Part shown: in pieces, positions 1 to 64,000 of the stretch
How the letters are laid out: the number at the start of each line of letters is the position of its first letter
How positions within the stretch are numbered: position 1 is the first letter of the stretch
Source: Deltaproteobacteria bacterium
Lineage (GTDB): Bacteria > Desulfobacterota > Dissulfuribacteria > Dissulfuribacterales > UBA5754
DNA length: 64,000 nucleotides
Direction: 5' to 3'
Assembly (NCBI GenBank): GCA_036574075.1
Contig: JAINCN010000021.1
Coordinates: 64,652 to 128,651, forward strand
Translations under genes and position numbers: made by a program
The notes under the pieces: generated by a model
Database searches by the model: none
What the model was told of the DNA's origin: nothing
Seen by the model: the letters and a program-made list of their open reading frames with translations, nothing else

Positions 1-120
1 CATATCCGCAAGGGTCACTCCCTCGACCTCGCCGCAGAAACCCCTCGGGTTTCCCTTAGGAAACGGGAAATCCCCGCATCCCTTTGGAATATCCAGAGTC
101 ACCCTCGAGGCAGCGTTCAT
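1..120 (-). CDS. hypothetical protein, 5' end only (continues off the left edge)
   Basis: The ATG at 120-118 overlaps the TGA stop of the upstream CheB-like gene (ATGA at 117-120). The frame MNAASRVTLDIPKGCGDFPFPKGNPRGFCGEVEGVTLADM stays open to position 1. No motif recognised. Confidence 0.3.
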   Translation of the reverse strand, partial: MNAASRVTLDIPKGCGDFPFPKGNPRGFCGEVEGVTLADM

Positions 121-1244
121 GGCCTGCTCCACTCCTGGATGACCGCTACGAGTTCGGGCAGGAGCCCAGAGCGGGCCTCCACGGCATCCATGACGCTGCG
201 GACGAGGAAAGGAGAAAGGCAGGTATCGGGCCGCTGGACCCAGATCCTCCCCCCTATACGCTCGACTTCCCGGGCCCCGGAGACCCCCTCTTGCAAATCC
301 CCTGAAAGATAGATGGCCAACGTCCCTTCGCTGAAGTGTTCGCTTGCGGAAAAGAGAAGGAGATCCAGGGGGCCTTCGCGATCAGAGAGATTCGTGCGTC
401 TGGTCACCCGCAGGGTCAGTCTGTCCCCAATTTGCTCAAAGGAGGAAATTTCGTCAGCAGATACGAAATAGGCACATCCTCGCTGGATCACGTCCCGGTC
501 ACGGACTCTCCTGAGGGGAAAGGGGGTATATGTCTGGAGATATTCGATAAAAGAATCGAGATACTGGCTAGACATACCAGCTACGACGATGATTGGCTCG
601 CGGGGCGGTACGGTAAAGGCCGGGAAAAGGCCCAGAAGCGAGGCGTATCCGCCAGTGGATGTCCCAATGACGGACACCCCGGCGGGATATCCCGTTTTCC
701 CTGCTGCTTCGAAAGACGGCGACCTAACGGCCGACCTTCCGAGTCTAAGGTAACGTGCAGCCCCCATGCTCACACCTGCAGCCCTCTTCACCTTCATTCT
801 CAGGACAGTCTTCTGCGCTTCCAGGTCCTCGCCTGATTCCTGGGACGGCTTCTGGAAAAAATCAACCGCGCCATAACGCAGGGCGTCAAATGTGATCCGT
901 GCGCCTTCCGAGGTAAAGGCGCTCACCATGAGGGCAGGCAACGGAGAACGTATCATGATGTGCTTGAGGAGGGTGATGCCGCTCATGCCAGGCATATTTA
1001 CATCAAGCGTACACACATCGACGTCACACCGGGCAAGTCTATCCATGGCCGATTGGCCGCTCATGGCCGTTCCGACCACCTGGATCTCGTCGTCATCCGA
1101 AAAGATCCTCTCAAGTACCTTGCACATCAAGGGTGAGTCATCCACGATGAAGACCCGTGTCCTTTTCCCTTTCTCCGGCCGAACAGTCGCGTCTGCAGCG
1201 CACTCCATGCAAGTCCTCCTCATATGCCTTATGAGATATGGCAA
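117..1244 (-). CDS. CheB-like response regulator (REC plus methylesterase-like domain; triad His apparently absent)
   Basis: 375-aa ORF. N-terminal receiver: VFIVDDSPLMCKVLERIF...CTLDVNMPGMSG...KP. C-terminal domain has a GTSTGG nucleophile-type motif, as in CheB GASTGG. AGM occupies the position where CheB has QHM. Confidence 0.8.
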   Translation of the reverse strand: MPYLIRHMRRTCMECAADATVRPEKGKRTRVFIVDDSPLMCKVLERIFSDDDEIQVVGTAMSGQSAMDRLARCDVDVCTLDVNMPGMSGITLLKHIMIRSPLPALMVSAFTSEGARITFDALRYGAVDFFQKPSQESGEDLEAQKTVLRMKVKRAAGVSMGAARYLRLGRSAVRSPSFEAAGKTGYPAGVSVIGTSTGGYASLLGLFPAFTVPPREPIIVVAGMSSQYLDSFIEYLQTYTPFPLRRVRDRDVIQRGCAYFVSADEISSFEQIGDRLTLRVTRRTNLSDREGPLDLLLFSASEHFSEGTLAIYLSGDLQEGVSGAREVERIGGRIWVQRPDTCLSPFLVRSVMDAVEARSGLLPELVAVIQEWSRP

Positions 1245-2230
1245 GGTCCGTCAGACCCCAGGCCCGTCCTCCCACAGGCCGACAGATAAAGCCTGCGCCC
1301 AAAGGCGCCTATCCTTGCCGACACGTCCCTGTCCACGACAAAACGCCTTGCAAGGGGATCGAAGACGTTTCCATCCGCTCCCTCCACGCCGAGCCGGACG
1401 AACATAACGGGCGGATCCGGGCGACAGGAAAGATTCCGTGCGTACTCGATGAAATCAAAGAAGGTCTCTTTGAGACGGAAGCATCCCCCCCCATTCGCTT
1501 CTATTCCCCTAAAACGTGCCCATGGGGCGAGGTAGCAACCGGCCACGCAAATCTCGTCGATCTCTGTGCAACAATACACGGGCCATGCGAAAACATCCTT
1601 GAGTCCAGCCCCGTAGGACCTGACGAGTTCCGGCACCATGTCGAGATGGGCCAAAACCGCAAGGGGCAGGTTTACATCCAGCTGGGAAAGGATCCTCATG
1701 AACTCCGCAGCACCGCCCTTGCCAACCGCTATCACGACCACCCCTGCTGCATGGTGATCCCTCCATCCCCTATCGCCAGCATGGAGGTGCAATCGGGCGC
1801 GCCTGATCTGGGCCGGCTCCACACCGGCGGCGATTTTCACGATCCGGGCCAGGGACTCGGCCTGTTCGTGGATATCGAGGGAGATGGTCCCGGAGGGTTT
1901 TGGGAAAAAATCCACGGCCCCGAGCCTCAGGGCATCCAGGGTGATTGCGCTCCTGTGGGCAAGTCCGCTCACCATGACCACGGGTTTGGGATACCTCACC
2001 ATGATATGCTTCATGGCCGTGATCCCGTCCATGACGGGCATGTCCACGTCAAGGGTGATGACATCAGGGTCGAGAATGGCGACCGCCTCCAAGGCCTCGA
2101 GCCCGTGCCGTGCCACACCCGCAACCTCTATCTCATTATCTCTCGAAAGGATCTCCACGAGGGCGCGCCTCATGAAGGAGGTATCGTCCACAACAAGTAC
2201 ACGGATCTTGCGTGCTGGCGCCTCAGGCAT
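1229..2230 (-). CDS. CheB-like response regulator paralog with degenerate active site (nucleophile Ser replaced)
   Basis: 333-aa ORF. Receiver: RVLVVDDTSFMRRAL...ITLDVDMPVMDG...KP. The C-terminal domain aligns by eye to the CheB fold, but the nucleophile motif is IAVGKGG (no Ser). AHLD and GADG-like positions are retained. It overlaps the next gene by 16 nt. Confidence 0.75.
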   Translation of the reverse strand: MPEAPARKIRVLVVDDTSFMRRALVEILSRDNEIEVAGVARHGLEALEAVAILDPDVITLDVDMPVMDGITAMKHIMVRYPKPVVMVSGLAHRSAITLDALRLGAVDFFPKPSGTISLDIHEQAESLARIVKIAAGVEPAQIRRARLHLHAGDRGWRDHHAAGVVVIAVGKGGAAEFMRILSQLDVNLPLAVLAHLDMVPELVRSYGAGLKDVFAWPVYCCTEIDEICVAGCYLAPWARFRGIEANGGGCFRLKETFFDFIEYARNLSCRPDPPVMFVRLGVEGADGNVFDPLARRFVVDRDVSARIGAFGRRLYLSACGRTGLGSDGPCHIS

Positions 2231-3092
2231 TGAGCACCCCCGACCATTGCTCTATGAGAAGGTCCTTGTCCTGGCGGAGGCGAAGGGCGATCTTCTTTAC
2301 CGTCTCTGGAGCGAGCCCGAGGGATCTCGGAACGAGCACCTTGTCCACCTCGCCATTTATGGTCCAACCGATGCCGAGTTTCTGACACAGGACATCGGCG
2401 AGAAATACTACGCCTACGGCGACCTCGTGGCATCCTGCTCCCTGGGGTCTGTGGTGATAGCGAAGGACATTCGCGAAAAAATCGCTGAGCCCCCACGAGG
2501 CGGCGAGATAGGCCCCAAGCTCGCCGTGGGTGAGTCCGAAGCGTTCCTCGGCCTCGATGAGGGTGATGCCATCCCTCTCCCTGATAGCAAGGATTTCTCC
2601 CAGTTCGTCAGGGAAATACCGGCAGAGGAGAAATCTCCCCAGGTCGTGTATGAGCCCGGCGGTGAAGATTTCGTTAGCATCCACGCCGGGCATGTTTTCT
2701 GCGATCATCTTTGAGGCCTTCGCAACCCCGATGGAGTGGAGCCATAGATCCCGCACGGCGAATCCCTCCATGTCTGCATACCCGGAAAACGCGGATATCA
2801 AAGACAGTCCGATGACGAGGTTTCTGACCTCCTCGAGGCCAAGCACCACTACCGCACGGGCAACGCTGTTGATCCTGCCGGCACCACCGTAGTACGGGGA
2901 GTTCGCAAGGCGGAGGATCTTCATGGTAAGGACGGGATCCTGCGCGACGATCCGTTCAATGTCGAGGGCTGTAGTGCTCTCCATGTCGAGAACATCAAGG
3001 ACCTGGTGGAACGTATGGGGAATCGGAGGAAGATCTTCCCGCAGGTCGAGCCGCTCCGTGTAGGAAACCCCCATGGACATGGACGAGCCCAT
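2223..3092 (-). CDS. HDOD domain-containing signalling protein
   Basis: 289-aa ORF. Typical HDOD N-terminus LPPIPHTFHQVLDVLDMESTTALDIERIVAQDPVLTMKILRLANSPYYG...VARAVVVLGLEEVRNL and HD-like HDLG. Overlaps the downstream CheB-like gene by 8 nt. Confidence 0.8.
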   Translation of the reverse strand: MGSSMSMGVSYTERLDLREDLPPIPHTFHQVLDVLDMESTTALDIERIVAQDPVLTMKILRLANSPYYGGAGRINSVARAVVVLGLEEVRNLVIGLSLISAFSGYADMEGFAVRDLWLHSIGVAKASKMIAENMPGVDANEIFTAGLIHDLGRFLLCRYFPDELGEILAIRERDGITLIEAEERFGLTHGELGAYLAASWGLSDFFANVLRYHHRPQGAGCHEVAVGVVFLADVLCQKLGIGWTINGEVDKVLVPRSLGLAPETVKKIALRLRQDKDLLIEQWSGVLNA

Positions 3093-3492
3093 CCCTTCTC
3101 ATGGATTTACCACTATTATCGACAGGGACGCGCCAGGACTTGAGAAGGGAGCGGATCGTGGCGGCCCTGCGCAAAAACCTGGTCGTTTCGGCCCCAAAAA
3201 ACGGGCAGGACTGATCACACTGCAAAAACCTCGAAATCTGATCCCACTCAAAAAGCCCTAGATGCAAGGCGCGAAATTTTCCAGGAATGAGGAGGGCGAA
3301 TCACGATTCGCCCCTACAGCGTACGCCGCATGGGCTGGAAAATTGAAGCAACGCCGCGAGAATCGGGTTTTTGAGCGGGATCAGGACTTAATCTTCCCCG
3401 CTTGGCTGTTCGATAAGAAAAATAACCCGCACCAGGGACCGGCATCACACGGGCCAACTCCACTCGAGAGGATCCATCCAAGGCAGGAACAA

Positions 3493-3897
3493 ATGAGCGA
3501 TTTTGTCCTTACCATACCTGTTCTCGAAAAGACCCGACGCGAGATCGAGAGCCACCTCATCGACGCAGGGGCACACACGGTCCTCATCGTAGACCAGGCA
3601 GGCAATATCATCACAAGCTGCGGCAAGACCAACAACAGCATCCAGGACTTCACATCCCTTGCCGCACTCACAGCGGCAAACTTTGCCGCGACCTCCCAGA
3701 TCGCCAGGCTCATCGGGGAGGACGACTTTTCCCTCCTTTTTCACAAGGGGAAAAAGGACAGCATCCATTTCACCCGACTCGGAGACGACTTCATCCTCGT
3801 CACTATCTTCGGGGATGACGTCTCCCTCGGCATCATTCGGCTCAAGATCTCTGAACTCATACATAGACTGTCTTCCATCCTCGGGATCAGCGTCTGA
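3493..3897 (+). CDS. mglB: Roadblock/LC7 family protein, MglB-like (putative GAP of MglA)
   Basis: Internal ATG at 3493 of the 3262-3897 ORF. Sequence MSDFVLTIPVLEKTRREIESHLIDAGAHTVLIVDQAGNIITSCG...FTSLAALTAANFAATSQIARLIG is Roadblock/LC7-like. The stop is 2 nt before the mglA start, matching the mglB-mglA order in Myxococcus. Confidence 0.8.
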   Translation: MSDFVLTIPVLEKTRREIESHLIDAGAHTVLIVDQAGNIITSCGKTNNSIQDFTSLAALTAANFAATSQIARLIGEDDFSLLFHKGKKDSIHFTRLGDDFILVTIFGDDVSLGIIRLKISELIHRLSSILGISV

Positions 3898-3899
3898 CC

Positions 3900-4523
3900 A
3901 TGGCCCTTATCGATCTGAGCAAGAAGGAAGTCCACTGCAAGATCGTCTACTACGGCCCGGGACGATGCGGGAAGACGACCAACCTCATCTATATCTATAA
4001 CGCTATGAGCGAAAAGACCCGGGGAAAGATGCTCACTATCGAGACAAAGGGAGACCGGACCCTGTTTTTCGATCTCCTGCCCATCAAACTCGGAAAGGTG
4101 GCAGGCTTTGACATCCGCATACAGCTCTACACTGTCCCGGGCCAGAGCATCTACGAGGCAACGCGAAAACTCGTCCTAAAGGGTGTGGACGGGATAGTTT
4201 TCGTGGCCGATTCCCTCAAAATCAGACAGCGCAAAAACATCGACAGCCTCCTCGAACTCACTCAGAACCTGAAGGAACTAAACCGCACCCCCTCCGAGAT
4301 TCCCCTTGTGCTCCAATACAACAAACGTGATCTCGTCACCTCGCCCATACCGACCCTCAGCATCGAGGAACTCGAGCGTGACCTCAACAACGGGCGGCGC
4401 CTCCCCTTTTTTGAGGCGGCGGCGATCAAGGGTATAGGGGTCTTTGAGACACTAAAGGAAATCAGCAAACAGACGGTCAGGCACGTGGCGAACAAGCATC
4501 TCTTCACCAAACCGTCTGGATGA
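3900..4523 (+). CDS. mglA: Ras-like small GTPase MglA
   Basis: 207-aa ORF. P-loop KIVYYGPGRCGKTTNL, MglA-specific switch II LYTVPGQ (instead of DxxGQ), NKRD guanine-specificity motif, LKGVDGIVFVADS. Close by eye to M. xanthus MglA. Confidence 0.92.
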   Translation: MALIDLSKKEVHCKIVYYGPGRCGKTTNLIYIYNAMSEKTRGKMLTIETKGDRTLFFDLLPIKLGKVAGFDIRIQLYTVPGQSIYEATRKLVLKGVDGIVFVADSLKIRQRKNIDSLLELTQNLKELNRTPSEIPLVLQYNKRDLVTSPIPTLSIEELERDLNNGRRLPFFEAAAIKGIGVFETLKEISKQTVRHVANKHLFTKPSG

Positions 4524-4565
4524 CTAATGCCACGCCAAAGGGGATTACGCCCTGAAGGAGTTTCC

Positions 4566-6236
4566 ATGAACGATAACACACCCATCCGTGACCAGGACGA
4601 TTTTCTAAATGAAATCGATGGATCGATCGACGCCCTTTTCGTTCCGACTCGACATATCGAGATCGATGCCCTGACAAACGAGATAAGAGAAAAGACGCCA
4701 CCGAACGATCCCTCCTCCGATGCATCCCCATCCCATCTGGAGGCCCATTCACCTGAAAACAGGGCTTCAGATACCCCCCTGACCCTCGAGCTGGAACCGG
4801 AGCCGGCATCCACGCCTGAGCAAGGCCCAAAGGAAGTCCCTTACGGAGACAACGGCCCAGCCCAAGAGGTGACTTCTTCGCTCAGCTCCCTTGACAGGCT
4901 CCGCCAAGGCATCCTTTCCATCGATTGGGAGATCTCGGACACCACTCTCAAGGAGGTGGAGCAATCCCTCGAGGCGATCGGCTCCAACGGGGCCTTTGCC
5001 GATTCAGCTGGGGCCCTTGGCATCATCGCCCTTCTCAAGGGTATATCCATGCAGCTCCGGAAGGATGTGTCCTCCCCCTCGACCCATATCGTTCGCGCCC
5101 TTCAGAAAGGGCTTACCGGGCTCGTCTCCATTGCAGAAGGACCGCCTGAAGACAGGGAAAAACGGATAGCCGCTCTCAGGGAAGAGCTCGAAAAGGTCAT
5201 GTTTCCCGCATCCGGCTTGGATATCGCCGAATCCGGCAGTACCCCCCAGGCCCCAGAACTGCAAAAAACCACTCCGCCACAGGGCGTTGACGCCATCTCG
5301 CTTGACATCGAACTGGAAGACGCCATCGATAAGGCCATACAGCCAAAAGCCGACACAAAGCCGATTATCGAGGCCCCTTTGCACCCCGTATCATCTGGCC
5401 CGCTGACTCAGGGTCTCTCCGCCTGCGTCCCCCCCCCACTCCTTACGCCGACCGAAACCATAGCCCATCCAGAGGGTGTCCTCGAGGCGGCCATCCTGGA
5501 ACACATCTCCCGCCTTAATAGGTGGATCGAGGGCATCCAGCCTATAGAAAGGCTTTTCTCCTCGACACGGGGCATGGAAAAGCTCAGCGCCTTCCATGCT
5601 AGGCTCATAGGAGACATGAGGCGCGAACGGGATCGCCTCGCTGGCATACTCGAAGGGAAAACTTATCAGGCGCCTGAACCCTCCTCCGCAGCACCTTCGC
5701 ATCCATCCGCCCCTGCAGCTCCTGTCAAATCGACGCAACCTGCCTCCCCATCCCCCTTGCCATGGAAAAATCTATGCGTCGTTTCCGGAAAAGAGGGCCT
5801 TATCGCACTGGTCCCTGAGGAAATCGCCTTTTCCGGCCCAAGCCCGTGGTGGGTCAGGCGCAAGGCATTTAAAGCCCGGAGCTTCCCCCTGAGGATGCTC
5901 AAACCCTGGCCATGGTCCCGCCTGAACACGCTTTTTACCGGAGAACTCGGAGAACTCGACGCCTCCGCCCTCTCATCAGCCGAGTTTCCCGTCCATCCGC
6001 TCACGCTCTCAGGAGAAAATGGCCCTGCGATTCCTCGGCGGCCCCACATCCTTGTCCTTTACGCACAAGGACGCGGATTGATCCTCTTTCTTGCAGTAGG
6101 CCCGAGGCCTTTTGCCCTCACGTCCGAATGGAGCTGGAATCCAGGCGATTCGTCCGAATCCGGCCCCATTGCCGGAGAACTCAGGCGCGGGGGGGAAGCC
6201 ATTCCTGTTCTGTCCGTCCGGAAAATCCTTACATAG
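4566..6236 (+). CDS. hypothetical Pro/Ser/Glu-rich protein with possible C-terminal CheW-like domain
   Basis: Strong SD GAAGGAG (4554-4560) lies 5 nt before the ATG at 4566; the ORF track starts at 4527. The long acidic/proline-rich linkers have no recognisable family. The last ~150 aa (LCVVSGKEGLIALVPEEIAF...PHILVLYAQGRGLILFLAVGP...IAGELRRGGEAIPVLSVRKIL) resemble the CheW beta-barrel pattern. Confidence 0.6.
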   Translation: MNDNTPIRDQDDFLNEIDGSIDALFVPTRHIEIDALTNEIREKTPPNDPSSDASPSHLEAHSPENRASDTPLTLELEPEPASTPEQGPKEVPYGDNGPAQEVTSSLSSLDRLRQGILSIDWEISDTTLKEVEQSLEAIGSNGAFADSAGALGIIALLKGISMQLRKDVSSPSTHIVRALQKGLTGLVSIAEGPPEDREKRIAALREELEKVMFPASGLDIAESGSTPQAPELQKTTPPQGVDAISLDIELEDAIDKAIQPKADTKPIIEAPLHPVSSGPLTQGLSACVPPPLLTPTETIAHPEGVLEAAILEHISRLNRWIEGIQPIERLFSSTRGMEKLSAFHARLIGDMRRERDRLAGILEGKTYQAPEPSSAAPSHPSAPAAPVKSTQPASPSPLPWKNLCVVSGKEGLIALVPEEIAFSGPSPWWVRRKAFKARSFPLRMLKPWPWSRLNTLFTGELGELDASALSSAEFPVHPLTLSGENGPAIPRRPHILVLYAQGRGLILFLAVGPRPFALTSEWSWNPGDSSESGPIAGELRRGGEAIPVLSVRKILT

Positions 6237-6254
6237 CCTGCTGGTATCATTGCC

Positions 6255-8570
6255 ATGAATCCTGAATCCATTAAAGCCCTTTTGTACGAGGCGGATCTTT
6301 ACGCCAGCCAAGGCCTCATCTCCGAGGCCCGTCAACTCTATGAAGAACTCCTCGCAAAGGCCGTAAACTATCCACCTCCCCTTGCCACGACCATCAAACA
6401 GAGGCTGGAGGCCCTCACAGGCACACGGACGCAGGCCGTTTCTGCCAACGGCCGCAATCGTCCCGCCCACGATGAAACGGATCGCCATCTCCAGAATGCC
6501 ATCGGCCTCATGGAAGCCGGCTTCCACCGAGAGGCCGTGAGCGAACTCAAGCTCATCCTCGACAAGGGTTATCCCAATGGGGAAATCCATCTCATGATCG
6601 CCGAGGCATATCTCGCCTCCAATCTTCCTTTCGATGCGGTGGATCACTTAGGAGAGGCACTGAAGGACACAAAACTCTCCCCAGAAAAACGCATGGAATG
6701 CCTCTACCGTGCCGCCATCATCCATGAGCAGCTCGGTATGATACCCCAGGCCATAGAAAAATTGAGGCAGATCGTGAGGATCGACCCCGGCTACAGAAAT
6801 TGCCGGGAGCGGCTGGACGGACTGACGCAAAGCGCCCAGAAATTCGGCCAGTACTATCCCCTGATCGCCAAAAATCTCCTGCAGGAAAGCCAGCTCGAGG
6901 AGGCGCGAAGCGCCGCTCGGGCAGGGGGAAAAACCATCGAATCCATCCTTATGACGAGATTTTCTATCGAAAAGGAGGAAATCGGCCGGGCGCTCAGCGA
7001 ATATTACCGCGTACCTTTTATCGAGTTTAACGAGCTCGAGGTGGGAACGGCGCCCGCCTGCATCAAGGGGGTCAAGGAACACTTCTTCCGGGCCAACACC
7101 TGTGTCCCTATCAAGGAAGAACGGGATGTCCTGCTCGTGGCACTCGACAACCCGAACGACCTCGTCAAGATCGACAACATAAAGCGCGTCCTCAAGGCCT
7201 CCCAGTTCGAATTCGCTGTGGCCCTAAAGGAAGACATCGACAAGTTCATCGACTTTTATTTCGGAAAGCTCAGCCTGGGTGGGAAGCAAGGAAACGTCTT
7301 CGATCAGCTGGAGATTTCCGAAGGGGAGGAGGTGGAGACGGATGATGAGGCATCCGACGCATCTGAAGCCGACAGCGTGGTTGTCCAGATGGCGAACACT
7401 ATCATCGAGGACGCCTTTGCAAAAAACGCCTCAGATATCCACATCGAGTCCCTAACCGGGAGGCGGGGGGCTGGAATCCGTCTGAGGATAGACGGCGACT
7501 GCATCCATTACCAGAACGTCCCCTATGAATACAAGCATGCCCTCATCTCCCGCATCAAGATCATGTCATCCCTTGACATCGCGGAAAAGAGGCTCCCTCA
7601 GGACGGAAAGATCAAATTCAAGACGCGACAGGGAAAGACCATCGAACTCCGGGTGGCGACCCTTCCCACCATAGAAGGCAACGAGGACGTGGTCCTTCGT
7701 ATCCTATCGGCATCTGAGGCTATGCCCCTCGACAAGATCGGCCTCATGCCGGATAACCTGGCGGCACTAAAGGATATCCTTGCCATGCCGTACGGCCTCA
7801 TCCTCGTAGTCGGCCCCACGGGTTCTGGAAAGACCACCACACTTCATGCCGCCCTCGGCCACATCAACCGCCCTGAAAAGAAGATCTGGACCGCAGAGGA
7901 TCCCGTGGAAATCGTCCAGGAAGGGCTCCGCCAGGTCCAGGTGAAGCCGGCTATAGGGCTAACATTCGCCCGGGTCCTTAGGGCATTTCTCAGGGCCGAC
8001 CCCGACGTCATCATGGTGGGTGAGACCCGGGATGAAGAAACGGCTACTACCGTTATCGAGGCCTCTCTCACCGGACACCTGGTCTTTTCCACACTCCACA
8101 CGAACTCAGCACCCGAGACGGTCACCCGGCTCCTCGGGATGGGCATGGACCCCTTCAACTTCTCGGACGCACTCCTCGGGATCCTTGCCCAGCGACTTGT
8201 AAAACGCCTCTGCACCAAGTGCAAGGAACCCTACACACCGGACAAGGACGAGATCCAACGACTCATAACGGAATACGGCTCGCACCCATCGAGGCCCCTC
8301 GATCCATCCCGATTCGCATCGGCGACTCTCTACCGGGCGAAGGGCTGCCCATTCTGTAACAACACAGGCTACAAGGGGCGCCTTGCCATCCACGAACTCC
8401 TCATTTCGAACGACGAGTTGAAGAGGCTCATTCAGGAAAAGAGACCGGTCTACGAGATCGCGGATGCCGCCCTGAGGGCGGGCATGCTCACCTTGAAGCA
8501 GGACGGCATCCTGAAGATCCTTTCCGGCGACACCGATATCAAACAGGTCCGCTCGGCATGCATCAAGTAG
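6255..8570 (+). CDS. GspE/PilB-family type IV pilus / T2SS assembly ATPase with N-terminal TPR extension
   Basis: 771-aa ORF. About 200 aa of N-terminal TPR-like repeats (LYASQGLISEARQLYEELL, MEAGFHREAVSELKLIL, GMIPQAIEKLRQIVRIDP). Then a GspE_N-like region, Walker A GPTGSGKTTTL, Asp/His boxes, and a tetracysteine motif CTKCKEPY...CPFCNNTGYKGR. Confidence 0.9.
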   Translation: MNPESIKALLYEADLYASQGLISEARQLYEELLAKAVNYPPPLATTIKQRLEALTGTRTQAVSANGRNRPAHDETDRHLQNAIGLMEAGFHREAVSELKLILDKGYPNGEIHLMIAEAYLASNLPFDAVDHLGEALKDTKLSPEKRMECLYRAAIIHEQLGMIPQAIEKLRQIVRIDPGYRNCRERLDGLTQSAQKFGQYYPLIAKNLLQESQLEEARSAARAGGKTIESILMTRFSIEKEEIGRALSEYYRVPFIEFNELEVGTAPACIKGVKEHFFRANTCVPIKEERDVLLVALDNPNDLVKIDNIKRVLKASQFEFAVALKEDIDKFIDFYFGKLSLGGKQGNVFDQLEISEGEEVETDDEASDASEADSVVVQMANTIIEDAFAKNASDIHIESLTGRRGAGIRLRIDGDCIHYQNVPYEYKHALISRIKIMSSLDIAEKRLPQDGKIKFKTRQGKTIELRVATLPTIEGNEDVVLRILSASEAMPLDKIGLMPDNLAALKDILAMPYGLILVVGPTGSGKTTTLHAALGHINRPEKKIWTAEDPVEIVQEGLRQVQVKPAIGLTFARVLRAFLRADPDVIMVGETRDEETATTVIEASLTGHLVFSTLHTNSAPETVTRLLGMGMDPFNFSDALLGILAQRLVKRLCTKCKEPYTPDKDEIQRLITEYGSHPSRPLDPSRFASATLYRAKGCPFCNNTGYKGRLAIHELLISNDELKRLIQEKRPVYEIADAALRAGMLTLKQDGILKILSGDTDIKQVRSACIK

Positions 8571-8611
8571 GGAAAAACAGGCCTATCCGTCGCCCAGGCG
8601 AAGGCCGGCTC

Positions 8612-8643
8612 CAGGGCGGCGCATGGAGAATTGCACCGCCCTG
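8612..8643. terminator. hairpin between convergent genes (possible bidirectional terminator)
   Basis: CAGGGCGGCGCA (8612-8623) pairs with TGCACCGCCCTG (8632-8643): a 12-bp stem with 1 mismatch and an 8-nt loop. It lies between the ATPase stop (8570) and the pilin stop (8699). No clear U-tract. Confidence 0.4.
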
Positions 8644-8698
8644 AACCCAGAGCCAGCCCTCTGATTGGCTATTGCGACCACTTCAATCCTGCCATGCA

Positions 8699-9289
8699 TC
8701 AGAATCGTATGTATAAGCTAGCGATGTTTCCGGAAGCCGGTGCGTAGGCAGCAGTTGCCACCACGGAACCCGTGTCATAGACGGCGTCATCGAGCTTGGT
8801 GTCTATCTCGAGGGCTACATCCCAAGGCAGGTTATCCAGTCTGAACCAGTGGTTCGGGGTGGCTGCAGCCGGTGGGGGATCCGTCCAGTAAAGAACGATG
8901 ATGTCACCGAATGGGTGCCTGGGCAGGGTGTTTGGCGTTCTGTCGTAATTTCCGGAGATGATCTCGGCGAGCTGGAGGTCCCGGAAGAGCCACAGGTATT
9001 CGTTTCCGTTGATCTGACCGTCTCCGTTTCCGGCGTTGTCATCATTGGCCGGGATCGTGTTACCGGCCCCTCCCAGGGCCTCGTCTCCTGGGTATTGGCC
9101 GTACCTGTCATAAAAGGTGAGGACCGCTGCCCTTATGCCGTCCACCTGTGCAATGGTCTTTTTGACCTTGGCCTGCTGGATGAGGGCCTGCCCCTTCATG
9201 ACCGCCCCGAGTATGAGCCCGATAATCACAAGTACCATGGCCAACTCTACCAGCGTGAATCCCCTCTGCCCTTTCATGATGCGTTCCAT
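8699..9289 (-). CDS. prepilin-type N-terminal cleavage/methylation domain protein (candidate major pilin/pseudopilin)
   Basis: 196-aa ORF. Leader MERIMKGQRG followed by FTLVELAMVLVIIGLILGA (G-1/F+1/E+5 class III signal). SD AAGGAGG lies upstream. Confidence 0.85.
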   Translation of the reverse strand: MERIMKGQRGFTLVELAMVLVIIGLILGAVMKGQALIQQAKVKKTIAQVDGIRAAVLTFYDRYGQYPGDEALGGAGNTIPANDDNAGNGDGQINGNEYLWLFRDLQLAEIISGNYDRTPNTLPRHPFGDIIVLYWTDPPPAAATPNHWFRLDNLPWDVALEIDTKLDDAVYDTGSVVATAAYAPASGNIASLYIRF

Positions 9290-9354
9290 TTCCTTCGTAC
9301 CTCCTTTTTTTGATATTTGGATGGTTCGGATGCCATCCTGATATTCTTAGATAC

Positions 9355-10647
9355 TTATCGGTCTCGGACCCCTGTTGCTGTAAAACTCACTTGGCAGTCA
9401 CCATCTGCATCGGCCGATGCAGCCTGGCTGTAGGTTATTGTTGTCCGGGGTTGGAAGTTACAGGTTCCTAGTCTCGAGAATTGCTGGATGCTTCCCCCGC
9501 TGTTGAGACGCATCGAGTCGGTCGTGATCTCGCGGTTGTGACCGATATCATCCCTGCAGTGCCCATTATTGAACAGGAAGTCTGCCGTGAATCTCGTGAA
9601 GTTCCAGACCCTGATGCCCTGCGGGCACATCTGTGGCTGGCATGAGCCTGGATTTGAGCCTGCTGGATTGATGGTAATGACGAAATTCTTCGAGGCAATG
9701 TTGTCGTTTTCCCCGGATGGGTCGTTGTTGTCCCGGACGAAGATCCTCACAGGATATGTGCTCGATGTCCCCGCGGCAGGTGTGCCTTGGATGACGAGGC
9801 TTTTCGCCTGTCCCCAGGCGGCAGTGCCCTCGTCGGCGTGTGCGCAGTCCGAGCTCGTGGCGTTCGGGGTCAGGGAAAGTCCGTCGGGAACATCGCCCTG
9901 CACACTCCACTGCACACACCACTTGTACTCATTGCCGTCGGTGGTCTCGAACGGAACCCCTCCGTCGGCGATTACCTCTGCCATGTAGCTGTTTCCCTCG
10001 GAGCCGAACGGAAGTTCGTTGTTTACGATCCTAAGGGCCGGACCCACGCATCCCGCCTTGATCCTGAGTTCGTCGAGGGTGATCCAGGTAACGAGATCGT
10101 CGAAGGATTCGTTTCTTGACATATCGGCGGAATAGCCGTCAAGGTCAGGCGTCCCTGTGTCCCAGACCCTGATGCAGGTCTTTCCGGCGGGGCACCCCGC
10201 GAAGGCCCCTGTTCCCAACTGGATGTTCATGTTCTCGCCGCCGCTTGCAAGCACGAAGGCGGCGTTCTGGACGATGCGCGGGGTCGTGCATGCGGGGTCG
10301 GCCCCGCACTGGATGACCGACAACCCCGTGCTACTCCTCCCGCAGATATCAGGGGTGGTAAGGAGGCCGTCCGGGACGTAGAGAAGGTCCTTTTTCCATG
10401 AATCGCCCATGGTGCGGGCCACTGACGGGATCTCGGCCAAGGTGGGGATCTCCTTGTGTAGGGCGGCGTAGCTTACCACCCCTTCGGCAGCAGCGGCAAG
10501 GGTGTCTTTGGTCTCGTTCGTCTTTATCCGCTTGATCATGGGGCTGATCATGCCGGCACCAAGACCTGTCAGGATCCCGATGACAACAAGGATGATCGCC
10601 ATCTCGATAAGGGTGAACCCAGCATTTCGGGTGCGGTATGTTGGCAT
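9355..10647 (-). CDS. large pilin-like protein: prepilin N-terminus fused to Cys-rich and Ig-like (He_PIG-type) domains
   Basis: 430-aa ORF. MPTYRTRNAG/FTLIEMAIILVVIGILTG prepilin signal. Internal segment LRIVNNELPFGSEGNSYMAEVIADGG...DGLSLTPN...LVIQGTPAAGTSSTYPVRIFVRDNND matches the putative-Ig-domain pattern. About 14 Cys residues. Confidence 0.8.
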   Translation of the reverse strand: MPTYRTRNAGFTLIEMAIILVVIGILTGLGAGMISPMIKRIKTNETKDTLAAAAEGVVSYAALHKEIPTLAEIPSVARTMGDSWKKDLLYVPDGLLTTPDICGRSSTGLSVIQCGADPACTTPRIVQNAAFVLASGGENMNIQLGTGAFAGCPAGKTCIRVWDTGTPDLDGYSADMSRNESFDDLVTWITLDELRIKAGCVGPALRIVNNELPFGSEGNSYMAEVIADGGVPFETTDGNEYKWCVQWSVQGDVPDGLSLTPNATSSDCAHADEGTAAWGQAKSLVIQGTPAAGTSSTYPVRIFVRDNNDPSGENDNIASKNFVITINPAGSNPGSCQPQMCPQGIRVWNFTRFTADFLFNNGHCRDDIGHNREITTDSMRLNSGGSIQQFSRLGTCNFQPRTTITYSQAASADADGDCQVSFTATGVRDR

Positions 10648-10648
10648 T

Positions 10649-11461
10649 TCAGTGGCCCTCCCTTGTCATTGTTTTGGCAAGTTCCAGGTTGTACCTGATG
10701 TCTTCGTCGTCAGGGGCAATACTTATGGCCTCCTCGAGGATCTTCCTCGCCTCGTCTGGTCTTTTCAGCATGATCAAGGTGGCTGCAAGGTTGTTACCGA
10801 TCACCGGGTCTTTTTCCCGGCGCCATGCGGCCTGGTAAATCCGGCAGGCCTCTTCGATCCTACCCTGGCTGATCATAGCCTGCGCCTCCATGACGTCTGG
10901 GATGGGAGTCTCCTCTGCCTCGCTCATTTGGGCCTTCTTTTGGCTGGCAGGCGCCTGAAGAGCGGTCAGCTTGTCGGGGATGCGGATCTCCGCATCGGGC
11001 AAAGGCGCCTTGGCCGGCGGTTCATCGACTGCAGGAAGCAGTTTTGTCTCTCTGGAGTCCCGGGTTCCGATCCCGGATCCGGATTCGGACGGTATCGAGG
11101 GTTTCGGATCGTTGGATGCCGGCATGGATGATGCTGGAGGAGCATCCGCCAGTTGCTGCTGAACAGGGGGTGATGACGAGGGAGGCGATCCGGCATCGTT
11201 TCGGATGGCCCTGTCTGACGTCTCTGTTGTCTGTAGAGGCCGGAGGGTCTCACTGTTCATGCGTAGTTTCGAGGTGTCGATCCCCGAGACCGCCACTATG
11301 GCCAGGATCCCTGCCCCTGCAATGACGCCTACTGCGATAGACGAAAGGATCCAGGGGCCCTTCCATCGCCTTTTGGTCCTTTCCCTGAGGGCGAAGGGGG
11401 GCGGGTCTGCGCCGTGTTTCCTGGCCTCTATCCGGGAGATGGCATCAAACAGCCTGCTCAT
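10649..11461 (-). CDS. membrane-anchored TPR protein (MshN-like pilus biogenesis component)
   Basis: 270-aa ORF. One TM segment (WILSSIAVGVIAGAGILAIVAV), a Pro/Ser-rich linker and C-terminal TPR repeats (GRIEEACRIYQAAW..., DEARKILEEAISIAPDD). Positioned between the secretin and the pilins. Confidence 0.65.
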   Translation of the reverse strand: MSRLFDAISRIEARKHGADPPPFALRERTKRRWKGPWILSSIAVGVIAGAGILAIVAVSGIDTSKLRMNSETLRPLQTTETSDRAIRNDAGSPPSSSPPVQQQLADAPPASSMPASNDPKPSIPSESGSGIGTRDSRETKLLPAVDEPPAKAPLPDAEIRIPDKLTALQAPASQKKAQMSEAEETPIPDVMEAQAMISQGRIEEACRIYQAAWRREKDPVIGNNLAATLIMLKRPDEARKILEEAISIAPDDEDIRYNLELAKTMTREGH

Positions 11462-13121
11462 GGCCCATGACCTGTATCTGGAAAATGATCACCAGCTCGA
11501 CACGCTGGGAAGATTCCACATTGTGCCTGAAAGCAGGACCGATCACGGGAAGGGAGCCCAGGACCGGCACACCTACCCTGTTTTCCTTCTTTTTGTCCTG
11601 GATGAGGCCTCCGAGCATGAGTATCTCACCCGGCCTGGCCCGTACTACTGTAGATGCCTCTCTCAGGTTGACCCGAGGGAAGGTATAGCGATTTCCTCCG
11701 GTGAATTCGCGCTCCTCGAGGGAGATGAGGTCGCTCTTTATGGGCACGATATGGAGGTTCACGGTCCCGTCTGCCTCTATGATGGGGGTGATCCCAAGGA
11801 GCACGCCATCGAAGATGGAGCTTATCTCCACGTTTGTATCGGTGGTGGTAAGGTTGTCCCCGGATGTGGTCTCCTGCTCAAGGCTCCTTAGATACGAGAC
11901 CGACTGGCCCACGCTTATGACTGCTGACTGACCGTTCATGGCCTTCAGCCTGGGGTTTGAGAGGGTCTTGAGTGTCCCGTATTCCTCAAGGGCCTTGAAC
12001 ATGAGGCCGACGTCATAATAGCGCTGGGAGAGGTTCAGGCCGTACAGGAAGCCCGACTCCGTGATGTTGCTCGTCATGGTGAAGAGGGCCCCGGTATCCT
12101 TGAGCGCGTCCTTGCTGATGGTGAGTTCAAGCCTCCTCCAGTCGATGCCAAGTTCGTGTCCCTTGGAGAGCTCCACCTCAATGATCTTGGCCTCGATGAG
12201 GACCTGCCTTCTGTATTTTTCCCTCAGCGCATCGAGGTATGTGGCGATCTCCTCAAGGATCCGCGGCCGGGCCCTCACGAGAAGGGTGCCGGTCTGGCGG
12301 TTCAGGAAAAAGGTCCCTTCCTCCCCAAGCCTGGCCTTCACGGCGTTTTCTATCCCTGTGTATATATCGGTGACCGCGTCGGTCGTCTGTCCGGAAAGCT
12401 CGAAGTCTCCAGTGAGCGGGGTGAGGACGTTTTCGCTCCCTTCGCCGCCGCCCCCTCCACCACCGCCGCTGCTCCTGCCACCGCCTCCCCCGAGGACATC
12501 ACCGCCCACGGTGAACCGTGACTGAGGGACCGTGCCCAGGAATTCCAGGTGAAAGAGCCTCTGCGAGGTCCCGTGTATGTAAATGGTGCCCTCAGAATAG
12601 CTCCAGGAGATGTCCATGGCCTTTGTGACAGAGTCCAGGACCTCGCGCACAGGCCGTTCCTGGTAAACGGCAGTGAGGGTAGTCTTGTCACCGAGCATCT
12701 CGTCCACCTCCGGCCCGATCATGAGGTTTGCGCCTGCAGCATGCGCAAGGGCGTGGAGGATGTTCTTGTAGTTTTCATCGACGAAGGTTATAGAGACGAA
12801 CTTCGCGTCGAGGGGGGTTATGGTCTTGAATCGCGGCTGAGCAGAAGAGAGGTTTTTCTTGTGTTCAGGCCTGGTATCGGCAGGGAAAGGGGCATTGAAC
12901 CCCGATTGCGCTCCCAGGTCTTCAGGCATGGGACGCTCGCCCGTGCCGCCCTGCTGCCTGGCGCTGTCAGGGTGAGGCCCCAACCCGGCATTCATAGGTG
13001 CGCAGGCAGAAAACAGTGCCACAGAAAGGGCAAGCGCAATAAAGGGCAGTCCGCTTGTAAAGGTCTTTAAGGCAGACAGTTGCCTGGGCCGTCCGACTAT
13101 GACGTTTCGATGATGTCTCAT
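11445..13121 (-). CDS. secretin (MshL/PilQ/GspD family outer-membrane channel)
   Basis: 558-aa ORF. Secretin core QVLIEAKIIEVELS...NPRLKAMNGQSAVISVGQ...GEILMLGGLIQDKKKENRVGVPVLGSLPVIGPAFR...ELVIIFQIQV. Contains a Gly-rich insert GGGGGRSSGGGGGGGGEGSE. Confidence 0.9.
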   Translation of the reverse strand: MRHHRNVIVGRPRQLSALKTFTSGLPFIALALSVALFSACAPMNAGLGPHPDSARQQGGTGERPMPEDLGAQSGFNAPFPADTRPEHKKNLSSAQPRFKTITPLDAKFVSITFVDENYKNILHALAHAAGANLMIGPEVDEMLGDKTTLTAVYQERPVREVLDSVTKAMDISWSYSEGTIYIHGTSQRLFHLEFLGTVPQSRFTVGGDVLGGGGGRSSGGGGGGGGEGSENVLTPLTGDFELSGQTTDAVTDIYTGIENAVKARLGEEGTFFLNRQTGTLLVRARPRILEEIATYLDALREKYRRQVLIEAKIIEVELSKGHELGIDWRRLELTISKDALKDTGALFTMTSNITESGFLYGLNLSQRYYDVGLMFKALEEYGTLKTLSNPRLKAMNGQSAVISVGQSVSYLRSLEQETTSGDNLTTTDTNVEISSIFDGVLLGITPIIEADGTVNLHIVPIKSDLISLEEREFTGGNRYTFPRVNLREASTVVRARPGEILMLGGLIQDKKKENRVGVPVLGSLPVIGPAFRHNVESSQRVELVIIFQIQVMGHEQAV

Positions 13122-13582
13122 GGGATCCTCTCTCCCGATCTTATGAAGATCGACTGTTCCCCAGTGTCCACGGTCACCCCGTTTCCAGTGATGGATTTTA
13201 TCCTTAGCCCGGCGATCTCCTGGCCCTCATGCAAGATGTTTCCCTCGATGATGCAGAAACGGTCCGATCCGGTCACGGCCACGAGGCCAAGACTCAGGTC
13301 ATGCGCGACCCCTTCAGGTTCGGGTGGGGCGACAGGGATCGGCCTTTGATCCAGAAAGCCGAAGGGGTCGAGGGCGCCGATCCCTTCGATCTCCGTCTTT
13401 TCGGGAGACGCGGGCGCAAGCGCGGCAGGAAGTTGGGGCATGGCCTGGAATCCACGCGGGTGAGAACGGTAGGCCTGGGCGTTGAAGAGCATGACGAGAA
13501 GCGCGGTTGCCGCAGCAATGAATCCCGCCATAGGCAGGCAGACCGCAATCCATCTGACCGCCGGGTTCATGGAGCGAGACAC
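13118..13582 (-). CDS. pilus assembly protein, PilP/MshK/GspC-like (weak)
   Basis: 154-aa ORF with an N-terminal TM segment (WIAVCLPMAGFIAAATALLVMLF) and a C-terminal beta-rich segment RFCIIEGNILHEGQEIAGLRIKSITGNGVTVD. Call rests on position upstream of the secretin. 4-nt overlaps on both sides. Confidence 0.45.
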   Translation of the reverse strand: MSRSMNPAVRWIAVCLPMAGFIAAATALLVMLFNAQAYRSHPRGFQAMPQLPAALAPASPEKTEIEGIGALDPFGFLDQRPIPVAPPEPEGVAHDLSLGLVAVTGSDRFCIIEGNILHEGQEIAGLRIKSITGNGVTVDTGEQSIFIRSGERIP

Positions 13583-14037
13583 AGGAGATACCCCCGTATG
13601 CGGTATTCGAGGTGTCTGTCATCGTTCGTTTCGCCGGCCATGGCAGTTTTGATCCCGGCCTTTGCAGGTTCTTTTCTCGATGCGGAGAAGGAGACGGGGA
13701 CGAATACGCGGTCAGGGGCGCGCAAGGCGGAAAGACGGAGGACAAGCTCTGTAAAGGGCACATCCTGAAGGGTCATCTCCGTCTCCTGCCAAACTATAGC
13801 CGGGTTAGAGGTGAGATCCGGAAACGCGCCGCTGGTCCGTTCATCTCTGTTGGCCACATGGCGTTCGATTTCAGAGATGAGCTGTTCCTCCTTCAGGACG
13901 GCATCGAGGCCTGAGGCGAGTTCCTGTCTTTCCTTCCATGCAGCGACAAAAAACCAGATGGCGACGCAAAGGATCGACACCATTGCGGTCTGAAAAACAA
14001 TGGTTCTTGTCGGAGGGATGGGAGGGCCGTGGTTCAC
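13567..14037 (-). CDS. pilus assembly protein, PilO/MshJ-like (weak)
   Basis: 156-aa ORF with one TM segment (IVFQTAMVSILCVAIWFFVAAW) followed by a coiled-coil-like region. Operon position only. Confidence 0.45.
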   Translation of the reverse strand: MNHGPPIPPTRTIVFQTAMVSILCVAIWFFVAAWKERQELASGLDAVLKEEQLISEIERHVANRDERTSGAFPDLTSNPAIVWQETEMTLQDVPFTELVLRLSALRAPDRVFVPVSFSASRKEPAKAGIKTAMAGETNDDRHLEYRIRGYLLCLAP

Positions 14038-15503
14038 TGGTTCATCCTCATAGCGCCATTGCCGCGCGGAGAAATCGTGCAGGAGAGCACGCCCTCGGAC
14101 GTCTCTTCGGTGTAGCGTCTTTGGACGCGTTCGATGTCAAAGGCTGTCTGGAGGTTATGGATCGCGGCGTCCATCCGCTCGTTCGCCTCGCTAAAGGACG
14201 CAGAGGTGACGAGTTCGATTGCGATTTCCACGGGTTGGGCCAAGAGGGTGGCCGGGTCGCTGGAAACGAGATCCTGACCGGCGCTGTTCGCCATCCTAAG
14301 AGCCGGGGACGCGGCGGCCTTTGTCTCCCCGGATCCCTGGAGACCTTGGACAGCCCGGTTCAGGTCCATTTTTTTGATCTTCACCCCGTCAGGGAGCCTG
14401 TTTGCGAGGGTGACAAGGATCTCGTCCAGCCCGTGCTCGGCCCTGGCCCTGTTCCAGATGGCTGCAAGACGTTCGCGGGCCTCCCGTTCCGGTTGCGGCG
14501 GGAGTGTCTCCTCGATGAGCCGTCTTTTTGCCTCAACTTCCCGGGTACGATTGGCCAGATCGGCCTCAAGGGAAGAGTTCGTCCGCGCAAGGACAAGGGT
14601 GCCCGCAAGCAAAAGGGCGATTGCAGGAAGCGCGGCAAGGCTCGCCCATTTTGATACCTTCCCGATCGCGTAGGCCATCTTCCAGTCTTTAGGCACGAGA
14701 TCGTAGGCCGGGTCGGCGAACGCCACACCAAAGAGGTCAGGATGATCGTCCACCAGAGAAGGGTCCTGGACGTCCAGGATGGAATCCCACGCCGGTTGCA
14801 GGATATTCCGGCCGCCGAGCATGGCTGGGCACGAGCGCCGTTGCGGGCCGGTGGCGATGAAATGGCTGATATCGAGATCGTACTGCCTACGGGCCGTCTG
14901 GCTGACCATGTCGAAGGTCTGGGCCAGCATCGACTCCCGGAGGGATCCGTCCGTGTCAAGGGGGACAATCTGGGCGTGGAGAAGGACCGCGCCTGAAACA
15001 ACCATGATTTCAAGGAGTTCTTTATGGAAGATGGCAACGAGGACAGGTTCCTGGGTGAGGCGTCCCACGAGCCCGGCGATCGAGGCATGGCTGGGGATAA
15101 GGCCCGTGAGCCTCCATTCGCGCGCGCCGTGGCCGAGTTCCAAAATGGGTGCTACATCGCTTTCAGGCAGGGTGAGGACGGAGAGAATCTGATTTCCTGA
15201 GGCAGTGGTGCCGAGGGCCTTTATGCGATGGGCCACAGCCTGGCCTTCCGGCCACAGACCGCTCTGGCGGATCCGCTCAAGGACGCGGAGATTGAGGATT
15301 TCTTGTTTCGTTTTCGGGAACACTTCCCTGAAGATATGGATCTTCCTTGACGGGATGGTAACGGTCACTTCACCTGCGTTTACAGGCGCAGGGCCATGGA
15401 TCTCCTCGATCTGTCCGAAAGACGGCCTGTTAGGCGGTCCAGTGACGCGGACCCTGAGCCACGTCCCTCTTTCCTTTCCGGGTTTTGCGTAAAAACGGCC
15501 CAT
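14034..15503 (-). CDS. fused PilM-like / PilN-like pilus assembly protein (MshI-like)
   Basis: Start moved to the ATG at 15503 (MGRFYAKPGKE...) because the upstream part of the 15641 ORF lies inside the repeat element. About 330 aa cytoplasmic domain, a TM segment (WASLAALPAIALLLAGTLVLA), then coiled-coil and periplasmic domains. Confidence 0.55.
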   Translation of the reverse strand: MGRFYAKPGKERGTWLRVRVTGPPNRPSFGQIEEIHGPAPVNAGEVTVTIPSRKIHIFREVFPKTKQEILNLRVLERIRQSGLWPEGQAVAHRIKALGTTASGNQILSVLTLPESDVAPILELGHGAREWRLTGLIPSHASIAGLVGRLTQEPVLVAIFHKELLEIMVVSGAVLLHAQIVPLDTDGSLRESMLAQTFDMVSQTARRQYDLDISHFIATGPQRRSCPAMLGGRNILQPAWDSILDVQDPSLVDDHPDLFGVAFADPAYDLVPKDWKMAYAIGKVSKWASLAALPAIALLLAGTLVLARTNSSLEADLANRTREVEAKRRLIEETLPPQPEREARERLAAIWNRARAEHGLDEILVTLANRLPDGVKIKKMDLNRAVQGLQGSGETKAAASPALRMANSAGQDLVSSDPATLLAQPVEIAIELVTSASFSEANERMDAAIHNLQTAFDIERVQRRYTEETSEGVLSCTISPRGNGAMRMNQ

Positions 15504-15538
15504 TCTGGTTCTTTCGGCCTCAAGGCGTTTGCAAGAAG

Positions 15539-15712
15539 CCTGAATCCGTGATCCTACGCCCGGGATATTTGTTTCGTGCGGCAAATAGCCCCCGTCCATT
15601 GGGGCAGATTTGCCGACAGCGCCCATCCATGGGCGCTTCACTCCACAAATACCCCGGCCGTAGGCTTATGGTGTGAAATCGAAAGGGTGAGTGCATATCT
15701 CACGGATTCAGG
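15539..15712 (+). mobile_element. MITE-like structured repeat, full copy 1 (174 bp)
   Basis: 13-bp terminal inverted repeats CCTGAATCCGTGA (15539-15551) and TCACGGATTCAGG (15700-15712). Flanked by the direct repeat AAGAAG (15533-15538 and 15713-15718). The interior has nested hairpins and is near-identical to the reverse complement of 47303-47477. Confidence 0.75.
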
Positions 15713-16602
15713 AAGAAGATGGGCAAAGCCGGCAGCATGCGCCGCATAAAGGCGAAAAGACCCCCCTGACATGGTTCAGGCAGGGTCTCTCGCGCGCGAG
15801 CGATGTGCTCTGCTCCGATTTTGTGCGATCCAGAGGCCGCGACCATGAGGAGCGAGCGGTCCATGAGCCTGTTTATAAGCCTGGGGATCCCGGATGTTGC
15901 CCGTTGGATGCGGCCGACGGCCCTTTGCGAGGGCTTGAGATCGGCCCTTCCCGCCCGGGCGAGCCTGAAAGCGATGTATTCTTCGGTCTCCGCCCTTGTC
16001 AGGGGGCGAAGCCGCTCCTGCACGACAACGCGCTGTGAGAGCTGGCGGAGACGCGGGTCTTCGAGGAGCCCTTCCAGCTCGGGTTGCCCCATGAGGACGA
16101 TCTGGAGGAGTTTCCGGGATGATGTCTCCACGTTTGACAGGAGGCGCAGCTGCTCCAGGGTCTCGACCGGGAGATCCTGGGCCTCGTCCACTATGATGAG
16201 AAGCTCCCTTCCTTGCCCTGCAAGTTCAAGGAGCCTCGTCTGGAAACGCCTGAGAAGCGTGCCCAGGTCTTCGCCATCCGCGTCACAGCCCATGTCGTCA
16301 AGTATCAGTCTCAGGAGACCAGGAGGGTCCACAGCAGGGGTAAGTACCAGGACCGGCACCTTTTGGGTCCCGATCTCCTGGAGAAGGAGCTTCAAAAGGA
16401 GTGTCTTTCCGGTGCCCGGAGGGCCGGTAAGCACCATGAAGCCCTCACCCCGCCCAATTCCGTATTTCAGTGCCTCCTTTGCGGCAATGTGGGGCCGCGC
16501 CGGATAAAAGAAGGCCGGGTCAGGAGAGAGACGAAAGGGCGCATCCCTGAATCCTAAGCACCCCAGATAGTCATCATGGATGGTCTCCGCCATATCTTTC
16601 AA
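15700..16602 (-). CDS. ExeA/MshM-family AAA ATPase
   Basis: 300-aa ORF. Walker A LTGPPGTGKTLLLK and Walker B LLIIVDEAQDL, with ExeA/GspA/MshM-like architecture. The last three codons and the TGA stop (LNP*) are encoded by the terminal inverted repeat of the element. Confidence 0.85.
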   Translation of the reverse strand: MKDMAETIHDDYLGCLGFRDAPFRLSPDPAFFYPARPHIAAKEALKYGIGRGEGFMVLTGPPGTGKTLLLKLLLQEIGTQKVPVLVLTPAVDPPGLLRLILDDMGCDADGEDLGTLLRRFQTRLLELAGQGRELLIIVDEAQDLPVETLEQLRLLSNVETSSRKLLQIVLMGQPELEGLLEDPRLRQLSQRVVVQERLRPLTRAETEEYIAFRLARAGRADLKPSQRAVGRIQRATSGIPRLINRLMDRSLLMVAASGSHKIGAEHIARARETLPEPCQGGLFAFMRRMLPALPIFFLNP

Positions 16603-16616
16603 GGCCCCCTTATCCC

Positions 16617-17819
16617 TTATTTGATGGAACCCATGAGGTCGTAGATAGGACCAAGGAGGCCGATCGCCATCAGGACCATTATGAGCCCGGCGAAAACGAG
16701 CAGGATCGGCTCGATCATCTTGGAGGTGGATTCGACGAGCTTGTCCACGCGCTTCATGGAGTACTCACCGAGGGATGAAAGCTGCCTTGAAAGGGCCCCG
16801 GTCTGTTCACCCACGGAGATCATGCGGATTACAAAGGGTTCGAAGAGTTTGGTGGACATGAAGGCCTCCGATATCTGCTGGCCTGATGCAATGCCGTCCC
16901 GGATCTTCCTGATGGCGTTTTTCATCCTTTCGGAATTGGTCGAGGTTTCCATGAGCTCGAGGGCCCTTTGGAACTGGATCCCTGCCCCAACGAGAAGGGC
17001 GAGGTTATCGAAGAAGAAGGCGAGGGATGCGGTGCGTATTACATTTCCTATGACTGGCGTGCGCTCGATGCAGGTACCAAGGAAGCTTTTAAGGCGCCTG
17101 TTGCGTCTCGATACAGCAGCGAGCCCTAAAATGGCAATGATCAAGAGGGGGGCGACAAACCACCACTGCCTGCAGAAGGAAGAAAATCCCATGAGGAGTC
17201 GAGTGGCCAGGGGGAGACTCGTTAACCCCATCTCCTTGAAGAGTCCAAGTATCTGGGGAAGGACGACTATCATCCAAAAGGCAAGTGCCCCAGTCATGGC
17301 CACAAACACCACTGATGGATACACCAAGGCCCGCTTTGTGTTGGACACGATATGTTCCACCTTCTCTATGTGGCGCGCCCCGTCTTCGAGCGTTTTGTCC
17401 AGGCGTCCTGTCTCTTCCCCGATACGGACCAGGGAGACCACGATGCTGGAAAAGACACCCTTGAGGCCATCCATGGTCTCGGACAGAGGATTGCCGACAT
17501 GGATTCCACGCAGGATCCTCTTGACGAGCAGCCTGAGGGCCGGGTCTCCCGGGGTCCCAGCGATGTCGGTGAGGGCCTGCCTGAGGGGGATCCCGCCTGC
17601 AAGCATTATGGAGATGTTCCTGAGAAGCTCTACCTTGGCAAGACGCTTGAGACGCCTTCGGCCGGCAAGGCGGGTGAAAAGGGAGACACGTCCGTAGTTA
17701 ACGAGGGTGAGGCCTTCGGCCCTGAGGCCTTCGTACATTGCCCCTACGGAGGGAAAGGACCCTATGTCCTTTCTCAATACCCCGGCATTGTCCATTGCCT
17801 CGTAGGAATATAAGGGCAT
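16617..17819 (-). CDS. type II secretion / type IV pilus platform protein (GspF/PilC/MshG family)
   Basis: 400-aa ORF with two GspF repeats and three TM regions. Motifs ...LAGGIPLRQAL... and ...LVGAGIQFQRALELM... Confidence 0.9.
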   Translation of the reverse strand: MPLYSYEAMDNAGVLRKDIGSFPSVGAMYEGLRAEGLTLVNYGRVSLFTRLAGRRRLKRLAKVELLRNISIMLAGGIPLRQALTDIAGTPGDPALRLLVKRILRGIHVGNPLSETMDGLKGVFSSIVVSLVRIGEETGRLDKTLEDGARHIEKVEHIVSNTKRALVYPSVVFVAMTGALAFWMIVVLPQILGLFKEMGLTSLPLATRLLMGFSSFCRQWWFVAPLLIIAILGLAAVSRRNRRLKSFLGTCIERTPVIGNVIRTASLAFFFDNLALLVGAGIQFQRALELMETSTNSERMKNAIRKIRDGIASGQQISEAFMSTKLFEPFVIRMISVGEQTGALSRQLSSLGEYSMKRVDKLVESTSKMIEPILLVFAGLIMVLMAIGLLGPIYDLMGSIK

Positions 17820-19465
17820 TATCCTACCACCCGCATAAATTCTTCTATGCTTGTCTCGCCCCGCGCCACCATCCGGAGGCCAGAGGCTGTCAGATCCGTA
17901 AATCCTTCAGCCCTTAATCTGTCTTCGATGTGCCAGAGCGGGACATCGTCGGCTATGAGTCGGGCCACTTCCTTGCTCACCTTAAATACCTCGCATATCG
18001 CGGACCTCCCGAGATAACCCTTGCCCTGGCATTCTGGACAGCCCCCGGCCTTGAAGTAATTGCCGTCAGGTGAAAGACCGTATCGTTCCAGGATCTCCCG
18101 TGACGGGGAATAGGGCTTTTTGCAGAACGGGCAGAGTTTTCGGATGAGCCGTTGCGATATGACGCCGGCAAGTGTGGATGCAAGGATGAAGGGCGATACG
18201 TTTAGGTCCTTGAGGCGGGCGATCGCCCCGATGGCAGTGGTGGTGTGGAGTGTGGACAGGACCAGGTGTCCGGTGAGTGCGGCTGTGGCTGCGAGGGAGG
18301 CGGTCTCCTCGTCCCTGATCTCGCCTACGAGGATGACGTCCGGGTCCTGCCGGAGGAAGGTCCGTATGGCGGACGCAAATGTATAGCCGGCCTTTTCGTT
18401 CACCTGGGTCTGGCGTATCATCGAATACTCGTACTCGATAGGATCCTCGACGGTGGTGATGTTCTTACCGATGGCGTCCTGTTCCTTGAGGGCAGCGTAA
18501 AGGGTCGTGGTCTTGCCACTCCCTGTGGGTCCGGTTATGAGGACCATGCCGTCAGGGCGGGCGAACAGGCTGCGAATGGTATCGAGCTGACTGCCCTCGA
18601 AGCCCAGGTCCCGGATCGTGACGTGGTCCGTGCCGCGCGACGGGAGAATACGCATGACCACATTTTCGCCGTGGTTGGTGAGGACCGTCGAGACCCGGAT
18701 GTCGTATACGCTTCCAAGGAACTCAAAGCCCATGCGTCCGTCCTGGGGCCTGCGCTGTTCAGCGATATCCATGCCAGAGCGGATCTTGATGGTGGAGACC
18801 AGGCGGTTGTGGAGGGCGAGAGGAAAGACATGGGCAGGAGACAGGACCCCGTCTATCCTCAGGATGATCCTTGACGAGAGGCTACTCGGGGTGAGGTGGA
18901 TATCCGTGGTCCTGTGGCTTACCGCGGCTGCAAGCAGGATGTCCAGTATCCGGTTGGCGTCGATGTCGGCCCCCTGGTCGATCCTCAGACGGGCTATGGC
19001 ATCCTCGATATACCTTTCAGGCGGGTTCTCCAGTAGATAATAAAACTGTTCAACGAGTCTTTTCAGGATGTTGCGACCTGCCACATGGATCGTCGGCGCA
19101 AGGCCCGTGATCCTGAACACCGTCTCGGCAGGCAGGGGATCGTAGGGATCGTGCACCGCGATATGGAGCCGACCGTCCTTCATCATGATGGGCAAGACGC
19201 ACTGCTGGCGGGCAACAGCGGCAGGGATCCTTTTCAGGAGCTCCATGTCAGGGGTGAAGGCCATGAGGTCGACGAAGGGTCTTCCTGCCTGTTCCGCGAT
19301 GACCCTCGCAAGGTCCGAATCTGAGACGAACCCGATACGGAGCAGGCAGTCCCCGAGCCGTTCTCCAGTCGCCTTCTGTTCGGTGAGGGCGAACTCGATC
19401 TGGTTCTCCCTGACAAGACCGCTCTCGAAGAGGAGTTTACCTATCTGTGGCCTGGGGCCTGGCAT
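17819..19465 (-). CDS. MshE-like GspE/PilB-family pilus assembly ATPase with N-terminal MshEN-type domain
   Basis: 548-aa ORF. Walker A GPTGSGKTTTL and tetracysteine CPFCKKPY...CPECQGKGYLGR. The N-terminus carries two 24-residue RLGxxLLxxGLVxxxxLxxxLxxQ-type motifs separated by 5 residues. Confidence 0.9.
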   Translation of the reverse strand: MPGPRPQIGKLLFESGLVRENQIEFALTEQKATGERLGDCLLRIGFVSDSDLARVIAEQAGRPFVDLMAFTPDMELLKRIPAAVARQQCVLPIMMKDGRLHIAVHDPYDPLPAETVFRITGLAPTIHVAGRNILKRLVEQFYYLLENPPERYIEDAIARLRIDQGADIDANRILDILLAAAVSHRTTDIHLTPSSLSSRIILRIDGVLSPAHVFPLALHNRLVSTIKIRSGMDIAEQRRPQDGRMGFEFLGSVYDIRVSTVLTNHGENVVMRILPSRGTDHVTIRDLGFEGSQLDTIRSLFARPDGMVLITGPTGSGKTTTLYAALKEQDAIGKNITTVEDPIEYEYSMIRQTQVNEKAGYTFASAIRTFLRQDPDVILVGEIRDEETASLAATAALTGHLVLSTLHTTTAIGAIARLKDLNVSPFILASTLAGVISQRLIRKLCPFCKKPYSPSREILERYGLSPDGNYFKAGGCPECQGKGYLGRSAICEVFKVSKEVARLIADDVPLWHIEDRLRAEGFTDLTASGLRMVARGETSIEEFMRVVG

Positions 19466-19539
19466 GGTTCTTGTCCTTTTTCCGTTTCAAGGAACGTATC
19501 GGAACCATGCGGTTTTTTCTGAAGGGGGTAGAAGGGATC

Positions 19540-20967
19540 TTACAATCGGCCCGGTTGATCGATCCTCCTCCTCTTCCCCCTTCGAAGATGGATGGCGAAA
19601 AAACCGTCCGGGCCAGCGGGTGCCGGCAGAATCTGGAGTTCGCCGGAACTGGTCGCATATCTCCTTGCTGGACTATCAAGTATCTCGTCCGCCGGCACCA
19701 CGGTCCATCCCGGATACCGGGCAAGGAATGCACGTATCACCTCTGAGGTTTCTTCCGGCTCAATGGTACAGGTGGCATAGACGATCCGGCCCCCAGGCGG
19801 GATGAGGGTGGCTGCGGCCTCAAGGATGGCCCTCTGCCTCTCTGCCATGCGGCCGAGGGATGCCTCGTCCCGGTTCCATTTGATGTCCGGATGCCGCCTG
19901 ATGACGCCGAGACCCGAACAGGGGGCATCCACCAGGATCCTATCGTAGGCGGGTACGGTTTGGGAGGCAACAAAGGCCTCCACCTCCGCCGGGGGAAGTA
20001 TCCGGATGGAACGGATCCCGAGCCGCGCCACGTTCTTTCGAAGGAGCCCGAGCCGGGAGGCCTTGGGGTCGAGAGCATCCACCTCTCCTTCATCCCCCAT
20101 GAGGGCCGCGATGTGTGTGGTCTTCCCTCCGAGCCCGGCGCAGGCATCAAGGATCCGCTCCCCAGGGCGCGGGTCAAGGAGAAAGGTCACGAGCTGGGCG
20201 CCCTCGTCCTGCACCACAAAAAGCCCATCTCTAAAGCCTGGAAGGTGGGAAGGGTTTCCTGTGAAGCCCTCGAGGATCACTGCATCCCGAGAATACATCC
20301 CCGGGACCGGATGAAGGCCGTGGGAAGCCAACCTCTCCAGGAAGCGGGCCCGCGAGATTCGAAGCGTGTTCACCCGCAGGACGAGAGGAGCGCGGCTGTT
20401 GTTGGCATGAAGTATGGCCAGGGCCGACTCCATTCCCCACCTCGCCACCCATCGCTTCACCATCCATGCCGGATGGGCAGTCAGGACAGCGAGCCTCTCC
20501 ACTGGGCAGAGGGCATCCAGGCCTTCCGGGATGCGCGCGGCCTCCATCCCCTGGGTCAAGCGCCGATCGGCAAGCCGTCTCAAAACCGCGTTTGAAAGGC
20601 CCTTGGCCCAGGCCAGACCCATCCTTCCGAGGCCGGCCACGCACTCGTTCACAGCCGCATACGGCGGGACCCGATCGAGAAAGAGGATCTGATATGCAGC
20701 TATCCTCAGGGCCGTTCTCACCTCCAGGGGGATATCGGGGCCCTTTTTCAGGTATCTGTCGACGTGCCAATCGAGGAGGGGAAGCCAGCGGACCACGCCA
20801 AAGACGATTTCCCTGACAAGCCCACGATCCCTTTCCTGGATGCCTGGGGGTATGCGGTCCTCTGCCATGGAGGCAAGGGAAGGCCGCCTTTCAGGCAGGG
20901 TCTTCTCCCAGGCTAAGAGGATTTCGGCGGACAGATCCCGCGCGGACCTACCCCCCAAGGCACACAC
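19540..20967 (-). CDS. rsmB: 16S rRNA (cytosine967-C5)-methyltransferase RsmB
   Basis: 475-aa ORF. NusB-like N-terminus, SAM-binding DACAGLGGKT, catalytic DAPCSG and TCT motifs. Canonical position after fmt. Confidence 0.9.
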   Translation of the reverse strand: MCALGGRSARDLSAEILLAWEKTLPERRPSLASMAEDRIPPGIQERDRGLVREIVFGVVRWLPLLDWHVDRYLKKGPDIPLEVRTALRIAAYQILFLDRVPPYAAVNECVAGLGRMGLAWAKGLSNAVLRRLADRRLTQGMEAARIPEGLDALCPVERLAVLTAHPAWMVKRWVARWGMESALAILHANNSRAPLVLRVNTLRISRARFLERLASHGLHPVPGMYSRDAVILEGFTGNPSHLPGFRDGLFVVQDEGAQLVTFLLDPRPGERILDACAGLGGKTTHIAALMGDEGEVDALDPKASRLGLLRKNVARLGIRSIRILPPAEVEAFVASQTVPAYDRILVDAPCSGLGVIRRHPDIKWNRDEASLGRMAERQRAILEAAATLIPPGGRIVYATCTIEPEETSEVIRAFLARYPGWTVVPADEILDSPARRYATSSGELQILPAPAGPDGFFAIHLRRGKRRRIDQPGRL

Positions 20968-21934
20968 CCGGTGAAATGGGCCTGCCTCTAAGAAAATCTC
21001 CTACCCGAAGCCTCTTTTTACCCGGATAGAGGATCTCCCTTACGCCGAGGATACCGTCGCCAGTGGCCACAAAAAGGCCGAGATCGTCTGCACGGACGAC
21101 CTCGCCGGGGACGGCCGCCTGGGTCTTTCCTTCTTCGATGAAGGGCCGAAAGAAGCGGACACGATTCCCATCGAGGAGGGTATAAGCGCCCGGCTCAGGG
21201 TCCATGGCCCGGATAAGGCAGGCGATTTTTTTGGAGGGAAGCGTCCAGTCGATGCAGGCGGTCTCGGGACGAATGGGTGGGGCGTATGTAATCCCCTCTT
21301 CCGGCTGGGGTTTCTCCGTGAGCCTGCCTTCTTCGAGGAGATCAAGGGCCTGGCGAAGAAGCCTGGCGCCGAGATCCGACATCCGGAGATAGAGCTCGCC
21401 GAAGGTCTCGTCAGGTCCGATCCCGATCACCCCGGTAAGGAGCATGGGGCCTGTGTCCATACCTGCATCCATGCGCATGATGGTGACCCCGGTCTCTTTC
21501 TCGCAGTTCATGATGGCCCACTGGATGGGAGCGGCCCCCCGATAGGCCGGCAGGAGGGATCCATGGACGTTTATCGGCATGATCCGCGGGACTTGGAGAA
21601 GGGCCGAAGGAAGGATCTGGCCGTAGGCAGCGACCACAAGTAGATCAGGCTCAAGGGCCTCCATCTCGGCAATGAATCCGGGGTCCCGGGCCCTCTCTGG
21701 CTGGAGGACCGGGATCTCCCTGGCAAGGGCGAACTCCTTCACTGGCGATGGCACCACCCGCCTTCCCCTCCCCTGCGGCCGGTCGGGCTGGGTGACCACG
21801 GCAAGTACCGCGTCCGGTCCTTCCACAAGGGCCTTGAGGCTTGGGACGGCAAAAACAGGCGTCCCCATGAAGACGATCCTGAACCTCGGATTTTGAGGCC
21901 TTGCAGCGCGATCATGACCCGGTGGTTTTTGCAT
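20948..21934 (-). CDS. fmt: methionyl-tRNA formyltransferase
   Basis: 328-aa ORF with RIVFMGTPVFAVPSL, NVHGSLLPAYRGAAPIQWAI and a C-terminal Fmt domain. Confidence 0.92.
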   Translation of the reverse strand: MQKPPGHDRAARPQNPRFRIVFMGTPVFAVPSLKALVEGPDAVLAVVTQPDRPQGRGRRVVPSPVKEFALAREIPVLQPERARDPGFIAEMEALEPDLLVVAAYGQILPSALLQVPRIMPINVHGSLLPAYRGAAPIQWAIMNCEKETGVTIMRMDAGMDTGPMLLTGVIGIGPDETFGELYLRMSDLGARLLRQALDLLEEGRLTEKPQPEEGITYAPPIRPETACIDWTLPSKKIACLIRAMDPEPGAYTLLDGNRVRFFRPFIEEGKTQAAVPGEVVRADDLGLFVATGDGILGVREILYPGKKRLRVGDFLRGRPISPGVCLGG

Positions 21935-21946
21935 GGTTTTGCCTCG

Positions 21947-22954
21947 CTACCTGCCCCCGCCGGTCCTGATCCTCGGGTCTGCAAGGGCGTAGCCCACGTC
22001 CGCAAGGAGGTTCCCGAGGAGGGTAAGGACGGCGACAATGACAAGATTCCCCATGAGCACAGGATAGTCTCTGGCCATGACACTCGTCCACATGAGCTGA
22101 CCGATGCCGGGTATGGCAAAGAGGGACTCGAAGATGACGCTTCCGCCGATGAGGCCCGGAAGCGAGAGGCCCAGGATGGTGATGAGGGGAAGGAGGGCGT
22201 TTCGTAGGGCGTGACGATAGACGACCACCCGCTCTGGAAGGCCCTTGGCCCGGGCCGTGGTGATGAAATCCTGCCGCAGGACCTCGAGCATGGAGCTTCG
22301 CATGTAGCGCGAGAGCCCGGCGAGCCCCCCGAGGGCCGAGACGAGGACCGGAAGGATGAGATGCCGCCCCCAGTCGAGGACCTTTTCAAGGGTTGTCATG
22401 CGATCGTAGCCCATGATGCTGTGAAGGCCGGAGATGGGAAGGAGGCCGAGATGCACCCCGAAAAGGAGCATGAGGAGGAGTGCGACCCAGAAGGCAGGGG
22501 CTGCATAGAAGACAAATACAAGGACCGTGGAAAACCGGTCGAAGATGCCTCCAGCACGTACTGCAGAGGCCACACCCAGGGGGATCGAAACCACAAGTAT
22601 CAGGGCGATGGACAGACAGTTCACGAGAAGGGTCACGGGCAGACGCTCCCGGATCTTGTCCCAGACCGGTCTTCTGTCCGCAGAAAACGAGGTCCCCAGG
22701 TCAAGGGTGAGAAGGCCCTTCAACCAGTGGACGTACTGGATGGGAAGCGGCCTGTCGAGCCCGTACTGGGCCCGAAGCCTCTCGCGCATCTCAGGGGTCA
22801 TCTTGGGGTTGAAATCCGCCTGAACGGCCATGGGCTCTCCAGGGGCAAGATGCATGACGAAAAACGAGATGAGCGTGATCCCAAAAAAGGTCGGGATCAT
22901 CACGAGAAGGCGCTTTCCGAGAAAGACGAAAAGGGGCATGGCATTAAGGCACAA
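21947..22954 (-). CDS. ABC transporter permease, peptide/nickel type (OppB/DppB-like)
   Basis: 335-aa ORF. N-terminus LLVMIPTFFGITLISFFVMHLAPGEP and an EAA-loop region ...TARAKGLPERVVVYRHALRNALLP... Confidence 0.88.
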   Translation of the reverse strand: MCLNAMPLFVFLGKRLLVMIPTFFGITLISFFVMHLAPGEPMAVQADFNPKMTPEMRERLRAQYGLDRPLPIQYVHWLKGLLTLDLGTSFSADRRPVWDKIRERLPVTLLVNCLSIALILVVSIPLGVASAVRAGGIFDRFSTVLVFVFYAAPAFWVALLLMLLFGVHLGLLPISGLHSIMGYDRMTTLEKVLDWGRHLILPVLVSALGGLAGLSRYMRSSMLEVLRQDFITTARAKGLPERVVVYRHALRNALLPLITILGLSLPGLIGGSVIFESLFAIPGIGQLMWTSVMARDYPVLMGNLVIVAVLTLLGNLLADVGYALADPRIRTGGGR

Positions 22955-24626
22955 GCGTTCGTTGTTCGCTGCGGGGCACCCACCAACGGATAAAATTATG
23001 GCTGATGCCAGCTGGCGCGGGCTCTATCCCCTGATAACGTTTATGGATGATGGGAAGTGCCATGGGGACATAGAGAAATGTGTAGGGCTGGTCCTCGGCG
23101 AGGATCTCCTGGATGCGGAAATATATCTTCCGCCTCTTTTCGCGGTCAAATGTCCGCCTTCCCTCGATCAACAACCGGTCCACCTCAGGGTTTGCATAGC
23201 CGATGAAATTGAGCTCCTTCGGGCCGGTCTTGGAGGAGTGCCAGATGTCGAAGATATCCGGGTCCTGCCCGATGGTCCAGCCGAGGAGCACGGCATCGAA
23301 CCGGCGCTTGTCGATGAAGTCGTTGATGAAGGCGGTCCACTCGAGGGTGCGGATCTTCATGTCGATCCCGATCTTTCCGAGCCGGTACTGGATGATCTGC
23401 GCGGACTTCTCGCGCAGGGGATTTCCCTGATTCGTGAGCAAGGTGAAGGAAAAGGGCCTGCCGTCCTTGTCGAGGATCCCGTCTCCATCCGTGTCATGCC
23501 AGCCGGCCTGGGCAAGGAGGGCCTTGGACTTCTCAGGATCATAGGGAAATGAGGGAACGTCCGGGTTGTAAAACCAGGCATCAGGCTTGTAGGGACCGGT
23601 GGCCACAACCCCGTAGCCAAGAAGCACACCGCGCACGATCTCTTCCTTGTCGATGGCGTGGGCGATGGCCTGCCGGACACGCCTGTCCGAAAAGAGTGGA
23701 CTCCTTAGATTGTAGCCCAGATACGTGTAGGAAAAGGACAGGTATTCGTATTTACGAAAATTGTTCCGGAAAAACGGGGTATCTGTCTGACGGTCGAACT
23801 GGATCGGGGACAGCCCCATCCAGTCGAGCCCTCCTGACTTGAGCTCGAGAAACATGGTCGCCGCATCCGGGATGATCCGCATGATGAAACGGTCAAGATA
23901 CGGCCTGCCCTCGAAATAGGTCCTGTTTGCCTCGAGCTCGATCCGCTCCTGCGTCTTCCACTCGGAGAGACAGAAAGGCCCAAGCCCCACTGGCCTGCGC
24001 CCAAAGGGACTCTTCGTGATGTCCTGGCCCTCAAGGAGATGCCGCGGCAGGACCACCAGGTTTCCCCAGGAGCTGAGGGCCGGGGCAAAGGGCTCTTTAT
24101 ACGTCACACGGAATGTATAAGGGTCCGGGGCCTCGGCCTTTTCCACCACCAGATAGTCGCCGGCATAAGCAGTCGGCGTCTTGGGATCCGTGATGGTCCG
24201 AAAACCGAAAAGGCAGTCTTCAGATGTGAATTCCACGCCATCAGCCCAGCGGACACCCTTGCGGAGGTGGAACGTGATGGTGAGTCCGTCTGGCGAGACC
24301 TCCCAGGACTCGGCCAGATCCCCGACCAGGTTGAGGTCCTTGTCGTACTTCACGAGGCCGTTAAAAATGAGGCCGGCGATCTCGTGGGACGTGGCGTCCG
24401 TCGAGAGCATGGGGATGAGGGTCGAGGCGTCGCCTATGGAGCCGGTGACGATGTATCCCCCGTAGTCGGGTGTCCCGGCACGGCCCGAAACGGTCTGTCC
24501 CATGATGGCAAGCGTCAAAAAAAGGGCAATAATGACCTTCATGACGTGCATTTGACCCAAGAATTGGGCGCGAGGCAAGGCCCGGAGCGGCGTTCCATCC
24601 ATATACACTGCGGCAAGGGCCGGCAT
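22944..24626 (-). CDS. ABC transporter substrate-binding protein, family 5 (peptide/nickel)
   Basis: 560-aa ORF with SBP_bac_5-like sequence throughout. A signal-peptide-like MKVIIALFLTLAIMG begins at internal Met residues (24551/24542), so the true start may lie downstream of 24626. Confidence 0.85.
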   Translation of the reverse strand: MPALAAVYMDGTPLRALPRAQFLGQMHVMKVIIALFLTLAIMGQTVSGRAGTPDYGGYIVTGSIGDASTLIPMLSTDATSHEIAGLIFNGLVKYDKDLNLVGDLAESWEVSPDGLTITFHLRKGVRWADGVEFTSEDCLFGFRTITDPKTPTAYAGDYLVVEKAEAPDPYTFRVTYKEPFAPALSSWGNLVVLPRHLLEGQDITKSPFGRRPVGLGPFCLSEWKTQERIELEANRTYFEGRPYLDRFIMRIIPDAATMFLELKSGGLDWMGLSPIQFDRQTDTPFFRNNFRKYEYLSFSYTYLGYNLRSPLFSDRRVRQAIAHAIDKEEIVRGVLLGYGVVATGPYKPDAWFYNPDVPSFPYDPEKSKALLAQAGWHDTDGDGILDKDGRPFSFTLLTNQGNPLREKSAQIIQYRLGKIGIDMKIRTLEWTAFINDFIDKRRFDAVLLGWTIGQDPDIFDIWHSSKTGPKELNFIGYANPEVDRLLIEGRRTFDREKRRKIYFRIQEILAEDQPYTFLYVPMALPIIHKRYQGIEPAPAGISHNFIRWWVPRSEQRTLVP

Positions 24627-24682
24627 CCTGCGCCCTTCTTCATGGATTGGGCATGCGGGAACGTTTAACTTTGTGAAAAAAA

Positions 24683-25861
24683 ATGTATAATCATTCCTTA
24701 TCCATGACCTCCGCCTTTGATGTCAACATCTTCCTGGACCTCGTCGACGACGCCGCCGATATGGTTCAGAGCGTCTCGCAAGATGGCAGATTCCTCTATG
24801 TCAACCGGACATGGCTGGATACCCTCGGCTACAGCCCTGAAGAATTAAAAGACCTGACCATCTTCGATGTCGTATCACCTGCCTGCCGCGAGATGTGCAT
24901 GGAAAGATTCAGGACGGTCATTTCTTCTCGCCAGGCCCACAGGGTAGAGGCGGAATTTCTCGCCAGGGACGGCCGCATCATCCCAGTAGAGGGCATGGTC
25001 CGGACACAGTTCCGGGAATGCAAGCCATTCGCCACGATCGGCATATTCCGGGACATCTCCGATCGCATCCGCATAGAAAGGGAACGCCGAAGGATCGAGG
25101 AACATGCACGGACGATAGAACACCTGGAGGCGATAGGCCGTTTTGCAGGGGGATTCGCGCACCATTTCAACAACCTCCTCATGGCCGTCCAGGGGAACAT
25201 CGATCTTGCCAAGAGATACGTCCAGCAATCCCCAAAGGCCCTCTGTCATCTTGAAAAGGCGGAAAACGCAATCTCCTCCGCCGTCCAGTTCTCGAGAGAA
25301 ATCCTTGCCTTTGCAAATATGGATGGGCACAGGAGATGGATCCAACTGGTTGAACTCGATTCCACGGTAGCCTCCATGATGGAGATACTTCGCAGCATTG
25401 TACCCAGCCCCATTTTGATACAGCATGAATCAATCGGCCCAGCCGCCACCATCCTGGCCGATCCGCAAGGACTCCGGATGCTCTGCTTCCACCTCGTTAT
25501 GAATGCACAGGAGGCCATCGGCGACAGGGAAGGCCGGATCACCGTCAGGACAGGCCGCATGCCTGCCCCAGGTGCGTCAGAACAAGAAGGATACTTCTTT
25601 GGGATCCTGGAAGAAAAAGATTACGCATTACTCGAGGTTGAGGACAACGGGGCGGGGATGTCGCCCGAGGTGATCCAGCACATCTTTGAGCCTTTCTACT
25701 CGACCAAGAACCCGTCTAGACAGGGAATCGGACTCTCCTCAGCGTATCGGTTCATCATGGACATGGATGGGGCTGTCTCCGTCAAGAGCAGTCCAGGGGC
25801 CGGCACCGTAATCCGCGTCTTTTTCCCTATGCGCACGGCCCCGGAACCCCCTGCCGATTAA
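24683..25861 (+). CDS. PAS domain sensor histidine kinase
   Basis: 392-aa ORF. PAS region (MVQSVSQDGRFLYVNRTWLDTLGYSPEEL), HisKA H-box FAGGFAHHFNNLLMAVQGN, and HATPase_c N/G boxes (EVEDNGAGM, GIGLS). An alternative start at 24704 is plausible. Confidence 0.88.
   Translation: MYNHSLSMTSAFDVNIFLDLVDDAADMVQSVSQDGRFLYVNRTWLDTLGYSPEELKDLTIFDVVSPACREMCMERFRTVISSRQAHRVEAEFLARDGRIIPVEGMVRTQFRECKPFATIGIFRDISDRIRIERERRRIEEHARTIEHLEAIGRFAGGFAHHFNNLLMAVQGNIDLAKRYVQQSPKALCHLEKAENAISSAVQFSREILAFANMDGHRRWIQLVELDSTVASMMEILRSIVPSPILIQHESIGPAATILADPQGLRMLCFHLVMNAQEAIGDREGRITVRTGRMPAPGASEQEGYFFGILEEKDYALLEVEDNGAGMSPEVIQHIFEPFYSTKNPSRQGIGLSSAYRFIMDMDGAVSVKSSPGAGTVIRVFFPMRTAPEPPAD
24686..24691 (+). promoter_or_regulatory. 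candidate -10 box (TATAAT) upstream of the PAS histidine kinase
   Basis: A perfect TATAAT at 24686-24691 is preceded by an A-rich tract and a weak -35 (TTTAAC, 24664-24669). It overlaps the first ATG (24683) of the ORF, which argues for the downstream ATG at 24704. Confidence 0.35.
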
Positions 25862-26512
25862 ATGGGCATGGACACAGACCCTGTGTTGCTCACCGCCCCT
25901 ACTTACCGGGAGATGGCGTCCTTCACCACCTTGATCGACGGGGCAAGGATCATGGCGCTCGTCTGTGGGGTCGGCCCTGCTGCCGCCGCCTGCGCCCTCA
26001 CTCGATTTCTCGAACGAAACCCCGTCCGGGCCGTCCTCCTTTGCGGCATAGGTGGGACATATCCCCGATCGGATCTCGGCATCGGAGATGTCGCCCTTGC
26101 CGGATCCGAGGTCTTGGCAGACCTGGGACGATGCACGGAATCCGGGATTATACCCCTTGATCTTGCCGGTGAGACGGCCCGCATCCGGTTCTTTATGGAG
26201 GACACGGCCCGTCGAATCCTTGGGTCTGTGCCTTCCGGCATTACCATCGCCCCCATGGCCACAGTCTCCTGCACAAGCGGGACGATGGAGCGGGCCGAAC
26301 TCATCGCCCGCCACACCGGGGCCTGGGTGGAAAACATGGAAGGCGCTGCGGCCGCCCATGTCTGCGCGGAATACGGCATCCCCCTTATCGAGCTTCGCGG
26401 AATAAGCAATGTGGCAGGCCATCCAGACAGATCTGGATGGCGGATCGACAAGGCCCTTGACAGCACTGCCAAGGCGGCCGAACGTATCCTGACCTCCCTG
26501 CTCAAAACATGA
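25862..26512 (+). CDS. mqnB: futalosine hydrolase (MqnB)
   Basis: 216-aa ORF of the PNP/MTA-nucleosidase fold (LLCGIGGTYP..., ENMEGAAAAHVC). Lies directly upstream of mqnD. The start follows the stop of the kinase gene immediately. Confidence 0.75.
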   Translation: MGMDTDPVLLTAPTYREMASFTTLIDGARIMALVCGVGPAAAACALTRFLERNPVRAVLLCGIGGTYPRSDLGIGDVALAGSEVLADLGRCTESGIIPLDLAGETARIRFFMEDTARRILGSVPSGITIAPMATVSCTSGTMERAELIARHTGAWVENMEGAAAAHVCAEYGIPLIELRGISNVAGHPDRSGWRIDKALDSTAKAAERILTSLLKT

Positions 26513-26523
26513 AATGATCGCAA

Positions 26524-27372
26524 ATGACACGTCCCCCCCTGACCCTTGGCATCTCTCCCTGCCCCAACGACACGTTCATATTTGACGCCCTCATCCACGG
26601 AAAGACGCCCTCTCCCGTTTCCATGGTCCCTGTAATCCGGGACGTGGAGGAGCTGAACGCACTGGTACTTGCCAGATCGATCGATGTGTGCAAGGTCTCC
26701 TTCGCCGTCCTCCTCTACTGCATGGACGACTACATCGTCCTTCGCTCCGGGGCGGCCCTCGGCAGGGGCTGCGGCCCCATCGTGGTCATGCGGGCGGGCA
26801 AAAAGAAACCGGCATTCAGTCAGGCACGGATCGCCATCCCCGGCCTCCACACCACTGCCGCCCTCCTCCTTCGGCTCTTCGCACCAGAGGTCCGAAAGAC
26901 CGTCCCAATGCATTTTGCGGACATCGCCCCTGCCGTGGCCCGAGGGGATGTGGATCTCGGGGTCATCATCCACGAAACCCGTTTCACCTATGAATCCCAC
27001 GGCCTTACCTGCGTCCAGGACCTCGGGGCATGGTGGGAGCAGGAAACTGGCCTTCCCATCCCCCTTGGCGGGATCGTGGCGCGCCGCTCCCTTGGACATG
27101 AACTCCTCTTGAAAATAGAAGAGGCCATTCGTGAAAGCCTCCGATTTGCCTGGAGAAACCCCGAAGAACCCTGGACATTCATTCGTGCCCATGCCCAGGA
27201 AACAGAAGAGGGCGTGATCCGGGGACACATCGGGCTATACGTGAACGCATTCACCCTCGACATGGGCGAAGAAGGCGGCCGGGCCGTCGAGTGCCTCTTT
27301 GAAAAGGCCCGGGGCCTCGGCCTCGCCACCTTGTCCATCCCTGGAGAGATTGCCCGGATATTGCATAAATAG
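26524..27372 (+). CDS. mqnD: 1,4-dihydroxy-6-naphthoate synthase (MqnD)
   Basis: 282-aa ORF. LTLGISPCPNDTFIFDALIHGK... is the typical MqnD N-terminus. Confidence 0.85.
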   Translation: MTRPPLTLGISPCPNDTFIFDALIHGKTPSPVSMVPVIRDVEELNALVLARSIDVCKVSFAVLLYCMDDYIVLRSGAALGRGCGPIVVMRAGKKKPAFSQARIAIPGLHTTAALLLRLFAPEVRKTVPMHFADIAPAVARGDVDLGVIIHETRFTYESHGLTCVQDLGAWWEQETGLPIPLGGIVARRSLGHELLLKIEEAIRESLRFAWRNPEEPWTFIRAHAQETEEGVIRGHIGLYVNAFTLDMGEEGGRAVECLFEKARGLGLATLSIPGEIARILHK

Positions 27373-27428
27373 GGACTATTCCAGTATCCTTCGACCTGAT
27401 TTTCATCCATGTGGAGTAATTCGCACCA

Positions 27429-28142
27429 ATGAATGGACACGGCGGCATCCTTTCCATGATCATGGGCTCAGGCCCCATGGTCCAGTTCGTCCTCTTTACT
27501 CTGATCTTCTTCTCCGTCCTCTGCTGGACCATCGTGATTGCCAAGGCCATCCGTTTTCGGCAGGCCAGAGGCGGAAACGCCGCCTTTCTCGACGCCTTCT
27601 CCGAAGGGGAGTCCCTGGGAAGATGCGGGAAAACCGCAAGAAACCTCCCCGAGTCCCCTATGGCCCAGGTGTATCTTGCCGGCTTCGAGGAACTTCGCCG
27701 ACTCCAGGAAGGCTCCAAGTCACGGCCCCTCGAGCCTGGAGTCTGGCTCGCGATCCTGGAGCGGAGCCTCCGAAAGGGGATCCAGGAGGAAGTCGCATCC
27801 CTTGAGCGACGCCTTCCGATCCTTGCCACCATCGGCAACTCCGCACCCTTCATCGGGCTCTTTGGAACGGTCTGGGGGATCATGAGGAGTTTCAGCGAGA
27901 TCGGGCTTCAGGGCTCTGCGAGCCTTGCCACCGTGGCCCCTGGGATCTCTGAGGCCCTCATTGCCACGGCCACGGGGCTTGCCGCGGCCATCCCCTCGGT
28001 CATCGCATACAACTTCTTCATGAGCGCCCTCTCCCGAATGGAGACCGAACTCCAGGGATTTGCCGGCGACTTCATGAACCTGGTGGAGCGAAGGCTTGCG
28101 CCCTCGAAATCCAGCCCCACACCATCAAGAGAGGCCGACTGA
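27429..28142 (+). CDS. tolQ: Tol-Pal system protein TolQ (MotA/TolQ/ExbB proton channel)
   Basis: 237-aa ORF with three TM segments. LATIGNSAPFIGLFGTVWGIM and ...GISEALIATATGLAAAIP motifs. Followed by tolR-tolA-tolB. Confidence 0.88.
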   Translation: MNGHGGILSMIMGSGPMVQFVLFTLIFFSVLCWTIVIAKAIRFRQARGGNAAFLDAFSEGESLGRCGKTARNLPESPMAQVYLAGFEELRRLQEGSKSRPLEPGVWLAILERSLRKGIQEEVASLERRLPILATIGNSAPFIGLFGTVWGIMRSFSEIGLQGSASLATVAPGISEALIATATGLAAAIPSVIAYNFFMSALSRMETELQGFAGDFMNLVERRLAPSKSSPTPSREAD

Positions 28143-28143
28143 G

Positions 28144-28596
28144 ATGGGTATGGGAACAGGGCCTGCGCCCAGAAGCGGCAGGCGCAACTATGTCTCCGAG
28201 ATCAACGTAACTCCCCTCGTGGATGTCATGCTCGTCCTTCTCATCATCTTCATGGTGACCGCCCCCATGATGACCAAGGGCCTCGACGTGAAACTCCCGG
28301 AGACCGCGGCCAAGCCCATTCCCCAGAAGAAGGAGCCGGTCATCATCACAGTCCGGGCCGACGGCGCAGTGATCCTCGGCAAGGCCCCGGTGGACCTCGA
28401 ATCTCTGAAGACGACCCTTGCCCGCATGAAGGAAAAGGGGCAGGCCGAACAGGTCCTCCTCAGGGCAGACAAGGAGGTCCCGTACGGTGTGGTAGCTGAG
28501 GTCATCGGCGCTACCCGCGAGGCCGGGATCGAGGATCTGGGGCTTGTCACCGAGCCACCGGAAGATGATGTCCAGGGGAAGCCCAAGCAAAAGTAG
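28144..28596 (+). CDS. tolR: Tol-Pal system protein TolR (ExbD/TolR family)
   Basis: ATG at 28144, 1 nt after the tolQ stop. EINVTPLVDVMLVLLIIFMV is the canonical ExbD/TolR TM segment containing the Asp. Confidence 0.88.
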   Translation: MGMGTGPAPRSGRRNYVSEINVTPLVDVMLVLLIIFMVTAPMMTKGLDVKLPETAAKPIPQKKEPVIITVRADGAVILGKAPVDLESLKTTLARMKEKGQAEQVLLRADKEVPYGVVAEVIGATREAGIEDLGLVTEPPEDDVQGKPKQK

Positions 28597-28603
28597 GGAA
28601 ACG

Positions 28604-29650
28604 ATGGATTACATCACCCCTTCGAACGAAAAATGGACCCTTGCGCTGGTGCTGGCGCTTGCCATCCATGTCCTTGTGGCAGGGTTCGCCGCCTTCGGCG
28701 TGGACCGATGGAGACGCTACGAGCCGGTCATGGCCTCCTCCACTGTGAGGCTGGTGGATCCCAAAAGCCTCTCCCCTGTCCCCGGGCCATCACACCCGGC
28801 CCGTCCTCCCCAGACCAGGACCCCGGCGGCACAGAAAGAGCACCCACGTCCGTCTCCGCCTGCTGTGGAGGCAAAGGCACCCAAGTCGGAACCCATGGTC
28901 CAGATCCCGGAAAAGAAACCCGAGCCAAAGCCTGCGCCCAAACCCGAACCAAAGCCTGAGCCCAAACCCGAGCCAAAGCCTGCGCCCAAACCCGAACCAA
29001 AGCCTGAGCCCAAACCCGAACCCAGACCCGAGAAGAAACAGGTATCTGTCAAGACCGAACCTGAAAGGCCTCTGAAAAAGGAGGAGAAACCAAAGCCCCC
29101 GCCCGAAAAACCAGCTGAGGGGCCTTCTTCCCCCAAGAACGAACAGAAACTCCTTTCCGAACGCCTCAAGTCCATACAGGAAAATGTCGCAGAAAAACAG
29201 GCTGATGAGATGCTCAAGGAAAGGCTCAGCTCCATACAGGGAAAGGCGGATGAGGAGATGCTCAATGAGAGGCTCCTCGCCCTACGGGGAAAGGTCGGAG
29301 ACGTAGGTGAGGACGTACCCCCAGGCGGCGAGAAAGGCCCTGCGGGAAGCAGTGAATTCTGCAACATCTATCCCTGCACAGAACTCTACGACCGCATCCG
29401 CGAGGCATGGATCCTTCCTGAGCAGCTCCTTGACACAAAGAATCTCGTCTGCGTCGTGGTGATAGTCCTCGACCAGAACGGGACCGTCCTTAACGCGTCC
29501 TTTGAAAAAAGATCAGGAAATCCCGTCTTCGACCAGTCCGCCATCAAGGCCGTGCGCGAGGCCCGCAGGCTACCGCCGCTGCCCCGGGCCCTTGGCATGG
29601 GCCCAGTGGAGATCGGGATCAGATTCCGTCCCGGTGAGGTGGGAACATGA
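28604..29650 (+). CDS. tolA: TolA-like protein (TM anchor, KPEP-repeat linker, TonB_C/TolA C-terminal domain)
   Basis: Start at ATG 28604 (MDYITPSNEKWTLALVLALAIHVLVAGF). Long (K/A)PEP repeats, Lys/Glu-rich helix and a C-terminal ...VVIVLDQNGTVLNASFEKRSGNPVFDQSAIKAVREA... domain. Confidence 0.8.
   Translation: MDYITPSNEKWTLALVLALAIHVLVAGFAAFGVDRWRRYEPVMASSTVRLVDPKSLSPVPGPSHPARPPQTRTPAAQKEHPRPSPPAVEAKAPKSEPMVQIPEKKPEPKPAPKPEPKPEPKPEPKPAPKPEPKPEPKPEPRPEKKQVSVKTEPERPLKKEEKPKPPPEKPAEGPSSPKNEQKLLSERLKSIQENVAEKQADEMLKERLSSIQGKADEEMLNERLLALRGKVGDVGEDVPPGGEKGPAGSSEFCNIYPCTELYDRIREAWILPEQLLDTKNLVCVVVIVLDQNGTVLNASFEKRSGNPVFDQSAIKAVREARRLPPLPRALGMGPVEIGIRFRPGEVGT
28919..29014 (+). repeat. perfect 2 x 48-bp tandem repeat (12-bp sub-period) encoding the PEPKPAPKPEPKPEPK linker of TolA
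   Basis: 28919-28966 is identical to 28967-29014 (CCCGAGCCAAAGCCTGCGCCCAAACCCGAACCAAAGCCTGAGCCCAAA). Confidence 0.9.
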
Positions 29651-30936
29651 TGAAGACCCTATATCGAACCGTTTTTCTCCTTTTCATTTCTGTCTGTTAC
29701 ATGGCCCATCCGGCCGAAGCCATCGTTTACATCGACATCACGGCGCCTGGCATGCGCCAGATACCCATAGCCGTCCCCTATCTCGACACCCTTCCGCGCA
29801 CCTTTGAAAACGACCTCGTTGGCCGCAAACTCGCCGAGGTCCTCTCGAACGACCTGACGTTCCACGGATTCTTCTCCGTCCTCGATCCCATGACCTACGG
29901 GGGCAGGGCAAATGCGGACTGGGGGCGCTACCGGCTCGATTTCCTCGTCACCGGGTCTGTCACGGCGAACGGAGACACCATCTCCGTAGACTGGCGACTC
30001 CTCGAGATGCCATCTCAAAAGGTGCTCGAGCAACGCAACTACACGGGAAAAAGCGGGGACTACCGGCGCATGGCCCACGAATTCTGTGACGTCATCATCA
30101 AGGCGATCACGGGAGAGCACGGCGTGAGCCTTTCAAAGATCGCCTTTGTCGGGAAAAACGGCGCGTTTAAGGACGTCTTTATAGCGGATTTCGACGGATA
30201 CGGCCCGGTCGCAGTCACATCCGACAAGTCCGCCACCCTATCTCCCAGGTTCTCACCTGACGGAAACCGCATCGCCTACACCTCTTACAGGAGTGGGAAA
30301 CCCCACCTCTACATCAAGGACCTCCGAAGTGGGAAGGTGACCAAGATCGCAGGCCATCCCGGCATCAACATCTCACCGGCCTGGCACCCGAACGGAGACC
30401 GCTTGGCCGTCTCTCTCAGCAAGGACGGGCAGCCAGACATATACGTCATCGATCTTCAAGGCAGGGTGCTCGAAAAGCTGACTGGCGGCATCGGGATGAA
30501 GGTCTCTCCCACCTGGTCCCCAGACGGCACGAGAATCGCGTATGTCTCTGACCAGTCCGGCTCACCGCAGATCTATGTCATGAATCTGGCTACCCGATCC
30601 TCCAAACGCATCACGCACTCGGGTGACTACAACACCGACCCCCAGTGGTCGCCCAAGGGAGACCGCATTGCATACGTCAGCAGGATCGGCGGGCGGTTCC
30701 AGATCATGACCATCTCTCCCGACGGAGGCGCGTTGACCCAGCTCACCTCCTCAGGTAGCAACGAAAACCCGGTATGGTCCCCTGACGGCCGTCTCATCCT
30801 CTTCACCTCGAACCGGTTTGGACCCAAGTCTCTCTTTGTCATGCTTGCAAACGGGGATGCCCAACGTATACTCATGAGGCACAATGGCCCCGTGAGCACC
30901 CCATCGTGGGGGCCCAACCGGTCTCAGGCACAATGA
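29647..30936 (+). CDS. tolB: Tol-Pal system beta-propeller protein TolB
   Basis: 429-aa ORF with a signal peptide, a TolB N-domain and repeated SP(R/A)WSPDG propeller blades. ATGA overlap with tolA. Confidence 0.92.
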   Translation: MMKTLYRTVFLLFISVCYMAHPAEAIVYIDITAPGMRQIPIAVPYLDTLPRTFENDLVGRKLAEVLSNDLTFHGFFSVLDPMTYGGRANADWGRYRLDFLVTGSVTANGDTISVDWRLLEMPSQKVLEQRNYTGKSGDYRRMAHEFCDVIIKAITGEHGVSLSKIAFVGKNGAFKDVFIADFDGYGPVAVTSDKSATLSPRFSPDGNRIAYTSYRSGKPHLYIKDLRSGKVTKIAGHPGINISPAWHPNGDRLAVSLSKDGQPDIYVIDLQGRVLEKLTGGIGMKVSPTWSPDGTRIAYVSDQSGSPQIYVMNLATRSSKRITHSGDYNTDPQWSPKGDRIAYVSRIGGRFQIMTISPDGGALTQLTSSGSNENPVWSPDGRLILFTSNRFGPKSLFVMLANGDAQRILMRHNGPVSTPSWGPNRSQAQ

Positions 30937-30993
30937 ACCAGCGGGAGGAACGCAATGCACATAAACATTCGACACATATCAGTCGGAAACCCC

Positions 30994-31794
30994 ATGTCTG
31001 CGCGATCTGTCCTTCTCTCTGCCACTGCCGTCATCTCTGCGGCCTTGATTCCTGGATGCGCCCCGGTCGAACAGATCGATCTCCTTGAAAGGCGGGTCAA
31101 CAGCCTCGCCCTCGAGCAGGCGACCCTCAGGCAGGAGGTGCTCGGCAAAAAGACGGAGGAGGGTGCGGTACAGTCCAATGTGGCAAGCATTGGAAACAGG
31201 ATCGACGTCCTTCAGTCTGAGATCCTCCGTATCAACGGGCAACTCGAACAGCTCGCCTACGCCAAGGAACAGGACCGAGCACGCATAGAGGCGCTCGAAC
31301 AGAAAATCTCCGGTGGACAGGCCCCTCCTCCCCCACCTGGCGAAACCGGACCGGTAACCGGCACAGTTCCCGGCGCACCACCTCATGCCGCGGCCCCACC
31401 GCCCGCCGCTGCCGCTCCTCCCGCCGAGCCCAACTATTACGAGCAGGGGGTCGCCTTTTTCAAGCAGGGCCAGCACAAGGACTCCATCAAGAGTTTTCAG
31501 GCCTATCTCGAAAAGAACCCCAAGGGTGATCTGGCGGACAACGCCTATTTCTGGATGGGGGAAAACGAGTTCAAACTCGAACGATACGAAGAGGCGATCC
31601 TCGATTACCAGAAACTCCTGGATGGATTCCCCAACAGCAACAAGGCCCCTGACGCCATGTACAAGCAGGGGCTCGCCTTCATGAAGCTGGGTGACCATGT
31701 TGGGGCGCGGATCGTTTTCCAGAAGCTCGTGAAAAAGTACCCGTCGAGTTCTCAGGCCGCCCAGGCAAAGGAACAGCTTGCGAAGCTGAAATGA
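30994..31794 (+). CDS. cpoB: CpoB/YbgF-like Tol-Pal-associated protein (coiled coil plus TPR), lipobox-like signal
   Basis: Start at ATG 30994 (MSARSVLLSATAVISAALIPGC...); the ORF track starts at 30955. N-terminal coiled coil (LLERRVNSLALEQATLRQE...) and C-terminal YbgF TPR block (YYEQGVAFFKQGQHKDSIKSFQAYLEKNPKGDLADNAYFWMGE...). Confidence 0.8.
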   Translation: MSARSVLLSATAVISAALIPGCAPVEQIDLLERRVNSLALEQATLRQEVLGKKTEEGAVQSNVASIGNRIDVLQSEILRINGQLEQLAYAKEQDRARIEALEQKISGGQAPPPPPGETGPVTGTVPGAPPHAAAPPPAAAAPPAEPNYYEQGVAFFKQGQHKDSIKSFQAYLEKNPKGDLADNAYFWMGENEFKLERYEEAILDYQKLLDGFPNSNKAPDAMYKQGLAFMKLGDHVGARIVFQKLVKKYPSSSQAAQAKEQLAKLK

Positions 31795-31878
31795 GGTATT
31801 GGGCCTTCTGACACCTCACATGCCGACCTGGCAAATTTGATGAAGGCGATCGGGCAAAACCGCGGTCGTAGCAACGCC

Positions 31879-32658
31879 TCATGAAACCGGGGTACGGGCT
31901 ACGGTCAGGACATGGACCTCCTTAACTCCGCCTTTCTTGAGGACCCTCGCGCACTCGGAGACGGTTGCGCCTGTCGTGTAGACGTCGTCCAATAAGGTCA
32001 CCCGCCTTATCCCATAGGGAATGGGGCGGACGAGGGCGAACGCCCCCCGCACGTTTCCAGCCCTCTCGACGGCGTCGAGCCCGGTCTGGGGCCGGGTGTC
32101 GCGAACCTTGGCGACAAGATCCACGCATACCATGTCGGCGGAGAAGATCCCCCGGGCGATCCTGAGAGACTGATTGAACCCGCGGGAACGAAGCCTGCGC
32201 GGATGCAGGGGGACCGGCACGACTAGGCCTGAAACACGCTCATCACGCGCATCAAGATCTTCCTTGACAAGGGAACAGATCGCCCGCAAGGCATGTCCAC
32301 AACCGGCATACTTGACCCGGTGAACGAGTTCCCGGACCGGTCCAGCAAAGAGGAAAAGGGACCGTGCCCTGTCATAATGGGGAGGTGACGAAAGGCACCT
32401 GCCGCAGACGTGATCCGTACCAAAAGGTCCGTCAAAGGGTTGTCCACAGCGAAGACAGATGGGAGAGACGATCCTCTCGACCGATTCTCTGCAGGCTGGG
32501 CAAAGTCTTCCCACCCTGGAATCCGCTATGGGTTTACCGCACGCAGCACACGTAGGTGGAAAGAGGCAATCAAGAAGATGGGCGAAGGCAGGGGAGAGGA
32601 GTCCCCTCAGCCCGTACCCTACATGGCGGCGGTAATGGCCGCTGCGAACTCCGAGCAC
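31879..32658 (-). CDS. ComF family protein (phosphoribosyltransferase domain)
   Basis: 259-aa ORF with N-terminal zinc-ribbon Cys pairs (CAACGKP...CPACRE, CLRCGQP...CGRC) and a C-terminal PRTase motif [13 protein letters not shown]. Confidence 0.85.
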
Positions 32659-33836
32659 CTCACCTCTGTCGCCCCGTCGATCTGACGGGCAAGGTCATAG
32701 GTCACGGTCTTTCTGAGGATGGCGGCCTCGATGGCCCTGCGGACAAGATCTGCGGCCTCCCTCCAGCCGAGGTAGTCAAGCATCATGGCCCCGGAAAGGA
32801 TGAGGGAGCCGGGGTTGACCTTGTCGAGCCCGGCGTACTTGGGGGCTGTCCCGTGGGTCGCCTCGAAGATGGCATAGCCGTCTCCGATGTTGGCGCCTGG
32901 CGCCATTCCAAGCCCTCCCACCTGGGCGGCCAGGGCGTCCGACATGTAGTCCCCGTTCAAGTTGGGCATGGCAAGGACGCTGTACTCCCGGGGCCGCAGG
33001 AGGATCTGCTGGAACATGGCATCCGCGATCCTATCCTTGATGACGACCTTTCCCTCCGGGACCTTTCCGCCGTAAGAGTTCCAAAGGTCTTCTTCCGAGA
33101 CTGCAACGTCTGCAAACTCCCGAGCGGCGAGTTCATAGCCCCAGGCCCGAAACGCACCTTCGGTGTACTTCATGATGTTGCCCTTGTGGACAAGGGTGAC
33201 ACTCGGCCGCCCCGTATCCAATGCGTATCGGATGGCCTTTCTAACAAGGCGTTCGGTCCCGAAACGGCTGATGGGTTTGATCCCGATCCCTGAGTCAGGA
33301 CGGATCCGGCAGCCCATCTCCTTCTCGAAAAAGGCAATGACCTTTCTCGCATCTTCGCTTTCCGCCTCCCACTCGATGCCGGCATAGACGTCCTCGGTGT
33401 TCTCCCGAAAGATCACCATGTCCACGGCCTCCGGGTGCTTGACCGGGGATGGGACACCACGAAAGTGACGGACCGGACGCACACAGGCATAGAGATCGAG
33501 CTCCTGGCGAAGGGTCACGTTGAGACTCCTGATTCCGCCGCCGACCGGGGTGGCAAGGGGCCCCTTGATGGCAACGACGTGCTCCCGAATGCTTGCAAGG
33601 GTCTCCTCGGGGAGCCACGACCCCGTCTCCTTGTAGGCCTTCTCACCGGCAAGGACCTCGACCCACGAGATCTTTTTTCCGCCGCCGTAGGCCTTTTCCA
33701 CGGCCCAATCGAGGACCAGTTTCGTGGCCTTCCAGATATCAGGCCCGATCCCGTCTCCCTCGATAAAGGGAACGATCGGGCAGTCAGGGACGTGGATCGA
33801 TCCGCCTTCGCCTATGGTAATCTTGCCTGGTTTCAT
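32619..33836 (-). CDS. icd: NADP-dependent isocitrate dehydrogenase
   Basis: 405-aa ORF with [32 protein letters not shown] and [27 protein letters not shown] motifs. Confidence 0.93.
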
Positions 33837-33972
33837 CCTGTTTCCTCCTTCTCAACCTAATCGCGGATCAAGGCACTTCGGGGGATCGTAATCGTGAGCG
33901 GTGCCGTGATGGTCCTGCACCAGAACGGTGAACCCGCTCCGGGGCAGGACTGGCCCCACGAACAAGAACGAT

Positions 33973-34914
33973 TCAGATCCCCTCGGCAGCCCTGTAGTAC
34001 GTCTTGCCTTCGAAATCCTCCTCGCGGACACGCCCTTGGGCAAGAAGCCCTGTGATCACCCTCGAGACGGCATCTTCGCCGCAGCCGAAAAGGTCAGCAA
34101 TCTCGTCCTGCCGCATGGGCCTTCGCAAAAGCATGTCGAGGATCTCCCGCTCGAGAAGGGGGTGAAACCCTTCTGCAAGACCCTTTTTGCTATCGACCAC
34201 GATCTCGATCGGGACACCGAGACCCTGCTGGAGAAATGCCCTCGCCTCCTCGAGCTCATGCCCGATGAGAGGACGGGCCCAGGAAACTGCCGGAGGCCTT
34301 GCCACTGTGTTGAGCTGAACCGCATCGGGGCGAATACGGGCATAGGCATGGCGCAGGGCGGTCAGATCTTCTTCCGTGTCGTTCACTCCCTTCACGAGCA
34401 GGGTCTCGAGCCATATCCTGCCTGCAAATTCCTTTCTCAAGGACTCGAGTCCGGAAACGATCCCCTCAAAATCTACACATAAAGCAGGGCGATCCACCCT
34501 TCTAAAACTCCTTGCCAAGGCCGCATCAAGAGAGGGAAGCACGATGTCGGCCGGCGCCACGTCCCGGCGGACGGCCGGATCGACAAACAGGGTGCCGTTC
34601 GTAAGCACAGTCAGGGGCCGGTCCGTCAACGCCCTTGCACACGCGAGGATCTTTCCAAGGGAGGCATGGAGGGTCGGCTCTCCAGAGGCAGTGATGGTGA
34701 GGGCATCGAATTCCACTCCACCCGCAATTACTTCATTGATTTCACGGCATATTTCTAAAACAGGGGTATATTCAGCACGCACGCAGGCATAGGTTTTCGT
34801 CGGCCCCAATTCACAGTATATACAGTTGAGGTTGCAGGTCTTGCGCGGAAGGATGTCCACCCCAAGTGAGCGGCCAAGTCTTCTTGATGGCACGGGACCA
34901 AAACAGAACTGCAT
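33973..34914 (-). CDS. radical SAM protein with C-terminal winged-helix-like region
   Basis: 313-aa ORF with CNLNCIYC (CxxxCxxC) near the N-terminus. The C-terminal ~60 aa (ILDMLLRRPMRQDEIADLFGCGEDAVSRVITGLLAQGRV) resemble a wHTH. Confidence 0.8.
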   Translation of the reverse strand: MQFCFGPVPSRRLGRSLGVDILPRKTCNLNCIYCELGPTKTYACVRAEYTPVLEICREINEVIAGGVEFDALTITASGEPTLHASLGKILACARALTDRPLTVLTNGTLFVDPAVRRDVAPADIVLPSLDAALARSFRRVDRPALCVDFEGIVSGLESLRKEFAGRIWLETLLVKGVNDTEEDLTALRHAYARIRPDAVQLNTVARPPAVSWARPLIGHELEEARAFLQQGLGVPIEIVVDSKKGLAEGFHPLLEREILDMLLRRPMRQDEIADLFGCGEDAVSRVITGLLAQGRVREEDFEGKTYYRAAEGI

Positions 34915-34931
34915 TGTCTCAGGCGGAGTCC

Positions 34932-35246
34932 ATGGCGGAGAGCGCGAAATTTACGAAAAAAGACCTCTTGTTCATCGGAACGAATGTCTTGATTACCATC
35001 CTCTTCACCCTGCGGCAAGGCCCTATGGAGACAGTGATCTGGGATATGGCCAAGCGACTTTGGGCATACGGGATTTACAGCCTCGCCACTGTTCTCATCA
35101 TCGTAGGACTTACGAAAAAGATGTTCAAATACGAACCCAACAGGGTCCGGATCGCCAGATGGGCCGCTATGCTCGCGGCCTTTGCAGCCGTCTCCCAGTT
35201 CATCCACGAGGCCGTGACAACAATCATCAAGGGGGCATCTCCGTGA
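34932..35246 (+). CDS. hypothetical small membrane protein
   Basis: ATG at 34932 within the 34866 ORF. 104 aa with about three hydrophobic segments. No recognisable family. Confidence 0.45.
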   Translation: MAESAKFTKKDLLFIGTNVLITILFTLRQGPMETVIWDMAKRLWAYGIYSLATVLIIVGLTKKMFKYEPNRVRIARWAAMLAAFAAVSQFIHEAVTTIIKGASP

Positions 35247-35661
35247 GGGCAACATCACCCGCCTCTCCGCACGCCACAGCCCGCATCATCTCCTGGGCGG
35301 TCATCCTTCTTCTTTTCCTCATCGTGCTGCTCGCGTGGGGTCTTGCCGCCGTATCCCTGCCCCATACCTCAGGGCCAGGGGGACTCCAGACGCCATTCAT
35401 CCTCCTTTCGGTCATCGTCGGGGGCCTCGCCCTCTTCTCCGGCATCCTCATCTGGCGCATCCAGGCCGTCTCCTCTTCGTATTCACGGGCCGTCGCCCTT
35501 TTCAGGGAGAGCCGCGAACGTTATCGGTTTCTTGCCGAAGCCCCCCTACCATCGGCATCATCCGTTTCACCATCCACGGAACACGTTTTGCCGACGTCAG
35601 TGGACATCGACAAGGCATCCTCCGGCATTTCCCAGGCCCATTGAAGGATCCATCTCCATGA
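35243..35661 (+). pseudogene. remnant of a membrane PAS sensor gene (2 TM plus start of PAS), frameshifted and 3'-truncated
   Basis: GTG at 35243 overlaps the previous stop (GTGA). Two TM segments are followed by ...FRESRERYRFLAEAP. After a C6 run (35541-35546), the PAS-like sequence continues in the -1 (= +2) frame (PTIGIIRFTIHGTRFADVSGHRQGILRHF) and stops at 35661 on top of the mltG start. Confidence 0.45.
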
Positions 35662-36773
35662 AGATTCTGAAAGACCTTTGGTGGCTTTTTCTCGGCTACG
35701 CCATATTCCTCGGGATTTATGAGTCCGCGCTCACCCTGGACCGGTGGATGGGGCCAAAGGAACCCGGCTCAAAAGTGACGATCACCATCTCTATCCCGCG
35801 GGGAACGGGGCTTGTGGAAATCGCCCGACTTCTCGAGGAAGAAGGGGCCATTGCTTCACGCCACGCACTGGTCCTTCTCGCCCTTTGGGAAGGAAAAGCG
35901 GGGAAGATTCAGGCGGGGGAGTACCTTTTTTCACCTGCCCAAAGCGTTTCCCAGATCCTTGATGATCTCGTGGCCGGAAACGTCCTCAAACACATGGTAA
36001 CGATCCCTGAAGGGTTCACCATGTTCGACATCGCCCGGCTCATAGAGGAGGCTGGACTGGTCTCCCAGGAGTCGTTTCTGTTTGCAGCCCGGGACCGTCG
36101 GCTTCTCAATGACCTCCATATCCCCGCTGAAAGCGCTGAGGGATTTCTCTTTCCGGACACGTATGCATTCACCAGGGATGTCACCGCAGAGTCCATGATC
36201 AGGACCATGGTCGGCCGATTTTGGGAAGTCTGGCAGGAGGATTTTGCACGTCTTGCCGAGGAACGCGACATCAGCGCACATGAGACCGTCACCCTCGCTT
36301 CCATCGTGGAAAAGGAGGCGGCAGTTGCCGAAGAAAGACCGCTCATCGCAAGCGTCTTCTGGAACCGGCTCCAAAAATCCATGCCTCTCCAGGCGGACCC
36401 GACCGTATCCTACGGCATCCTGGAAGAGGAAAGCGCCGCCCCGAAACGCGTCACTGCTTCACTCCTTCGGCACCATAGCCCATACAACACCTATCTCGTA
36501 AAGGGCCTTCCCCAAGGCCCCATCTCCAACCCCGGACGAGATTCCCTGCGCGCCGTCCTGCAGCCCGCACAGACCTCCTATCTCTTTTTCGTCTCCAAGG
36601 GAAACGGAAGGCACCATTTTTCCTCCACACTTAAGGAACACAACCAGGCGGTCTGGAGGTATCTCAAAAAACCGATGGATGAGACGAAATCCAAATCCGA
36701 TACGTCTCAGGAAGACAAGGGCGTCGATTCCTTCTCCTTTGGAGAAAAAACCGATTCAGAGGCTGCGAAGTGA
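35658..36773 (+). CDS. mltG: endolytic murein transglycosylase MltG (YceG family)
   Basis: ATG at 35658 inside the long 35343 ORF. TM segment, LysM-like region (ITISIPRGTGLVEIARLLEEEG), then GKIQAGEYLF, TLASIVEKEA, SVFWNRL, SPYNTY and GLPQGPISNPG motifs. Confidence 0.9.
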   Translation: MKILKDLWWLFLGYAIFLGIYESALTLDRWMGPKEPGSKVTITISIPRGTGLVEIARLLEEEGAIASRHALVLLALWEGKAGKIQAGEYLFSPAQSVSQILDDLVAGNVLKHMVTIPEGFTMFDIARLIEEAGLVSQESFLFAARDRRLLNDLHIPAESAEGFLFPDTYAFTRDVTAESMIRTMVGRFWEVWQEDFARLAEERDISAHETVTLASIVEKEAAVAEERPLIASVFWNRLQKSMPLQADPTVSYGILEEESAAPKRVTASLLRHHSPYNTYLVKGLPQGPISNPGRDSLRAVLQPAQTSYLFFVSKGNGRHHFSSTLKEHNQAVWRYLKKPMDETKSKSDTSQEDKGVDSFSFGEKTDSEAAK

Positions 36774-37046
36774 TCTCCCCGGCTTAAAAGTGATACGTTT
36801 CCGTTTCCTGCACGGGAAAACGGCCCCAGACTTGGGGTTTCTAAAGACATCGGGACCGGACTCATGGACCTGAAAACTCCCGATTCCACGGATTTCCACC
36901 CGGTCTCCTGCAGAAAGTGCGCCCATGATGGCGTCAAAGACGATTTCGACCACGAGTCCCATATCGCCTCGGCTGATGTCTGTAAAATCCTTGCTCAAAC
37001 GATCTACGAGGTCCTTCTTTCGAAGGACCGTCCTGTCAGGGGACAT
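36756..37046 (-). CDS. HU/IHF family DNA-binding protein (IHF beta-like)
   Basis: 96-aa ORF with KKDLVDRLS...VVEIVFDAIMGALSAGDRVEIRGIGSFQV...RNPKSGA. Confidence 0.88.
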   Translation of the reverse strand: MSPDRTVLRKKDLVDRLSKDFTDISRGDMGLVVEIVFDAIMGALSAGDRVEIRGIGSFQVHESGPDVFRNPKSGAVFPCRKRKRITFKPGRSLRSL

Positions 37047-37980
37047 ATTCGTAGGAAAAAACTGTGGAAATCGGCGGGGCAGAGGCTACACCACCGGTAA
37101 GGACACCGGATAAAAGGGCAGAGACCTCCTCCCTGAGCATCTTCCGCAAGAGACGGAGACGATCTTCTTGCGGATAAACGACCTCCGGACGGCCGGTGAG
37201 CTTGGCGTATTCCGCACCCCTCTCGACGGCGCGCTCGAAACCTCCCAGTTCGTCCACAAGGCCCAGGTCAAGGGCCTGACTTCCGGAGAAGATCCGTCCG
37301 TCCGCCAGACGCTCCACGTCTTCCAGGGGGAGCCCTCGGCTTTCAGATACGGCAGAAATGAACTGGGTGTGGATGTCTTCCATGACCCCGGCAAGCACTT
37401 GGCGTTCCTGCTCTGTGATATCCCTTGTTATGGGAGAGAGGTCCTTCAGGTCTCCGCTTTTTATGACCGTTGTGCTGATGCCGATCTTGTCGAGAAGAGG
37501 GCCGATATTGGGAAGCTTCATGATTACGCCGATGCTCCCGGTGACGGTCCCAGGATTGGCGACGATGTGTCGGGCGCCAAGAGCGGCGTAGTATCCGCCG
37601 GACGCCGCCATGGAGGCAAGGGACGCAACCACGGGCTTTTCCGCATCCACGGCCCGTATCTCTTCGTACAGCTCCTGGGATGCGCCCACAGCCCCGCCAG
37701 GGCTGTCGATCCGGACTATCACGGCCTTGATGTCCGAGGCATCCCGGAAATCGCGCAGCATCTCGAGATAAGGCTCTACATCGGCGATCATGCCCGTGAT
37801 CTCCACGACCCCGATGCCTTGTCCGGAGGGCACAGGCCTCTCACCCACCGACCGCACGATCCATATGAAAAGGAGGGTGATAAAGAGAAATCCGAGGATC
37901 GTAAGGCCCCCGATAGTGGCCAGGACCGTCGTTAGGAGGCTCCGAGGCCGCTGCCTATCGTTTACATCCAAATCCGTCAC
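37036..37980 (-). CDS. sppA: signal peptide peptidase SppA, 36K type
   Basis: 314-aa ORF with a TM anchor, AVIVRIDSPGGAVGASQEL, and MAASGGYYAALGARHIVANPGTVTGSIGV (catalytic Ser region). Confidence 0.9.
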   Translation of the reverse strand: MTDLDVNDRQRPRSLLTTVLATIGGLTILGFLFITLLFIWIVRSVGERPVPSGQGIGVVEITGMIADVEPYLEMLRDFRDASDIKAVIVRIDSPGGAVGASQELYEEIRAVDAEKPVVASLASMAASGGYYAALGARHIVANPGTVTGSIGVIMKLPNIGPLLDKIGISTTVIKSGDLKDLSPITRDITEQERQVLAGVMEDIHTQFISAVSESRGLPLEDVERLADGRIFSGSQALDLGLVDELGGFERAVERGAEYAKLTGRPEVVYPQEDRLRLLRKMLREEVSALLSGVLTGGVASAPPISTVFSYEYVP

Positions 37981-38026
37981 GTTTTCCCTTCTCCTTCAGG
38001 CCTCTTTCACCTCGGCCCAAGTCCGT

Positions 38027-39826
38027 TCAGGAACGGCTGTTTCCGCGATGGACGAGTTCCTCCTGCAAAAGGCTGCCAATAGTCGCCCCTCCCTTGTTGC
38101 CTCGGGCCGATGAATACTCTGCGAACATTGCGCGTTCCTCGTCCTCGCCTATCCTCTTGATGGAAAGCCCGATGCGCCGCTCAAGGGGGGCTACATGGAT
38201 CACCTTTGCCGTCACCTCCGCCCCGGTCTCATACATGCCGACAGGGGTTTTCACCTTGCCTGGCCCGATTTCGGAGACATGGATCAGCCCTTCGACACCA
38301 TCCTCGATCTCGACAAAGACCCCGAAGTCGGTCACGTTCGTGACCTTTCCTGTCACAAGGGAACCAATAGGGTATCTGTCCGTAACCGACTGCCAGGGAT
38401 CCGGGGTAAGCTGTTTCACGCCCAGGGAAAATCTCTCTTTTTCGGCGTCGATATGGAGCACGACTGCCTGAATGACGTCCCCCTTCTTGTAGAGATCTCC
38501 CGGATGCTTGATGCGCTTGCTCCATGAAAGATCCGAGATGTGAACGAGTCCGTCTATGCCCTCCTCGATCCCGATAAAGATACCAAAATCCGTAACGTTC
38601 TTGACCGTGCCCTCGATGACAGTCCCGACTGGATAGCGTTCGTGGAGAAGTTCCCACGGATTGGGCTCGATCTGCTTTAGACCAAGGGAGATCCTTCGGG
38701 AGGCGGGGTCCACTTTGAGGACTACGGCCTGCACGTGATCCCCAGGCTTGAGGAGCTGGGAAGGATGCCTGATCCTTTTCGTCCAGGACATCTCGGAGAT
38801 GTGGACGAGACCCTCCACCCCCTCCTCTAATTCGATGAATGCACCATAGTCGGTCAGGCTCACCACCTTCCCCTCCACACGGGAGGCGACTGGATATTTT
38901 TCCTCGACTCGGAGCCAGGGGTCCTCAGTGAGCTGCTTTACCCCCAGGGAGACCTTTTCCGTGACAGGGTCGAATTGGAGGACCTTGACCTTCACAGAGT
39001 CGCCGACATGGAAACGCTTGGAAGGATGCTCAGTCCGCCCCCACGAGATATCAGTTACGTGGAGAAGACCATCAATTCCGCCAAGATCGACGAATACCCC
39101 GTAATCAGTGATGTTCTTGACGATGCCGTCTCTGACCTGGTCGACGGAAAGGGTCGAAAGGGTCTTCTCCTTTTGCTTCTCCCTCTCCCGCTCGATCAAG
39201 GAACGGCGCGAAACGACCACATTTTCCCGCCTGCGGTTACACTTGATGACAAGGCACTCCATAGCCTGACCAATAACGGAATCAGGATCGGCTACAGGGC
39301 GTAAATCCACCTGGGAAAGGGGAAGAAAGGCCTTCACCCCTGTGGCCGCATCCCCGATGATGAAGGAATACCCTCCCTTGACCCGGGCAACGGGCCTTCC
39401 CGAAACAGGTATCTGGTTTTCGTATGCAGCGATGATCTGCTCCCAGGCCCGGTTCCTCACCAACTTAGAATAGGAGAAAATCCGGATGCCCTCCGAAGGC
39501 CTCCATCTGTCGATGAGGAGTTCAATGCTCTGACCGGGTGCCACGGTCAAGGTACCGTCTTCGGCGAGAAACTCCGAGATCGGGATCTGCGCCTCGGTCT
39601 TGTAACCGACGTCCACCATGACTGTGTCCCGGTCGTACCGAACGACCTTGCCCTGTATGACTTCCCCTTCCTGAAAATCCTGGAAACTCTCCTCGAAAAG
39701 GGTTTCAAACTGGCTCATGTCCCCCGATTCCTCTGATGATGCTGATGGGGGGGCGTTTTGTTCGGCCTCCTTGCCGGAGGCCGGTTCTTGGGTATGCTCC
39801 TGGGTTACCTGATCCACTTTGTCCAT
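38027..39826 (-). CDS. rpsA: 30S ribosomal protein S1
   Basis: 599-aa ORF with six S1 domains (repeated G.V..VTD.G.FV.....GL.H.SE). FETLFEESF N-terminal signature. A shorter start at 39718 is possible. Confidence 0.93.
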   Translation of the reverse strand: MDKVDQVTQEHTQEPASGKEAEQNAPPSASSEESGDMSQFETLFEESFQDFQEGEVIQGKVVRYDRDTVMVDVGYKTEAQIPISEFLAEDGTLTVAPGQSIELLIDRWRPSEGIRIFSYSKLVRNRAWEQIIAAYENQIPVSGRPVARVKGGYSFIIGDAATGVKAFLPLSQVDLRPVADPDSVIGQAMECLVIKCNRRRENVVVSRRSLIEREREKQKEKTLSTLSVDQVRDGIVKNITDYGVFVDLGGIDGLLHVTDISWGRTEHPSKRFHVGDSVKVKVLQFDPVTEKVSLGVKQLTEDPWLRVEEKYPVASRVEGKVVSLTDYGAFIELEEGVEGLVHISEMSWTKRIRHPSQLLKPGDHVQAVVLKVDPASRRISLGLKQIEPNPWELLHERYPVGTVIEGTVKNVTDFGIFIGIEEGIDGLVHISDLSWSKRIKHPGDLYKKGDVIQAVVLHIDAEKERFSLGVKQLTPDPWQSVTDRYPIGSLVTGKVTNVTDFGVFVEIEDGVEGLIHVSEIGPGKVKTPVGMYETGAEVTAKVIHVAPLERRIGLSIKRIGEDEERAMFAEYSSARGNKGGATIGSLLQEELVHRGNSRS

Positions 39827-39924
39827 TGACCAAACTCTCCCTGTAAGTAAAGTATTTTTTTATACCAAGTGGGGGAATAAACTTCAACGTCGCCCTCAAA
39901 AATGCCACGGAATGGCCACAAGGC

Positions 39925-40611
39925 ATGACAAACAGTCACAAACCATGGGCAATCTGTCTTGTGAGCGGCGGCCTCGACAGTTGTGTCGCCGCCGCCATTG
40001 CTGATGAGACCTGCCGCCTCGCCTTTCTGCACGTAAACTATGGACAAAGGACAGAAAAACGGGAACTCGAAGCCTTTCGCGCCATAGCCGATCACTACCG
40101 CGTCCAGGAACGCCTCGAGACATCCATCTCATATCTCCGTGAGATCGGCGGATCGGCCCTGACTGACTGGCGCATCGCTGTTCCCCCGGGAAATCCCGCC
40201 AGAGAAGGGATACCGGCCACCTATGTCCCCTTCCGAAACACCCACCTCATCGCCATCGCCGTATCCTGGGCCGAGGTCTTAGGGGCGCGCTTCATCTATA
40301 TCGGAGCGACCGAGATGGACAGCTCCGGATACCCGGATTGCCGCGCTGCCTATTTCCAGGCATACAACCGGCTCATCGAGGAGGGGACAAAGCCGGGTAC
40401 ATCCATCCGGATCGTGACCCCGCTTTTACACCTCGACAAGGCCGGGGTCGTGCGCGAAGGCATCAAAAGGGCGGCCCCCCTTCACCTCACGTGGTCGTGT
40501 TATGCCCAAGAGGATAAGGCCTGTGGTCGCTGCGACTCCTGTCTCCTCAGACTCAAGGGCTTTCGGGAGGCCGGCGTCAAAGACCCTGTCCCCTACAGTA
40601 CAAAAACATGA
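39925..40611 (+). CDS. queC: 7-cyano-7-deazaguanine synthase QueC
   Basis: 228-aa ORF with PP-loop VSGGLDSCV and a C-terminal zinc Cys cluster CYAQEDKACGRCDSC. Confidence 0.92.
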   Translation: MTNSHKPWAICLVSGGLDSCVAAAIADETCRLAFLHVNYGQRTEKRELEAFRAIADHYRVQERLETSISYLREIGGSALTDWRIAVPPGNPAREGIPATYVPFRNTHLIAIAVSWAEVLGARFIYIGATEMDSSGYPDCRAAYFQAYNRLIEEGTKPGTSIRIVTPLLHLDKAGVVREGIKRAAPLHLTWSCYAQEDKACGRCDSCLLRLKGFREAGVKDPVPYSTKT

Positions 40612-41081
40612 GCCCTCACCAAAAACCAAACACCAACCCCTTAAAAGACCTCTCCACAGAGGGCACAGAGAACACAGAGAAAACCTATTTCATTAGCATG
40701 AAAAAGATATTTTCCTGCCGGTGCTGCGGGCACTGCTGTCACGGAGCAAGCACGGTCTCACTCACGCAGCGCGAGATCGAACGGATCGCAGCCTATCTCT
40801 CCCTGACCGTTGAGACGATGCGTTCCCGATACCTCGTCCAAAAGGGGACCCGCACTGAGATGAAGGTCGTAGATGGGCATTGCATATTCTTCGGGGAAGA
40901 CGGGCTCTGCGCCATCCATCCCGTCAAACCCTTTCCGTGCAGGCAGTGGCCTCTGCACCCGAGCATCCTTGATGACCGGCAGGCGTGGGAAGCGATCCGG
41001 ACGGACTGCCCGGGGTTCGAGCGGAACGCCACGTACGAGGATGCATGTAAACTGGTGAGGAACACACGCCATGGATCTTGA
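40608..41081 (+). CDS. YkgJ-family (CxxCxxCC) zinc/iron-chelating cysteine cluster protein
   Basis: 157-aa ORF with ATGA overlap to queC. CRCCGHCC motif plus a later C...C pair. An alternative start at 40698 (MKKIFSCRCCG) is possible. Confidence 0.75.
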   Translation: MSPHQKPNTNPLKDLSTEGTENTEKTYFISMKKIFSCRCCGHCCHGASTVSLTQREIERIAAYLSLTVETMRSRYLVQKGTRTEMKVVDGHCIFFGEDGLCAIHPVKPFPCRQWPLHPSILDDRQAWEAIRTDCPGFERNATYEDACKLVRNTRHGS

Positions 41082-41877
41082 AACACTCAAGACGAAGGTC
41101 TTTGTGAGCTGCCCCTATTCATTGCTCGTCACCACGTATCTGGACCGTATCAGGACCGAACGCCTCCAACCCGAAATCAGCCTGAATGATGGGTCCCTCG
41201 ACTCCTACACACTGCGAAGTTTTGCCGAAACGGCCCGGATCCTTGCCGAAGAAGGGCTTTCCTGTACGTTTCACGCCCCATTCCTGGATCTTTCCCTCGG
41301 GGCGATCGATCCAAAGGTCAGGCGGGTCACACAAGACCGGCTTGAATACACCCTGGAGATCGCCAGGATCTTCGGAGCGCGAAGCGTCGTCTGTCACACC
41401 GGGTTCGACCATCGGCACTACGGACCCTACACAAAGGCCTGGATAAAAAACGCGGTCCTGACCCTCCTCCCACTTACGGACCAGGCATCGTCTGCGGATA
41501 TCCCGATCATGCTCGAAAACGTCTTCGAACTGGATCCTTCGATCCATGCAGAGATCTTTACGCACATTCCGTCTCCGCACTTGGGATTCTGCCTGGACCT
41601 GGGGCACCAGACGGTCTTTTCCCGATCTGATCTTGCCACATGGATGAATGCATGCGGCAGGCGTCTCGGTCATGTCCATCTCCACGACAACCGGGGAGAA
41701 TGGGACGAACACCTTACCATGGGATCAGGGATCCTCGATTTCGACGCCCTCTTCTCTCGGCTCAAAGAGGATGGCCTCTACCCCATCCTCACCATCGAGG
41801 CCCACCGCTCGGAGGACATACTGCCGTCACTTGCCGCCCTTTCCAGCCTCCTCGATCGTTATCCCATCGGGCCGTGA
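41071..41877 (+). CDS. sugar phosphate isomerase/epimerase (xylose isomerase-like TIM barrel) family protein
   Basis: 268-aa ORF with the pattern FHAPF...VCHTG...MLEN...CLDLGH...HLHDN, typical of AP_endonuc_2 TIM barrels. Confidence 0.7.
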   Translation: MDLETLKTKVFVSCPYSLLVTTYLDRIRTERLQPEISLNDGSLDSYTLRSFAETARILAEEGLSCTFHAPFLDLSLGAIDPKVRRVTQDRLEYTLEIARIFGARSVVCHTGFDHRHYGPYTKAWIKNAVLTLLPLTDQASSADIPIMLENVFELDPSIHAEIFTHIPSPHLGFCLDLGHQTVFSRSDLATWMNACGRRLGHVHLHDNRGEWDEHLTMGSGILDFDALFSRLKEDGLYPILTIEAHRSEDILPSLAALSSLLDRYPIGP

Positions 41878-41983
41878 CCCTTATGGGACGCGGAGTCAGG
41901 GGGCTATTTGCCCTGTCTGCCCTGTCTACCGAAAGACTGGCTCACGATACAAATGCCCCGGCCGCCGGATTATCGCAAAAAAC

Positions 41984-42012
41984 TTGCACCCGCAACGACT
42001 ACAGGTTAAATA
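41984..42012 (+). promoter_or_regulatory. candidate sigma70-type promoter of rpmB
   Basis: TTGCAC (41984-41989), a 17-nt spacer, then TAAATA (42007-42012), about 40 nt upstream of the rpmB ATG. SD GAGGAG at 42039-42044. Confidence 0.45.
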
Positions 42013-42052
42013 TTTCCTTTCTTATCGGTCAACGAAACGAGGAGAATGAACC

Positions 42053-42247
42053 ATGGCCAAGACATGTGAAATATGCGGGAAAGGTCCTGTGACAGGTTGC
42101 AACGTGAGCCATGCCAACAACCACACAAAGAGACGATGGATCCCCAATCTTCAGCGGGTCAAGGCAGTGGTGGACGGTAAAACCTGTCACATCCGTGTCT
42201 GCACCCGCTGCCTCCGCTCTGGAACGGTCGTAAAGAAGGTCTCCTGA
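42053..42247 (+). CDS. rpmB: 50S ribosomal protein L28
   Basis: 64-aa ORF: [34 protein letters not shown]... Confidence 0.93.
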
Positions 42248-42257
42248 AAACCGAGTC

Positions 42258-42273
42258 GGCAGATCTGCCTTTT
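42258..42273 (+). terminator. weak hairpin plus T-run after rpmB
   Basis: Perfect palindrome GGCAGATCTGCC (42258-42269) followed by TTTT (42270-42273). Lies between convergent rpmB and relA/spoT. Confidence 0.35.
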
Positions 42274-42287
42274 GAGCGGGTTCGGTG

Positions 42288-44429
42288 TTACGAGGCGAAG
42301 ACCCGCCCCACCTGCCTAACCCCTTCCACACGCCGGATATTAGAAAAGACCCGGTTCAGGTGGGTGGAGTCGTTCACCTCGATCACGAAGTGGAAAATGG
42401 CCACGCCCTCGGGCTTGGTGGTGACATGAGCCTTAATTATATTCGACTCCCCCGCACTGATGGCGTTGGAAACCGCAGCAAGCATCCCCTTTTTGTCCTC
42501 GGCCCATACCCGAATCCTGACCGGATAGCCTCGTGGCTGGACCGGGGCCCAGCTCACGTCGACCTGACGATCGGAATCGAGATTCTTCACGTTCGGACAC
42601 TGTTCACTGTGAACGGTCACCCCTTTTCCGCGCGTAATGTAACCGATGACGTATTCTCCGGGTATGGGGGTGCAGCACCGCGCTAGATGGATCATGATGT
42701 CATCCATGCCCTGGATGAGGATCCCCCGGCCTGTCGGCCTTTCCGCTTCCGCAACGACCTTGGCCTCCGGAAGAGGCGGGACCTCTTCAGCAGGCCCTTC
42801 CTTGACGAATTTGCGGACGATCTGAATCGGAGAGACCTTTCCATAACCCACTGCGATCAGAAGATCCTCCACCGTCTTGAAGGAAAACATCCGGGCGGCA
42901 TCTGCCCCCTTTTCCTTCAAAAACTCGGCGAAGTCGATTTGGTGTTTCCGGAACTCGCGTGAGCAGAGATCCCGTCCGAGGGCGAGACCTTTTTCTCTCT
43001 CCTCCGCATGGATCCACTGGCGGATACGGGCAAGGGCCTTACTCGTCTTGGCGAGCTTGAGCCAGTCCCGGCTCGGTACGTGATGAGGTGACGTCACGAT
43101 CTCCACCACGTCCCCATTCTGGAGCACGTAGTTGAGGGGAACGAGACGTCCGTTGACCTTGGCTCCGGAACAGTGATGGCCGACCTCGGTGTGGACCCCG
43201 TAGGCGAAATCTATGGGTGTGGCCCCCCGGGGAAACTCCTTCACATCTCCCTGGGGGGTAAAGACATAGACCTCGTTTGGAAAGAGATCCATCTTTACAG
43301 ACTCGAGAAACTGCCTCGGGTCTTCTAATTCCTTCTGCCACTCGATGAGTTGATTGAGCCAATCGAACGAATGCTGCCTCTCCTTTGTGACGATCTCCCC
43401 TTCTTTGTAAAGCCAGTGGGCAGCTATACCCTCGCGGGCCACCCTGTCCATCTCCTCGGTGCGGATCTGGACCTCCATCCGCTCCCCGTACGGCCCGATC
43501 ACCGTGGTGTGGAGTGACTGGTACATATTGGCCTTGGGGAGGCTGATGTAGTCCTTGAATCGGCCTGGAACCTGCCTCCAGAGGGAGTGTATGAGTCCGA
43601 GGGCCTCGTAACACTCCTGAGGGGTATGAAGGATGATCCTGAAGGCTATGAGGTCATAGATCTCGTCGATCGTCACATTTCTGAGCCTCATCTTGCGAAA
43701 TATGCTGAAGAGGTGCTTCGGACGGCCAAGGACCCGGCCCGACAGGCCGTATTCGGCCAGTTTCCGCGCGATGATCTCCTTGACCTCCTCTACGTAGGCC
43801 TTCCTTTCACCGAGCCGCTCCTCAACCGCGGCCTTGAGGCTACGGTATTCATCCGGGTAGAGGTGTTCGAAGGCGAAATCCTCGAGCTCGCGCTTGATCC
43901 AGTCGATACCGAGCCGACCCGCAAGTGGTGCGTAGATGTCGAGGGTCTCCCTGGCGATGTCCGCCCGCTTTTGTTCCTTCTGAAATCCGAGGGTCCGCAT
44001 GTTGTGGAGCCGGTCGGCCAGCTTAACAAGAAGGACCCGGATGTCCTTGGACATGGCCAGAATCATCTTGCGGATGTTGTCCGCCTGCTTCTGGATCCGG
44101 CTTTGGACATGGATCTTGGAAAGTTTCGTGACCCCGTCCACGATCCTGGCCACATCAGGGCCGAACAGGTCCTCAATGGTCTCTATGGTCGCGAGGGTAT
44201 CCTCGACGGTGTCATGCAGAAGGCCCGCTGCGATGCTCGCGGTATCGAGCTTGAGCTGGGCAAGGATATGGGCCACGGCAAGCGGGTGGGACAGGTAAGG
44301 CTCTCCGGAGAGCCTCACTTGCCCTGCATGCACCTGGGCGGAATAGACGTAGGCCTTTTCAACGAGGGCGGTATCCGCCGTGGGCGAATAGGAGTGAATC
44401 TGGTCGATGATCTCGTTGATACGTATCAT
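42288..44429 (-). CDS. relA: bifunctional (p)ppGpp synthetase/hydrolase (RelA/SpoT homolog)
   Basis: 713-aa ORF with an HD domain (HPLAVAHIL...LHDTVEDT), synthetase domain (YQSLHTTV), and TGS and ACT C-terminal domains. Confidence 0.93.
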   Translation of the reverse strand: MIRINEIIDQIHSYSPTADTALVEKAYVYSAQVHAGQVRLSGEPYLSHPLAVAHILAQLKLDTASIAAGLLHDTVEDTLATIETIEDLFGPDVARIVDGVTKLSKIHVQSRIQKQADNIRKMILAMSKDIRVLLVKLADRLHNMRTLGFQKEQKRADIARETLDIYAPLAGRLGIDWIKRELEDFAFEHLYPDEYRSLKAAVEERLGERKAYVEEVKEIIARKLAEYGLSGRVLGRPKHLFSIFRKMRLRNVTIDEIYDLIAFRIILHTPQECYEALGLIHSLWRQVPGRFKDYISLPKANMYQSLHTTVIGPYGERMEVQIRTEEMDRVAREGIAAHWLYKEGEIVTKERQHSFDWLNQLIEWQKELEDPRQFLESVKMDLFPNEVYVFTPQGDVKEFPRGATPIDFAYGVHTEVGHHCSGAKVNGRLVPLNYVLQNGDVVEIVTSPHHVPSRDWLKLAKTSKALARIRQWIHAEEREKGLALGRDLCSREFRKHQIDFAEFLKEKGADAARMFSFKTVEDLLIAVGYGKVSPIQIVRKFVKEGPAEEVPPLPEAKVVAEAERPTGRGILIQGMDDIMIHLARCCTPIPGEYVIGYITRGKGVTVHSEQCPNVKNLDSDRQVDVSWAPVQPRGYPVRIRVWAEDKKGMLAAVSNAISAGESNIIKAHVTTKPEGVAIFHFVIEVNDSTHLNRVFSNIRRVEGVRQVGRVFAS

Positions 44430-46132
44430 CGGGCCAAAAGACTGGATACCCTCTCAGGCACCTCAACCATGGGACACATGACCACATCCCCGCTTCTCCG
44501 CTCACGTATCTCCACGATCCCGTCTGCCAGGAGCTTTCCCAAGGTTACCCGGACCGGGACCCCTATGAGGTCAGCGTCCTTGAACTTTACGCCCGGACGC
44601 AGATTCCGGTCGTCCAGGAGGACCTGGAAACCTGCCTGGGTAAGGGCGTGCGAGATCTCTTCTGCTGCCTGAATGTGCGCCGGATCCTCGGCCTTGACAG
44701 GGCAGACGATGACATCGAAAGGGGCGATCGGCCGGGGGAAGATGATGCCGTTTGCGTCGTGGTTCTGCTCGATGGCAGCGGCGAGCGTACGCCCGACCCC
44801 TATGCCGTAACAGCCCATGATGATGGGCCTCTCGGTCCCGTTCTCATCCAGGAACCGGGCCCCCATGGCCTCGCTGTATGCAGTGCCGAGCTTGAAGACG
44901 TGGCCGACCTCGATCCCCCGACGGATCTCGATCCGTCCGCCGCAGCGAGGACAGGGGTCATGGACCGTGATATTCCGGATGTCGGCGGTCTCAGGAACAG
45001 GAAGATCCCGGCCCCAGACGAGCCCGACGATATGATAGTCCTCTTCGCCAGCCCCTGCGACAAATCCATCCATGGAAAGGCAGGCGGGATCTGCTACTAT
45101 ACGCACACCGGAAAGCCCCACTGGACCAACAAAGCCGGGTATGACCCCTGCGGCAAGCCTCACCTCCTCGTCCGAGGCGAGCCGGATCTCCTCGACCCCG
45201 AGAAAACGGCCGAGCTTGATCTCGTTGATCTCGTGATCCCCTCTGACAAGGGCAGCGACCGGCCCCTTTTCCGTTATGAAGATGAGGGTCTTGACGATCC
45301 GGTCGGGCGGGATACCGAGAAACCCGGAAACCTCCTCTATGCTACGCTTGCCTGGGGTCGAGACCTTGCGCGCCTCCTCACGGGATTCAGAGGAAACCCG
45401 AGGCGGCAGGGAGGAAACGACCTGGGCGAGCTCTACATTCGAGGCGTAGGGGCAAGCGGTACAGCAGGCGATGGAATCCTCGCCGGTCTCGGCCATGACC
45501 ATGAACTCGTGGGAGGCATGTCCGCCGATGGTCCCCGTGTCCGCCTCCACGGGTCGGTAATCAAGCCCGCATCTCTCAAAGATCCGGCAATAGGCGTCGT
45601 ACATGGCCCGGTAAGTCAGATCGAGCCCCTCGTCGTCCACGTCAAAGCTGTAGGCGTCCTTCATGAGGAATTCCCGCCCCCGCATGAGCCCGAAACGCGG
45701 CCGGATCTCGTCCCGGAACTTGGTCTGGATCTGGTAGAAGACAAGGGGAAGATCACGGTAGGACCGGACCTCGCGCCGGACGAGATCCGTTATGACCTCC
45801 TCGTGGGTAGGGCCGAGACAGAACGGCCGGTCGTGCCTGTCCGTGAAGCGAAGGAGTTCACGGCCGTATTTCTCCCACCTGCCGCTCTCCTGCCAGAGCT
45901 CCGCAGGCTGGACCATGGGCATGAGGAGCTCTTGCGCCCCGACCGCGTCCATCTCCTCGCGGATGATAGACTCTATCTTTCGAAGGGAGCGGAGCCCGAG
46001 GGGCAGGTACGTATAGAGCCCGGAGGCAAGACGCCTGATCATGCCCGCCCGGAGCATGAGCTGATGGGAAATCACCTCCGCGTCCGCGGGTACCTCCTTG
46101 ACCGTCGGAAGGAAAAAACGGGAATATCTCAT
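44426..46132 (-). CDS. proS: proline--tRNA ligase
   Basis: 568-aa ORF with class II motifs, bacterial-type ProRS with an editing insertion. FLPTVKEVPADAEVISHQLMLRAG N-terminus. Confidence 0.93.
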   Translation of the reverse strand: MRYSRFFLPTVKEVPADAEVISHQLMLRAGMIRRLASGLYTYLPLGLRSLRKIESIIREEMDAVGAQELLMPMVQPAELWQESGRWEKYGRELLRFTDRHDRPFCLGPTHEEVITDLVRREVRSYRDLPLVFYQIQTKFRDEIRPRFGLMRGREFLMKDAYSFDVDDEGLDLTYRAMYDAYCRIFERCGLDYRPVEADTGTIGGHASHEFMVMAETGEDSIACCTACPYASNVELAQVVSSLPPRVSSESREEARKVSTPGKRSIEEVSGFLGIPPDRIVKTLIFITEKGPVAALVRGDHEINEIKLGRFLGVEEIRLASDEEVRLAAGVIPGFVGPVGLSGVRIVADPACLSMDGFVAGAGEEDYHIVGLVWGRDLPVPETADIRNITVHDPCPRCGGRIEIRRGIEVGHVFKLGTAYSEAMGARFLDENGTERPIIMGCYGIGVGRTLAAAIEQNHDANGIIFPRPIAPFDVIVCPVKAEDPAHIQAAEEISHALTQAGFQVLLDDRNLRPGVKFKDADLIGVPVRVTLGKLLADGIVEIRERRSGDVVMCPMVEVPERVSSLLAR

Positions 46133-46147
46133 GGGAAAACGCCTCTC

Positions 46148-47251
46148 CTATTTTGATGGACCAGAAGCCCGACGTTCGCGCAGGACCTCTTCAACCTCAT
46201 GCCAGAAGGCATCAAGGAGATCCTCCTCCTTCACCTTTCGTACGATCCTCTCACCCCGGAAGATGATCCCCACCCCTTTGCCCCCTGCCACACCCACATC
46301 CGCCTCCCGGGCCTCGCCTGGTCCGTTCACGACACAGCCCATGACCGCTATCTTGATGGGTTCGGCAATGGCCCTTGCCCGCTCCTCGACAGAACGCGCA
46401 AGGGAAAAGAGGTCGATCTCGCAGCGGCCGCACGTGGGGCAGGAAATTATTTCCGGGCCACGCTGCCGAATCTTCAGTGCACGCAGGATCTCATAGGCAA
46501 CGGCGACCTCTTCTACAGGGTCCCTGGTGAGGGAGACCCGAAAGGTATCCCCGATCCCCTCCCGAAGGAGCCCGCCGATGGCGATGGCGCTCTTTACCGT
46601 CCCGGGGATGAGACCGCCGGCCTCGGTGACACCGAGGTGGAGGGGGAAATCTGTCCGTTGGGAGAGAAGCCCATAGGCCTCCAGGGTGGTGAGAACATCG
46701 GAGGACTTGATGGAGATCTTGATAGCCTCCCAACCCCTTTCCACGATAAGGCCAACGTTTCGCAGGGCGCTTTCCACAAGGGCCTCGGGGGTTCCCCCCC
46801 CATATTTTGTGCGGATGTCCTTCTCGAGGGACCCGGCGTTGACCCCGACCCGGATAGGCACGCCCCGCTCCTTGGCCGCATCGACGACGCGGGAAAGCCT
46901 TTCCGCCCCTCCGATGTTTCCTGGATTGATGCGGATCCCGTCAGCCCCGGCCTGGATGGAGGCGACTGCAAGACGCCAGTCGAAGTGGATGTCTGCAATC
47001 AAAGGCACAGAAATTGCTTTCTTGATCTCTGAAATCGCTGCAGCAGCAGCACCGTCCAGCACCGCCACCCTGACGATCTCGCATCCGACCTCCTCGAGAC
47101 GCCGGATCTGGGCAACCGTCGCGGAGATGTCCCGAGTGTCCGTGTTGGTCATGGACTGGACGACGACCGGGTTGTCGCCTCCTATGGCGACAGGACCGAC
47201 ATGAATGACACGGGTCTTTTTCCGAAGGGCTGAAAGGCGTGGCGTTGACAT
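46148..47251 (-). CDS. ispG: 4-hydroxy-3-methylbut-2-en-1-yl diphosphate synthase (IspG/GcpE)
   Basis: 367-aa ORF with VVVQSMTNTDT, RINPGNIG and SCPTCGRC...GCVVNGPGE motifs. Confidence 0.93.
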   Translation of the reverse strand: MSTPRLSALRKKTRVIHVGPVAIGGDNPVVVQSMTNTDTRDISATVAQIRRLEEVGCEIVRVAVLDGAAAAAISEIKKAISVPLIADIHFDWRLAVASIQAGADGIRINPGNIGGAERLSRVVDAAKERGVPIRVGVNAGSLEKDIRTKYGGGTPEALVESALRNVGLIVERGWEAIKISIKSSDVLTTLEAYGLLSQRTDFPLHLGVTEAGGLIPGTVKSAIAIGGLLREGIGDTFRVSLTRDPVEEVAVAYEILRALKIRQRGPEIISCPTCGRCEIDLFSLARSVEERARAIAEPIKIAVMGCVVNGPGEAREADVGVAGGKGVGIIFRGERIVRKVKEEDLLDAFWHEVEEVLRERRASGPSK

Positions 47252-47302
47252 GAAAGGGCATGATATATCAAAGCTATATCACAGGCAATGAATGGAATTA
47301 TC

Positions 47303-47477
47303 CCTGAATCCGTTGAGATATGAACTTAACTTGGCAATTTTTCACAATAAGCCGACGTTCGGGGTATTTGTGAAGTGAGGCGCCCATGGACGGGCGCCGT
47401 CGGCAAATCTGCCCCCATGGATGGGGGCTATTTGCCGCACGGAACAAATACCCCGAACGTCGGCTCACGGATTCAGG
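47303..47477 (-). mobile_element. MITE-like structured repeat, full copy 2 (175 bp, inverted relative to copy 1)
   Basis: Terminal inverted repeats CCTGAATCCGTTGA (47303-47316) and TCACGGATTCAGG (47465-47477). Flanked by the direct repeat TTATC (47298-47302 and 47478-47482). A perfect 21-bp long-range stem GCCGACGTTCGGGGTATTTGT/ACAAATACCCCGAACGTCGGC encloses two hairpins. Confidence 0.75.
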
Positions 47478-47502
47478 TTATCACCATAGCGAGGTATCGA
47501 CC

Positions 47503-48078
47503 ATGAAAATCACACCCGAAATCGCCTCCCTGCTCGCAAAAAAGGGCACATCCTCACCTGCCGGCGAGGCCCCCAAAACCTCGGCGCAAAACTTCGTTGC
47601 ATTCTTCGAAAAGGCCCTCGCCAGCGAGGGCCCCTTTCCGTACAAGGGGTGCTCCGAACCCTCCCCACTCCTTGTCCCTCCATCGGAGACAGACGCACCT
47701 CCACAGACCTCCGCCCAGCACCTCGTCCATTTTTTCCGCAACGCCCTCGCGTACGAGTCGGCCTCCCTGGCCCCTGCCCCACCATCCCCTGACCCTGACA
47801 CAGCAGAATCATCCGGGCTCAGCCCGACCCAGACAGCCTCCCTTGCCGTTTTGGATCGAACGCTCTCTCTCCTTGACAGGATAGAGGGTCTCCTGATAGA
47901 CCAAAACAAAACATCATCATCGGATCTCGTGTCCGCCATCCGGGAAGGGGTGGAAGACCTGCGAGAACTGCGAGACCGGCTCGACCCTGCCGACCCCCTC
48001 CGGGAACAGATGGACGCGATCGGGGCCCTTGCCTATACGGAATCGGAAAAGGTAACACGGGGTGACTACGACACCTGA
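47503..48078 (+). CDS. hypothetical protein (Pro/Ser-rich, internal sequence repeat)
   Basis: ATG at 47503 is preceded by GAGG (47491-47494). 191 aa with internal repeat KTSAQNFVAFFEKALASE / QTSAQHLVHFFRNALAYE. No family recognised. Confidence 0.5.
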   Translation: MKITPEIASLLAKKGTSSPAGEAPKTSAQNFVAFFEKALASEGPFPYKGCSEPSPLLVPPSETDAPPQTSAQHLVHFFRNALAYESASLAPAPPSPDPDTAESSGLSPTQTASLAVLDRTLSLLDRIEGLLIDQNKTSSSDLVSAIREGVEDLRELRDRLDPADPLREQMDAIGALAYTESEKVTRGDYDT

Positions 48079-48229
48079 GAAGAAAAGGCGCATACCCGTC
48101 ATCGCCATCACCGGTTTTGGCTATTATGCGGAGGAGCTCGCCCACGAAAAGAAGGCCGACGCCATCCTAAGTAAACCGTTCGATGTCCAGCAGCTAAAAG
48201 AGACCGTCTCGGGTTTCCTCGAAAAATAA
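48062..48229 (+). pseudogene. receiver (REC) domain C-terminal fragment, probable gene remnant
   Basis: A short frame reads ...KKRRIPVIAITGFGYYAEELAHEKKADAILSKPFDVQQLKETVSGFLEK*. This is the beta4-alpha4-beta5-alpha5 part of a response-regulator receiver, including the conserved T and KP. No REC N-terminal half (DD pair, phospho-acceptor Asp) appears upstream in any frame. Confidence 0.5.
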
Positions 48230-48254
48230 CGGCCTTCTCCCGCCCCCCTTTCTC

Positions 48255-48767
48255 GTGGACTGCACGCAGATCTTTACAGGGCTCGCAGCGAGCCTCGTTC
48301 TTTCCCTCCTTGGACTCGTCGGAACCATCCTTCCCGCCCTGCCAGGGACTTCGCTCATACTCGCGGGCATCCTTGCCTACGGCCTCATGGCGGGCTTTTC
48401 CCGCCTCACTCCCGGCTTTCTCGCTGGCGAATTCGTGCTCACCTGCATCACCTTCCTCGTGGACTACATCGCAACGGCCTATGGGACACGGAGGGCCGGA
48501 GGCTCGCGGGCCGCGGTCTGGGGGGCGGTGGCCGGGACCTTTCTCGGCCTTCTGGCCGGTCCTTGGGGGCTCATCCTCGGCCCTCTCCTCGGGGCGGTTG
48601 CCGGCGAGCTCCTCATGGGAAAGGAACTGGCCGATGCCTTCCGCTCCGGGGTGGGGAGCTTTCTCGGTTTCCTTGGAGGGACCGTGGTCAAGCTCTTCAT
48701 TGCAGGCATCATGATCGCCTGGTTCCTCTGGAGGATCGGGCCTGACGTAAACGCCTGCATGCCCTGA
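48255..48767 (+). CDS. DUF456-like membrane protein
   Basis: 170-aa ORF with a GTG start. Four to five TM segments and Gly-rich LGLLAGPWGLILGPLLGAVAGELL, typical of the DUF456 family. Confidence 0.7.
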   Translation: MDCTQIFTGLAASLVLSLLGLVGTILPALPGTSLILAGILAYGLMAGFSRLTPGFLAGEFVLTCITFLVDYIATAYGTRRAGGSRAAVWGAVAGTFLGLLAGPWGLILGPLLGAVAGELLMGKELADAFRSGVGSFLGFLGGTVVKLFIAGIMIAWFLWRIGPDVNACMP

Positions 48768-48780
48768 AACGGCGGAATCC

Positions 48781-49737
48781 ATGCCATCTGACCATATCCC
48801 GGACATATCGGTCGTCATCCCCGTTTATAACGAGGCAGAAAACCTCATCCCCCTCGTCCACGCCGTAAGAGATGCCCTGACGCCAGAGCAGATGTCCTTC
48901 GAGGTCCTCCTTGTGGACGACGGGAGCACGGATGGAAGCGCCGAAATACTAAAGGACCTGGCACGAAAGTTTCCCGAGGTCAGGGCCGTGATCCTTCGCC
49001 GAAACTTCGGGCAGAGCGCGGCAATGACCGCGGGCTTCGACCATGCCAGGGGCAGGATCCTTATCTCCATGGACGGGGACCTACAAAACGACCCGAAGGA
49101 CATCCCGAGGATCGTCTCCCGCCTCAATGAAGGCTACGACCTGGTGAGCGGATGGAGGCGGGACAGAAAGGATCCTTTTCTCTCTCGAAGGCTCCCATCG
49201 ATCCTCGCAAATCGGATCATCGGAATGGCCACCGGGGTGAGGCTCCACGACTATGGATGCTCCCTCAAGGCATACAGGCGTGAGGTGACGGACAACCTCC
49301 TCCTCTACGGGGAACTCCACCGGTTCATCCCGGTGCTCGCCGATCTCTACGGAGTGAAGATAGCGGAGATGGAGGTCACCCACCATCCGCGGACAAAAGG
49401 CAGGAGCAAGTACGGTATCGGCAGGACCTACCGCGTCCTCCTCGACCTCCTCCTCATGCTCTTTTTTCGGCGCTTCGCCACCCGTCCGCTTCAGTTCTTC
49501 GGCCTGAGCGGAGGAGCGCTCTTTCTTGGCGGATTCGCCATCGAGAGCTATCTCGCGTGGGTAAAGCTCTGGCTCGGCGAGGACATCGGCTCGCGCCCGC
49601 TCCTCCTTCTCGGAGCACTTCTCATCATCACGGGCATCATGCTCTTCGGTACCGGACTCATCGCCGAACTCGTGATCCGTACCTACTACGAGGCCACAGG
49701 GAAACGGATCTACTCCGTCCGGGAGATCCTCGAGTGA
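48781..49737 (+). CDS. family 2 glycosyltransferase (polyprenyl-phosphate sugar synthase, ArnC/GtrB/DPM1-like)
   Basis: 318-aa ORF with SVVIPVYNEAENL, LLVDDGSTDGS and MDGDLQNDP (DxD). Two C-terminal TM helices. Confidence 0.88.
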   Translation: MPSDHIPDISVVIPVYNEAENLIPLVHAVRDALTPEQMSFEVLLVDDGSTDGSAEILKDLARKFPEVRAVILRRNFGQSAAMTAGFDHARGRILISMDGDLQNDPKDIPRIVSRLNEGYDLVSGWRRDRKDPFLSRRLPSILANRIIGMATGVRLHDYGCSLKAYRREVTDNLLLYGELHRFIPVLADLYGVKIAEMEVTHHPRTKGRSKYGIGRTYRVLLDLLLMLFFRRFATRPLQFFGLSGGALFLGGFAIESYLAWVKLWLGEDIGSRPLLLLGALLIITGIMLFGTGLIAELVIRTYYEATGKRIYSVREILE

Positions 49738-50675
49738 CCACGACACGTGCAAAATGGGGCCTGCGGGCCCGAATCGTATTGAGTTGCGCCCTCATCGCCT
49801 GGTTCCTTGCGTGGGCAGAGCCTGCGAACGTGATCGGGATCCTGAAGGCCATCCCCATCTGGTGCTGGTGCTCTGCCTTCCTCCTCCATCTTTTCTCCCA
49901 GATCGTAAGTGCGTTCAGGTGGCGCGCCGTCTCCCTCTGCATGGGGATCGACGGAACAGCAAAGACCTTTCTCGGCGTCTATTTCATCGGGATGTTCTTC
50001 AACCTCTTTTTGCCCACAAGCATCGGTGGAGACGTGGTCAAGGCCGTCATGATCGGAAGAGACGAGGGACGCGTGGTCCTGTCGGCCGCAAGCGTACTCG
50101 CAGACCGCCTCCTCGGCATCCTTGCCATGTTTATCCTTGGGGCCATCGCCCTCTGCGCGAGACCCGATCTCCTGGGCGAGCCCTTCCGCACCCTGCTCCT
50201 CTGCACCGGCTCCGCCTCGCTTGCGCTCGTCCTTTTCGCACCGCTTCTTCACTCCTGGCTGCAACCCCGGCTCCCCACCCTTGCAGAGAGGACCTCCAGG
50301 CTCCTTGCCGTCTGGAGGGACCCATGCGGCCTCTTCGAGGCATTCTGCCTCTCCCTTGTGGTCCAACTCACAGGCACAGGCATACTCCCCATTCTGGGAA
50401 AGGGGATCGGAATCGATGTGGCACCACCCGTCTATTACATGGTCTTTCCTTTCATCGCCCTTGCGACCTTTTTTCCCTTCAGCATAAACGGGATCGGCAT
50501 CCGCGAAGGGGGCTTCATCTCTCTCCTCGCCCTGTACCATGTGCCATCAGACGCCGCCCTTACACTGAGTCTCGCCTTTTTCGGCATCCATGTCATGGAA
50601 GGCCTACTCGGAGGGATCGTCTATGCGACCGGATTCCACAAACGCCCGTGCACTGCCCCCACACCATGTCCGTGA
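49734..50675 (+). CDS. flippase-like / lysylphosphatidylglycerol-synthase-TM-region family membrane protein
   Basis: GTG at 49734 overlaps the GT2 stop (GTGA). About 313 aa, polytopic, with the ...FRWRAV...GVYFIGMFFNLFLPTSIGGDVVKA... signature. Confidence 0.7.
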   Translation: MTTTRAKWGLRARIVLSCALIAWFLAWAEPANVIGILKAIPIWCWCSAFLLHLFSQIVSAFRWRAVSLCMGIDGTAKTFLGVYFIGMFFNLFLPTSIGGDVVKAVMIGRDEGRVVLSAASVLADRLLGILAMFILGAIALCARPDLLGEPFRTLLLCTGSASLALVLFAPLLHSWLQPRLPTLAERTSRLLAVWRDPCGLFEAFCLSLVVQLTGTGILPILGKGIGIDVAPPVYYMVFPFIALATFFPFSINGIGIREGGFISLLALYHVPSDAALTLSLAFFGIHVMEGLLGGIVYATGFHKRPCTAPTPCP

Positions 50676-52183
50676 CAAAGGACCCTTGGACACGGCGATT
50701 CATCGCCCTCCTCCTCTTCCTCCTCGGCCTTCGCATCCTCTTTCTCCTTGTCGCCCCCCTTGATCTCTCCCCTGACGAGGCCTACTACTGGGACTGGTCG
50801 AGAAGGCCAGACTGGGGGTATTACAGTAAGCCTCCCATGGTCGCATGGATCATCTGGGCCTCGACCTCCCTCCTTGGAGACACGGCCTTTTCCGTGCGCC
50901 TCCCGGCCGCCCTCCTCGCCACAGGATCCCTCGTCCCTGTCTATCTCCTCGCATGCCGTCTCTTCGGAGGCAGGGCGGCCTTCTTCTCGGCGCTCGGGGC
51001 GGCAGTCATGCCTGGGACAGCGGTACTTGGCCTTGCCATGACCATAGATCCCCCCCTTGTCTTTGCCTGGTCCATTGCCATGTATGCCTTCTGGCAGGCC
51101 GCGGACGGCCGGGACAGACCCATTTGGTGGATCGCAACCGGGCTTGCCTGCGGCCTCGGGCTCCTCTCCAAACAGACCATGGCGGCCTTTGCCTTCCTTG
51201 CCCTCATATTCCTCATCCTCACGCCCGGCCCCCGCTCGGCCCTCAAGGGTCCGTGGCCATACGCAGCAGTGGCCCTTGCCGCATCCTGCCTCATACCGGT
51301 CTGCCTCTGGAACATGGGGCATGGGTGGATAACCCTCGAACACACCGCCCACCACTTCGATCCCCATAAACAGACCTTTCTTTCCGTGACAAGCGTCCTC
51401 TCCTTCCTGGGATCCCAGGCCGGCGTCGTCTCCCCCATCCTCTTTTTCCTCATCCTGGCCGCAGGATCCGTCCTCCTCGTCCGTATCCGGTCCCTTGCCC
51501 CGGAGACGAGATATCTTTTCGTCATGAGCTGTCTTCCCCTTCTGGGGATCACGGTCCTTGCCCTTCGCCAGGACATCAACGCCAATTGGCCCGCCCCCTT
51601 TTACCTGGCGGCCCCCATCCTTTTGGCCGGACTCTTTTCCAGAAACGGGCAGGATCTCATGCCCCTGCTTTATCCACTGCGAAGGCTTTACATTCCGGGC
51701 ATCCTCCTCGGCGCCACCCTCACCGCCATCCTCTTCGCCTCCCCCTGGGCGGTTTCCATTTTTGGGATCGATGGGAAGAAAATGGATCCCACCGTCCGGC
51801 TGCGTGGATGGAAAACGCTCGGAGAAAGGATCGGCGCCGTCATCGACACCTTCCCAAATGGCGAAAAACCCTTTCTCCTCGGGGTCAGAAGACAGGTGAC
51901 GAGCGAGCTTGCCTTCTACTCTCCGGGCCGACCGCGGACCTACCGATGGACGCCGTCTCCCCACAAGGTCAAGACACAGTACGAACTCTGGCCGAATCCC
52001 ATGGAGGATGGTCTTGCGGGAAAGGACGCCCTCATCGTCCTGGACGAAAGGGACCGGCTCCCCCAAGGGCTTGCGGCGAGTTTTGAAATGGTCGAGGACC
52101 TGGGCAGAATCCGCATCCCCTTGGGCAGACACGGCGAACGAACCTACCGTCTCTATATGGGTAGGGTACTCCGCTCCTGGTGA
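50666..52183 (+). CDS. ArnT/PMT-like family 39 glycosyltransferase (polyprenyl-phosphate-dependent)
   Basis: ATG at 50666 inside the 809-aa ORF. LDLSPDEAYYWDWSRRPDWGYYSKPPMVAW is the GT39/ArnT-type first-loop motif. About 12 TM segments and a C-terminal soluble domain. Confidence 0.85.
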   Translation: MSVTKDPWTRRFIALLLFLLGLRILFLLVAPLDLSPDEAYYWDWSRRPDWGYYSKPPMVAWIIWASTSLLGDTAFSVRLPAALLATGSLVPVYLLACRLFGGRAAFFSALGAAVMPGTAVLGLAMTIDPPLVFAWSIAMYAFWQAADGRDRPIWWIATGLACGLGLLSKQTMAAFAFLALIFLILTPGPRSALKGPWPYAAVALAASCLIPVCLWNMGHGWITLEHTAHHFDPHKQTFLSVTSVLSFLGSQAGVVSPILFFLILAAGSVLLVRIRSLAPETRYLFVMSCLPLLGITVLALRQDINANWPAPFYLAAPILLAGLFSRNGQDLMPLLYPLRRLYIPGILLGATLTAILFASPWAVSIFGIDGKKMDPTVRLRGWKTLGERIGAVIDTFPNGEKPFLLGVRRQVTSELAFYSPGRPRTYRWTPSPHKVKTQYELWPNPMEDGLAGKDALIVLDERDRLPQGLAASFEMVEDLGRIRIPLGRHGERTYRLYMGRVLRSW

Positions 52184-52186
52184 CGA

Positions 52187-53053
52187 TCACTCAAGGCGAA
52201 AGACTACTGACGTCTCGCACCAGACCGGGACAGACCGTCCACGGAACCTGCCCGGCCGGAACTGCCAGCGCGGGACCACGTCCCGGACGGCCTCATCAAA
52301 GACACCTGACGGGGAACCTTCCACTATGCGGACGGATTGGACATGTCCGGACTCGTCCACGAGAAAACGGACACGAACCTCTCCGGTCAGATTCCTTCTG
52401 CGGGCCGCCAGGGGATAATGGGGGGCTGGACGGTGAACGGCCACAGGGGGCGTGTCCACTACACGCTCCTCAAAGCCGCCCTCAACAGGGAGTACGTCGT
52501 CAGACCTGGCCGCACCGCCCGAACCCGAAACCGCCGGGTCAGGCGCGGTTTCCGCGTGTCCGGTCAGCCCTCCGGCGGAGGGGGCTTGGTCTGCAGGAAA
52601 GGGATCCGTCTTTGGTCCTTCTGATGGATCGGGGTCGATCTTCTGAGGCGTGGACGGAAGAGCCGGCGCAACGGGATTCGCATCCCTTTTGGCCACTGGC
52701 GCAGGCCTTGGGCGGGATGGGGAAGTGCGCTGCCTGACCCGGGCACGGGCTGGGGTTTCCTGCGGCCTTGCCTCCGTACGCGGCAAGACCTGGGGTGTGG
52801 ACTGAGGGCCCGACTGATGCCCGATCTCGCAGATGCGGACAAAAAGGGGGCGCCCCGGACCGGGCGGGACAGAAAACTCCATGTGCCATCGAAACAAGAC
52901 CCCAGCCAGGAACGCATGTGCCACCGCAGCGACAAGGAATGCCGCCAGCCATGGTTCCCGAAAGGATGACGAACGCCCTTCGCCTTCTTCGCTCAGGTAT
53001 GCCCTGGGGCCTGAAATGGTGCATGGATCTTCGATGTCGTCCCAATAAGACAT
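52187..53053 (-). CDS. TonB family protein
   Basis: 288-aa ORF with an N-terminal TM segment, a Pro-rich spacer and a C-terminal TonB_C domain (PHYPLAARRRNLTGEVRVRFLVDESGHVQSVRIVEGSPSGVFDEAVRDVV..WQFRP). Confidence 0.88.
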   Translation of the reverse strand: MSYWDDIEDPCTISGPRAYLSEEGEGRSSSFREPWLAAFLVAAVAHAFLAGVLFRWHMEFSVPPGPGRPLFVRICEIGHQSGPQSTPQVLPRTEARPQETPARARVRQRTSPSRPRPAPVAKRDANPVAPALPSTPQKIDPDPSEGPKTDPFPADQAPSAGGLTGHAETAPDPAVSGSGGAARSDDVLPVEGGFEERVVDTPPVAVHRPAPHYPLAARRRNLTGEVRVRFLVDESGHVQSVRIVEGSPSGVFDEAVRDVVPRWQFRPGRFRGRSVPVWCETSVVFRLE

Positions 53054-53132
53054 GATCTCGATGAAAAACCCTTAGGAATTCGGGGCACGATTTTTAAAAA
53101 AATAACACAAAAGACAAAACCCGGCACATTCC

Positions 53133-53172
53133 CCTCCCACAAATACCCTGGCCGTAGGCTCACGGATTCAGG
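53133..53172 (-). mobile_element. truncated copy (solo end) of the MITE-like repeat
   Basis: CTCCCACAAATACCCTGGCCGTAGGCTCACGGATTCAGG matches one arm plus the terminal inverted repeat of copies 1 and 2. The rest of the element is absent. Confidence 0.6.
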
Positions 53173-53234
53173 ACATTGATAGAAAGGAAGCCAGGTTTTC
53201 GGAACTTGAATAAACTGCTATAGATAGGAACGGT

Positions 53235-53276
53235 CACGGTACCTGAGGAGGAAACCACGGTACCTGAGGAGGAAAC
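53235..53276 (+). repeat. 2 x 21-bp perfect tandem duplication containing the Shine-Dalgarno of divIVA
   Basis: CACGGTACCTGAGGAGGAAAC occurs at 53235-53255 and again at 53256-53276, immediately before the ATG at 53278. Confidence 0.9.
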
Positions 53277-53277
53277 C

Positions 53278-53895
53278 ATGGATCTGACTCCAAACGAGAT
53301 CCTCGAACATGAATTCGAGATCAGATTTCGGGGATACGATCGGGACGAAGTCCGCGCATATCTCGAGGAGATCGCCTCCCAGCTCACGGCCCTGCTCAAG
53401 GAGCGAAACGCGCTCAAGGGGCACTTGGCCACGCTCAGGGCCCAGGTGGACGAGCTCAAAAAACGGGATGAAGAGGTACGTATAGCCCTGACCACGGCCC
53501 ATTCCGTTTCAGAGGAGCTCAAACGCCAGTCCGAAAAGGAGGCCGAACTCATCGTGGAAAGGGCAAGGCTCGATGCAGAGCGCATTGTAGCCGACGCGCA
53601 CCGGGAGGCCGTTGTCCTTGAAGACCGAATCCGCGCCCTTAGAAGGCTAAAGAGGGAGACCATACACCGGATCCGGTCCCATGTGGAGGGATATCTTCGG
53701 ATCCTCGACGAGGAGGCACTCCCCGGGGAAGAAATCGACTCCCTCCTCCATGTCACCGCAACTGAGGCCCGTTCCCTCCAGGACTCGCCTCCTGTCCTCG
53801 AAGGTCCAGAAAAGACCCAAACACCTATGCATGGGCTTCCCGAGTCCTGGCAGGAGCGCCCTGACGACGAGAAAGACACCCCTGTCACGTCGTAA
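53278..53895 (+). CDS. DivIVA domain-containing protein
   Basis: 205-aa ORF. MDLTPNEILEHEFEIRFRGYDRDEVRAYLEEIA... is the canonical DivIVA N-terminus, followed by coiled coil. Confidence 0.9.
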   Translation: MDLTPNEILEHEFEIRFRGYDRDEVRAYLEEIASQLTALLKERNALKGHLATLRAQVDELKKRDEEVRIALTTAHSVSEELKRQSEKEAELIVERARLDAERIVADAHREAVVLEDRIRALRRLKRETIHRIRSHVEGYLRILDEEALPGEEIDSLLHVTATEARSLQDSPPVLEGPEKTQTPMHGLPESWQERPDDEKDTPVTS

Positions 53896-53949
53896 GGAGC
53901 CGGTAGATCTCAGGGACTTTCTGTGAGAGCCGGGAGACATCGTCCACGA
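53868..53949 (+). repeat. 82-bp direct repeat, copy 1 (upstream of kup)
   Basis: 81/82 identical to 55960-56041. It includes the last 8 codons and the stop of the divIVA-like gene. Confidence 0.9.
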
Positions 53950-53983
53950 GGATGTCTTCCACCCAAAGAAGGACTTCAAATTT

Positions 53984-55951
53984 ATGCACTTGTCCCCATC
54001 AGACGACATGCGCCCGTTAGCGCATGTTCCTGCCCAAACCGCTCCCCCGGAAGCCATCGGTCCCGACCTCCATAGCAACCCGTTACGAAAAACGCTCATC
54101 CTGTCCATGGGGGCGTTGGGCGTGGTATTCGGCGACATCGGCACGAGCCCCCTGTACACCGTGAGGGAATGCTTCCACGGTTCCCACGCGGTGGCCCTCA
54201 CCCCAGTCAACATCCTCGGCGTCATGTCCTTGATCTTCTGGTCACTCATGATTGTGGTCACCGTCAAATATGTGATCTTCATCTTGAGGGCGGACAACGA
54301 CGGTGAAGGGGGTATCTTCGCCCTTACCTCCCTGTTTTTAGGCAAAGGCGGCAAGGAGGTCTCGCAAGAGATAGTGAAGAAGCTCGTCACCCTGGCGATC
54401 TTCGGAGCCGCCCTTCTTTATGGAGACGGCCTCATCACGCCGGTGATATCCGTCCTCTCTGCGGTGGAAGGCCTCAATGTAGCCACCCGGGCAGCCGAAC
54501 CTTTCGTCCTCCCGATTGCATGCGGCATCCTGCTCGGCTTGTTCCTGTTCCAGAGCCAGGGGACAGAGCGCATCGGCAAGGTCTTCGGCCCCATCATGCT
54601 TTTCTGGTTTTGCTCCCTCGCCATCCTCGGGCTTTCGGAGGTGGTGAAAACGCCCAAGATTCTGGCAGCCCTGGACCCACGCTATGGAGTCGCTTTCTTT
54701 GCCGAAAACCGCCTCCACGGCTTGGTGGTCCTCGGCTCGGTGGTGCTTTGCATTACCGGTGGCGAGGCGCTTTATGCGGATCTAGGGCATTTCGGCCGGA
54801 GTGCAATACGTCTTTCCTGGACCATATTGGTATTCCCGGCCCTTTTGCTCAATTATTTCGGTCAAACCGCGCTCCTCCTGGAAGTTCCGGAGGCGGCCGC
54901 CAACCCCTTTTATGGCCTGGTCCCTAAGGTCCTTCTCTATCCCATGGTCGCCATGGCCACCATGGCCACGGTCATAGCCTCCCAAGCCATGATCACCGGG
55001 GTGTACTCCATCACCCAGCAGGCCATCCAGCTCGGCTATCTCCCTAGGCTACAGATCAGGCATACCTCGGTCGATACAAAGGGACAGATCTTCATGCCGT
55101 GGGTGAATACCGTCATGATGCTCGGCTGCCTTGCCCTCGCCCTCTCCTTCAAGGAGTCCAGCCGGCTTGCCTCGGCCTATGGCATCGCGGTCACCGCCAC
55201 CATGGCCATCACCAGTCTCATCTTTTTTTTCGTCACACGCCACAATTGGAAATGGCCAGCCTGGAAGGCGCTTTCGCTCTGCGTCATCCTGCTTTTCGTC
55301 GATCTTTCATATCTCGGCGCCAATCTTCTTAAGTTTTTCCATGGCGGCTGGTTTGCCGTGGCTGTGGCCGCGATCCTGACGGTGATCATGGTCACCTGGC
55401 GGGATGGCCGGGCCATCTTGGCAAGGCGCTTTGCGGATGAGCAAATCCCTGTGGAGATCATCCTGAATGACATCAAAACCTATAACCTCATCCGCACCCC
55501 AGGCACCGCCGTCTTTCTCGCGATTTCACCGGTCGGCACCCCCCGGGTCCTCCTGCACCTTCTCAAACACACCGAGTCCCTGCCCGAAAGAATCGTTCTT
55601 CTGTCCATCGTTTCTTCAGGCAACACCCCTTATGTAGCCCGGGAAAAACATCTTGCGATCACACACCTCGGGCAGGGTTTCCACCGCATCGTGGCCTATT
55701 ATGGTTTCATGCAAACCCCTTCTGTCCCGGAGATTCTGGAAATCGCAACGGCGCACGGCCTTGATCTGGATATTTACTCCACGTCCTTTTATCTCAGCCG
55801 TGAAACCCTCATCTGCAGCGGAAAGGGGGAAATGTCCTCCTGGCGCAAACAGATTTTTGCCTACCTCTCCCGCAACGCGTGGAACGTTTCCACCTACTTC
55901 GGCATACCCCCCAACCGGGTGGTGGAACTCGGCATCCAAGTGGAAATCTGA
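53984..55951 (+). CDS. kup: potassium uptake transporter Kup (KUP/HAK/KT family)
   Basis: 655-aa ORF with ALGVVFGDIGTSPLY, GGEALYADLGHFG, about 12 TM segments and a cytoplasmic C-terminal domain. Confidence 0.93.
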   Translation: MHLSPSDDMRPLAHVPAQTAPPEAIGPDLHSNPLRKTLILSMGALGVVFGDIGTSPLYTVRECFHGSHAVALTPVNILGVMSLIFWSLMIVVTVKYVIFILRADNDGEGGIFALTSLFLGKGGKEVSQEIVKKLVTLAIFGAALLYGDGLITPVISVLSAVEGLNVATRAAEPFVLPIACGILLGLFLFQSQGTERIGKVFGPIMLFWFCSLAILGLSEVVKTPKILAALDPRYGVAFFAENRLHGLVVLGSVVLCITGGEALYADLGHFGRSAIRLSWTILVFPALLLNYFGQTALLLEVPEAAANPFYGLVPKVLLYPMVAMATMATVIASQAMITGVYSITQQAIQLGYLPRLQIRHTSVDTKGQIFMPWVNTVMMLGCLALALSFKESSRLASAYGIAVTATMAITSLIFFFVTRHNWKWPAWKALSLCVILLFVDLSYLGANLLKFFHGGWFAVAVAAILTVIMVTWRDGRAILARRFADEQIPVEIILNDIKTYNLIRTPGTAVFLAISPVGTPRVLLHLLKHTESLPERIVLLSIVSSGNTPYVAREKHLAITHLGQGFHRIVAYYGFMQTPSVPEILEIATAHGLDLDIYSTSFYLSRETLICSGKGEMSSWRKQIFAYLSRNAWNVSTYFGIPPNRVVELGIQVEI

Positions 55952-55959
55952 GTAGGCGC

Positions 55960-56041
55960 CGAGAAAGACACCCCTGTCACGTCGTAAGGAGCCGGTAGAT
56001 CTCCGGGACTTTCTGTGAGAGCCGGGAGACATCGTCCACGA
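55960..56041 (+). repeat. 82-bp direct repeat, copy 2 (downstream of kup)
   Basis: 81/82 identical to 53868-53949. The single difference is CTCAGGG versus CTCCGGG. Confidence 0.9.
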
Positions 56042-56101
56042 TGACATAGTTCACCTCGCCTGACATGTGCGGGAGATATTCGTGGGCCTCCCTGTCGAGC
56101 G

Positions 56102-56587
56102 TTATACAGAAGGGTCGCACGCCCTGCTCTCTGGCCTCGAAGAGGGGGACGAGGGTCTCCTTTGGTTTAAGAAAATCTTTTTGATCGTTTGGCGGGTCCT
56201 CGCCTCCACGACGAGGCTGTCAAACTCGGCACGCGGGACCCATCGCGCATCGAGGGCGTCATCCCGGGCTTCAGGTTCCCCGCCCTGATATGACGCGCAG
56301 ACATAAACTACAAGATAGTGGTAGAGGATACCTCCGCTTCCGTCTTCATAGAGGGCATCAACGGCAGTAAGCACCCTCTCAGCCTGGACCGATACACCGG
56401 TCTCCTCCCTTACCTCGCGCTCCGCTGCCTCCAGGATGGTCTCCCCAAGTCGCATCTTCCCCCCTGGAAGGGACCAGGTCTTTAGGGCAGGCGGCGTCCC
56501 GCGCAGGACCATGAGGATCTCTCCGTCCCGTTCCACGAGCACGGCAACCGCCGGAACGGGCCGTTCAGGATAAGAATGGGGAGGCAT
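56102..56587 (-). CDS. NUDIX hydrolase
   Basis: 161-aa ORF with Nudix box GGKMRLGETILEAAEREVREETGV. Confidence 0.9.
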   Translation of the reverse strand: MPPHSYPERPVPAVAVLVERDGEILMVLRGTPPALKTWSLPGGKMRLGETILEAAEREVREETGVSVQAERVLTAVDALYEDGSGGILYHYLVVYVCASYQGGEPEARDDALDARWVPRAEFDSLVVEARTRQTIKKIFLNQRRPSSPSSRPESRACDPSV

Positions 56588-56667
56588 GCTGTTTTGAATC
56601 GGGATGAAAGGGGCCTGATGTGATCATGTCCTTGAAGACCCGGCGTATGCTGCTAAAGTTAGTCACC

Positions 56668-57615
56668 ATGACAGGAAAAAACAAATTGCGACTCGCCCTT
56701 CTTGCCGGAGGACGCTCGGCCGAACGAGAGGTATCACTTGCCGGCGCCCGGGTGGTCTCCGCGGCCCTCGACCCAGAACGCTACCATGTCCGCATGTACG
56801 ATCCTGCAACGGATCTCGAGCGCCTGGTCCACGACTCGTCACAGATTGACGCCGCCTTCATCCTCCTCCATGGCCGATTCGGGGAAGACGGGACGATCCA
56901 GGGCCTCCTCGACCTCTTAGACATCCCATACCAGGGCTCAGGTGTTTTGGGTAGCGCCCTCGCCATGGACAAACACCTCTCAAAGGTCATCTACCGCGAG
57001 GCAGGCATCCCCACACCTGCCTGGCTCCTGACAGAAAAGGACTCACCCCTTACCCATGAAGAGATAAGGCAAAGGCTCGGCCTTCCGGTCATGGTGAAGC
57101 CAGCGACACAGGGCTCGAGCGTCGGTATAACCAAGGTCTCGAGTCCCGAGGATGTCACCAGGGCCCTCGAGAAGGCCTTTTCCTTCGACCCCCGCGTGGT
57201 CGTCGAGGCCTTTGTCCCCGGCCGGGAGATCACTGGCGGAATCCTTGGGACAAGGCCCCCGACTCCCCTTCCCCTGGTAGAGATCACACCCGGAGAGGGA
57301 TTCACCTTTTTTGACTATGAGGCCAAATACCGACATGGGGCCAGCCGGGAAACCTGTCCCGCGGATCTTACCCCTGATATCACCCATAAGGCACAGGGAC
57401 TCGCCCTTGCCGCCCATAAGGCCCTCCAGCTCACCGGCTACAGCCGGACCGACATGATCCTCTCCCCGGCTGGAGGGCTCTTCGTTCTCGAGACAAACAC
57501 CATCCCAGGCATGACCGAGACGAGCCTCTTTCCGCTGGCAGCGCGGGCCGCGGGCATCACCTTCGGAGAACTCCTCGACCAGCTCATAGAAATGGCACTC
57601 GAGGGCAGGTCCTGA
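56668..57615 (+). CDS. ddl: D-alanine--D-alanine ligase
   Basis: Start chosen at ATG 56668 (MTGKNKLRLALLAGGRSAEREVSL); the ORF track starts at 56620. ATP-grasp motifs throughout and C-terminal LETNTIPGMTETSL. Confidence 0.9.
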   Translation: MTGKNKLRLALLAGGRSAEREVSLAGARVVSAALDPERYHVRMYDPATDLERLVHDSSQIDAAFILLHGRFGEDGTIQGLLDLLDIPYQGSGVLGSALAMDKHLSKVIYREAGIPTPAWLLTEKDSPLTHEEIRQRLGLPVMVKPATQGSSVGITKVSSPEDVTRALEKAFSFDPRVVVEAFVPGREITGGILGTRPPTPLPLVEITPGEGFTFFDYEAKYRHGASRETCPADLTPDITHKAQGLALAAHKALQLTGYSRTDMILSPAGGLFVLETNTIPGMTETSLFPLAARAAGITFGELLDQLIEMALEGRS

Positions 57616-57700
57616 AAGAGGCCTAATAGAGAAATGCCCCTCCTGACGCCCCTGGTCCACGGCGATAGGACTCAGGATGGTGACATCTGACCGCTTTGTG

Positions 57701-57728
57701 TTGATTTTTGGATTTTCGAAACTACAAT
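57701..57728 (+). promoter_or_regulatory. candidate sigma70-type promoter of argS
   Basis: TTGATT (57701-57706), a 16-nt spacer, then TACAAT (57723-57728), about 60 nt upstream of the argS ATG. Confidence 0.4.
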
Positions 57729-57788
57729 ATCTGAACCCGCGCCGTTCTCCTTTTCCATACCACTGGGGCAGCCCATAAGGATCTTGAC

Positions 57789-59453
57789 ATGTCAGACCGA
57801 GTTCGTGCCGCTCTCGAGGCATGCTACCGGGAGGCCGTGTCTCGGGGTTTCTTCCCCGAAACACCTATCCCGTCCTCCCATCAGATCGTTCCGTCGAAAC
57901 AGACCGAACATGGTGATTTTGCTAGCAATCTCGCCCTTATCCTCGCGCCTGTTCTCAAAAGGCCACCTCGGTCCATCGCCGAGACCCTCAAGGGCCTTTT
58001 GACAAACGATCCGCTCTTCGAACGGGTGGACGTGGCAGGTCCGGGGTTCATCAATTTTTTTGTCTCCAAGGATGCATGGACCCAGCAGGCCGCATCCATC
58101 TATGCCCAAGGAGATCAATACGGAGAGTCCCAGGAAGGGAAAGGGAAAAGGGTCCTCGTGGAGTTTGTGAGCGCAAACCCTACAGGCCCCTTGCACGTAG
58201 GGCATGGCAGGGGGGCGGCGGTCGGCGACAGTCTCGCCCGCATCCTTAAGGCAGCGGGCTATCGAGTCGAGACCGAGTATTACATCAACGACGTCGGAAA
58301 CCAGATGAGGACCCTCGGCTCCTCGGTCTATCTCCGCTATCAGGAGATTCTGGGCCGGACGATCGAGTTTCCTCCAGACTATTACCAGGGGGATTATATC
58401 CGGGATATTGCAAACAAGATCCTGGTGGAACAAGGCGAACGATACCGGGATGTCCCCTTAGAGGAATGTCTGCCGTTCTTCACGTCCGAGGCCGTGCGGG
58501 AGATCTCAAGGGGCATCCGCAAGGACCTCGAAGACTTCGACGTATCCTTCGATTCCTGGTTCAGCGAGGCCCGCCTCCATGAGGAAGGCATCGTGGAACA
58601 GACCATCCGTGAACTCCGGGATGCAGGGTACATCTATGAACAGGACGGGGCCTTGTGGTTCCGGACCACCGCCTTCGGTGACGAAAAGGACCGGGTCGTC
58701 AGGCGTTCGAACGGCGTCCTCACCTACTTCGCCGCGGACATGGCCTATCATCGCCACAAGCTCGAAAGGGGATACGACATCCTCGTGGACATCTGGGGCG
58801 CGGACCACCATGGATATGTCCCCCGTATCAGCGCCGTCGTCCAGGCCCTCGGACACGATAGTTCAAGGCTCCGTGTCCTCCTTGTCCAGTTCGTGAGCCT
58901 GATCGAGGGAGGGGTCTCAAAGGGGATGTCCACCCGCTCTGGGGAGTTCGTCACCCTGAGGGCCGTCCTGGATGACGTGGGCCCGGATGCGGCGAGATTC
59001 TTTTTCCTTATGAGAAAGGCGGACAGCCATCTTGACTTCGATCTGGATCTTGCGAGGAAACAGGGCCAGGAAAATCCCGTCTATTACGTCCAATATGCCC
59101 ATGCACGCCTTGCGAGTGTGGCCAGAAATGCCCAAAAGGCTGGCTACCTCCCCCTCGCGCCTGAAAACGTGGATACGAGTCGGCTCAGCGGGGCGGACGA
59201 CATCGCGCTCATCAAGCTTCTCGACGCCTTTCCGCGGACGGTCGCAGAGAGCGCACGCGCCATGGAACCCCACCGCGTCAGCTTCTACCTCACAGAGCTT
59301 GCCTCATTCTTCCACGGCTATTACACGAGAAATCGTTTTATTAGTGACGACCCCGATCTCACCCGGGCGAGACTCCTCCTCGCCGAGGCGACCCGCCGTG
59401 TCATCCGCAAAGGCCTCGGCCTTCTCGGGGTCTCGGCACCCACTCACATGTAA
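57789..59453 (+). CDS. argS: arginine--tRNA ligase
   Basis: 554-aa ORF with a class I HIGH region (SANPTGPLHVGHGR), an MSTRSG (KMSKS-like) motif and a DALR anticodon-binding C-terminus. Confidence 0.93.
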   Translation: MSDRVRAALEACYREAVSRGFFPETPIPSSHQIVPSKQTEHGDFASNLALILAPVLKRPPRSIAETLKGLLTNDPLFERVDVAGPGFINFFVSKDAWTQQAASIYAQGDQYGESQEGKGKRVLVEFVSANPTGPLHVGHGRGAAVGDSLARILKAAGYRVETEYYINDVGNQMRTLGSSVYLRYQEILGRTIEFPPDYYQGDYIRDIANKILVEQGERYRDVPLEECLPFFTSEAVREISRGIRKDLEDFDVSFDSWFSEARLHEEGIVEQTIRELRDAGYIYEQDGALWFRTTAFGDEKDRVVRRSNGVLTYFAADMAYHRHKLERGYDILVDIWGADHHGYVPRISAVVQALGHDSSRLRVLLVQFVSLIEGGVSKGMSTRSGEFVTLRAVLDDVGPDAARFFFLMRKADSHLDFDLDLARKQGQENPVYYVQYAHARLASVARNAQKAGYLPLAPENVDTSRLSGADDIALIKLLDAFPRTVAESARAMEPHRVSFYLTELASFFHGYYTRNRFISDDPDLTRARLLLAEATRRVIRKGLGLLGVSAPTHM

Positions 59454-59473
59454 CAGGAGGTCCTTGACCTGCC

Positions 59474-60352
59474 ATGACACAACCCCCTCAAAAAAAAGGA
59501 AAGATCCAGTTTCAGTTGGGATGGGGAGGGCTTTTCGCCGTCTTCGCAACGAGCGTCTGCGTCCTTCTATGGGTCTTCATCCTCGGATTCTGGGCGGGCC
59601 AGAAGGTAATGCACCGGGGATCACCCCCGTCATTGCCGGAGACCCAGACATCCATCCCCGCTGAGCAGTCTGCACCCCCCATACCGCCACCGACACATGA
59701 AGCCCTGCCTCCGGTGGCTCCCACTTCCCCTCCGAAGGCTCCCACTTCCCCTCCGAAGGCTCTTACGTCCCCTCCGGAGGCTCCCACTTCCCCCCCGGAG
59801 GCGCCAGCCCCTGAACCGCCTCCAGCGCAAGATGCCGAGGTGTCACGGGAGACCACAAAAGAGACCCTCCCCCCGCCGGCACCTGCCTCACCCGTTGCAA
59901 GGCCCGCACCCGAGACTCCCAAGGAAATCCCGCCTCCACCAGTTGAGACGAAACGCCCTTCAGTAAGCCCCCCACCTCCTGCGCAGCCAACCCCGCAGTC
60001 CGCCTCAACTCCCGTTGAGACGAAACGCCCTTCGGTAAGCCCTCCACCTCCTGCGCAGCCAACCCCGCAGTCCGCCTCAACTCCCGCAAAGACAAAAGAT
60101 ACGGCTGTCGGGACCTATTTCACCCTACAGATCGCCTCCTTCAAGGATCGTGCCCAGGCGGAACATGCGGCCCAAAACTGGGCTGACAAGGGGTACCGGG
60201 CACGTGCAACAGGTGTGGACCTCGGGGCCAAAGGCACGTGGTACCGCGTCTATATCGGGCGATTCGAAACGCTTGACGAGGCCAAGGCCTTTGAGAGGAT
60301 CATCTCCAAAAAGGAAGGGATCAAGGCGTATATCGTCTCTGTAAAGGACTGA
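59474..60352 (+). CDS. SPOR domain-containing protein (septal peptidoglycan binding)
   Basis: 292-aa ORF with a TM anchor, a long Pro-rich repetitive linker and a C-terminal SPOR domain (YFTLQIASFKDRAQAEHAAQNWADKGYRARAT...WYRVYIGRFETLDEAKAF). Confidence 0.88.
   Translation: MTQPPQKKGKIQFQLGWGGLFAVFATSVCVLLWVFILGFWAGQKVMHRGSPPSLPETQTSIPAEQSAPPIPPPTHEALPPVAPTSPPKAPTSPPKALTSPPEAPTSPPEAPAPEPPPAQDAEVSRETTKETLPPPAPASPVARPAPETPKEIPPPPVETKRPSVSPPPPAQPTPQSASTPVETKRPSVSPPPPAQPTPQSASTPAKTKDTAVGTYFTLQIASFKDRAQAEHAAQNWADKGYRARATGVDLGAKGTWYRVYIGRFETLDEAKAFERIISKKEGIKAYIVSVKD
59717..59800 (+). repeat. 4 x 21-bp tandem repeat (APTSPPK/E heptads) in the SPOR protein linker
   Basis: Units lie at 59717-59737, 59738-59758, 59759-59779 and 59780-59800. 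The first two are identical (GCTCCCACTTCCCCTCCGAAG). Confidence 0.85.
59942..60085 (+). repeat. 2 x 72-bp tandem duplication (VETKRPSVSPPPPAQPTPQSASTP) in the SPOR protein linker
   Basis: 59942-60013 versus 60014-60085 differ at 2 of 72 positions, both synonymous (TCA/TCG, CCC/CCT). Confidence 0.9.
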
Positions 60353-60357
60353 TCCCT

Positions 60358-60810
60358 ATGATCCGCAAGGCAAAGATCACGGACGTCAATGAGATCCATG
60401 CCATCCTCACCCATTTTGGGCAAAAGGGCCTCCTCCTTCCCCGGTCACGAAGTGAACTTTATGACCAGCTCAGGGATTTTACCGTATATGAAACCGATGA
60501 AGGACATATAGCCGGCTGCACGGCCCTCCACATCTGCTGGGAGGACCTTGCCGAGATCCGCTCCCTGGCTGTACTGGAAGGGCACCAGGGCAAGGGGATA
60601 GGCCGAAGGCTCGTCCAGGAGTGTCTCTCCGAGGCGATCGCCATCGGCATCTATCGGGTCTTCACTCTCACGTATCAGCAAGGATTCTTCCTGCGTCTCG
60701 GATTCCGGATCGTGGACAAGTCTCTCCTTCCACATAAGGTATGGTCCGACTGCATCAAGTGCCCCAAATTCCCGGACTGCGACGAAACCGCCATGTTGAT
60801 GGAGATCTAA
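60358..60810 (+). CDS. GNAT family N-acetyltransferase (short ArgA-like amino-acid acetyltransferase)
   Basis: 150-aa ORF with acetyl-CoA motif A LAVLEGHQGKGIGRRLV. Lies in an arginine-related neighbourhood (argS, argJ). Confidence 0.8.
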   Translation: MIRKAKITDVNEIHAILTHFGQKGLLLPRSRSELYDQLRDFTVYETDEGHIAGCTALHICWEDLAEIRSLAVLEGHQGKGIGRRLVQECLSEAIAIGIYRVFTLTYQQGFFLRLGFRIVDKSLLPHKVWSDCIKCPKFPDCDETAMLMEI

Positions 60811-60813
60811 TCC

Positions 60814-63354
60814 ATGATCAATGCCGTAATCTCTCGAATATTCGGGACCAAACACGAGCGGGAAATCAAGAAGCTCTCTCCCCTCGTGGACCAGATAAAC
60901 AGCCATGAATCCGCGATCTCGTCCCTCTCAGATCCGGAGCTTCAGGCAAAGACCGCCGAGTTCAAAGAAAGGATCGAAAAAGGCGAGTCACTCGACTCCC
61001 TTCTGCCAGAGGCATTTGCCGTGGTCCGGGAAGCGGCCCGTAGGACCCTGGGCATGCGGCACTACGACGTGCAGCTCATCGGCGGCATCGTCCTGCATCA
61101 GGGAAAGATCGCCGAGATGAAGACCGGCGAGGGAAAGACCCTCGTGGCCACCCTGCCCGTTTATCTAAACGCCCTCACGGGAAGGGGAGTCCATGTCGTT
61201 ACGGTAAACGACTACCTCGCCCGCCGGGACTCCGAATGGATGGGAAAGATCTACCGTTTTCTCGGTCTCGAGGTCGGAGTCATCGTCCACGGGCTCGACG
61301 ACCGGCAGAGAAAGGCCGCCTACGCAGCAGACATCACATACGGGACCAACAACGAATTCGGTTTCGATTACCTCCGGGACAACATGAAGTTTTCCCTTGA
61401 TCAGATGGTCCAGAGGGACTTCCACTACGCCATCGTGGACGAGGTAGACAGCATCCTCATAGACGAGGCCCGGACACCCCTCATCATCTCGGGACCGTCG
61501 GAACAATCCACGGACCTCTACTACCGGGTGAACCAGATCATTCCGAAACTCGTCAGGGACGAGCACTTCACCGTGGACGAAAAGGCACGTTCCGTCACCC
61601 TGACGGAAGAGGGCATAGGAAGGGTGGAAAGGCTCCTCGGCGTGGATAACATCTACGCCGCCGGCCAGACCGAACTTCTCCACCATGTTGAGCAGGCGCT
61701 CAAGGCCCACGCCCTTTTTCAGCGGGACGTGGACTACATCGTCAAAGACGGCCAGGTCATCATTGTAGATGAGTTTACGGGACGGCTCATGCCAGGACGG
61801 CGGTACAGCGAAGGTCTCCACCAGGCCCTCGAGGCAAAGGAGGGGGTCAAGATCGAGAGCGAGAACCAGACCCTTGCCTCCATCACCTTCCAGAACTACT
61901 TCCGCATGTATGAAAAGCTCGCCGGCATGACCGGCACCGCCGAGACCGAGGCCGAGGAATTCGCCAAGATCTACCGGCTTGACGTGGTCGTGATCCCCCC
62001 TAACAAGCCCATGATACGCCAGGACCTTCCTGATCTTGTCTTCAGAACGAAAAAAGAGAAGTTTGCAGCGGCTGCAAAAAAGGTCAAGGCCCTCCACGAA
62101 AAGGGGCAGCCCGTCCTCGTGGGGACGACGAACGTCGAGACCTCCGAACACTTCTCATCCATCCTGAAGGGCATGGGCATCCCCCACGAGGTCCTGAACG
62201 CCAAGTACCACGAACGTGAGGCAGAGATCGTGGCCCATGCAGGTGAGCGCGGAAGGGTCACCATCGCGACCAACATGGCGGGCCGCGGCACCGACATCGT
62301 CCTCGGCCCCGGAGTAGTCGAGCTCGGCGGGCTTCACATACTTGGGACCGAACGCCACGAATCGCGCCGCATCGACAACCAGCTCCGTGGACGTTCCGGA
62401 CGCCAGGGCGACCCAGGCTCGTCCCAATTCTATCTCTCCCTTGAGGACGATCTCCTCCGCATCTTTGGCTCCGACAGGATCTCCGGCATCATGGAAAAGC
62501 TCGGCATGGAGGAAGGGGAGCCCATCGAACACCCTATGCTCACAAAGGCCATCGAAAACGCCCAGCGAAAGGTGGAGGCCAGAAACTTCGAGATCAGAAA
62601 GCACCTCCTCGAATACGACGACGTAATGAACAAGCAGCGTGGGGTCATCTACTCCCAGAGGCGTCAGATACTCAAGGGCGAAAACCTTCGAGAAGAGATC
62701 TTCGGCTTCATAGACGACATCTCTTCCTCCCTTGCCTCTACATACGCAGACGAAAAGACCCGTCCCTCCGATTGGGACTGGAAGGCGCTCGAGGAACGTC
62801 TCATCGGCCAATTCGGCGTGGCATATACCTTCACACCCGAAGAAAAGGAAACAGCCCAACCAAAAGGCCTCAGGGAGCGTATCGCCAGTCTTCTCAAAGA
62901 GGCATATGCCGCTCAGGTCGAACGGTTCGGGGATGAGGCCATGGCCTCGATCGAGCGTTACGTCATGCTCCAGAACCTGGACACCTTCTGGAAGGACCAC
63001 CTCCTCAACATGGATCACCTCCGCGAGGGTATCGGTCTCAGGGGATACGGCCAAAGGGACCCCCTCCAGGAATACAAGCGGGAGGGATACGATCTCTTCA
63101 TGGCCATGATCGAGGGCTTTCGTATGGAGACGGTCGGGATCCTACTGAGGATCCAGCCCGCACCTGCCAACGAGGCCAGGATCGAGGAACTCGAGGAGAA
63201 AAGAAAACGTGAGCAGGGGCGTATCACCTTCAACCGCGAGGGGGACCAGACGCAAAAACCTGCACATAGGACCTCTGACAAGATAGGACGAAACGCACCG
63301 TGCCCATGCGGAAGCGGGAAGAAGTACAAAAAATGCTGCGGTCGTCGGGTATAG
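60814..63354 (+). CDS. secA: preprotein translocase ATPase SecA
   Basis: 846-aa ORF with [15 protein letters not shown] (Walker A), [19 protein letters not shown] (DEAD-like) and a C-terminal zinc finger [14 protein letters not shown]. Confidence 0.95.
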
Positions 63355-63355
63355 C

Positions 63356-64000
63356 ATGAAGATCCCCGGATTTCTCGCATCCGCCGTACCAGCAGGCATA
63401 AAATATCAAAACCGGCTCGACCTCGGCCTCATCCTTTCCCGCGTCCCCGCGGTTATTGCCGGGGTCTTCACCACGAACGCCGTAAAGGCAGCCCCGGTCA
63501 TTGCCGGGATCGAAAGGATCGCCCATGGCCCATCGTATGCACGGGCGATCGTCGTGAACAGCGGAAACGCCAACGCATGCACGGGCGATCAGGGCATGAA
63601 AGACGTGGAAACAACGGCTCGACACGTGGCCCAGTCCCTCGGGATAGAGCCGAGGGATGTCCTCGTGTCATCCACAGGGGTAATCGGACGCCCCCTGCCC
63701 ATGGAAAGGATCAAGGCCGCCATCCCTAAGCTCGTTGCCGGACTCTCCGAGGACGGCCTGGAGCAGGTTGCCAAGGCCATCCTCACAACGGATCTCGTCC
63801 CAAAGACGGCGATCCGGCAGATCCGCATCCGCGGCACGAGCGTGACCATCGGGGGGATCGCCAAGGGCTCGGGCATGATCGCGCCGTCCATGGGCCCACC
63901 TCATGCGACCATGCTCGCATTCCTCATGACCGACGCTGACCTTGATCCCGCTTGGGCCCGGGCTGCCCTGGCCAGGACGACCGATGCCACATTCAACCGC
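63356..64000 (+). CDS. argJ: bifunctional ornithine acetyltransferase / N-acetylglutamate synthase ArgJ (3' end off window)
   Basis: ATG at 63356, 1 nt after the secA stop, with the frame open to the window end. MKIPGFLASAVPAGIKYQNRLDLGLI...VFTTNAVKAAPV...VVNSGNANACTG...GIAKGSGMIAPSM...ATMLAFLMTDA includes the ArgJ self-cleavage region ATML. Confidence 0.88.
   Translation, partial: MKIPGFLASAVPAGIKYQNRLDLGLILSRVPAVIAGVFTTNAVKAAPVIAGIERIAHGPSYARAIVVNSGNANACTGDQGMKDVETTARHVAQSLGIEPRDVLVSSTGVIGRPLPMERIKAAIPKLVAGLSEDGLEQVAKAILTTDLVPKTAIRQIRIRGTSVTIGGIAKGSGMIAPSMGPPHATMLAFLMTDADLDPAWARAALARTTDATFNR

Follow-up and report, generated by a model that had tools for sequence, protein, structure and literature searches.

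A TPR-fused PilB-class ATPase with degenerate c-di-GMP motifs, encoded behind mglB and mglA in Thermodesulfobacteriota

TPR repeats are generic binding modules, and two TPR proteins tied both to the GTPase MglA and to a PilB-class motor provide the closest described parallels to the ATPase reported here. In Myxococcus xanthus, SgmX acts upstream of PilB and is bound by MglA-GTP at a unit of three TPR repeats (PMC7668184), and in Bdellovibrio the TPR protein Bd2492 is bound by MglA (PMC3983030). SgmX and Bd2492, effectors of MglA-GTP that favour the formation of type IV pili, are stand-alone proteins acting in trans, with genes unlinked to mglA. Direct contact between SgmX and PilB was not detected in Myxococcus, where the way in which MglA and SgmX bring PilB to the pilus base is explicitly left unresolved (PMC11580455). 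In Synechocystis, the N-domain of PilB1 is bound by a PATAN domain (bioRxiv 10.1101/2021.06.11.447907). A further point of comparison is the MshEN domain of Vibrio cholerae MshE (5HTL), the tandem 24-residue c-di-GMP motifs of which, RLGxx(L/V/I)(L/V/I)xxG(L/V/I)(L/V/I)xxxxLxxxLxxQ with a 5-residue spacer, have residue roles described in PMC5013675. Position 1 of the motif is plastic, with K or L tolerated, and in PilF GSPII-A binding is already lost with only one motif degenerate (PMC11731258).

The window, meaning the whole 64-kb stretch of DNA analysed, carries a four-gene cassette in the order mglB-mglA-X-TPR-ATPase, flanked by a Che-like cluster on one side and an MSHA-like operon on the other. 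Its relevant features are as follows.

117..2230, minus strand: two REC-CheB-like response regulators (Pfam Response_reg plus CheB_methylest)
2223..3092, minus strand: HDOD-domain protein (Pfam HDOD, E 4e-56), divergent from the cassette
3493..3897, plus strand: mglB-like Roadblock/LC7 gene (Pfam Robl_LC7)
3900..4523, plus strand: mglA, Ras-like polarity GTPase, 207 aa
4566..6236, plus strand: ORF X, cassette-specific protein, 556 aa
6255..8570, plus strand: TPR-fused PilB-class ATPase (TPR-ATPase), 771 aa, whole gene including stop codon
6255..6824, plus strand: TPR module, aa 1-190 (Pfam, AlphaFold, Foldseek)
6837..7007, plus strand: degenerate MshEN_N four-helix bundle, former c-di-GMP site, aa 195-251; the TPR capping helix 180-205 extends into its first helix
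7008..7265, plus strand: MshEN_C / T2SSE_N alpha-beta subdomain, aa 252-337
7365..8567, plus strand: ATPase core, N2D plus CTD, aa 371-771 (Pfam T2SSE)
8699..17819, minus strand: rest of the MSHA-like/T2SS-like operon (Pfam plus NCBIfam)
17819..19465, minus strand: 548-aa MshE-like ATPase of the MSHA-like machine, used as comparison protein
19289-19447, minus strand: c-di-GMP motif region of the 548-aa ATPase, aa 7-59

The open reading frame that the original prediction had placed at 6255-8570 is real, lies on the plus strand and encodes 771 residues, with the peptide quoted there corresponding to residues 203-250. From N- to C-terminus, the protein consists of TPR repeats, an MshEN-fold domain in which both c-di-GMP motifs are degenerate, and an intact PilB/GspE-class core; more than 120 full-length homologues (57-92% identity) were collected. 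The TPR array proposed earlier is genuine. Pfam families score above cut-off (TPR_2 at 148-179, with 30.9 bits against 27, TPR_19 at 2-39, and likewise TPR_6 and TPR_14), the AlphaFold model shows nine TPR-type helices at 3-56 and 72-176, and Foldseek matches the module to the TPR domain of P58(IPK). In the AF2 model, the helices of 3-56 make up about 1.5 repeats and those of 72-176 three, separated by a disordered loop at 58-70, with helix pLDDT of about 75-86. The resulting count is about 4.5 repeats, compared with 14 in SgmX, and the likeness between the two is one of repeat class. Residues E12, Y16, G20, L21, A25, G84, L85, A88, G89, E93 and A94 of the module are invariant in the family alignment. 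Three apparently TPR-less natural variants (P0109, P0111 and P0119, 609-652 aa) begin at an internal Met that lies within a TPR helix, so miscalled starts are likely, rather than true TPR-less forms, and the variants were set aside.

A long helix (180-205 in the AF2 model) caps the TPR module and runs into the four-helix bundle, which ends at residue 251, and the Pfam MshEN match (PF05157) covers residues 251-337 (E 2e-13, 50.4 bits). The two-subdomain fold of MshE, a four-helix bundle plus an alpha-beta subdomain, is present: Foldseek aligns the region to the MshE N-domain 5HTL_B with a target-normalised TM-score of 0.68 and an rmsd of 3.5 A over 133 columns, and also matches PilF GSPII-B. 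The core, matched by Pfam T2SSE at 371-765 (E 1e-118), contains Walker A (GPTGSGKT at 520), the Asp box (EDPVE at 548), an atypical Walker B with the catalytic Glu (DPDVIMVGETRD at 582), the His box (TGHLVFSTLH at 606) and a tetracysteine zinc motif (CTKC at 653, CPFC at 698). Walker A and B and the Asp and His boxes are invariant across 46 homologues, as are C653, C656, C698 and C701 of the zinc motif in the family; model confidence is low (pLDDT) over residues 535-614.

Aligned by phmmer, residues 196-771 run end to end with M. xanthus PilB (residues 9-557; 397 bits), Geobacter PilB (395 bits), Thermus PilF (391) and GspE (336-342), and the score to PilT is about 110. Foldseek matches Geobacter PilB and GspE at E 1e-33. 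Core identity is 45-50% to PilB and PilF, with 45-46% for the Geobacter PilB and Thermus PilF structures, 46-49% to GspE and 33-37% to PilT. The protein scores below the cut-offs of the NCBIfam equivalog models for PilB (TIGR02538, 509.1 bits against 675.65) and GspE (TIGR02533, 483.7 against 630.25) and of the PilT model (TIGR01420, 177 against 319). A small neighbour-joining tree of 19 sequences, its references being three E. coli genes and sequences transcribed from PDB alignments, with no full-length MshE among them, places the TPR-ATPase family in its own clade among extension ATPases and PilT as an outgroup clade; deep nodes have 34-42% bootstrap and are unresolved. TPR-ATPase is thus classed by its sequence as a PilB/GspE-class extension-type motor, a class label that stops short of orthology to T4aP PilB, since the core is only 46-50% identical and the deep nodes are unresolved. 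The original prediction had named, as telling against it, a grouping with ordinary PilB proteins that commonly have such extensions but no mglA linkage; the family instead forms a clade of its own in which such linkage is near-universal.

Relative to PilB (M. xanthus 3JC8; Geobacter 5TSG/5ZFR; Thermus PilF), TPR-ATPase is collinear over the full length and shares the MshEN-fold N1, N2D, and a CTD with Walker A/B, Asp and His boxes and zinc motif, to which it adds the 190-aa TPR module. Whereas M. xanthus and Geobacter PilB keep the c-di-GMP motifs, TPR-ATPase has lost both, and its gene, unlike that of PilB, adjoins mglBA without the company of pilT or pilC. GspE shares the core (46-49% identical) and the zinc motif and likewise lacks c-di-GMP motifs, but differs in its GspL-binding N1E domain and in the placement of its gene within gsp operons; TPR-ATPase scores lower to GspE than to PilB, and its conserved neighbourhood contains no gsp genes. 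PilT and PilU are proteins of about 350 aa with no N1 domain and no zinc motif. A PilT-like, retraction identity was ruled out by the scores (about 110 bits to PilT, about 395 to PilB), the zinc motif and the tree, and the extension-class core together with the tetracysteine zinc motif makes a retraction or antagonist role unlikely.

Ungapped HMMER alignments, with PilB of M. xanthus and with MshE of V. cholerae, set the motif register in the N-terminal domain, and the motif pair was sought in strict and relaxed Wang-2016 forms. In this register, motif I of TPR-ATPase has GQY in place of RLG, with the central G replaced by N and the terminal Q by A, and motif II reads TIE, F and Y at the same places, bearing out the earlier claim that all three elements are missing from both motifs. 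The alignment to the MshEN consensus that had been proposed as a check finds no match to either the strict or the relaxed form: motif II agrees at 7/11 relaxed positions, and the best 24-residue window, which is out of register, at 8/11. The NCBIfam c-di-GMP model NF053729 gives 18.4 bits against a cut-off of 38. Among 120 family members, none carries a relaxed motif. Compared with MshE, then, R1, L2/G3, G10 and Q24 of both motifs are replaced, while hydrophobic-core positions 6, 7, 11, 12 and 17 are retained. The residues that replace R1, G3, G10 and Q24 include G198, E229, F236 and Y250, themselves invariant or nearly so; conserved replacements in the bundle as a whole are G198, R199 (in most members; Q in the window protein), F200, E229, F236, K240, G244 and Y250. 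TPR-ATPase is predicted not to be a c-di-GMP receptor. Because other conserved residues occupy the former ligand positions, the domain looks re-purposed rather than decayed, and the near-invariance of those replacements indicates purifying selection for another function.

The 548-aa ATPase, 42% identical to TPR-ATPase in the core, behaves differently. Its N-domain scores 67.6 bits against the V. cholerae MshEN (5HTL), compared with 26 for TPR-ATPase, and it exceeds the NF053729 cut-off of 38 with 58.9 bits. Its two motifs had been described as both intact, which is slightly overstated: motif II (RLGDCLLRIGFVSDSDLARVIAEQ) is complete, whereas motif I (QIGKLLFESGLVRENQIEFALTEQ) agrees at 10/11 relaxed positions and starts QIG, not RLG, with Q at position 1 where R, K, P or N is expected. 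This protein is a credible c-di-GMP receptor and, as its sequence reads, the true MshE-like protein of the window. The broader claim, that the window encodes one ATPase predicted to bind c-di-GMP and one predicted not to, holds by sequence (NF053729, 58.9 and 18.4 bits).

The genes ahead of TPR-ATPase are its conserved partners. The product of mglA aligns with M. xanthus MglA structures over its full length (E 2e-61) and has the P-loop GPGRCGKTT, the arginine of DRTLFFD and the LYTVPGQ motif; with the catalytic R and Q retained, it is a true MglA. The mglB-like gene scores 54 bits to the NCBIfam MglB model, below cut-off. Translation probably begins with the Met of MSDFVL, for a product of about 134 aa, and a 211-aa version of the reading frame is over-extended; homologues have 129-133 aa. 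Among 65 Thermodesulfobacteriota loci with enough upstream sequence, mglA lies upstream on the same strand in 64 and mglB upstream in 63. An open reading frame occupies the X position in 69 of 69 loci. The three genes are on the same strand as the ATPase gene, at fixed spacing and in conserved order with the ATPase gene last, in genomes of Desulfurivibrio, Desulfobulbaceae, Dissulfuribacterales, Thermodesulfatator-like and SEEP-SRB2 lineages, and one family member (L060) has no mglBA next door. The near-constant place right behind mglB and mglA suggests a motor switched by a GTPase, not by a nucleotide messenger.

In ORF X, a conserved peptide at the N-terminus is followed by a helical bundle (105-212), a hairpin of helices (302-362) and, at the C-terminus, a beta domain (395-556); disordered Pro-rich stretches connect these parts, and AF2 models the domains with pLDDT of 90-97. 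Searches of Pfam, NCBIfam and PDB profiles returned no match. Exhaustive HMMER search of 1.84 billion proteins found homologues in only 86 representative clusters; word-indexed searches, with the sequence alone or as a profile, found only 2-3 proteins, probably because of the low-complexity linkers. Weak Foldseek matches to CheW/CheA-P5 and CheA-P1 hint at CheW-like and P1-like folds, while hhalign against a single CheW gave a probability of 5.6%.

The cassette and a chemotaxis-like cluster (CheA-CheW, PATAN-REC, REC-CheB, HDOD) usually stand back to back. In the window, the REC-CheB-like pair is the visible end of this cluster, the rest of which is cut off by the window start; in relatives it continues with PATAN-REC-CheB, REC and CheA-CheW genes. 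The HDOD gene occupies the same position in 38 of 58 loci, and a PATAN regulator is encoded within 10 kb of the TPR-ATPase gene in 37 of 43 long loci, with PATAN-REC genes directly downstream of it in Desulfurivibrio. PATAN-REC genes near TPR-ATPase recall the PatA-type PATAN-REC that acts on Synechocystis PilB1; many of the regulators here differ from the PatA type in adding a CheB-like domain.

Our best reading, to which we give an even chance, is that TPR-ATPase is a PilB-class extension motor under MglA-GTP control through its fused TPR module. Conserved in Thermodesulfobacteriota, the family consists of hexameric ATPases of the PilB, filament-extension class, in which a single unbroken helix joins a TPR module of some 190 residues to the bundle. 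MglA-GTP would bind this module and recruit or activate the motor at one cell pole, and MglB would switch MglA off. Che-like signalling would enter through PATAN regulators, with protein X, through its predicted CheW-like domain, perhaps contributing. The motor would extend a type IV filament, the structural components of which are encoded at another site in the genome, and GTPase control would have replaced c-di-GMP control. Domain anatomy, family-wide motif loss, intact catalytic motifs, extension-class affinity and gene linkage are seen in the data, while the binding of MglA to the TPR module, the parts played by PATAN and X, and the filament machine served are what we infer; a pilus role is drawn from family resemblance, since no filament machinery is conserved nearby.

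The machine closest at hand is the MSHA-like operon, which has a GspF/PilC-like gene (16617-17819), an AAA_22 ExeA/MshM-like ATPase, proteins of 535, 156 and 154 aa, an MshL-type secretin (scoring 247.2 bits with the MshL model, whose cut-off is 250.2), a TPR protein, a 430-aa pseudopilin and a 196-aa pilin. The original prediction suggested that TPR-ATPase might act as an alternative extension motor or functional antagonist, and one might suppose that it docks on this machine, as a second extension motor or a PilT-substituting antagonist in competition with the 548-aa ATPase. The cassette and the operon converge, with only about 130 bp between them, and the window has no PilT gene, as had been claimed (a phmmer search of the core against six-frame ORFs of the 64-kb window, not of the genome, found only the two ATPases). 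A survey of 85 related loci found no homologue of a pilin, PilC/GspF, PilT or PilB within 10 kb of TPR-ATPase, with the exception of a SEEP-SRB2 locus (L059) that has a secretin-like gene and a second ATPase convergent to the cassette. The MSHA-like cluster adjoins the cassette in this window only and is missing even from an 87%-identical relative (L006); with synteny not conserved, it was rejected as the functional partner. The operon has its own ATPase, only 42% identical in the core, the features of TPR-ATPase are of the extension class and not of PilT, and the conserved partners are mglBA and X, all of which leaves this docking very improbable. That TPR-ATPase is no filament motor, and instead serves the MglA/Che module, for instance in the remodelling of polar or chemosensory assemblies, in gliding or in secretion, we consider the least probable of the alternatives: about 84 of 85 loci lack filament genes beside the ATPase, and the predicted CheW-like and P1-like folds of X could tie it to chemosensory arrays, but every catalytic and zinc-motif feature of the PilB/GspE class is kept, as is the MshEN_C/N1 subdomain, which contacts the inner-membrane platform in relatives. 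pilB genes are, moreover, frequently unlinked from pilMNOPQ.

A stronger competitor, though still an unlikely one, holds that TPR-ATPase is an ordinary housekeeping PilB whose TPR extension binds a partner other than MglA (X, a PATAN regulator, or PilM/PilC), with mglBA adjacency reflecting co-expression. Many PilB/GspE proteins lack the c-di-GMP motif, E. coli GspE, E. coli HofB and Vibrio EpsE among them, the ATPase gene has X and PATAN genes as tightly linked to it as mglA, and the undetected SgmX-PilB contact in Myxococcus (PMC11580455) points the same way. Yet the fixed-order operon, in 64 of 65 genomes from several orders, is stronger than typical co-expression, the family falls below the PilB equivalog cut-off and forms a separate clade, and every partner of MglA in pilus control that is known from experiment is a TPR protein (PMC7668184, PMC3983030). 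It is highly improbable that the remodelled bundle still binds a nucleotide, be it c-di-GMP bound in a different way, some other dinucleotide or (p)ppGpp, through its own conserved residues. The bundle fold is kept (Foldseek), G198, R199 (in most members), E229, K240 and Y250 are strongly conserved, and plasticity at motif position 1 has been described (PMC11731258). On the other side, each motif has lost the Gly-3 that donates a backbone amide, the turn glycine and Gln-24 (roles from PMC5013675), the hydrophobic-cluster leucine L21 of motif I is K or R, the acidic E229 invariantly replaces a Gly that contacts phosphate and guanine, and PilF GSPII-A fails to bind with just one degenerate motif (PMC11731258).

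A full-text literature search, covering few subscription journals, found no published account of the TPR-ATPase fusion or of the cassette. In contrast to the trans-acting SgmX and Bd2492, the tie among TPR, MglA and motor is here both physical, by fusion, and genomic, by the mglBA operon. That the cassette is a self-contained polarity-to-motor module, in which a Ras-like GTPase directly gates a PilB-class ATPase via the fused TPR module, with chemosensory input through X and PATAN, is a tentative proposal that we would sooner doubt than accept. If true, it would provide a natural Rosetta-stone fusion, showing that the missing step, by which MglA and the TPR effector SgmX reach PilB, is a direct contact between TPR and motor; the cassette, present in dozens of genomes, offers a simpler system of about five proteins for testing the link from GTPase to motor. 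TPR-ATPase would also be a clean natural case of an MshEN fold under selection after predicted loss of c-di-GMP binding, useful for refining receptor-prediction rules. If the proposal holds, GTPase control can supplant c-di-GMP control at the same N-terminal domain, in a family widespread among sulfur-cycling Thermodesulfobacteriota (Desulfurivibrio, Dissulfuribacterales and the SEEP-SRB2 consortia partners) whose surface motility and pilus biology have been little studied.

The gene for the TPR-ATPase is the last of four in a plus-strand operon, mglB-mglA-X-TPR-ATPase, here called the cassette.

Genes of the cassette and its surroundings, in window coordinates
117-3092, minus strand: Che-like cluster, divergent from the cassette; also in related loci L001 (1-6773), L003 (1-7046) and L004 (1-7188)
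3262-3897, plus strand: mglB-like gene, mechanical ORF of 211 aa
3900-4523, plus strand: mglA, E 2e-61 to Myxococcus xanthus MglA structures, with the P-loop, intrinsic arginine and TVPGQ kept
4566-6236, plus strand: ORF X, third gene of the operon
6255-8570, plus strand: TPR-ATPase ORF, 771 aa
8699-17819 plus the 548-aa ATPase gene (17819-19465), minus strand: MSHA-like operon (GspF-like protein, ExeA/MshM-like AAA ATPase, MshL-type secretin, TPR protein, pilins)

The GTPase gene reads as a genuine mglA. Homologs of the mglB-like protein are about 130 residues long (129-133 aa), which makes the ATG at 3493 (MSDFVL...) its probable true start. For ORF X, too, the probable start lies further downstream, at 4566 rather than at 4527. 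The remainder of the window holds housekeeping genes.

In the TPR-ATPase, Pfam scores TPR repeats above cut-off over residues 2-39 and 148-179, followed by an MshEN/T2SSE_N domain (251-337) and a T2SSE core (371-765, E 1e-118). In an AlphaFold model (mean pLDDT 71.7, about 75-88 across residues 1-335), helices 3-56 and 72-176 form about 4.5 TPRs, a single long helix (180-205) runs straight into a four-helix bundle ending at 251, and an alpha-beta subdomain occupies 275-335. The TPR array of the original prediction is real, and its groove is conserved (E12, Y16, G20, G84-A94). In Foldseek, the TPR part finds a TPR structure; the N-domain finds the c-di-GMP-bound MshE N-domain 5HTL (target-normalised TM 0.68, rmsd 3.5 A) and also PilF GSPII-B; for the core, the matches are PilB, PilF and GspE, 36-46% identical. 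Residues 535-614 (window 7857-8096), from the Asp box to the His box, have pLDDT of only 25-45 though nearly invariant in the family; the low values probably come from a shallow, low-diversity alignment and not from disorder.

By HMMER, residues 196-771 are collinear over their whole length with M. xanthus PilB (397 bits); Geobacter PilB scores 395 and 386 bits and Thermus PilF 391, GspE is somewhat lower at 336-342, and PilT is far below at about 110. The Walker A, Asp, Walker B and His boxes and the two zinc-motif CxxC pairs are all found, and are invariant in 46 aligned homologs. Core identity to the window protein is 74-85% among family members, 46-50% for PilB, PilF and GspE, 42% for the 548-aa ATPase of the same window, and 33-37% for PilT. 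The family forms its own group within the extension-type ATPases in a small neighbor-joining tree, the deep branching order of which is not resolved. PilB-like in its working features, the protein nevertheless fails the NCBIfam equivalog cut-off for PilB, and it fails that for GspE as well. Taken together, the alignment scores, intact boxes, separate tree group and failed equivalogs make the TPR-ATPase an extension-class motor of a distinct subfamily. The original prediction had offered two roles, alternative extension motor or functional antagonist. A PilT-like antagonist is rejected on the PilT score, the PilT identity and the zinc motif. The accompanying claim that the window encodes no PilT holds: a phmmer search of every six-frame ORF in the window, with the ATPase core as query, finds only the TPR-ATPase and the 548-aa ATPase.

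The N-domain shares the MshEN fold but fails its defining ligand motif. With NF053729, by which NCBIfam models the MshE-type pair of c-di-GMP motifs (cut-off 38 bits), the TPR-ATPase scores 18.4 bits and the 548-aa ATPase 58.9 bits. The register of both 24-residue motifs was set independently by ungapped HMMER alignments to V. cholerae MshEN and to M. xanthus PilB, for which c-di-GMP binding is confirmed biochemically. The peptide on which the original prediction rested corresponds to residues 203-250, and the losses described there (RLG, central G and terminal Q, in both motifs) are borne out.

Diagnostic motif positions in the TPR-ATPase
Positions 1-3, consensus RLG: GQY in motif I, TIE in motif II
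Position 10, consensus G: N in motif I, F in motif II
Position 24, consensus Q: A in motif I, Y in motif II

The TPR-ATPase matches neither the strict motif nor the relaxed Wang et al. pattern (PMC5013675), and motif II of the 548-aa ATPase is complete. The statement that both motifs of the latter are intact was slightly too strong, since its motif I, QIGKLLFESGLVRENQIEFALTEQ, satisfies 10 of 11 relaxed positions. At residues 7-13 (window 19447-19427, minus strand) this motif opens with QIG instead of RLG, and Gln at position 1 belongs neither to the relaxed set as published (R/K/P/N) nor to the extended one (R/K/L). Because PilF GSPII-B tolerates K or L at that position with nanomolar binding kept (PMC11731258), c-di-GMP binding by the 548-aa ATPase is still a fair prediction. 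The predicted dichotomy between the two ATPases is real at the level of sequence. Absence of the motif is not by itself unusual; E. coli GspE, E. coli HofB and Vibrio EpsE likewise lack it.

The TPR-ATPase has full-length homologs in more than 120 clusters, with lengths of 767-849 aa and identities of 57-92%; they belong to Thermodesulfobacteriota, Dissulfurimicrobium, Dissulfurirhabdus and a small number of Nitrospiraceae bins. The relaxed c-di-GMP motif occurs in 0 of 120 family members. The hydrophobic core positions of the four-helix bundle are retained across the family, while former ligand-contacting positions hold invariant or near-invariant residues: G198, R199 (Q in the window), F200, E229, F236, K240, G244 and Y250. 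A kept core together with conserved replacement residues indicates that selection maintains the degenerate site as a trait of the family, a surface re-purposed rather than decayed. Three shorter homologs (P0109, P0111 from Dissulfurirhabdus thermomarina, and P0119; 609-652 aa) begin at a Met inside a TPR helix (MPFDA...); their start codons seem to have been miscalled, and we do not regard them as TPR-less variants.

Of greater interest is how nearly universal the mglB-mglA-X-TPR-ATPase operon is. Relatives of the N-terminal 371 residues, taken from one genome per species, gave 80 loci from Desulfurivibrio, Hydrosulfovibrio, Desulfobulbaceae, Dissulfuribacterales, Thermodesulfatator-like bins, SEEP-SRB2 and others. 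Complete or isolate genomes with the cassette include those of Desulfurivibrio dismutans AMeS2, Desulfurivibrio sp. D14AmB, Hydrosulfovibrio ferrireducens and Dissulfurirhabdus thermomarina. Where at least 3.5 kb of upstream sequence was available, mglA was present in 64 of 65 loci and mglB in 63 of 65, on the same strand and at fixed spacing. In 69 of 69 loci, the space between mglA and the ATPase gene is taken up by an ORF, whose length ranges from 179 to 678 aa and falls below 323 aa in only one locus. In the sole exception without mglBA, L060 (8460-14590), the TPR-ATPase gene follows CarD and pseudouridine-synthase genes and precedes priA; an HDOD gene still lies about 3 kb upstream of it.

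A divergent HDOD gene stands upstream of the cassette in 38 of 58 loci, followed in fully annotated loci by two REC-CheB genes and PATAN-REC-CheB, REC and CheA-CheW genes; in the window, this Che-like cluster is cut by the window start after the second REC-CheB gene. Three CheB-like response regulators within one cluster are unusual. A PATAN regulator is encoded no more than 10 kb away in 37 of 43 long loci. In the Desulfurivibrio clade, a PATAN regulator gene lies immediately 3' of the TPR-ATPase, and the HDOD/Che arrangement of other loci is replaced.

PATAN regulator of the Desulfurivibrio clade
L074 (Desulfurivibrio dismutans) 12381-13508, plus strand: REC-PATAN (DUF4388) regulator; about 27 further loci alike

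Protein X has no sequence match in Pfam, NCBIfam or PDB, and is a cassette-specific protein with 86 representative clusters, all of similar length, in a library of 1.84 billion proteins. A model built from 68 sequences has four confident units separated by disordered Pro-rich linkers. By Foldseek, its C-terminal beta domain weakly resembles CheW and CheA-P5 (E about 1e-3, TM 0.5-0.56) and a helical bundle weakly resembles the CheA P1/Hpt domain (E 0.03, TM 0.64); no kinase domain is among the modelled domains, and profile comparison with a single CheW gave no confirmation of the CheW likeness. Tentatively, X could be a CheA-like scaffold that lacks the kinase and connects chemosensory arrays with MglA or the motor.

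The MSHA-like operon was found beside the cassette in the window only. In L006, an 87%-identical relative, the downstream genes are unrelated to it, and tblastn with PilT, PilB, GspF, pilin and secretin queries found nothing in the flanks of 85 loci save L059. That SEEP-SRB2 MAG locus, the only other one with filament-machine genes near the cassette, carries a further T2SSE-type ATPase gene (545 aa) and a secretin-like one (473 aa), convergent to the cassette (12486-15637, minus strand). A role of the TPR-ATPase toward the neighboring machine, as first supposed, therefore finds no support in conserved adjacency; the original observation is confirmed, and its interpretation is partly supported. 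Within the operon itself, the secretin falls just under the MshL cut-off (247.2 versus 250.2 bits), the AAA ATPase has PEP-CTERM-associated ATPase TIGR03015 as its top NCBIfam model (232 bits, below cut-off), a 430-aa pseudopilin has a weak Ig-like (He_PIG) match, and proteins of 535 and 156 aa have no family matches.

Several precedents bear on how the cassette might work. SgmX has a three-repeat TPR unit to which MglA-GTP binds, and MglA-GTP acts upstream of PilB (PMC7668184); in Bdellovibrio MglA binds the TPR protein Bd2492 (PMC3983030). The step from SgmX to PilB in Myxococcus is unknown, direct contact not having been detected, and SgmX and PATAN proteins occur together (PMC11580455). 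In Synechocystis, PilB1 is bound at its N-domain by PATAN domains, which have an alpha-clip helical unit in common with the N-termini of PilB proteins (bioRxiv 10.1101/2021.06.11.447907). Wuichet and Sogaard-Andersen found PATAN genes near mglA only occasionally, and group 1 neighborhoods variable (PMC4316618). Neither a TPR-PilB fusion nor this cassette turned up in a search of the full-text literature, most subscription journals lying outside its scope.

Given the observed anatomy, family-wide motif loss, intact catalytic apparatus, extension-class affinity and gene linkage, the best-supported reading is that an MglA/MglB switch would control the motor through the fused TPR module, that chemosensory input would reach it through PATAN regulators and perhaps also X, and that the ancestral MshEN domain's c-di-GMP input has been lost. 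We infer the binding of MglA to the TPRs, the parts played by PATAN proteins and X, and the identity of any filament extended. No filament genes are conserved near the cassette, and the motor therefore would act in trans or do something else. Rather than something categorically new, the TPR-ATPase is a variant that combines a PilB-class motor with a putative MglA-TPR effector, both of them known kinds.

Follow-up and report, generated by a model that had tools for sequence, protein, structure and literature searches.

Within an operon that is probably of the MSHA-type pilus or type II secretion-like class, the gene for an ExeA/MshM-like ATPase and the gene that follows it are separated by as many as 197 nt, while the other genes are tightly packed, and the question is what this extra DNA is and how it came there. 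The operon lies in a stretch of 64 000 nt from a deltaproteobacterial metagenome-assembled genome (MAG), hereafter called the window, for which a sequence-only reading had proposed that a MITE separates the two genes. Our analysis leads us to regard the segment 15539-15712 very probably as a MITE derived from an IS1380-type transposon, which inserted in the end of the ATPase gene after the lineage had split from its relatives, was tolerated there and has a net effect that is most likely near-neutral. The 197-nt ‘spacer’ is an insertion, and not a regulatory region. The features on which the argument relies are collected in Table 1.

Table 1. Coordinates, in the window, of the MITE copies, of their parts and of the genes next to copy A
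Feature	Position	Strand	Remarks
MITE copy A, non-coding, IS1380-type termini	15539..15712		174 bp; missing from orthologous loci L012 and L013
Left terminal inverted repeat, CCTGAATCCGTGA	15539..15551	+	Same 13-mer ends IS1380-family elements L068, L088, L114 and L299
Right terminal inverted repeat, TCACGGATTCAGG	15700..15712	-	Exact reverse complement of CCTGAATCCGTGA
Direct repeat AAGAAG, left	15533..15538		Sits in a CTT/AAG tract; tract also at the L012 empty site
Direct repeat AAGAAG, right	15713..15718		Sequence and repeat finder
Outer stem (predicted), ~25 pairs, around a three-way junction	15548..15671		Roughly 15548-15572 with 15645-15671
Inner hairpin 1 (predicted), GGCAAATAGCCCCC / GGGGCAGATTTGCC	15579..15615		Repeat finder pair and copy alignment
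Inner hairpin 2 (predicted), AGCGCCCAT / ATGGGCGCT	15618..15637		Repeat finder pair and copy alignment
Part of a ~35-nt right-hand module	15672..15699		Columns missing in the 140-bp variants L007a and L007b
ExeA/MshM-like AAA ATPase gene	15700..16602	-	PF13401 AAA_22; stop now within the MITE
Displaced native ATPase 3′ end, (L)QTP codons and TGA (15522-15520)	15520..15532	-	Untranslated now; read by in-frame restoration
Downstream gene, 489 aa (‘mshI-like’ in the sequence-only reading)	14034..15503	-	Start ATG 15503-15501
Second intact copy B, opposite orientation	47303..47477	-	85% identical, E 1e-52; duplication GATAA (TTATC on +), 5 bp
Solo end, copy C, 34 bp	53139..53172	-	Terminal repeat and left arm of the outer stem
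Decayed relic of the MITE family	41899..41982		nhmmer E 0.002-0.0035

Inspection of the sequence and a repeat finder both confirmed a 174-bp segment with perfect 13-bp inverted ends, the two terminal arms leaving 148 nt between them. By itself, a perfect 13-bp inverted pair is not beyond chance in 64 kb, the number of such pairs expected within 200 nt being, by our estimate, about 0.2 per 64 kb. When up to two mismatches are allowed, the 13-mer occurs 10 times in the window compared to 2.4 ± 1.7 times in shuffled sequences, none of which reached 10, and since the whole 174 bp recurs at 47303-47477, the feature must be considered real. The element is G+C-rich, and it is overlapped only by the tail of the ATPase gene and by spurious reading frames.

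A count of copies, which the sequence-only reading had suggested as a check, showed the 64 kb to contain two copies that are intact, besides one solo end and one relic, and others were found in further MAGs. Full copies are present in Deltaproteobacteria bacterium UBA5754 and in a SulCav MAG; the copies found elsewhere stand at contig ends. The contexts of the element include the region 5′ of ispG and the vicinity of RtcB and histidine kinase genes. The terminal repeats of the other copies are conserved, and the flanking duplications, of 5 bp, are specific to each copy (GATAA, AGTGC, TAAAA, AAAAT and ATAAA); a 5-bp duplication was seen in five of the six other copies in which this could be scored, and L008 has none at all. 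The element had no match in a blastn search, run in distant mode, of 72 556 plasmids, and the scan of JGI metagenome contigs with a pattern made of the end plus TATTTGT brought one unrelated element only (L014). In a MAG of the gammaproteobacterium Reinekea, nearly all intergenic spacers contain elements which have the same 13-bp ends and are otherwise unrelated small elements.

In two related genomes, the operon is collinear with that of the window and the element is absent. Identity is 94% for the protein and 91-95% for the DNA at locus L012, and 86% and 82-84%, respectively, at locus L013; both alignments stop precisely at 15712 and 15538, and the ATPase gene and the downstream gene are 10 nt apart in L012 and overlap in L013. 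Judged from these alignments, the two loci are empty sites. They also bear on the direct repeat AAGAAG, presented in the sequence-only reading as a 6-bp duplication and the signature of transposition. The repeat is indeed present on both sides, but it is ambiguous: because the CTT tract is also found in the empty-site ortholog, AAGAAG constitutes weaker evidence than it appears to. Excision of the element alone, with both 6-mers kept, restores the length of the L012 empty site with one substitution, and comparison with that site suggests that AAGAAG may be partly pre-existing rather than wholly made by the insertion.

As to the ATPase gene, its reading frame encodes 300 amino acids from the TTG at 16602, or 297 from the ATG at 16593 in the database copy (P0001). 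The protein now ends with ...PIFFLNP and its TGA, at 15702-15700, falls within the right repeat, which on the minus strand reads L-N-P followed by the stop; the proposal that the element supplies the stop codon of the mshM-like gene is therefore borne out. The accompanying proposal, that the insertion replaced the native 3′ end or landed exactly at it, has to be amended, since the insertion lies four codons (11 nt) 5′ of the native TGA and the relic of the native end survives. In-frame restoration yields a 300-aa protein ending with ...PIFLQTP-stop, and the ortholog P0002 ends with ...FFFSQTP-stop at the homologous TGA. The comparison of MshM C-termini, another check put forward with the original proposal, indicates that about the last four residues were altered (from ...LQTP-stop to ...FLNP-stop) and that the length is essentially the same. 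An alternative restoration, leading to a 347-aa ATPase, was rejected: it requires the removal of 5 bp instead of 6, it is at odds with the flanks as they are now, and its tail could not be aligned to any homologue, the closest relatives aligning to 85-87% of the 347-aa query.

The downstream protein has no Pfam or NCBIfam match; its orthologs are 489 aa long and, counted from its ATG, it is 91% identical over 489/489 aa to the one of L012. A longer, 535-aa reading frame had been noted for this gene, with 46 spurious N-terminal codons attributed to the element. These codons are spurious, but only about 34 of them (15641-15539) belong to the element; the remainder derive from the spacer, from the direct repeat beside the element and from the native end of the ATPase gene, now displaced. 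The distance from the ATPase stop to the next start goes from 16 nt to 196 nt, and the orthologs are devoid of the element.

The origin of the MITE is indicated by its ends. Elements of 1.69-1.74 kb bounded by the same 13-mer were found at four loci, L068, L088, L114 and L299, with 0-1 mismatch in the first three. The proteins of these three match NCBIfam NF033539, ‘IS1380 family transposase’, with 312-380 bits (the cut-off is 180 bits), as well as Pfam PF13701, and the L299 protein shares 55% identity with the transposase of L068; the duplications flanking the autonomous elements are of 4 bp for L068 and 6 bp for L299. Because the same 13-mer is carried by elements with an IS1380 transposase, copy A can be considered as an IS1380-derived non-autonomous transposon, which differs from the autonomous IS1380 elements that we found by its size of 174 bp, its lack of a transposase gene and its unrelated inner sequence. 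Known members of the family, ISEcp1 (PMC6061673) and IS1247 (PMC3281130), generate 5-bp AT-rich duplications and have ends starting with CCT. The ends of the MITE also begin with CCT, although they have only 6 of 13 positions in common with the left repeat of ISEcp1, CCTAGATTCTACGT, and the duplications of the MITE and of the 13-mer-bounded elements are likewise short (4-6 bp, as compared to 5 bp for ISEcp1 and IS1247) and mostly AT-rich. Two of the features by which an IS1380 derivative is recognized, ends shared with autonomous elements and short duplications of the length typical of the family, are thus present, and so are those of a prokaryotic MITE: small size and absence of coding capacity, terminal inverted repeats, duplications that vary among the other copies, dispersed copies and empty sites. 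The MITE interpretation of the sequence-only reading is upheld by the multiple copies, the empty sites, the copy-specific duplications and the ends shared with autonomous IS1380-family elements.

The window contains no recognizable IS1380 transposase gene, and neither do the MITE-carrying loci examined, a limited sample in which only housekeeping genes turned up (RtcB, histidine kinase, GGDEF-EAL, FBPase, CNNM and TonB). The autonomous elements that share the 13-mer end were met in AT-rich contigs of viral or prophage origin, outside this lineage. Also in viral contigs, recurrent 13-mer ‘pairs’ 894 bp and about 1308 bp apart were discarded as due to chance: they consist of conserved phage sequence which continues into the flanks, and a transposase is absent. 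Origins of the IS1634, ISH3 and Tn3/Tn402 types, suggested by the 5-6-bp duplications, were dropped once identical ends had led to IS1380 transposases. In the library that we searched, there was no paper on an IS1380-derived MITE or on the CCTGAATCCGTGA 13-mer, and a full-text search for the 13-mer returned unrelated primer and shRNA matches only.

Other explanations have to be weighed against an IS1380-derived insertion. The most trivial would be an assembly artefact, i.e. a repeat misjoined into the operon, given that the source is a MAG and that repeats cause misjoins. The same strain has been assembled independently (L001, a Logan contig, 100% identical), and that contig does end within the element. 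Assemblers commonly break at repeats, however, and before it breaks the contig shows the identical gene-to-element junction, including the element's first 30 bp; moreover, the window is collinear with the ortholog on either side of the element, and a true insertion agrees with the flanking repeat and with the native end left as an in-frame relic, all of which makes an artefact exceedingly improbable. Just as little credit can be given to the idea of an intergenic RNA of conserved structure, such as an attenuator, an sRNA or a riboswitch-like leader for the downstream gene, which would merely resemble a transposon. Strong structure is indeed predicted on both strands and the segment lies between two operon genes, but a conserved intergenic RNA in orthologs, which the sequence-only reading had named as the finding that would contradict it, is refuted by the empty sites, two related genomes being without the element at its exact ends; furthermore, the element is present in unrelated gene contexts and has no Rfam match. 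Another possibility, very unlikely in our opinion, is that of a palindrome of the REP/BIME or REPIN type, spread by a RAYT (IS200/IS605-like) enzyme, and not a derivative of a DDE transposon. The two GC-rich hairpins of the core, with their GTCCAT loops, resemble paired REPs, and the elements with the same ends in the Reinekea MAG are REP-like in filling nearly every intergenic spacer. REP and REPIN elements make no duplications, however, whereas copy-specific 5-bp ones are present here; identical ends bound elements in which IS1380-family DDE transposases are encoded; and the loci that we examined showed no RAYT gene.

One further explanation accepts the MITE but gives it a function, and it stems from the predicted fold of copy A, which reaches -93 kcal/mol (z about -8) whichever strand is folded; in the sense orientation of the operon, the hairpin persists when a longer sequence is folded. 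Its inner core is made of two GC-rich hairpins with similar loops, and compensatory double changes among seven copies affect 5-6 pairs of the outer stem, as compared to 2.4 ± 1.2 in shuffles and 0-2 in slid controls; these changes could reflect a structural constraint beyond the current explanation. The MITE might thus have been exapted as a regulatory RNA module acting as an RNase III site, a barrier to decay or a partial terminator in the polycistronic mRNA, in which case different levels would be set for the upstream ATPase and platform genes and for the downstream assembly and secretin genes. Elements such as REP/BIME, Neisseria Correia and Yersinia ERIC alter mRNA decay. The effects of REPs on mRNA stability are cited in PMC3184786. 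In addition to the very high stability of the hairpin, exaptation is favoured by the maintenance of outer-stem pairing through the compensatory changes (6 pairs in the comparison with slid controls). On the other side, the operons of the two nearest relatives are intact without the insertion, and therefore the operon does not need the element; copies A and B are in opposite transcription orientation relative to their neighbouring genes; and the covariation, observed on seven copies, could be produced by transposition constraints or by maintenance of the palindrome at the DNA level. What follows the large hairpin on the minus strand is CUUCUUGCAAACG, with no U-run such as intrinsic terminators have, the sole terminator-like match within the element consists of a weak stem of 5 bp and a tail poor in T, and the three terminator-like matches of the region are weak and within the range of chance (1.3 ± 1.1 in shuffles). 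A scan of 15200-16000 for sigma-70 promoters gave no promoter-like site, and Rfam gave no match, either at gathering scores over the whole window or at E values up to 1 over 15400-15850. Altogether, we view exaptation of this copy as unlikely. The broader proposal, that the whole MITE family, its hairpin preserved by compensatory changes in copies from different genomes, would be a functional RNA/DNA module (e.g. an RNase III or other protein-binding site with the two GTCCAT-loop hairpins) of which the pilus copy was co-opted, uncoupling ATPase and platform expression from that of the assembly and secretin genes, appears a little more doubtful still. It would also fit our results if a single IS1380 subgroup, whose 13-bp end is invariant, had repeatedly spawned unrelated MITEs in distant phyla and were able to saturate intergenic DNA, the Reinekea MAG being an instance.

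If we return to the insertion of an IS1380-derived MITE, its likely course can be outlined. An IS1380-family DDE transposase recognising CCTGAATCCGTGA ends presumably moves the MITE in trans. After the split from the closest sampled relatives, copy A would have entered an A/G-rich site four codons before the ATPase stop, with its end by chance in frame as ...L-N-P-TGA. The ATPase would thereby keep a near-full length, the alteration being confined to a few poorly conserved residues at its very end, and the downstream gene would retain its own start codon and leader, and it is for these two reasons that the insertion would have been tolerated. The stop being now 196 nt, instead of 16, from the next start, any translational coupling would be lost, and the polycistronic RNA would carry a stable branched hairpin, possibly a target for RNase III or a barrier to 3′ exonucleases. 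The net effect is most likely near-neutral.

How does this case compare with known systems? Chunjie, a MITE from Geobacter uraniireducens Rf4 described by Chen et al. (2008, Genetics 179:2291), has terminal repeats of 21 bp, duplications of 9 bp and an A+T-rich sequence (PMC3184786). Both are MITEs of deltaproteobacterium-like hosts that sit within an operon without destroying it; both exist in multiple copies with size variants, some Chunjie copies overlapping protein genes (PMC3184786, PMC10969869), and both are predicted to form, as RNA, a hairpin of very high stability (for Chunjie about -98 to -130 kcal/mol, and -93 kcal/mol here). Copy A is nevertheless no Chunjie element, having 13-bp repeats, 5-6-bp duplications, a G+C-rich sequence and IS1380-type ends. 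It also recalls the Rickettsia palindromic elements, intragenic ERIC and Coxiella QMITE1 (PMC10969869) in that it is translated in frame and the host product is altered, not inactivated; in those cases, tens of internal residues are usually added, whereas here three element codons and a stop leave the length essentially unchanged. As a transcribed palindromic repeat between operon genes, it would finally resemble REP/BIME, Correia and ERIC elements, an analogy that may extend to a possible mode of action. Terminal repeats together with duplications set it apart from REPs, the repeats of Correia elements are of 26 bp and their duplication is TA, and copy A is not a member of any of the three families.

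MITEs within operons, as well as MITEs donating a stop codon or a short tail to a protein, are well known from earlier work, and the insertion of copy A is a clean example of an ordinary type of event, with no surprise in it; it would be of greater interest only if the hairpin shapes the expression of the pilus operon. For annotation, it means that the stop codon and last residues of the ATPase are transposon-derived and that the 535-aa ORF call is 46 codons too long. What it adds is a MITE family linked by its ends to IS1380-type transposases, with copies in MAGs of uncultured sulfur-cycling Thermodesulfobacteriota-like bacteria.

The 174-bp MITE-like element of the pilus operon (copy A) is missing from the same operon in relatives. 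The closest relatives of the ExeA/MshM-like ATPase encoded next to it, P0002 (94% identity) and P0003 (86-87%), both lie on contigs carrying this operon; the nearest named ones, from Dissulfurirhabdus and Dissulfurimicrobium, are at about 60% identity. In blastn comparisons, the window is collinear with the orthologous operon L012 (GCA_973317295.1) at 91-95% identity, with a break precisely at 15712 and 15538, and the alignment with a second one, L013 (82-84% identity), breaks at the same positions: the 174 bp are a clean insertion. The ATPase gene is separated from the following gene, of 489 aa, by 10 nt in L012 and overlaps it in L013. A conserved intergenic RNA, the alternative raised by the sequence-only reading, should recur in related loci; the sequence is absent from both. 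Elsewhere, about 90 bp between the rsmB-like and MshE-like ATPase genes of L012 (2979-3068) are absent at window ~19466-19539.

The perfect 13-bp inverted repeats claimed by that reading are present (Table). By itself, a single such pair is not far beyond chance, since an estimated 0.2 perfect 13-bp pairs within 200 nt are expected per 64 kb. The element is taken as real because the window has 10 occurrences of the 13-mer (up to two mismatches allowed) versus 2.4 ± 1.7 in shuffles, and because its whole length recurs as copy B.

Features of the element family in the window, elements of autonomous size bounded by its 13-mer in other loci, and genes of the pilus operon
Feature	Position	Remarks
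Left terminal inverted repeat	15539-15551	CCTGAATCCGTGA; read from the sequence, repeat finder
Right terminal inverted repeat	15700-15712	exact reverse complement of CCTGAATCCGTGA
Copy A	15539-15712	insertion in pilus operon
AAGAAG	15533-15538 and 15713-15718	both sides of copy A
Copy B	47303-47477	orientation opposite to copy A; 85% identity over whole 174 bp, E 1e-52
Solo end, 34 bp	53139-53172	profile match
Decayed relic	41899-41982	nhmmer E about 0.002-0.004; intergenic, after ORF 41071-41877
L068 element	6904-8628	1,725 bp; both terminal repeats perfect; duplication CTAA (4 bp)
L088 element	3420-5118	1,699 bp; repeats with 0 and 1 mismatch; no duplication seen
L114 element	10769-12462	1,694 bp; repeats with 1 and 0 mismatch; no duplication seen
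L299 (= L317) element	4322-6059	1,738 bp; repeats with 1 and 0 mismatch; duplication TGTTTA (6 bp)
MshE-type ATPase	17819-19465	MshEN c-di-GMP-binding N-terminal domain
GspF-like platform protein		
ExeA/AAA_22 ATPase	15700-16602	minus strand
Three proteins		489, 156 and 154 aa; no firm family match
Secretin	11445-13121	closest to MshL: 247.2 bits against the equivalog, just under cut-off 250.2
TPR protein		

Further members exist in the window and in other genomes, as the copy count proposed earlier called for. A profile built from seven copies found four in the window, and other genomes, one per species, were scanned with the element end plus a conserved inner word. Full copies were found in Deltaproteobacteria bacterium UBA5754 (L005 and L006) and in a sulfidic-cave MAG (L008), two 140-bp variants missing a 35-nt right-hand module in L007, and truncated copies at contig ends in L003, L004 and L011. 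Copy-specific duplications flank copy B (GATAA) and the copies of L006 (AGTGC), L005 (TAAAA) and L007a (AAAAT), as well as an element of L010 with the same ends and another interior (ATAAA); none was found around the full copy of L008. The same strain has been assembled independently (L001, Logan SRR15502205); that contig is 100% identical over 8,137 bp and stops 30 bp into copy A, a contig break that is the usual signature of a repeat.

Several copies deserve separate mention. Between copy B and the ispG (GcpE) start downstream are 52 nt, and the GATAA of this copy overlaps the TGA of an unassigned minus-strand ORF (47481-47939); provided that this ORF is genuine, it would be a second insertion exactly at a gene end. 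The solo end, which precedes a TonB-like gene (52187-53053, minus strand) by ~85 nt, matches the contig-edge copy end in L003 at 100% over 35 nt. Both L007 variants (2587-2726 and 7361-7500; UBA5754) form an almost perfect hairpin; the latter has one intact end, relative to which its central two-hairpin core is inverted, and one degenerate end. Near-identical copies occur under four unrelated labels (Lentisphaera, Anaerolinea, Syntrophus and Brevinema) (L003, L004, L008 and L011) in bins of a single metagenome, SulCav_AS07-7, mostly on short contigs ending in the element; genuine cross-phylum spread seems less probable than contigs with repeat ends having been mis-binned.

The flanking AAGAAG had been read as a signature of transposition. 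The direct repeat is there, but it is ambiguous at this copy: the empty site of L012 reads CAT(CTT)3CTCGCAAAC and the window without the element, both 6-mers retained, CAT(CTT)4GCAAAC, of equal length with one substitution, so that the pair sits in a CTT tract that was there beforehand. A genuine 6-bp duplication, a 3-bp one or a partly ancestral origin could each account for it; the present flanks do not match a pure 5-bp duplication. Every flank-compatible option preserves the frame and the native stop. Given this tract, it is the other copies and the empty sites that make the case for transposition, rather than the 6-mer of copy A.

No transposase was found near any copy examined. Viral and prophage contigs were scanned for the 13-mer followed by each possible next base, inverted occurrences being then paired. 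This gave four elements of autonomous size, whose ends and duplications were read directly (Table). Each encodes one protein of 447-467 aa; in L068, L088 and L114 this protein is a hit to NCBIfam NF033539 'IS1380 family transposase' (312-380 bits, cut-off 180) and also to Pfam PF13701, and in L299 it shares 55% identity with the L068 one. The IS1380 members described in the literature are of a similar kind: ISEcp1, with CCTAGATTCTACGT as its left repeat, makes 5-bp AT-rich duplications (PMC6061673), and IS1247 is 1,672 bp long with a 5-bp duplication (PMC3281130). Since its 13-mer is shared with IS1380 transposase elements, copy A is, judging by its ends, an IS1380-type MITE. A 6-bp duplication is inside the range of this subgroup (4 bp in L068, 6 bp in L299). 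In a Reinekea MAG (JARRJP01, scaffolds 199 and 74; L002 1000-6600, and L009), the 13-mer occurs 12 and 8 times in 8 kb and bounds small elements (about 75-250 bp) with unrelated interiors, in almost all spacers between housekeeping genes; the intergenic DNA of this gammaproteobacterium looks saturated by IS1380-type MITEs.

As had been proposed, the right repeat gives the ATPase gene its last codons and its stop: the protein ends ...PIFFLNP, with TGA 15702-15700 within the repeat. In-frame removal of the element and one AAGAAG (180 bp) yields ...LPALPIFLQTP and a stop at TGA 15522-15520; P0002 ends ...LPDLPIFFFSQTP at the homologous TGA. From these two ends, the insertion lies 11 nt (four codons) before the native stop. 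The native 3' end was thus replaced, one of the two options offered earlier, and not hit exactly, the other: the window gene has exchanged LQTP plus stop for FLNP plus stop, the old gene end being left as an untranslated relic at 15520-15532. The change is tolerated because the tail is variable among orthologs: conservation within the family is lowest there, and L013 even translates it in a different frame (...LLANALRLSEPL), finishing at an ATGA where it overlaps the following gene. The 3' end of the gene (window 15520-15540; L012 ~6870-6910; L013 ~2075-2101) is a variable CTT/CTC tract, with ATC-to-AAC spacings of 14 or 20 nt in the window, 20 in L012 and 21 in L013; the last ~10 codons are evolutionarily fluid. 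From ATG 15503, the downstream gene (the putative 'mshI-like' one) is 91% identical to its L012 ortholog across all 489 residues, so that the 535-aa ORF has 46 spurious codons at its start, as suspected; about 34 of them, rather than all, are element sequence.

The operon order is E, G/F, M, three unknowns, L and an N-like TPR protein. The Vibrio MSHA gene order differs from this. 'MSHA-like pilus / type II secretion-like' describes the operon fairly. The insertion would place the ATPase stop 196 nt, instead of 16, before the next start codon, with probable loss of any translational coupling, and the operon RNA would carry a large hairpin. Copy A is predicted to fold at about -93 kcal/mol (z about -8), both strands alike; the consensus comprises a terminal-repeat stem, a 25-pair outer stem and two G+C-rich hairpins with GTCCAT-type loops. 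Two-sided changes preserving pairing affect six pairs among the seven copies, against 2.4 ± 1.2 in shuffles (six reached in 3/500) and 0-2 in slid controls, which suggests, on this small sample, a maintained hairpin, with a constraint that could be on DNA or on RNA. Neither a U-tract after the hairpin nor a promoter-like site in the region (15200-16000) was found, so that neither a canonical terminator nor a mobile promoter is likely. An effect on RNA processing or stabilisation is possible. Correia and ERIC elements have such effects on mRNA. The same holds for REP elements (PMC3184786). In the minus-strand RNA, a GCCCAU that immediately precedes the element (15719-15727) is complementary to AUGGGC at the downstream start codon (15495-15505), and a 271-nt fold juxtaposes them across the hairpin. 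With the MFE structure at an ensemble frequency of just 0.0004, possible masking of the start codon is only weakly suggested.

In behaviour, the nearest parallel in the literature is Chunjie, an intra-operon MITE from Geobacter uraniireducens; its 21-bp repeats, 9-bp duplications and A+T-rich composition (PMC3184786) indicate another family. In-frame fusions of MITEs to host genes are well documented (PMC10969869). The literature collection searched held neither the 13-mer nor an IS1380-derived MITE, weak evidence for novelty, at family level only. The insertion is real and cleanly documented, and the kind of event already known. The insertion, its family and its effect on two reading frames are demonstrated; our best guess is that the net effect is near-neutral, because copies A and B run in opposite directions relative to local transcription and relatives manage without the element.

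Follow-up and report, generated by a model that had tools for sequence, protein, structure and literature searches.

Terminal inverted repeats, target-site duplications, dispersed copies and an empty site in a relative together make the 175-bp element at positions 47303 to 47477 of the window (the whole stretch of 64,000 nucleotides that was analysed) a mobile MITE. The ends, the duplications, the dispersal and the presence/absence differences identify it as a cut-or-copy DNA transposon that uses a transposase supplied in trans, and its core matches the Rfam family TwoAYGGAY (RF01731). The joint explanation that accounts best for our results, and which we hold to be likely, is a MITE that is moved in trans and carries a TwoAYGGAY unit as cargo, with this cargo possibly acting in leaders and spacers. 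The element is not categorically new, because MITEs are well known and the core is already an Rfam family.

Anatomy and copies of the element

The element at 47303-47477 is called copy 2 below, and its counterpart at 15539-15712 is called copy 1. The features of both, of two remnants and of the surroundings of copy 2 are as follows.

47303..47477: copy 2, whole element, 175 bp, reverse complement of copy 1
47298..47302: left target-site duplication of copy 2, TTATC, read in the sequence and identical to 47478-47482
47303..47316, plus strand: terminal inverted repeat at the 5' end of copy 2, CCTGAATCCGTTGA, one nucleotide longer than CCTGAATCCGTGA through an insertion; its partner in the fold is 47465-47477
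47317..47349, plus strand: asymmetric A+T-rich spacer from the 5' inverted repeat to the outer stem
47350..47371, plus strand: 5' arm of the outer stem P1 (22 bp), from folds and pair counts
47379..47398, plus strand: hairpin 1, GGCGCCC-ATGGAC-GGGCGCC, AYGGAY loop at 47386-47391
47401..47437, plus strand: hairpin 2, GGCAAAT..GCCCCCA-TGGA-TGGGGGC..ATTTGCC, AYGGAY loop (ATGGAT) at 47417-47422
47444..47465, plus strand: 3' arm of P1
47465..47477, plus strand: 3' terminal inverted repeat of copy 2, TCACGGATTCAGG, holding ACGGAT as a third AYGGAY-like word
47478..47482: right target-site duplication of copy 2, TTATC, read in the sequence
47340..47475, plus strand: match to Rfam RF01731 TwoAYGGAY, 47.3 bits (gathering score 43), E 6.7e-7, model positions 1-168 (full)
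15539..15712: copy 1, 174 bp, TwoAYGGAY-sense on the minus strand, 127.6 bits with the covariance model made from the cores of both copies
15533-15538 and 15713-15718: target-site duplication of copy 1, AAGAAG (6 bp, flush)
41899..41975 (about), plus strand: 3' half of a copy in decayed form, GGGGGCTATTTGCC ... ACAAATGCCCCGGCCGCCGGATTATC, with rpmB about 80 nt downstream
53137..53172, plus strand: truncated copy consisting of the P1 3' arm ACAAATACCCTGGCCGTAGGC and the inverted repeat TCACGGATTCAGG
46148-47251, minus strand: ispG, start 51 nt from copy 2
47503-48078, plus strand: hypothetical gene of 191 aa, start 25 nt from copy 2
47288-47260: ispG promoter-like site TTGCCT-17-TATCAT, left intact by copy 2
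47324-47297: second promoter-like site TTCATA-16-GATAAT, spanning the spacer and the duplication and facing ispG, with its -35-like half in the spacer

In the original prediction, copy 2 is a further copy of a mobile element, in inverted orientation, and this is borne out: over its full length copy 2 aligns with copy 1 in reverse complement at 85% identity, and the alignment takes in the asymmetric 33-nt spacer adjoining one inverted repeat. The TTATC direct repeats are also present as described. For copy 1, the flush repeat is the 6-bp AAGAAG, and the 5-bp duplication that had been expected does not fit as a flush repeat. The sequence CCTGAATCCGTGA bounds both copies at both ends, the sole exception being the 1-nt insertion at the left end of copy 2. 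When up to 2 mismatches are allowed, the window contains 10 occurrences of this 13-mer where 2.4 are expected, a count that was reached in none of 100 shuffles. The element is non-coding at 174-175 bp, and the only open reading frame starting inside it is a spurious extension of the downstream gene.

Within the 64 kb there are thus two full copies and two remnants, the latter recognised by BLAST and alignment. The remnant at 53137-53172 separates two divergent genes, TonB_C and DivIVA. When a covariance model was made from the two cores, it found no full copy in the window beyond the two known ones, and no copy in 100 fetched loci. Further copies of this subfamily outside the window were not found in searches of genome loci, metagenomes, plasmids and viral contigs. 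The metagenome scan with the interior pattern gave three matches, all due to chance; the viral-contig scans gave nothing, or only chance and phage-gene matches; and a plasmid BLAST with the window element gave no match.

The TwoAYGGAY core and its fold

Both hairpins of copy 2 align with the AUGGAU/AUGGAU loops of RF01731. The match was obtained with a 281-nt slice, and a run on the whole window at gathering thresholds with default filters returned nothing; judging from the description of the tool, this is probably due to stricter filters on longer input. A match to a known Rfam family had been named as a ground against the original prediction, and this applies in part: the core belongs to RF01731 above the gathering score, so the structure is not new. 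For copy 1 alone, no Rfam match was found at E <= 1, so that its putative membership follows solely from the 85% identity to copy 2.

In the available parts of Weinberg et al. 2010 (PMC2864571), TwoAYGGAY is described as two hairpins with AYGGAY loops and a P1 that is often very long, coming from human gut metagenomes, Gammaproteobacteria and Clostridia, and no function is assigned. The same parts flag the family for covariation, and the alignment there holds several copies from Psychromonas ingrahamii as well as gut copies that sit within much longer inverted repeats. The window element resembles the family in having two adjacent AYGGAY-loop hairpins and a long P1, which is about 24 bp in those parts of the paper and 22 bp here. 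It differs in its host, an uncultured Thermodesulfobacteriota bacterium outside the described range of the family, whose IspG is 70-76% identical to named matches and which is near Dissulfurimicrobium and Dissulfurirhabdus. It also differs in its setting: the available text of Weinberg et al. is silent on mobility, on terminal inverted repeats and on target duplications, and the Psychromonas and gut Clostridia copies have different flanks, without the ends of the window element. That TwoAYGGAY occurs together with target duplications and the ends of a transposon appears undescribed in the literature searched, where a 2026 preprint (10.64898/2026.09.22.753630) was covered by term counts only. 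In these counts TwoAYGGAY occurs 52 times, "transposase" once, and "MITE", "inverted repeat" and "IS1380" not at all, which suggests that this preprint does not treat TwoAYGGAY as a transposon.

The RNA fold of copy 2 has a free energy of -104.7 kcal/mol (z -13.55) on the plus strand and -106.5 kcal/mol on the minus strand, and with DNA parameters the value is -64.2 kcal/mol (z -13.36). The fold is a rod in which the ends are paired and a perfect 22-bp outer stem encloses the two hairpins. Both hairpins and the outer stem are therefore as originally described, except that the stem in copy 2 has 22 bp instead of 21. Copy 1 has the same fold but is weaker (-89.9 kcal/mol, z -8.7), with three imperfect positions in its 22-bp outer stem, namely two mismatches and one G-U, and two pairs lost in hairpin 2. 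The loops read ATGGAC and ATGGAT in copy 2 and ATGGAT and ATGGAC in copy 1; both loop substitutions are from pyrimidine to pyrimidine, and AYGGAY is kept in all four.

In the two-copy alignment 3 of the 58 pairs are compensated (columns 52-159, G-C/U-A; 57-154, C-G/U-A; and 77-96, A-U/G-C). Two of these are in the outer stem, and the pair of columns 77-96 is the closing pair of hairpin 1, G-C in one copy and A-U in the other. Beyond these, one pair changes from G-C to G-U, and four others are broken in copy 1. It was found that paired positions change jointly far more often than they would if they changed independently, with 4 coincidences given 6 left and 7 right changes among the 58 pairs (hypergeometric P = 0.001); at two copies the shuffle control is weak, and the observed value was reached by 60 of the 500 shuffles. 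The arm in the 53137 remnant is nearly equal to the complement of the 5' arm of copy 1, and we therefore take ACAAATACCCCGGCCGTAGGC as the consensus arm of the family. Compared with this arm, the outer stem of copy 2 carries three fully compensated pairs and no uncompensated changes, and the imperfect stem positions of copy 1 are single changes of its own. Identity between the copies is 87% in the core versus 70% in the spacer, the least conserved part (Fisher P = 0.03).

The predicted minimum of three covarying base pairs therefore stands, both between the copies and against the consensus arm. The further claim, that this covariation reflects selection on the structure and not drift, does not follow: with two copies, selection cannot be told apart from conversion between the arms of a palindrome, which gives an identical pattern, so selection on the structure is not established by them. 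Independent support for a conserved structure is the Rfam family itself and not this window.

Transposon ends shared with other elements

The empty site was found on a contig of a relative from another sample, with an IspG 89% identical to the one here. The homologous divergent region between the hypothetical gene and ispG has 92 bp there and is without the element. The flanking homology is recognisable though diverged, and because of this divergence an exact single-copy TTATC target is unreadable. Copies 1 and 2 occupy unrelated sites in opposite orientation, each with a flush direct repeat. In the source sample (SRR15502205), the contigs break within the element on both sides, which fits a repeat, though a palindrome by itself could also cause such breaks.

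We scanned one genome per species for CCTGAATCCG, 135-165 nt and CGGATTCAGG. The scan for matching ends gave at least 130 elements of 155-184 bp at at least 120 loci. Among the matches listed, the carriers, in part Gammaproteobacteria, include a Reinekea MAG (JARRJP01, the genome with the most fetched loci), Thiotrichaceae, Chromatiales, Methylococcales, Geobacter and Oryzomonas, and further Geobacillus, Clostridia, Ruminococcus, a Veillonellaceae MAG, Aquificaceae and Verrucomicrobia. Exact flush 5-bp repeats flank 70 of the 128 listed elements with full flanks, and 24 more have one mismatch. With shifted or re-paired flanks as a control, 1 to 1.5 would be expected, which is an excess of about 50-fold. 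Repeats of 6 bp (n = 4) and 4 bp (n = 3) also occur among the listed elements. The duplicated sites of the listed elements are 83% A+T compared with a background of 47%, and read roughly T-T-w-A-A.

The interior of the window element is common to none of the listed same-end elements. By interior they fall into a large family (about 160 bp), a second one from Geobacter-type bacteria (about 175 bp) and many singletons. In the largest listed family (about 160 bp), one strand folds 22 kcal/mol better than the other and many G-U pairs are kept; its orientation relative to co-directional genes is 15 against 7, which is not significant. No Rfam family matched the listed same-end elements, apart from a sub-threshold CRISPR repeat at a single locus. 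In plasmid BLAST searches the main 160-bp family gave no match, and the Geobacillus-type element matched two plasmids, at loci of which neither is annotated with an insertion sequence. A literature search with the end sequence returned only primers. As the same ends bound different interiors with 5-bp duplications across the listed elements, the 13-bp ends define a superfamily whose members are non-autonomous transposons that vary in their interiors, and the breadth of this superfamily appears undescribed in the literature searched.

The original prediction had suggested a search for a transposase gene bounded by the same repeats. No such gene with CCTGAATCCGTGA ends turned up in the window, in the 120 genome loci that were fetched (0.86 Mb) or in the Geobacillus plasmid with a related element. 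The search covered end pairs 0.2-5 kb apart, ORFs beside solitary ends, and the Pfam content of six such ORFs; all ORFs beside or between ends proved to be ordinary genes and were rejected as an autonomous partner. Among known insertion sequences, those of the IS1380 family have ends that begin with CC and make 4-5-bp duplications (for ISEcp1, 5 bp and A+T-rich), and those of the IS1634 family make duplications of 5-6 bp. The start of the ends and the duplication length of the window element fit the former, and the 5-6-bp duplications here, together with those of the listed elements (5 bp in 70, 6 bp in 4 and 4 bp in 3), resemble the latter. No transposase gene with these ends was found among the sequences searched, so that IS1380 or IS1634 as the mobilising partner is a lead only.

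The window element was also compared with described MITEs. Like Chunjie (of Geobacter uraniireducens), Correia, ERIC and Nezha, it is short and non-coding, has terminal inverted and direct repeats and very stable RNA folds, and inserts in or beside genes without destroying them. In Chunjie the inverted repeats measure 21 bp and the direct repeats 9 bp; it is A+T-rich and 178-235 bp long, and was reported within an operon without disturbing it (PMC3184786). Going by this published description, identity with Chunjie was rejected, for the window element has 13-bp ends and 5-6-bp duplications. As far as they are comparable, no sequence similarity to Chunjie, Correia, ERIC or Nezha was found. The inverted repeats of TIMEs, another such group, begin with GGGG. 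TIMEs are likewise non-autonomous and insert in A+T-rich DNA with 5- or 6-bp duplications, but their inverted repeats have 38 bp and are conserved with the Tn3 family (PMC4133298), unlike the 13-bp ends starting with CCTGAATCC here.

Insertion sites, alternative explanations and meaning

Copy 2 lies between ispG (minus strand) and the hypothetical gene (plus strand), as originally placed. The decayed receiver-domain gene that had been named as a neighbour was not found: the reading frame 48108-48818 (minus strand) has no Pfam match, and the real gene there is a DUF456 gene at 48255-48767 (plus strand). No promoter-like sites were found on the sense strand in or beside either copy, nor were terminator-like sites of the element's own found on that strand. 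The transcript of the hypothetical gene probably has to run through the rod, judging from the arrangement of these sites.

Copy 1 lies within an operon-like gene pair on the minus strand, where it entered an AAA_22 ATPase gene 4 codons short of the stop. The stop codon now comes from the inverted repeat of copy 1, and the C-terminus reads ...IFFLNP* versus ...IFLQTP* from the reconstructed empty site, so that the length of the ATPase is unchanged and only its last 4 residues are replaced. An exact-protein look-up of this ATPase returned nothing on record. The 3' end of copy 1 is 35 nt upstream of the ATG of the next gene at 15503. The co-directional surroundings are informative for copy 1 and for the rpmB remnant, and in both the sense strand is the one with AYGGAY, although two cases prove nothing.

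On the preferred explanation, the element is a non-coding 175-bp DNA transposon incapable of moving on its own. Going by the anatomy, its CCTGAATCCGTGA ends would be recognised by a DDE-type transposase encoded elsewhere. The transposase would excise or copy the element and insert it at a staggered cut in A+T-rich DNA, and repair of this cut would leave the 5-bp, occasionally 6-bp, duplication. The cargo is the TwoAYGGAY unit, a long outer stem around two AYGGAY-loop hairpins. Start codons lie 25-35 nt downstream of both full copies, with the AYGGAY strand in sense orientation, and read-through transcription, which is proposed because of the missing promoter-like site on the sense strand, would make the rod part of a 5' leader in the case of copy 2 and of an intra-operon spacer in that of copy 1. 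The rod may be kept because a single-stranded form is needed, either RNA or ssDNA in replication or transposition, or it may be kept by homogenisation of the arms.

The last point leads to an alternative in which the element is a purely selfish MITE without an RNA role. The rod and loops would then be kept for an ssDNA hairpin or for binding of the loops by a transposase or host factor, and the compensated changes would be templated repair from arm to arm instead of selection on RNA. The two strands fold equally strongly, also when DNA parameters are used, and the strand is marked only by the G-U in the outer stem of copy 1, which is an A-C mismatch on the opposite strand. The stem of copy 2 is perfect after three double and no single changes, just as arm conversion would produce; the ACGGAT word in the 3' inverted repeat resembles the loops; and the sense strand has no promoter-like or terminator-like sites of its own. 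However, the loop words are specific to one strand and are conserved throughout the Rfam family, also in taxa without these ends, and the strand difference of 22 kcal/mol and the many G-U pairs in the largest same-end family point to one functional strand. We regard the absence of any RNA role as possible, although we would not expect it.

The two other explanations fare worse against the mobility evidence. If the element were an ordinary TwoAYGGAY sRNA or cis-regulatory RNA gene duplicated by recombination, with the inverted repeats simply prolonging the closing stem, the Rfam match and the very long P1 stems described for the family would be accounted for. The flush direct repeats at both copies, their unrelated sites and opposite orientation, and the absence of the element from the orthologous site in the relative all argue against such a duplication, as do the missing promoter-like and terminator-like sites on the sense strand and the same 13-bp ends that bound unrelated interiors in many phyla with 5-bp duplications (among the matches listed); it is thus highly unlikely. 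A REP-like or IS200/IS605-type palindrome (with an HUH tyrosine transposase), or a cruciform or protein-binding palindrome acting on dsDNA, would share with the element that it is G+C-rich, hairpin-forming, intergenic and repeated. REP-like and IS200/IS605-type elements are not known to have terminal inverted repeats with target duplications, and the window element has both, statistically supported across the superfamily; REP/RAYT and IS200/IS605-type elements were rejected on this ground. For cruciform extrusion from duplex DNA, outer 22-bp arms that are 72 nt apart are unfavourable. We consider this whole group of palindromes extremely improbable. The reading that we prefer remains the MITE moved in trans with a TwoAYGGAY cargo.

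For this cargo, Gardner and Eldai 2014 (PMC4333381) noted that the TwoAYGGAY loops match the CsrA-binding motif and proposed CsrA sequestration, with validation described as in progress. No report of a test of this proposal was found in the literature searched, and the preprint mentioned above was not among the joint matches for TwoAYGGAY and CsrA. In the window element, GGA is displayed in hairpin loops at least twice per molecule, both loops containing AUGGA, and no csrA-like ORF was found in the window. Similarly, CsrB, RsmY, RsmZ and CsrA-bound leaders carry GGA in hairpin loops, with two sites spaced such that a single CsrA dimer could bridge them, and gut TwoAYGGAY representatives read ACAAGGAUGU. 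The window element differs from CsrA-sequestering RNAs in having only two or three sites and no promoter-like or terminator-like sites of its own on the sense strand, and in being mobile and multi-copy, with a CsrA binding that is only putative. The two GGA loops fit the published proposal that TwoAYGGAY RNAs may bind CsrA.

A broader reading, which we put forward as speculation and think unlikely as a whole, is that the CCTGAATCCGTGA ends mark an undescribed multi-phylum transposon superfamily with strand-specific RNA modules, in which TwoAYGGAY would be a cargo that plants CsrA-binding hairpins in leaders and operons and so rewires post-transcriptional control. The modules in question would be TwoAYGGAY here and the G-U-rich hairpin of about 160 nt in Gammaproteobacteria and others. 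The same 13-bp ends around unrelated, equally rod-like interiors point to one widespread transposase that mobilises varied structured cargos. Should the GGA loops bind CsrA, regulator-binding sites could spread through a genome by way of such elements; otherwise these would simply be another bacterial MITE family. Rfam has listed TwoAYGGAY since 2010 with no function demonstrated for it, and the element described here links this orphan RNA motif to transposition. That one copy is bounded by target duplications and the ends of a transposon suggests a spread as mobile DNA for at least some members of TwoAYGGAY, and such a mobile spread changes how the genomic distribution and the covariation of the family are to be read.

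Families sharing the 13-bp ends

The largest family bounded by the ends of copy 2 (the element at 47303-47477, plus strand) is about 160 bp long, with ends CCTGAATCCGTGA, and accounts for 87 of the 130 elements among the matches listed (genome loci L001-L120). Its hosts among those matches are Gammaproteobacteria, Geothermobacter, Desulfobulbus and Aquificaceae. The family folds into a single long hairpin, which is more stable on one strand by a mean of 22 kcal/mol. The hairpin contains many conserved G-U pairs, and compensated changes were found in 25 of its 43 predicted pairs. When compared with Rfam, no family was matched. The ~160-bp family resembles a MITE that carries a strand-specific structured RNA.

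Another family, about 175 bp long, shares the superfamily ends and also has a rod-like interior, but one different from that of the ~160-bp family. At least 17 copies were found in Geobacter, Oryzomonas, Dongiaceae and other deltaproteobacteria-type MAGs.

Elements of the two families, by locus
~160-bp family, example: L026:3615-3775
~160-bp family, example: L023:4963-5122
~160-bp family, example: L049:3986-4145
~160-bp family, example: L022:6243-6404
~175-bp family, loci: L012, L014, L017, L027, L030, L036, L059, L064, L068
~175-bp family, loci (continued): L072, L078, L081, L082, L084, L102, L114, L120

Separately, in a Reinekea MAG, the 76-bp gap between two neighbouring MITE copies contains a sequence (L020:1167-1194) that scores just below threshold for the Rfam CRISPR-DR4 repeat (32.9 bits versus 35).

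AYGGAY words and TwoAYGGAY relatives

The inverted repeat TCACGGATTCAGG (47465-47477), present at the 3' end of every superfamily element, includes ACGGAT, which fits AYGGAY, and therefore the sense strand of the copy 2 element carries three AYGGAY words. The third precedes the downstream start codon by about 30 nt; its occurrence within the inverted repeat may be a coincidence. In human-gut TwoAYGGAY representatives, the ACAAGGAUGU loop agrees with the selected CsrA-binding consensus. The loops of these representatives are either ACAAGGAUGU or ACACGGAUGU, and their core lies at the tip of a far longer imperfect inverted repeat, with about 60 nt extra on each side and conserved outer flanks, for example in BABG01005079.1 and BAAU01025327.1 (PMC2864571, supplementary alignment TwoAYGGAY.sto).

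Sites of the two copies

Copy 1, in reverse orientation, was inserted into an AAA_22 ATPase gene, within its final four codons (15700-15718 / 15520-15538). The present stop codon is a TGA from the copy 1 inverted repeat, and the C-terminus has changed from an inferred ...IFLQTP* to ...IFFLNP*, with the length unchanged. The ATG of the following gene comes 16 nt after the former stop (15520-15522).

The original prediction placed a decayed receiver-domain gene near copy 2, but this did not hold: the minus-strand ORF there (48108-48818) is without a Pfam match. The plus-strand ORF at 48255-48767 encodes a clear DUF456 protein (E 1.6e-39). Both source-sample contigs flanking copy 2 (Logan assembly, SRR15502205) stop within the element (L121:1-92, L126:1-53). 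The breakpoint of one lies in the spacer, that of the other in the 3' arm of the outer stem, so assembly was interrupted at the repeated or palindromic core.

Longer variants and plasmid copies

The Geobacillus-type 170-bp element with the superfamily ends is also found on two plasmids, a conjugative one of Geobacillus stearothermophilus (98.8% identity) and one of Anoxybacillus amylolyticus (90% identity), with no annotation present at either site. Two longer variants, with ends identical or nearly identical to those of the superfamily, occur in a Desulfurivibrionaceae MAG (L077).

Plasmid copies and longer variants
CP128455.1 (L247) 20556-20725, Geobacillus-type element, G. stearothermophilus plasmid
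NZ_CP015439.1 1658-1827, Geobacillus-type element, A. amylolyticus plasmid
L077:3190-3515, longer variant, 326 bp
L077:7669-7943, longer variant, 275 bp

Direct repeats flank the longer variants: AAAGAT, matching over 6 bp, and the 5-bp TTAAA. Both variants may have arisen by deletion from the putative parent element, as larger derivatives of it.
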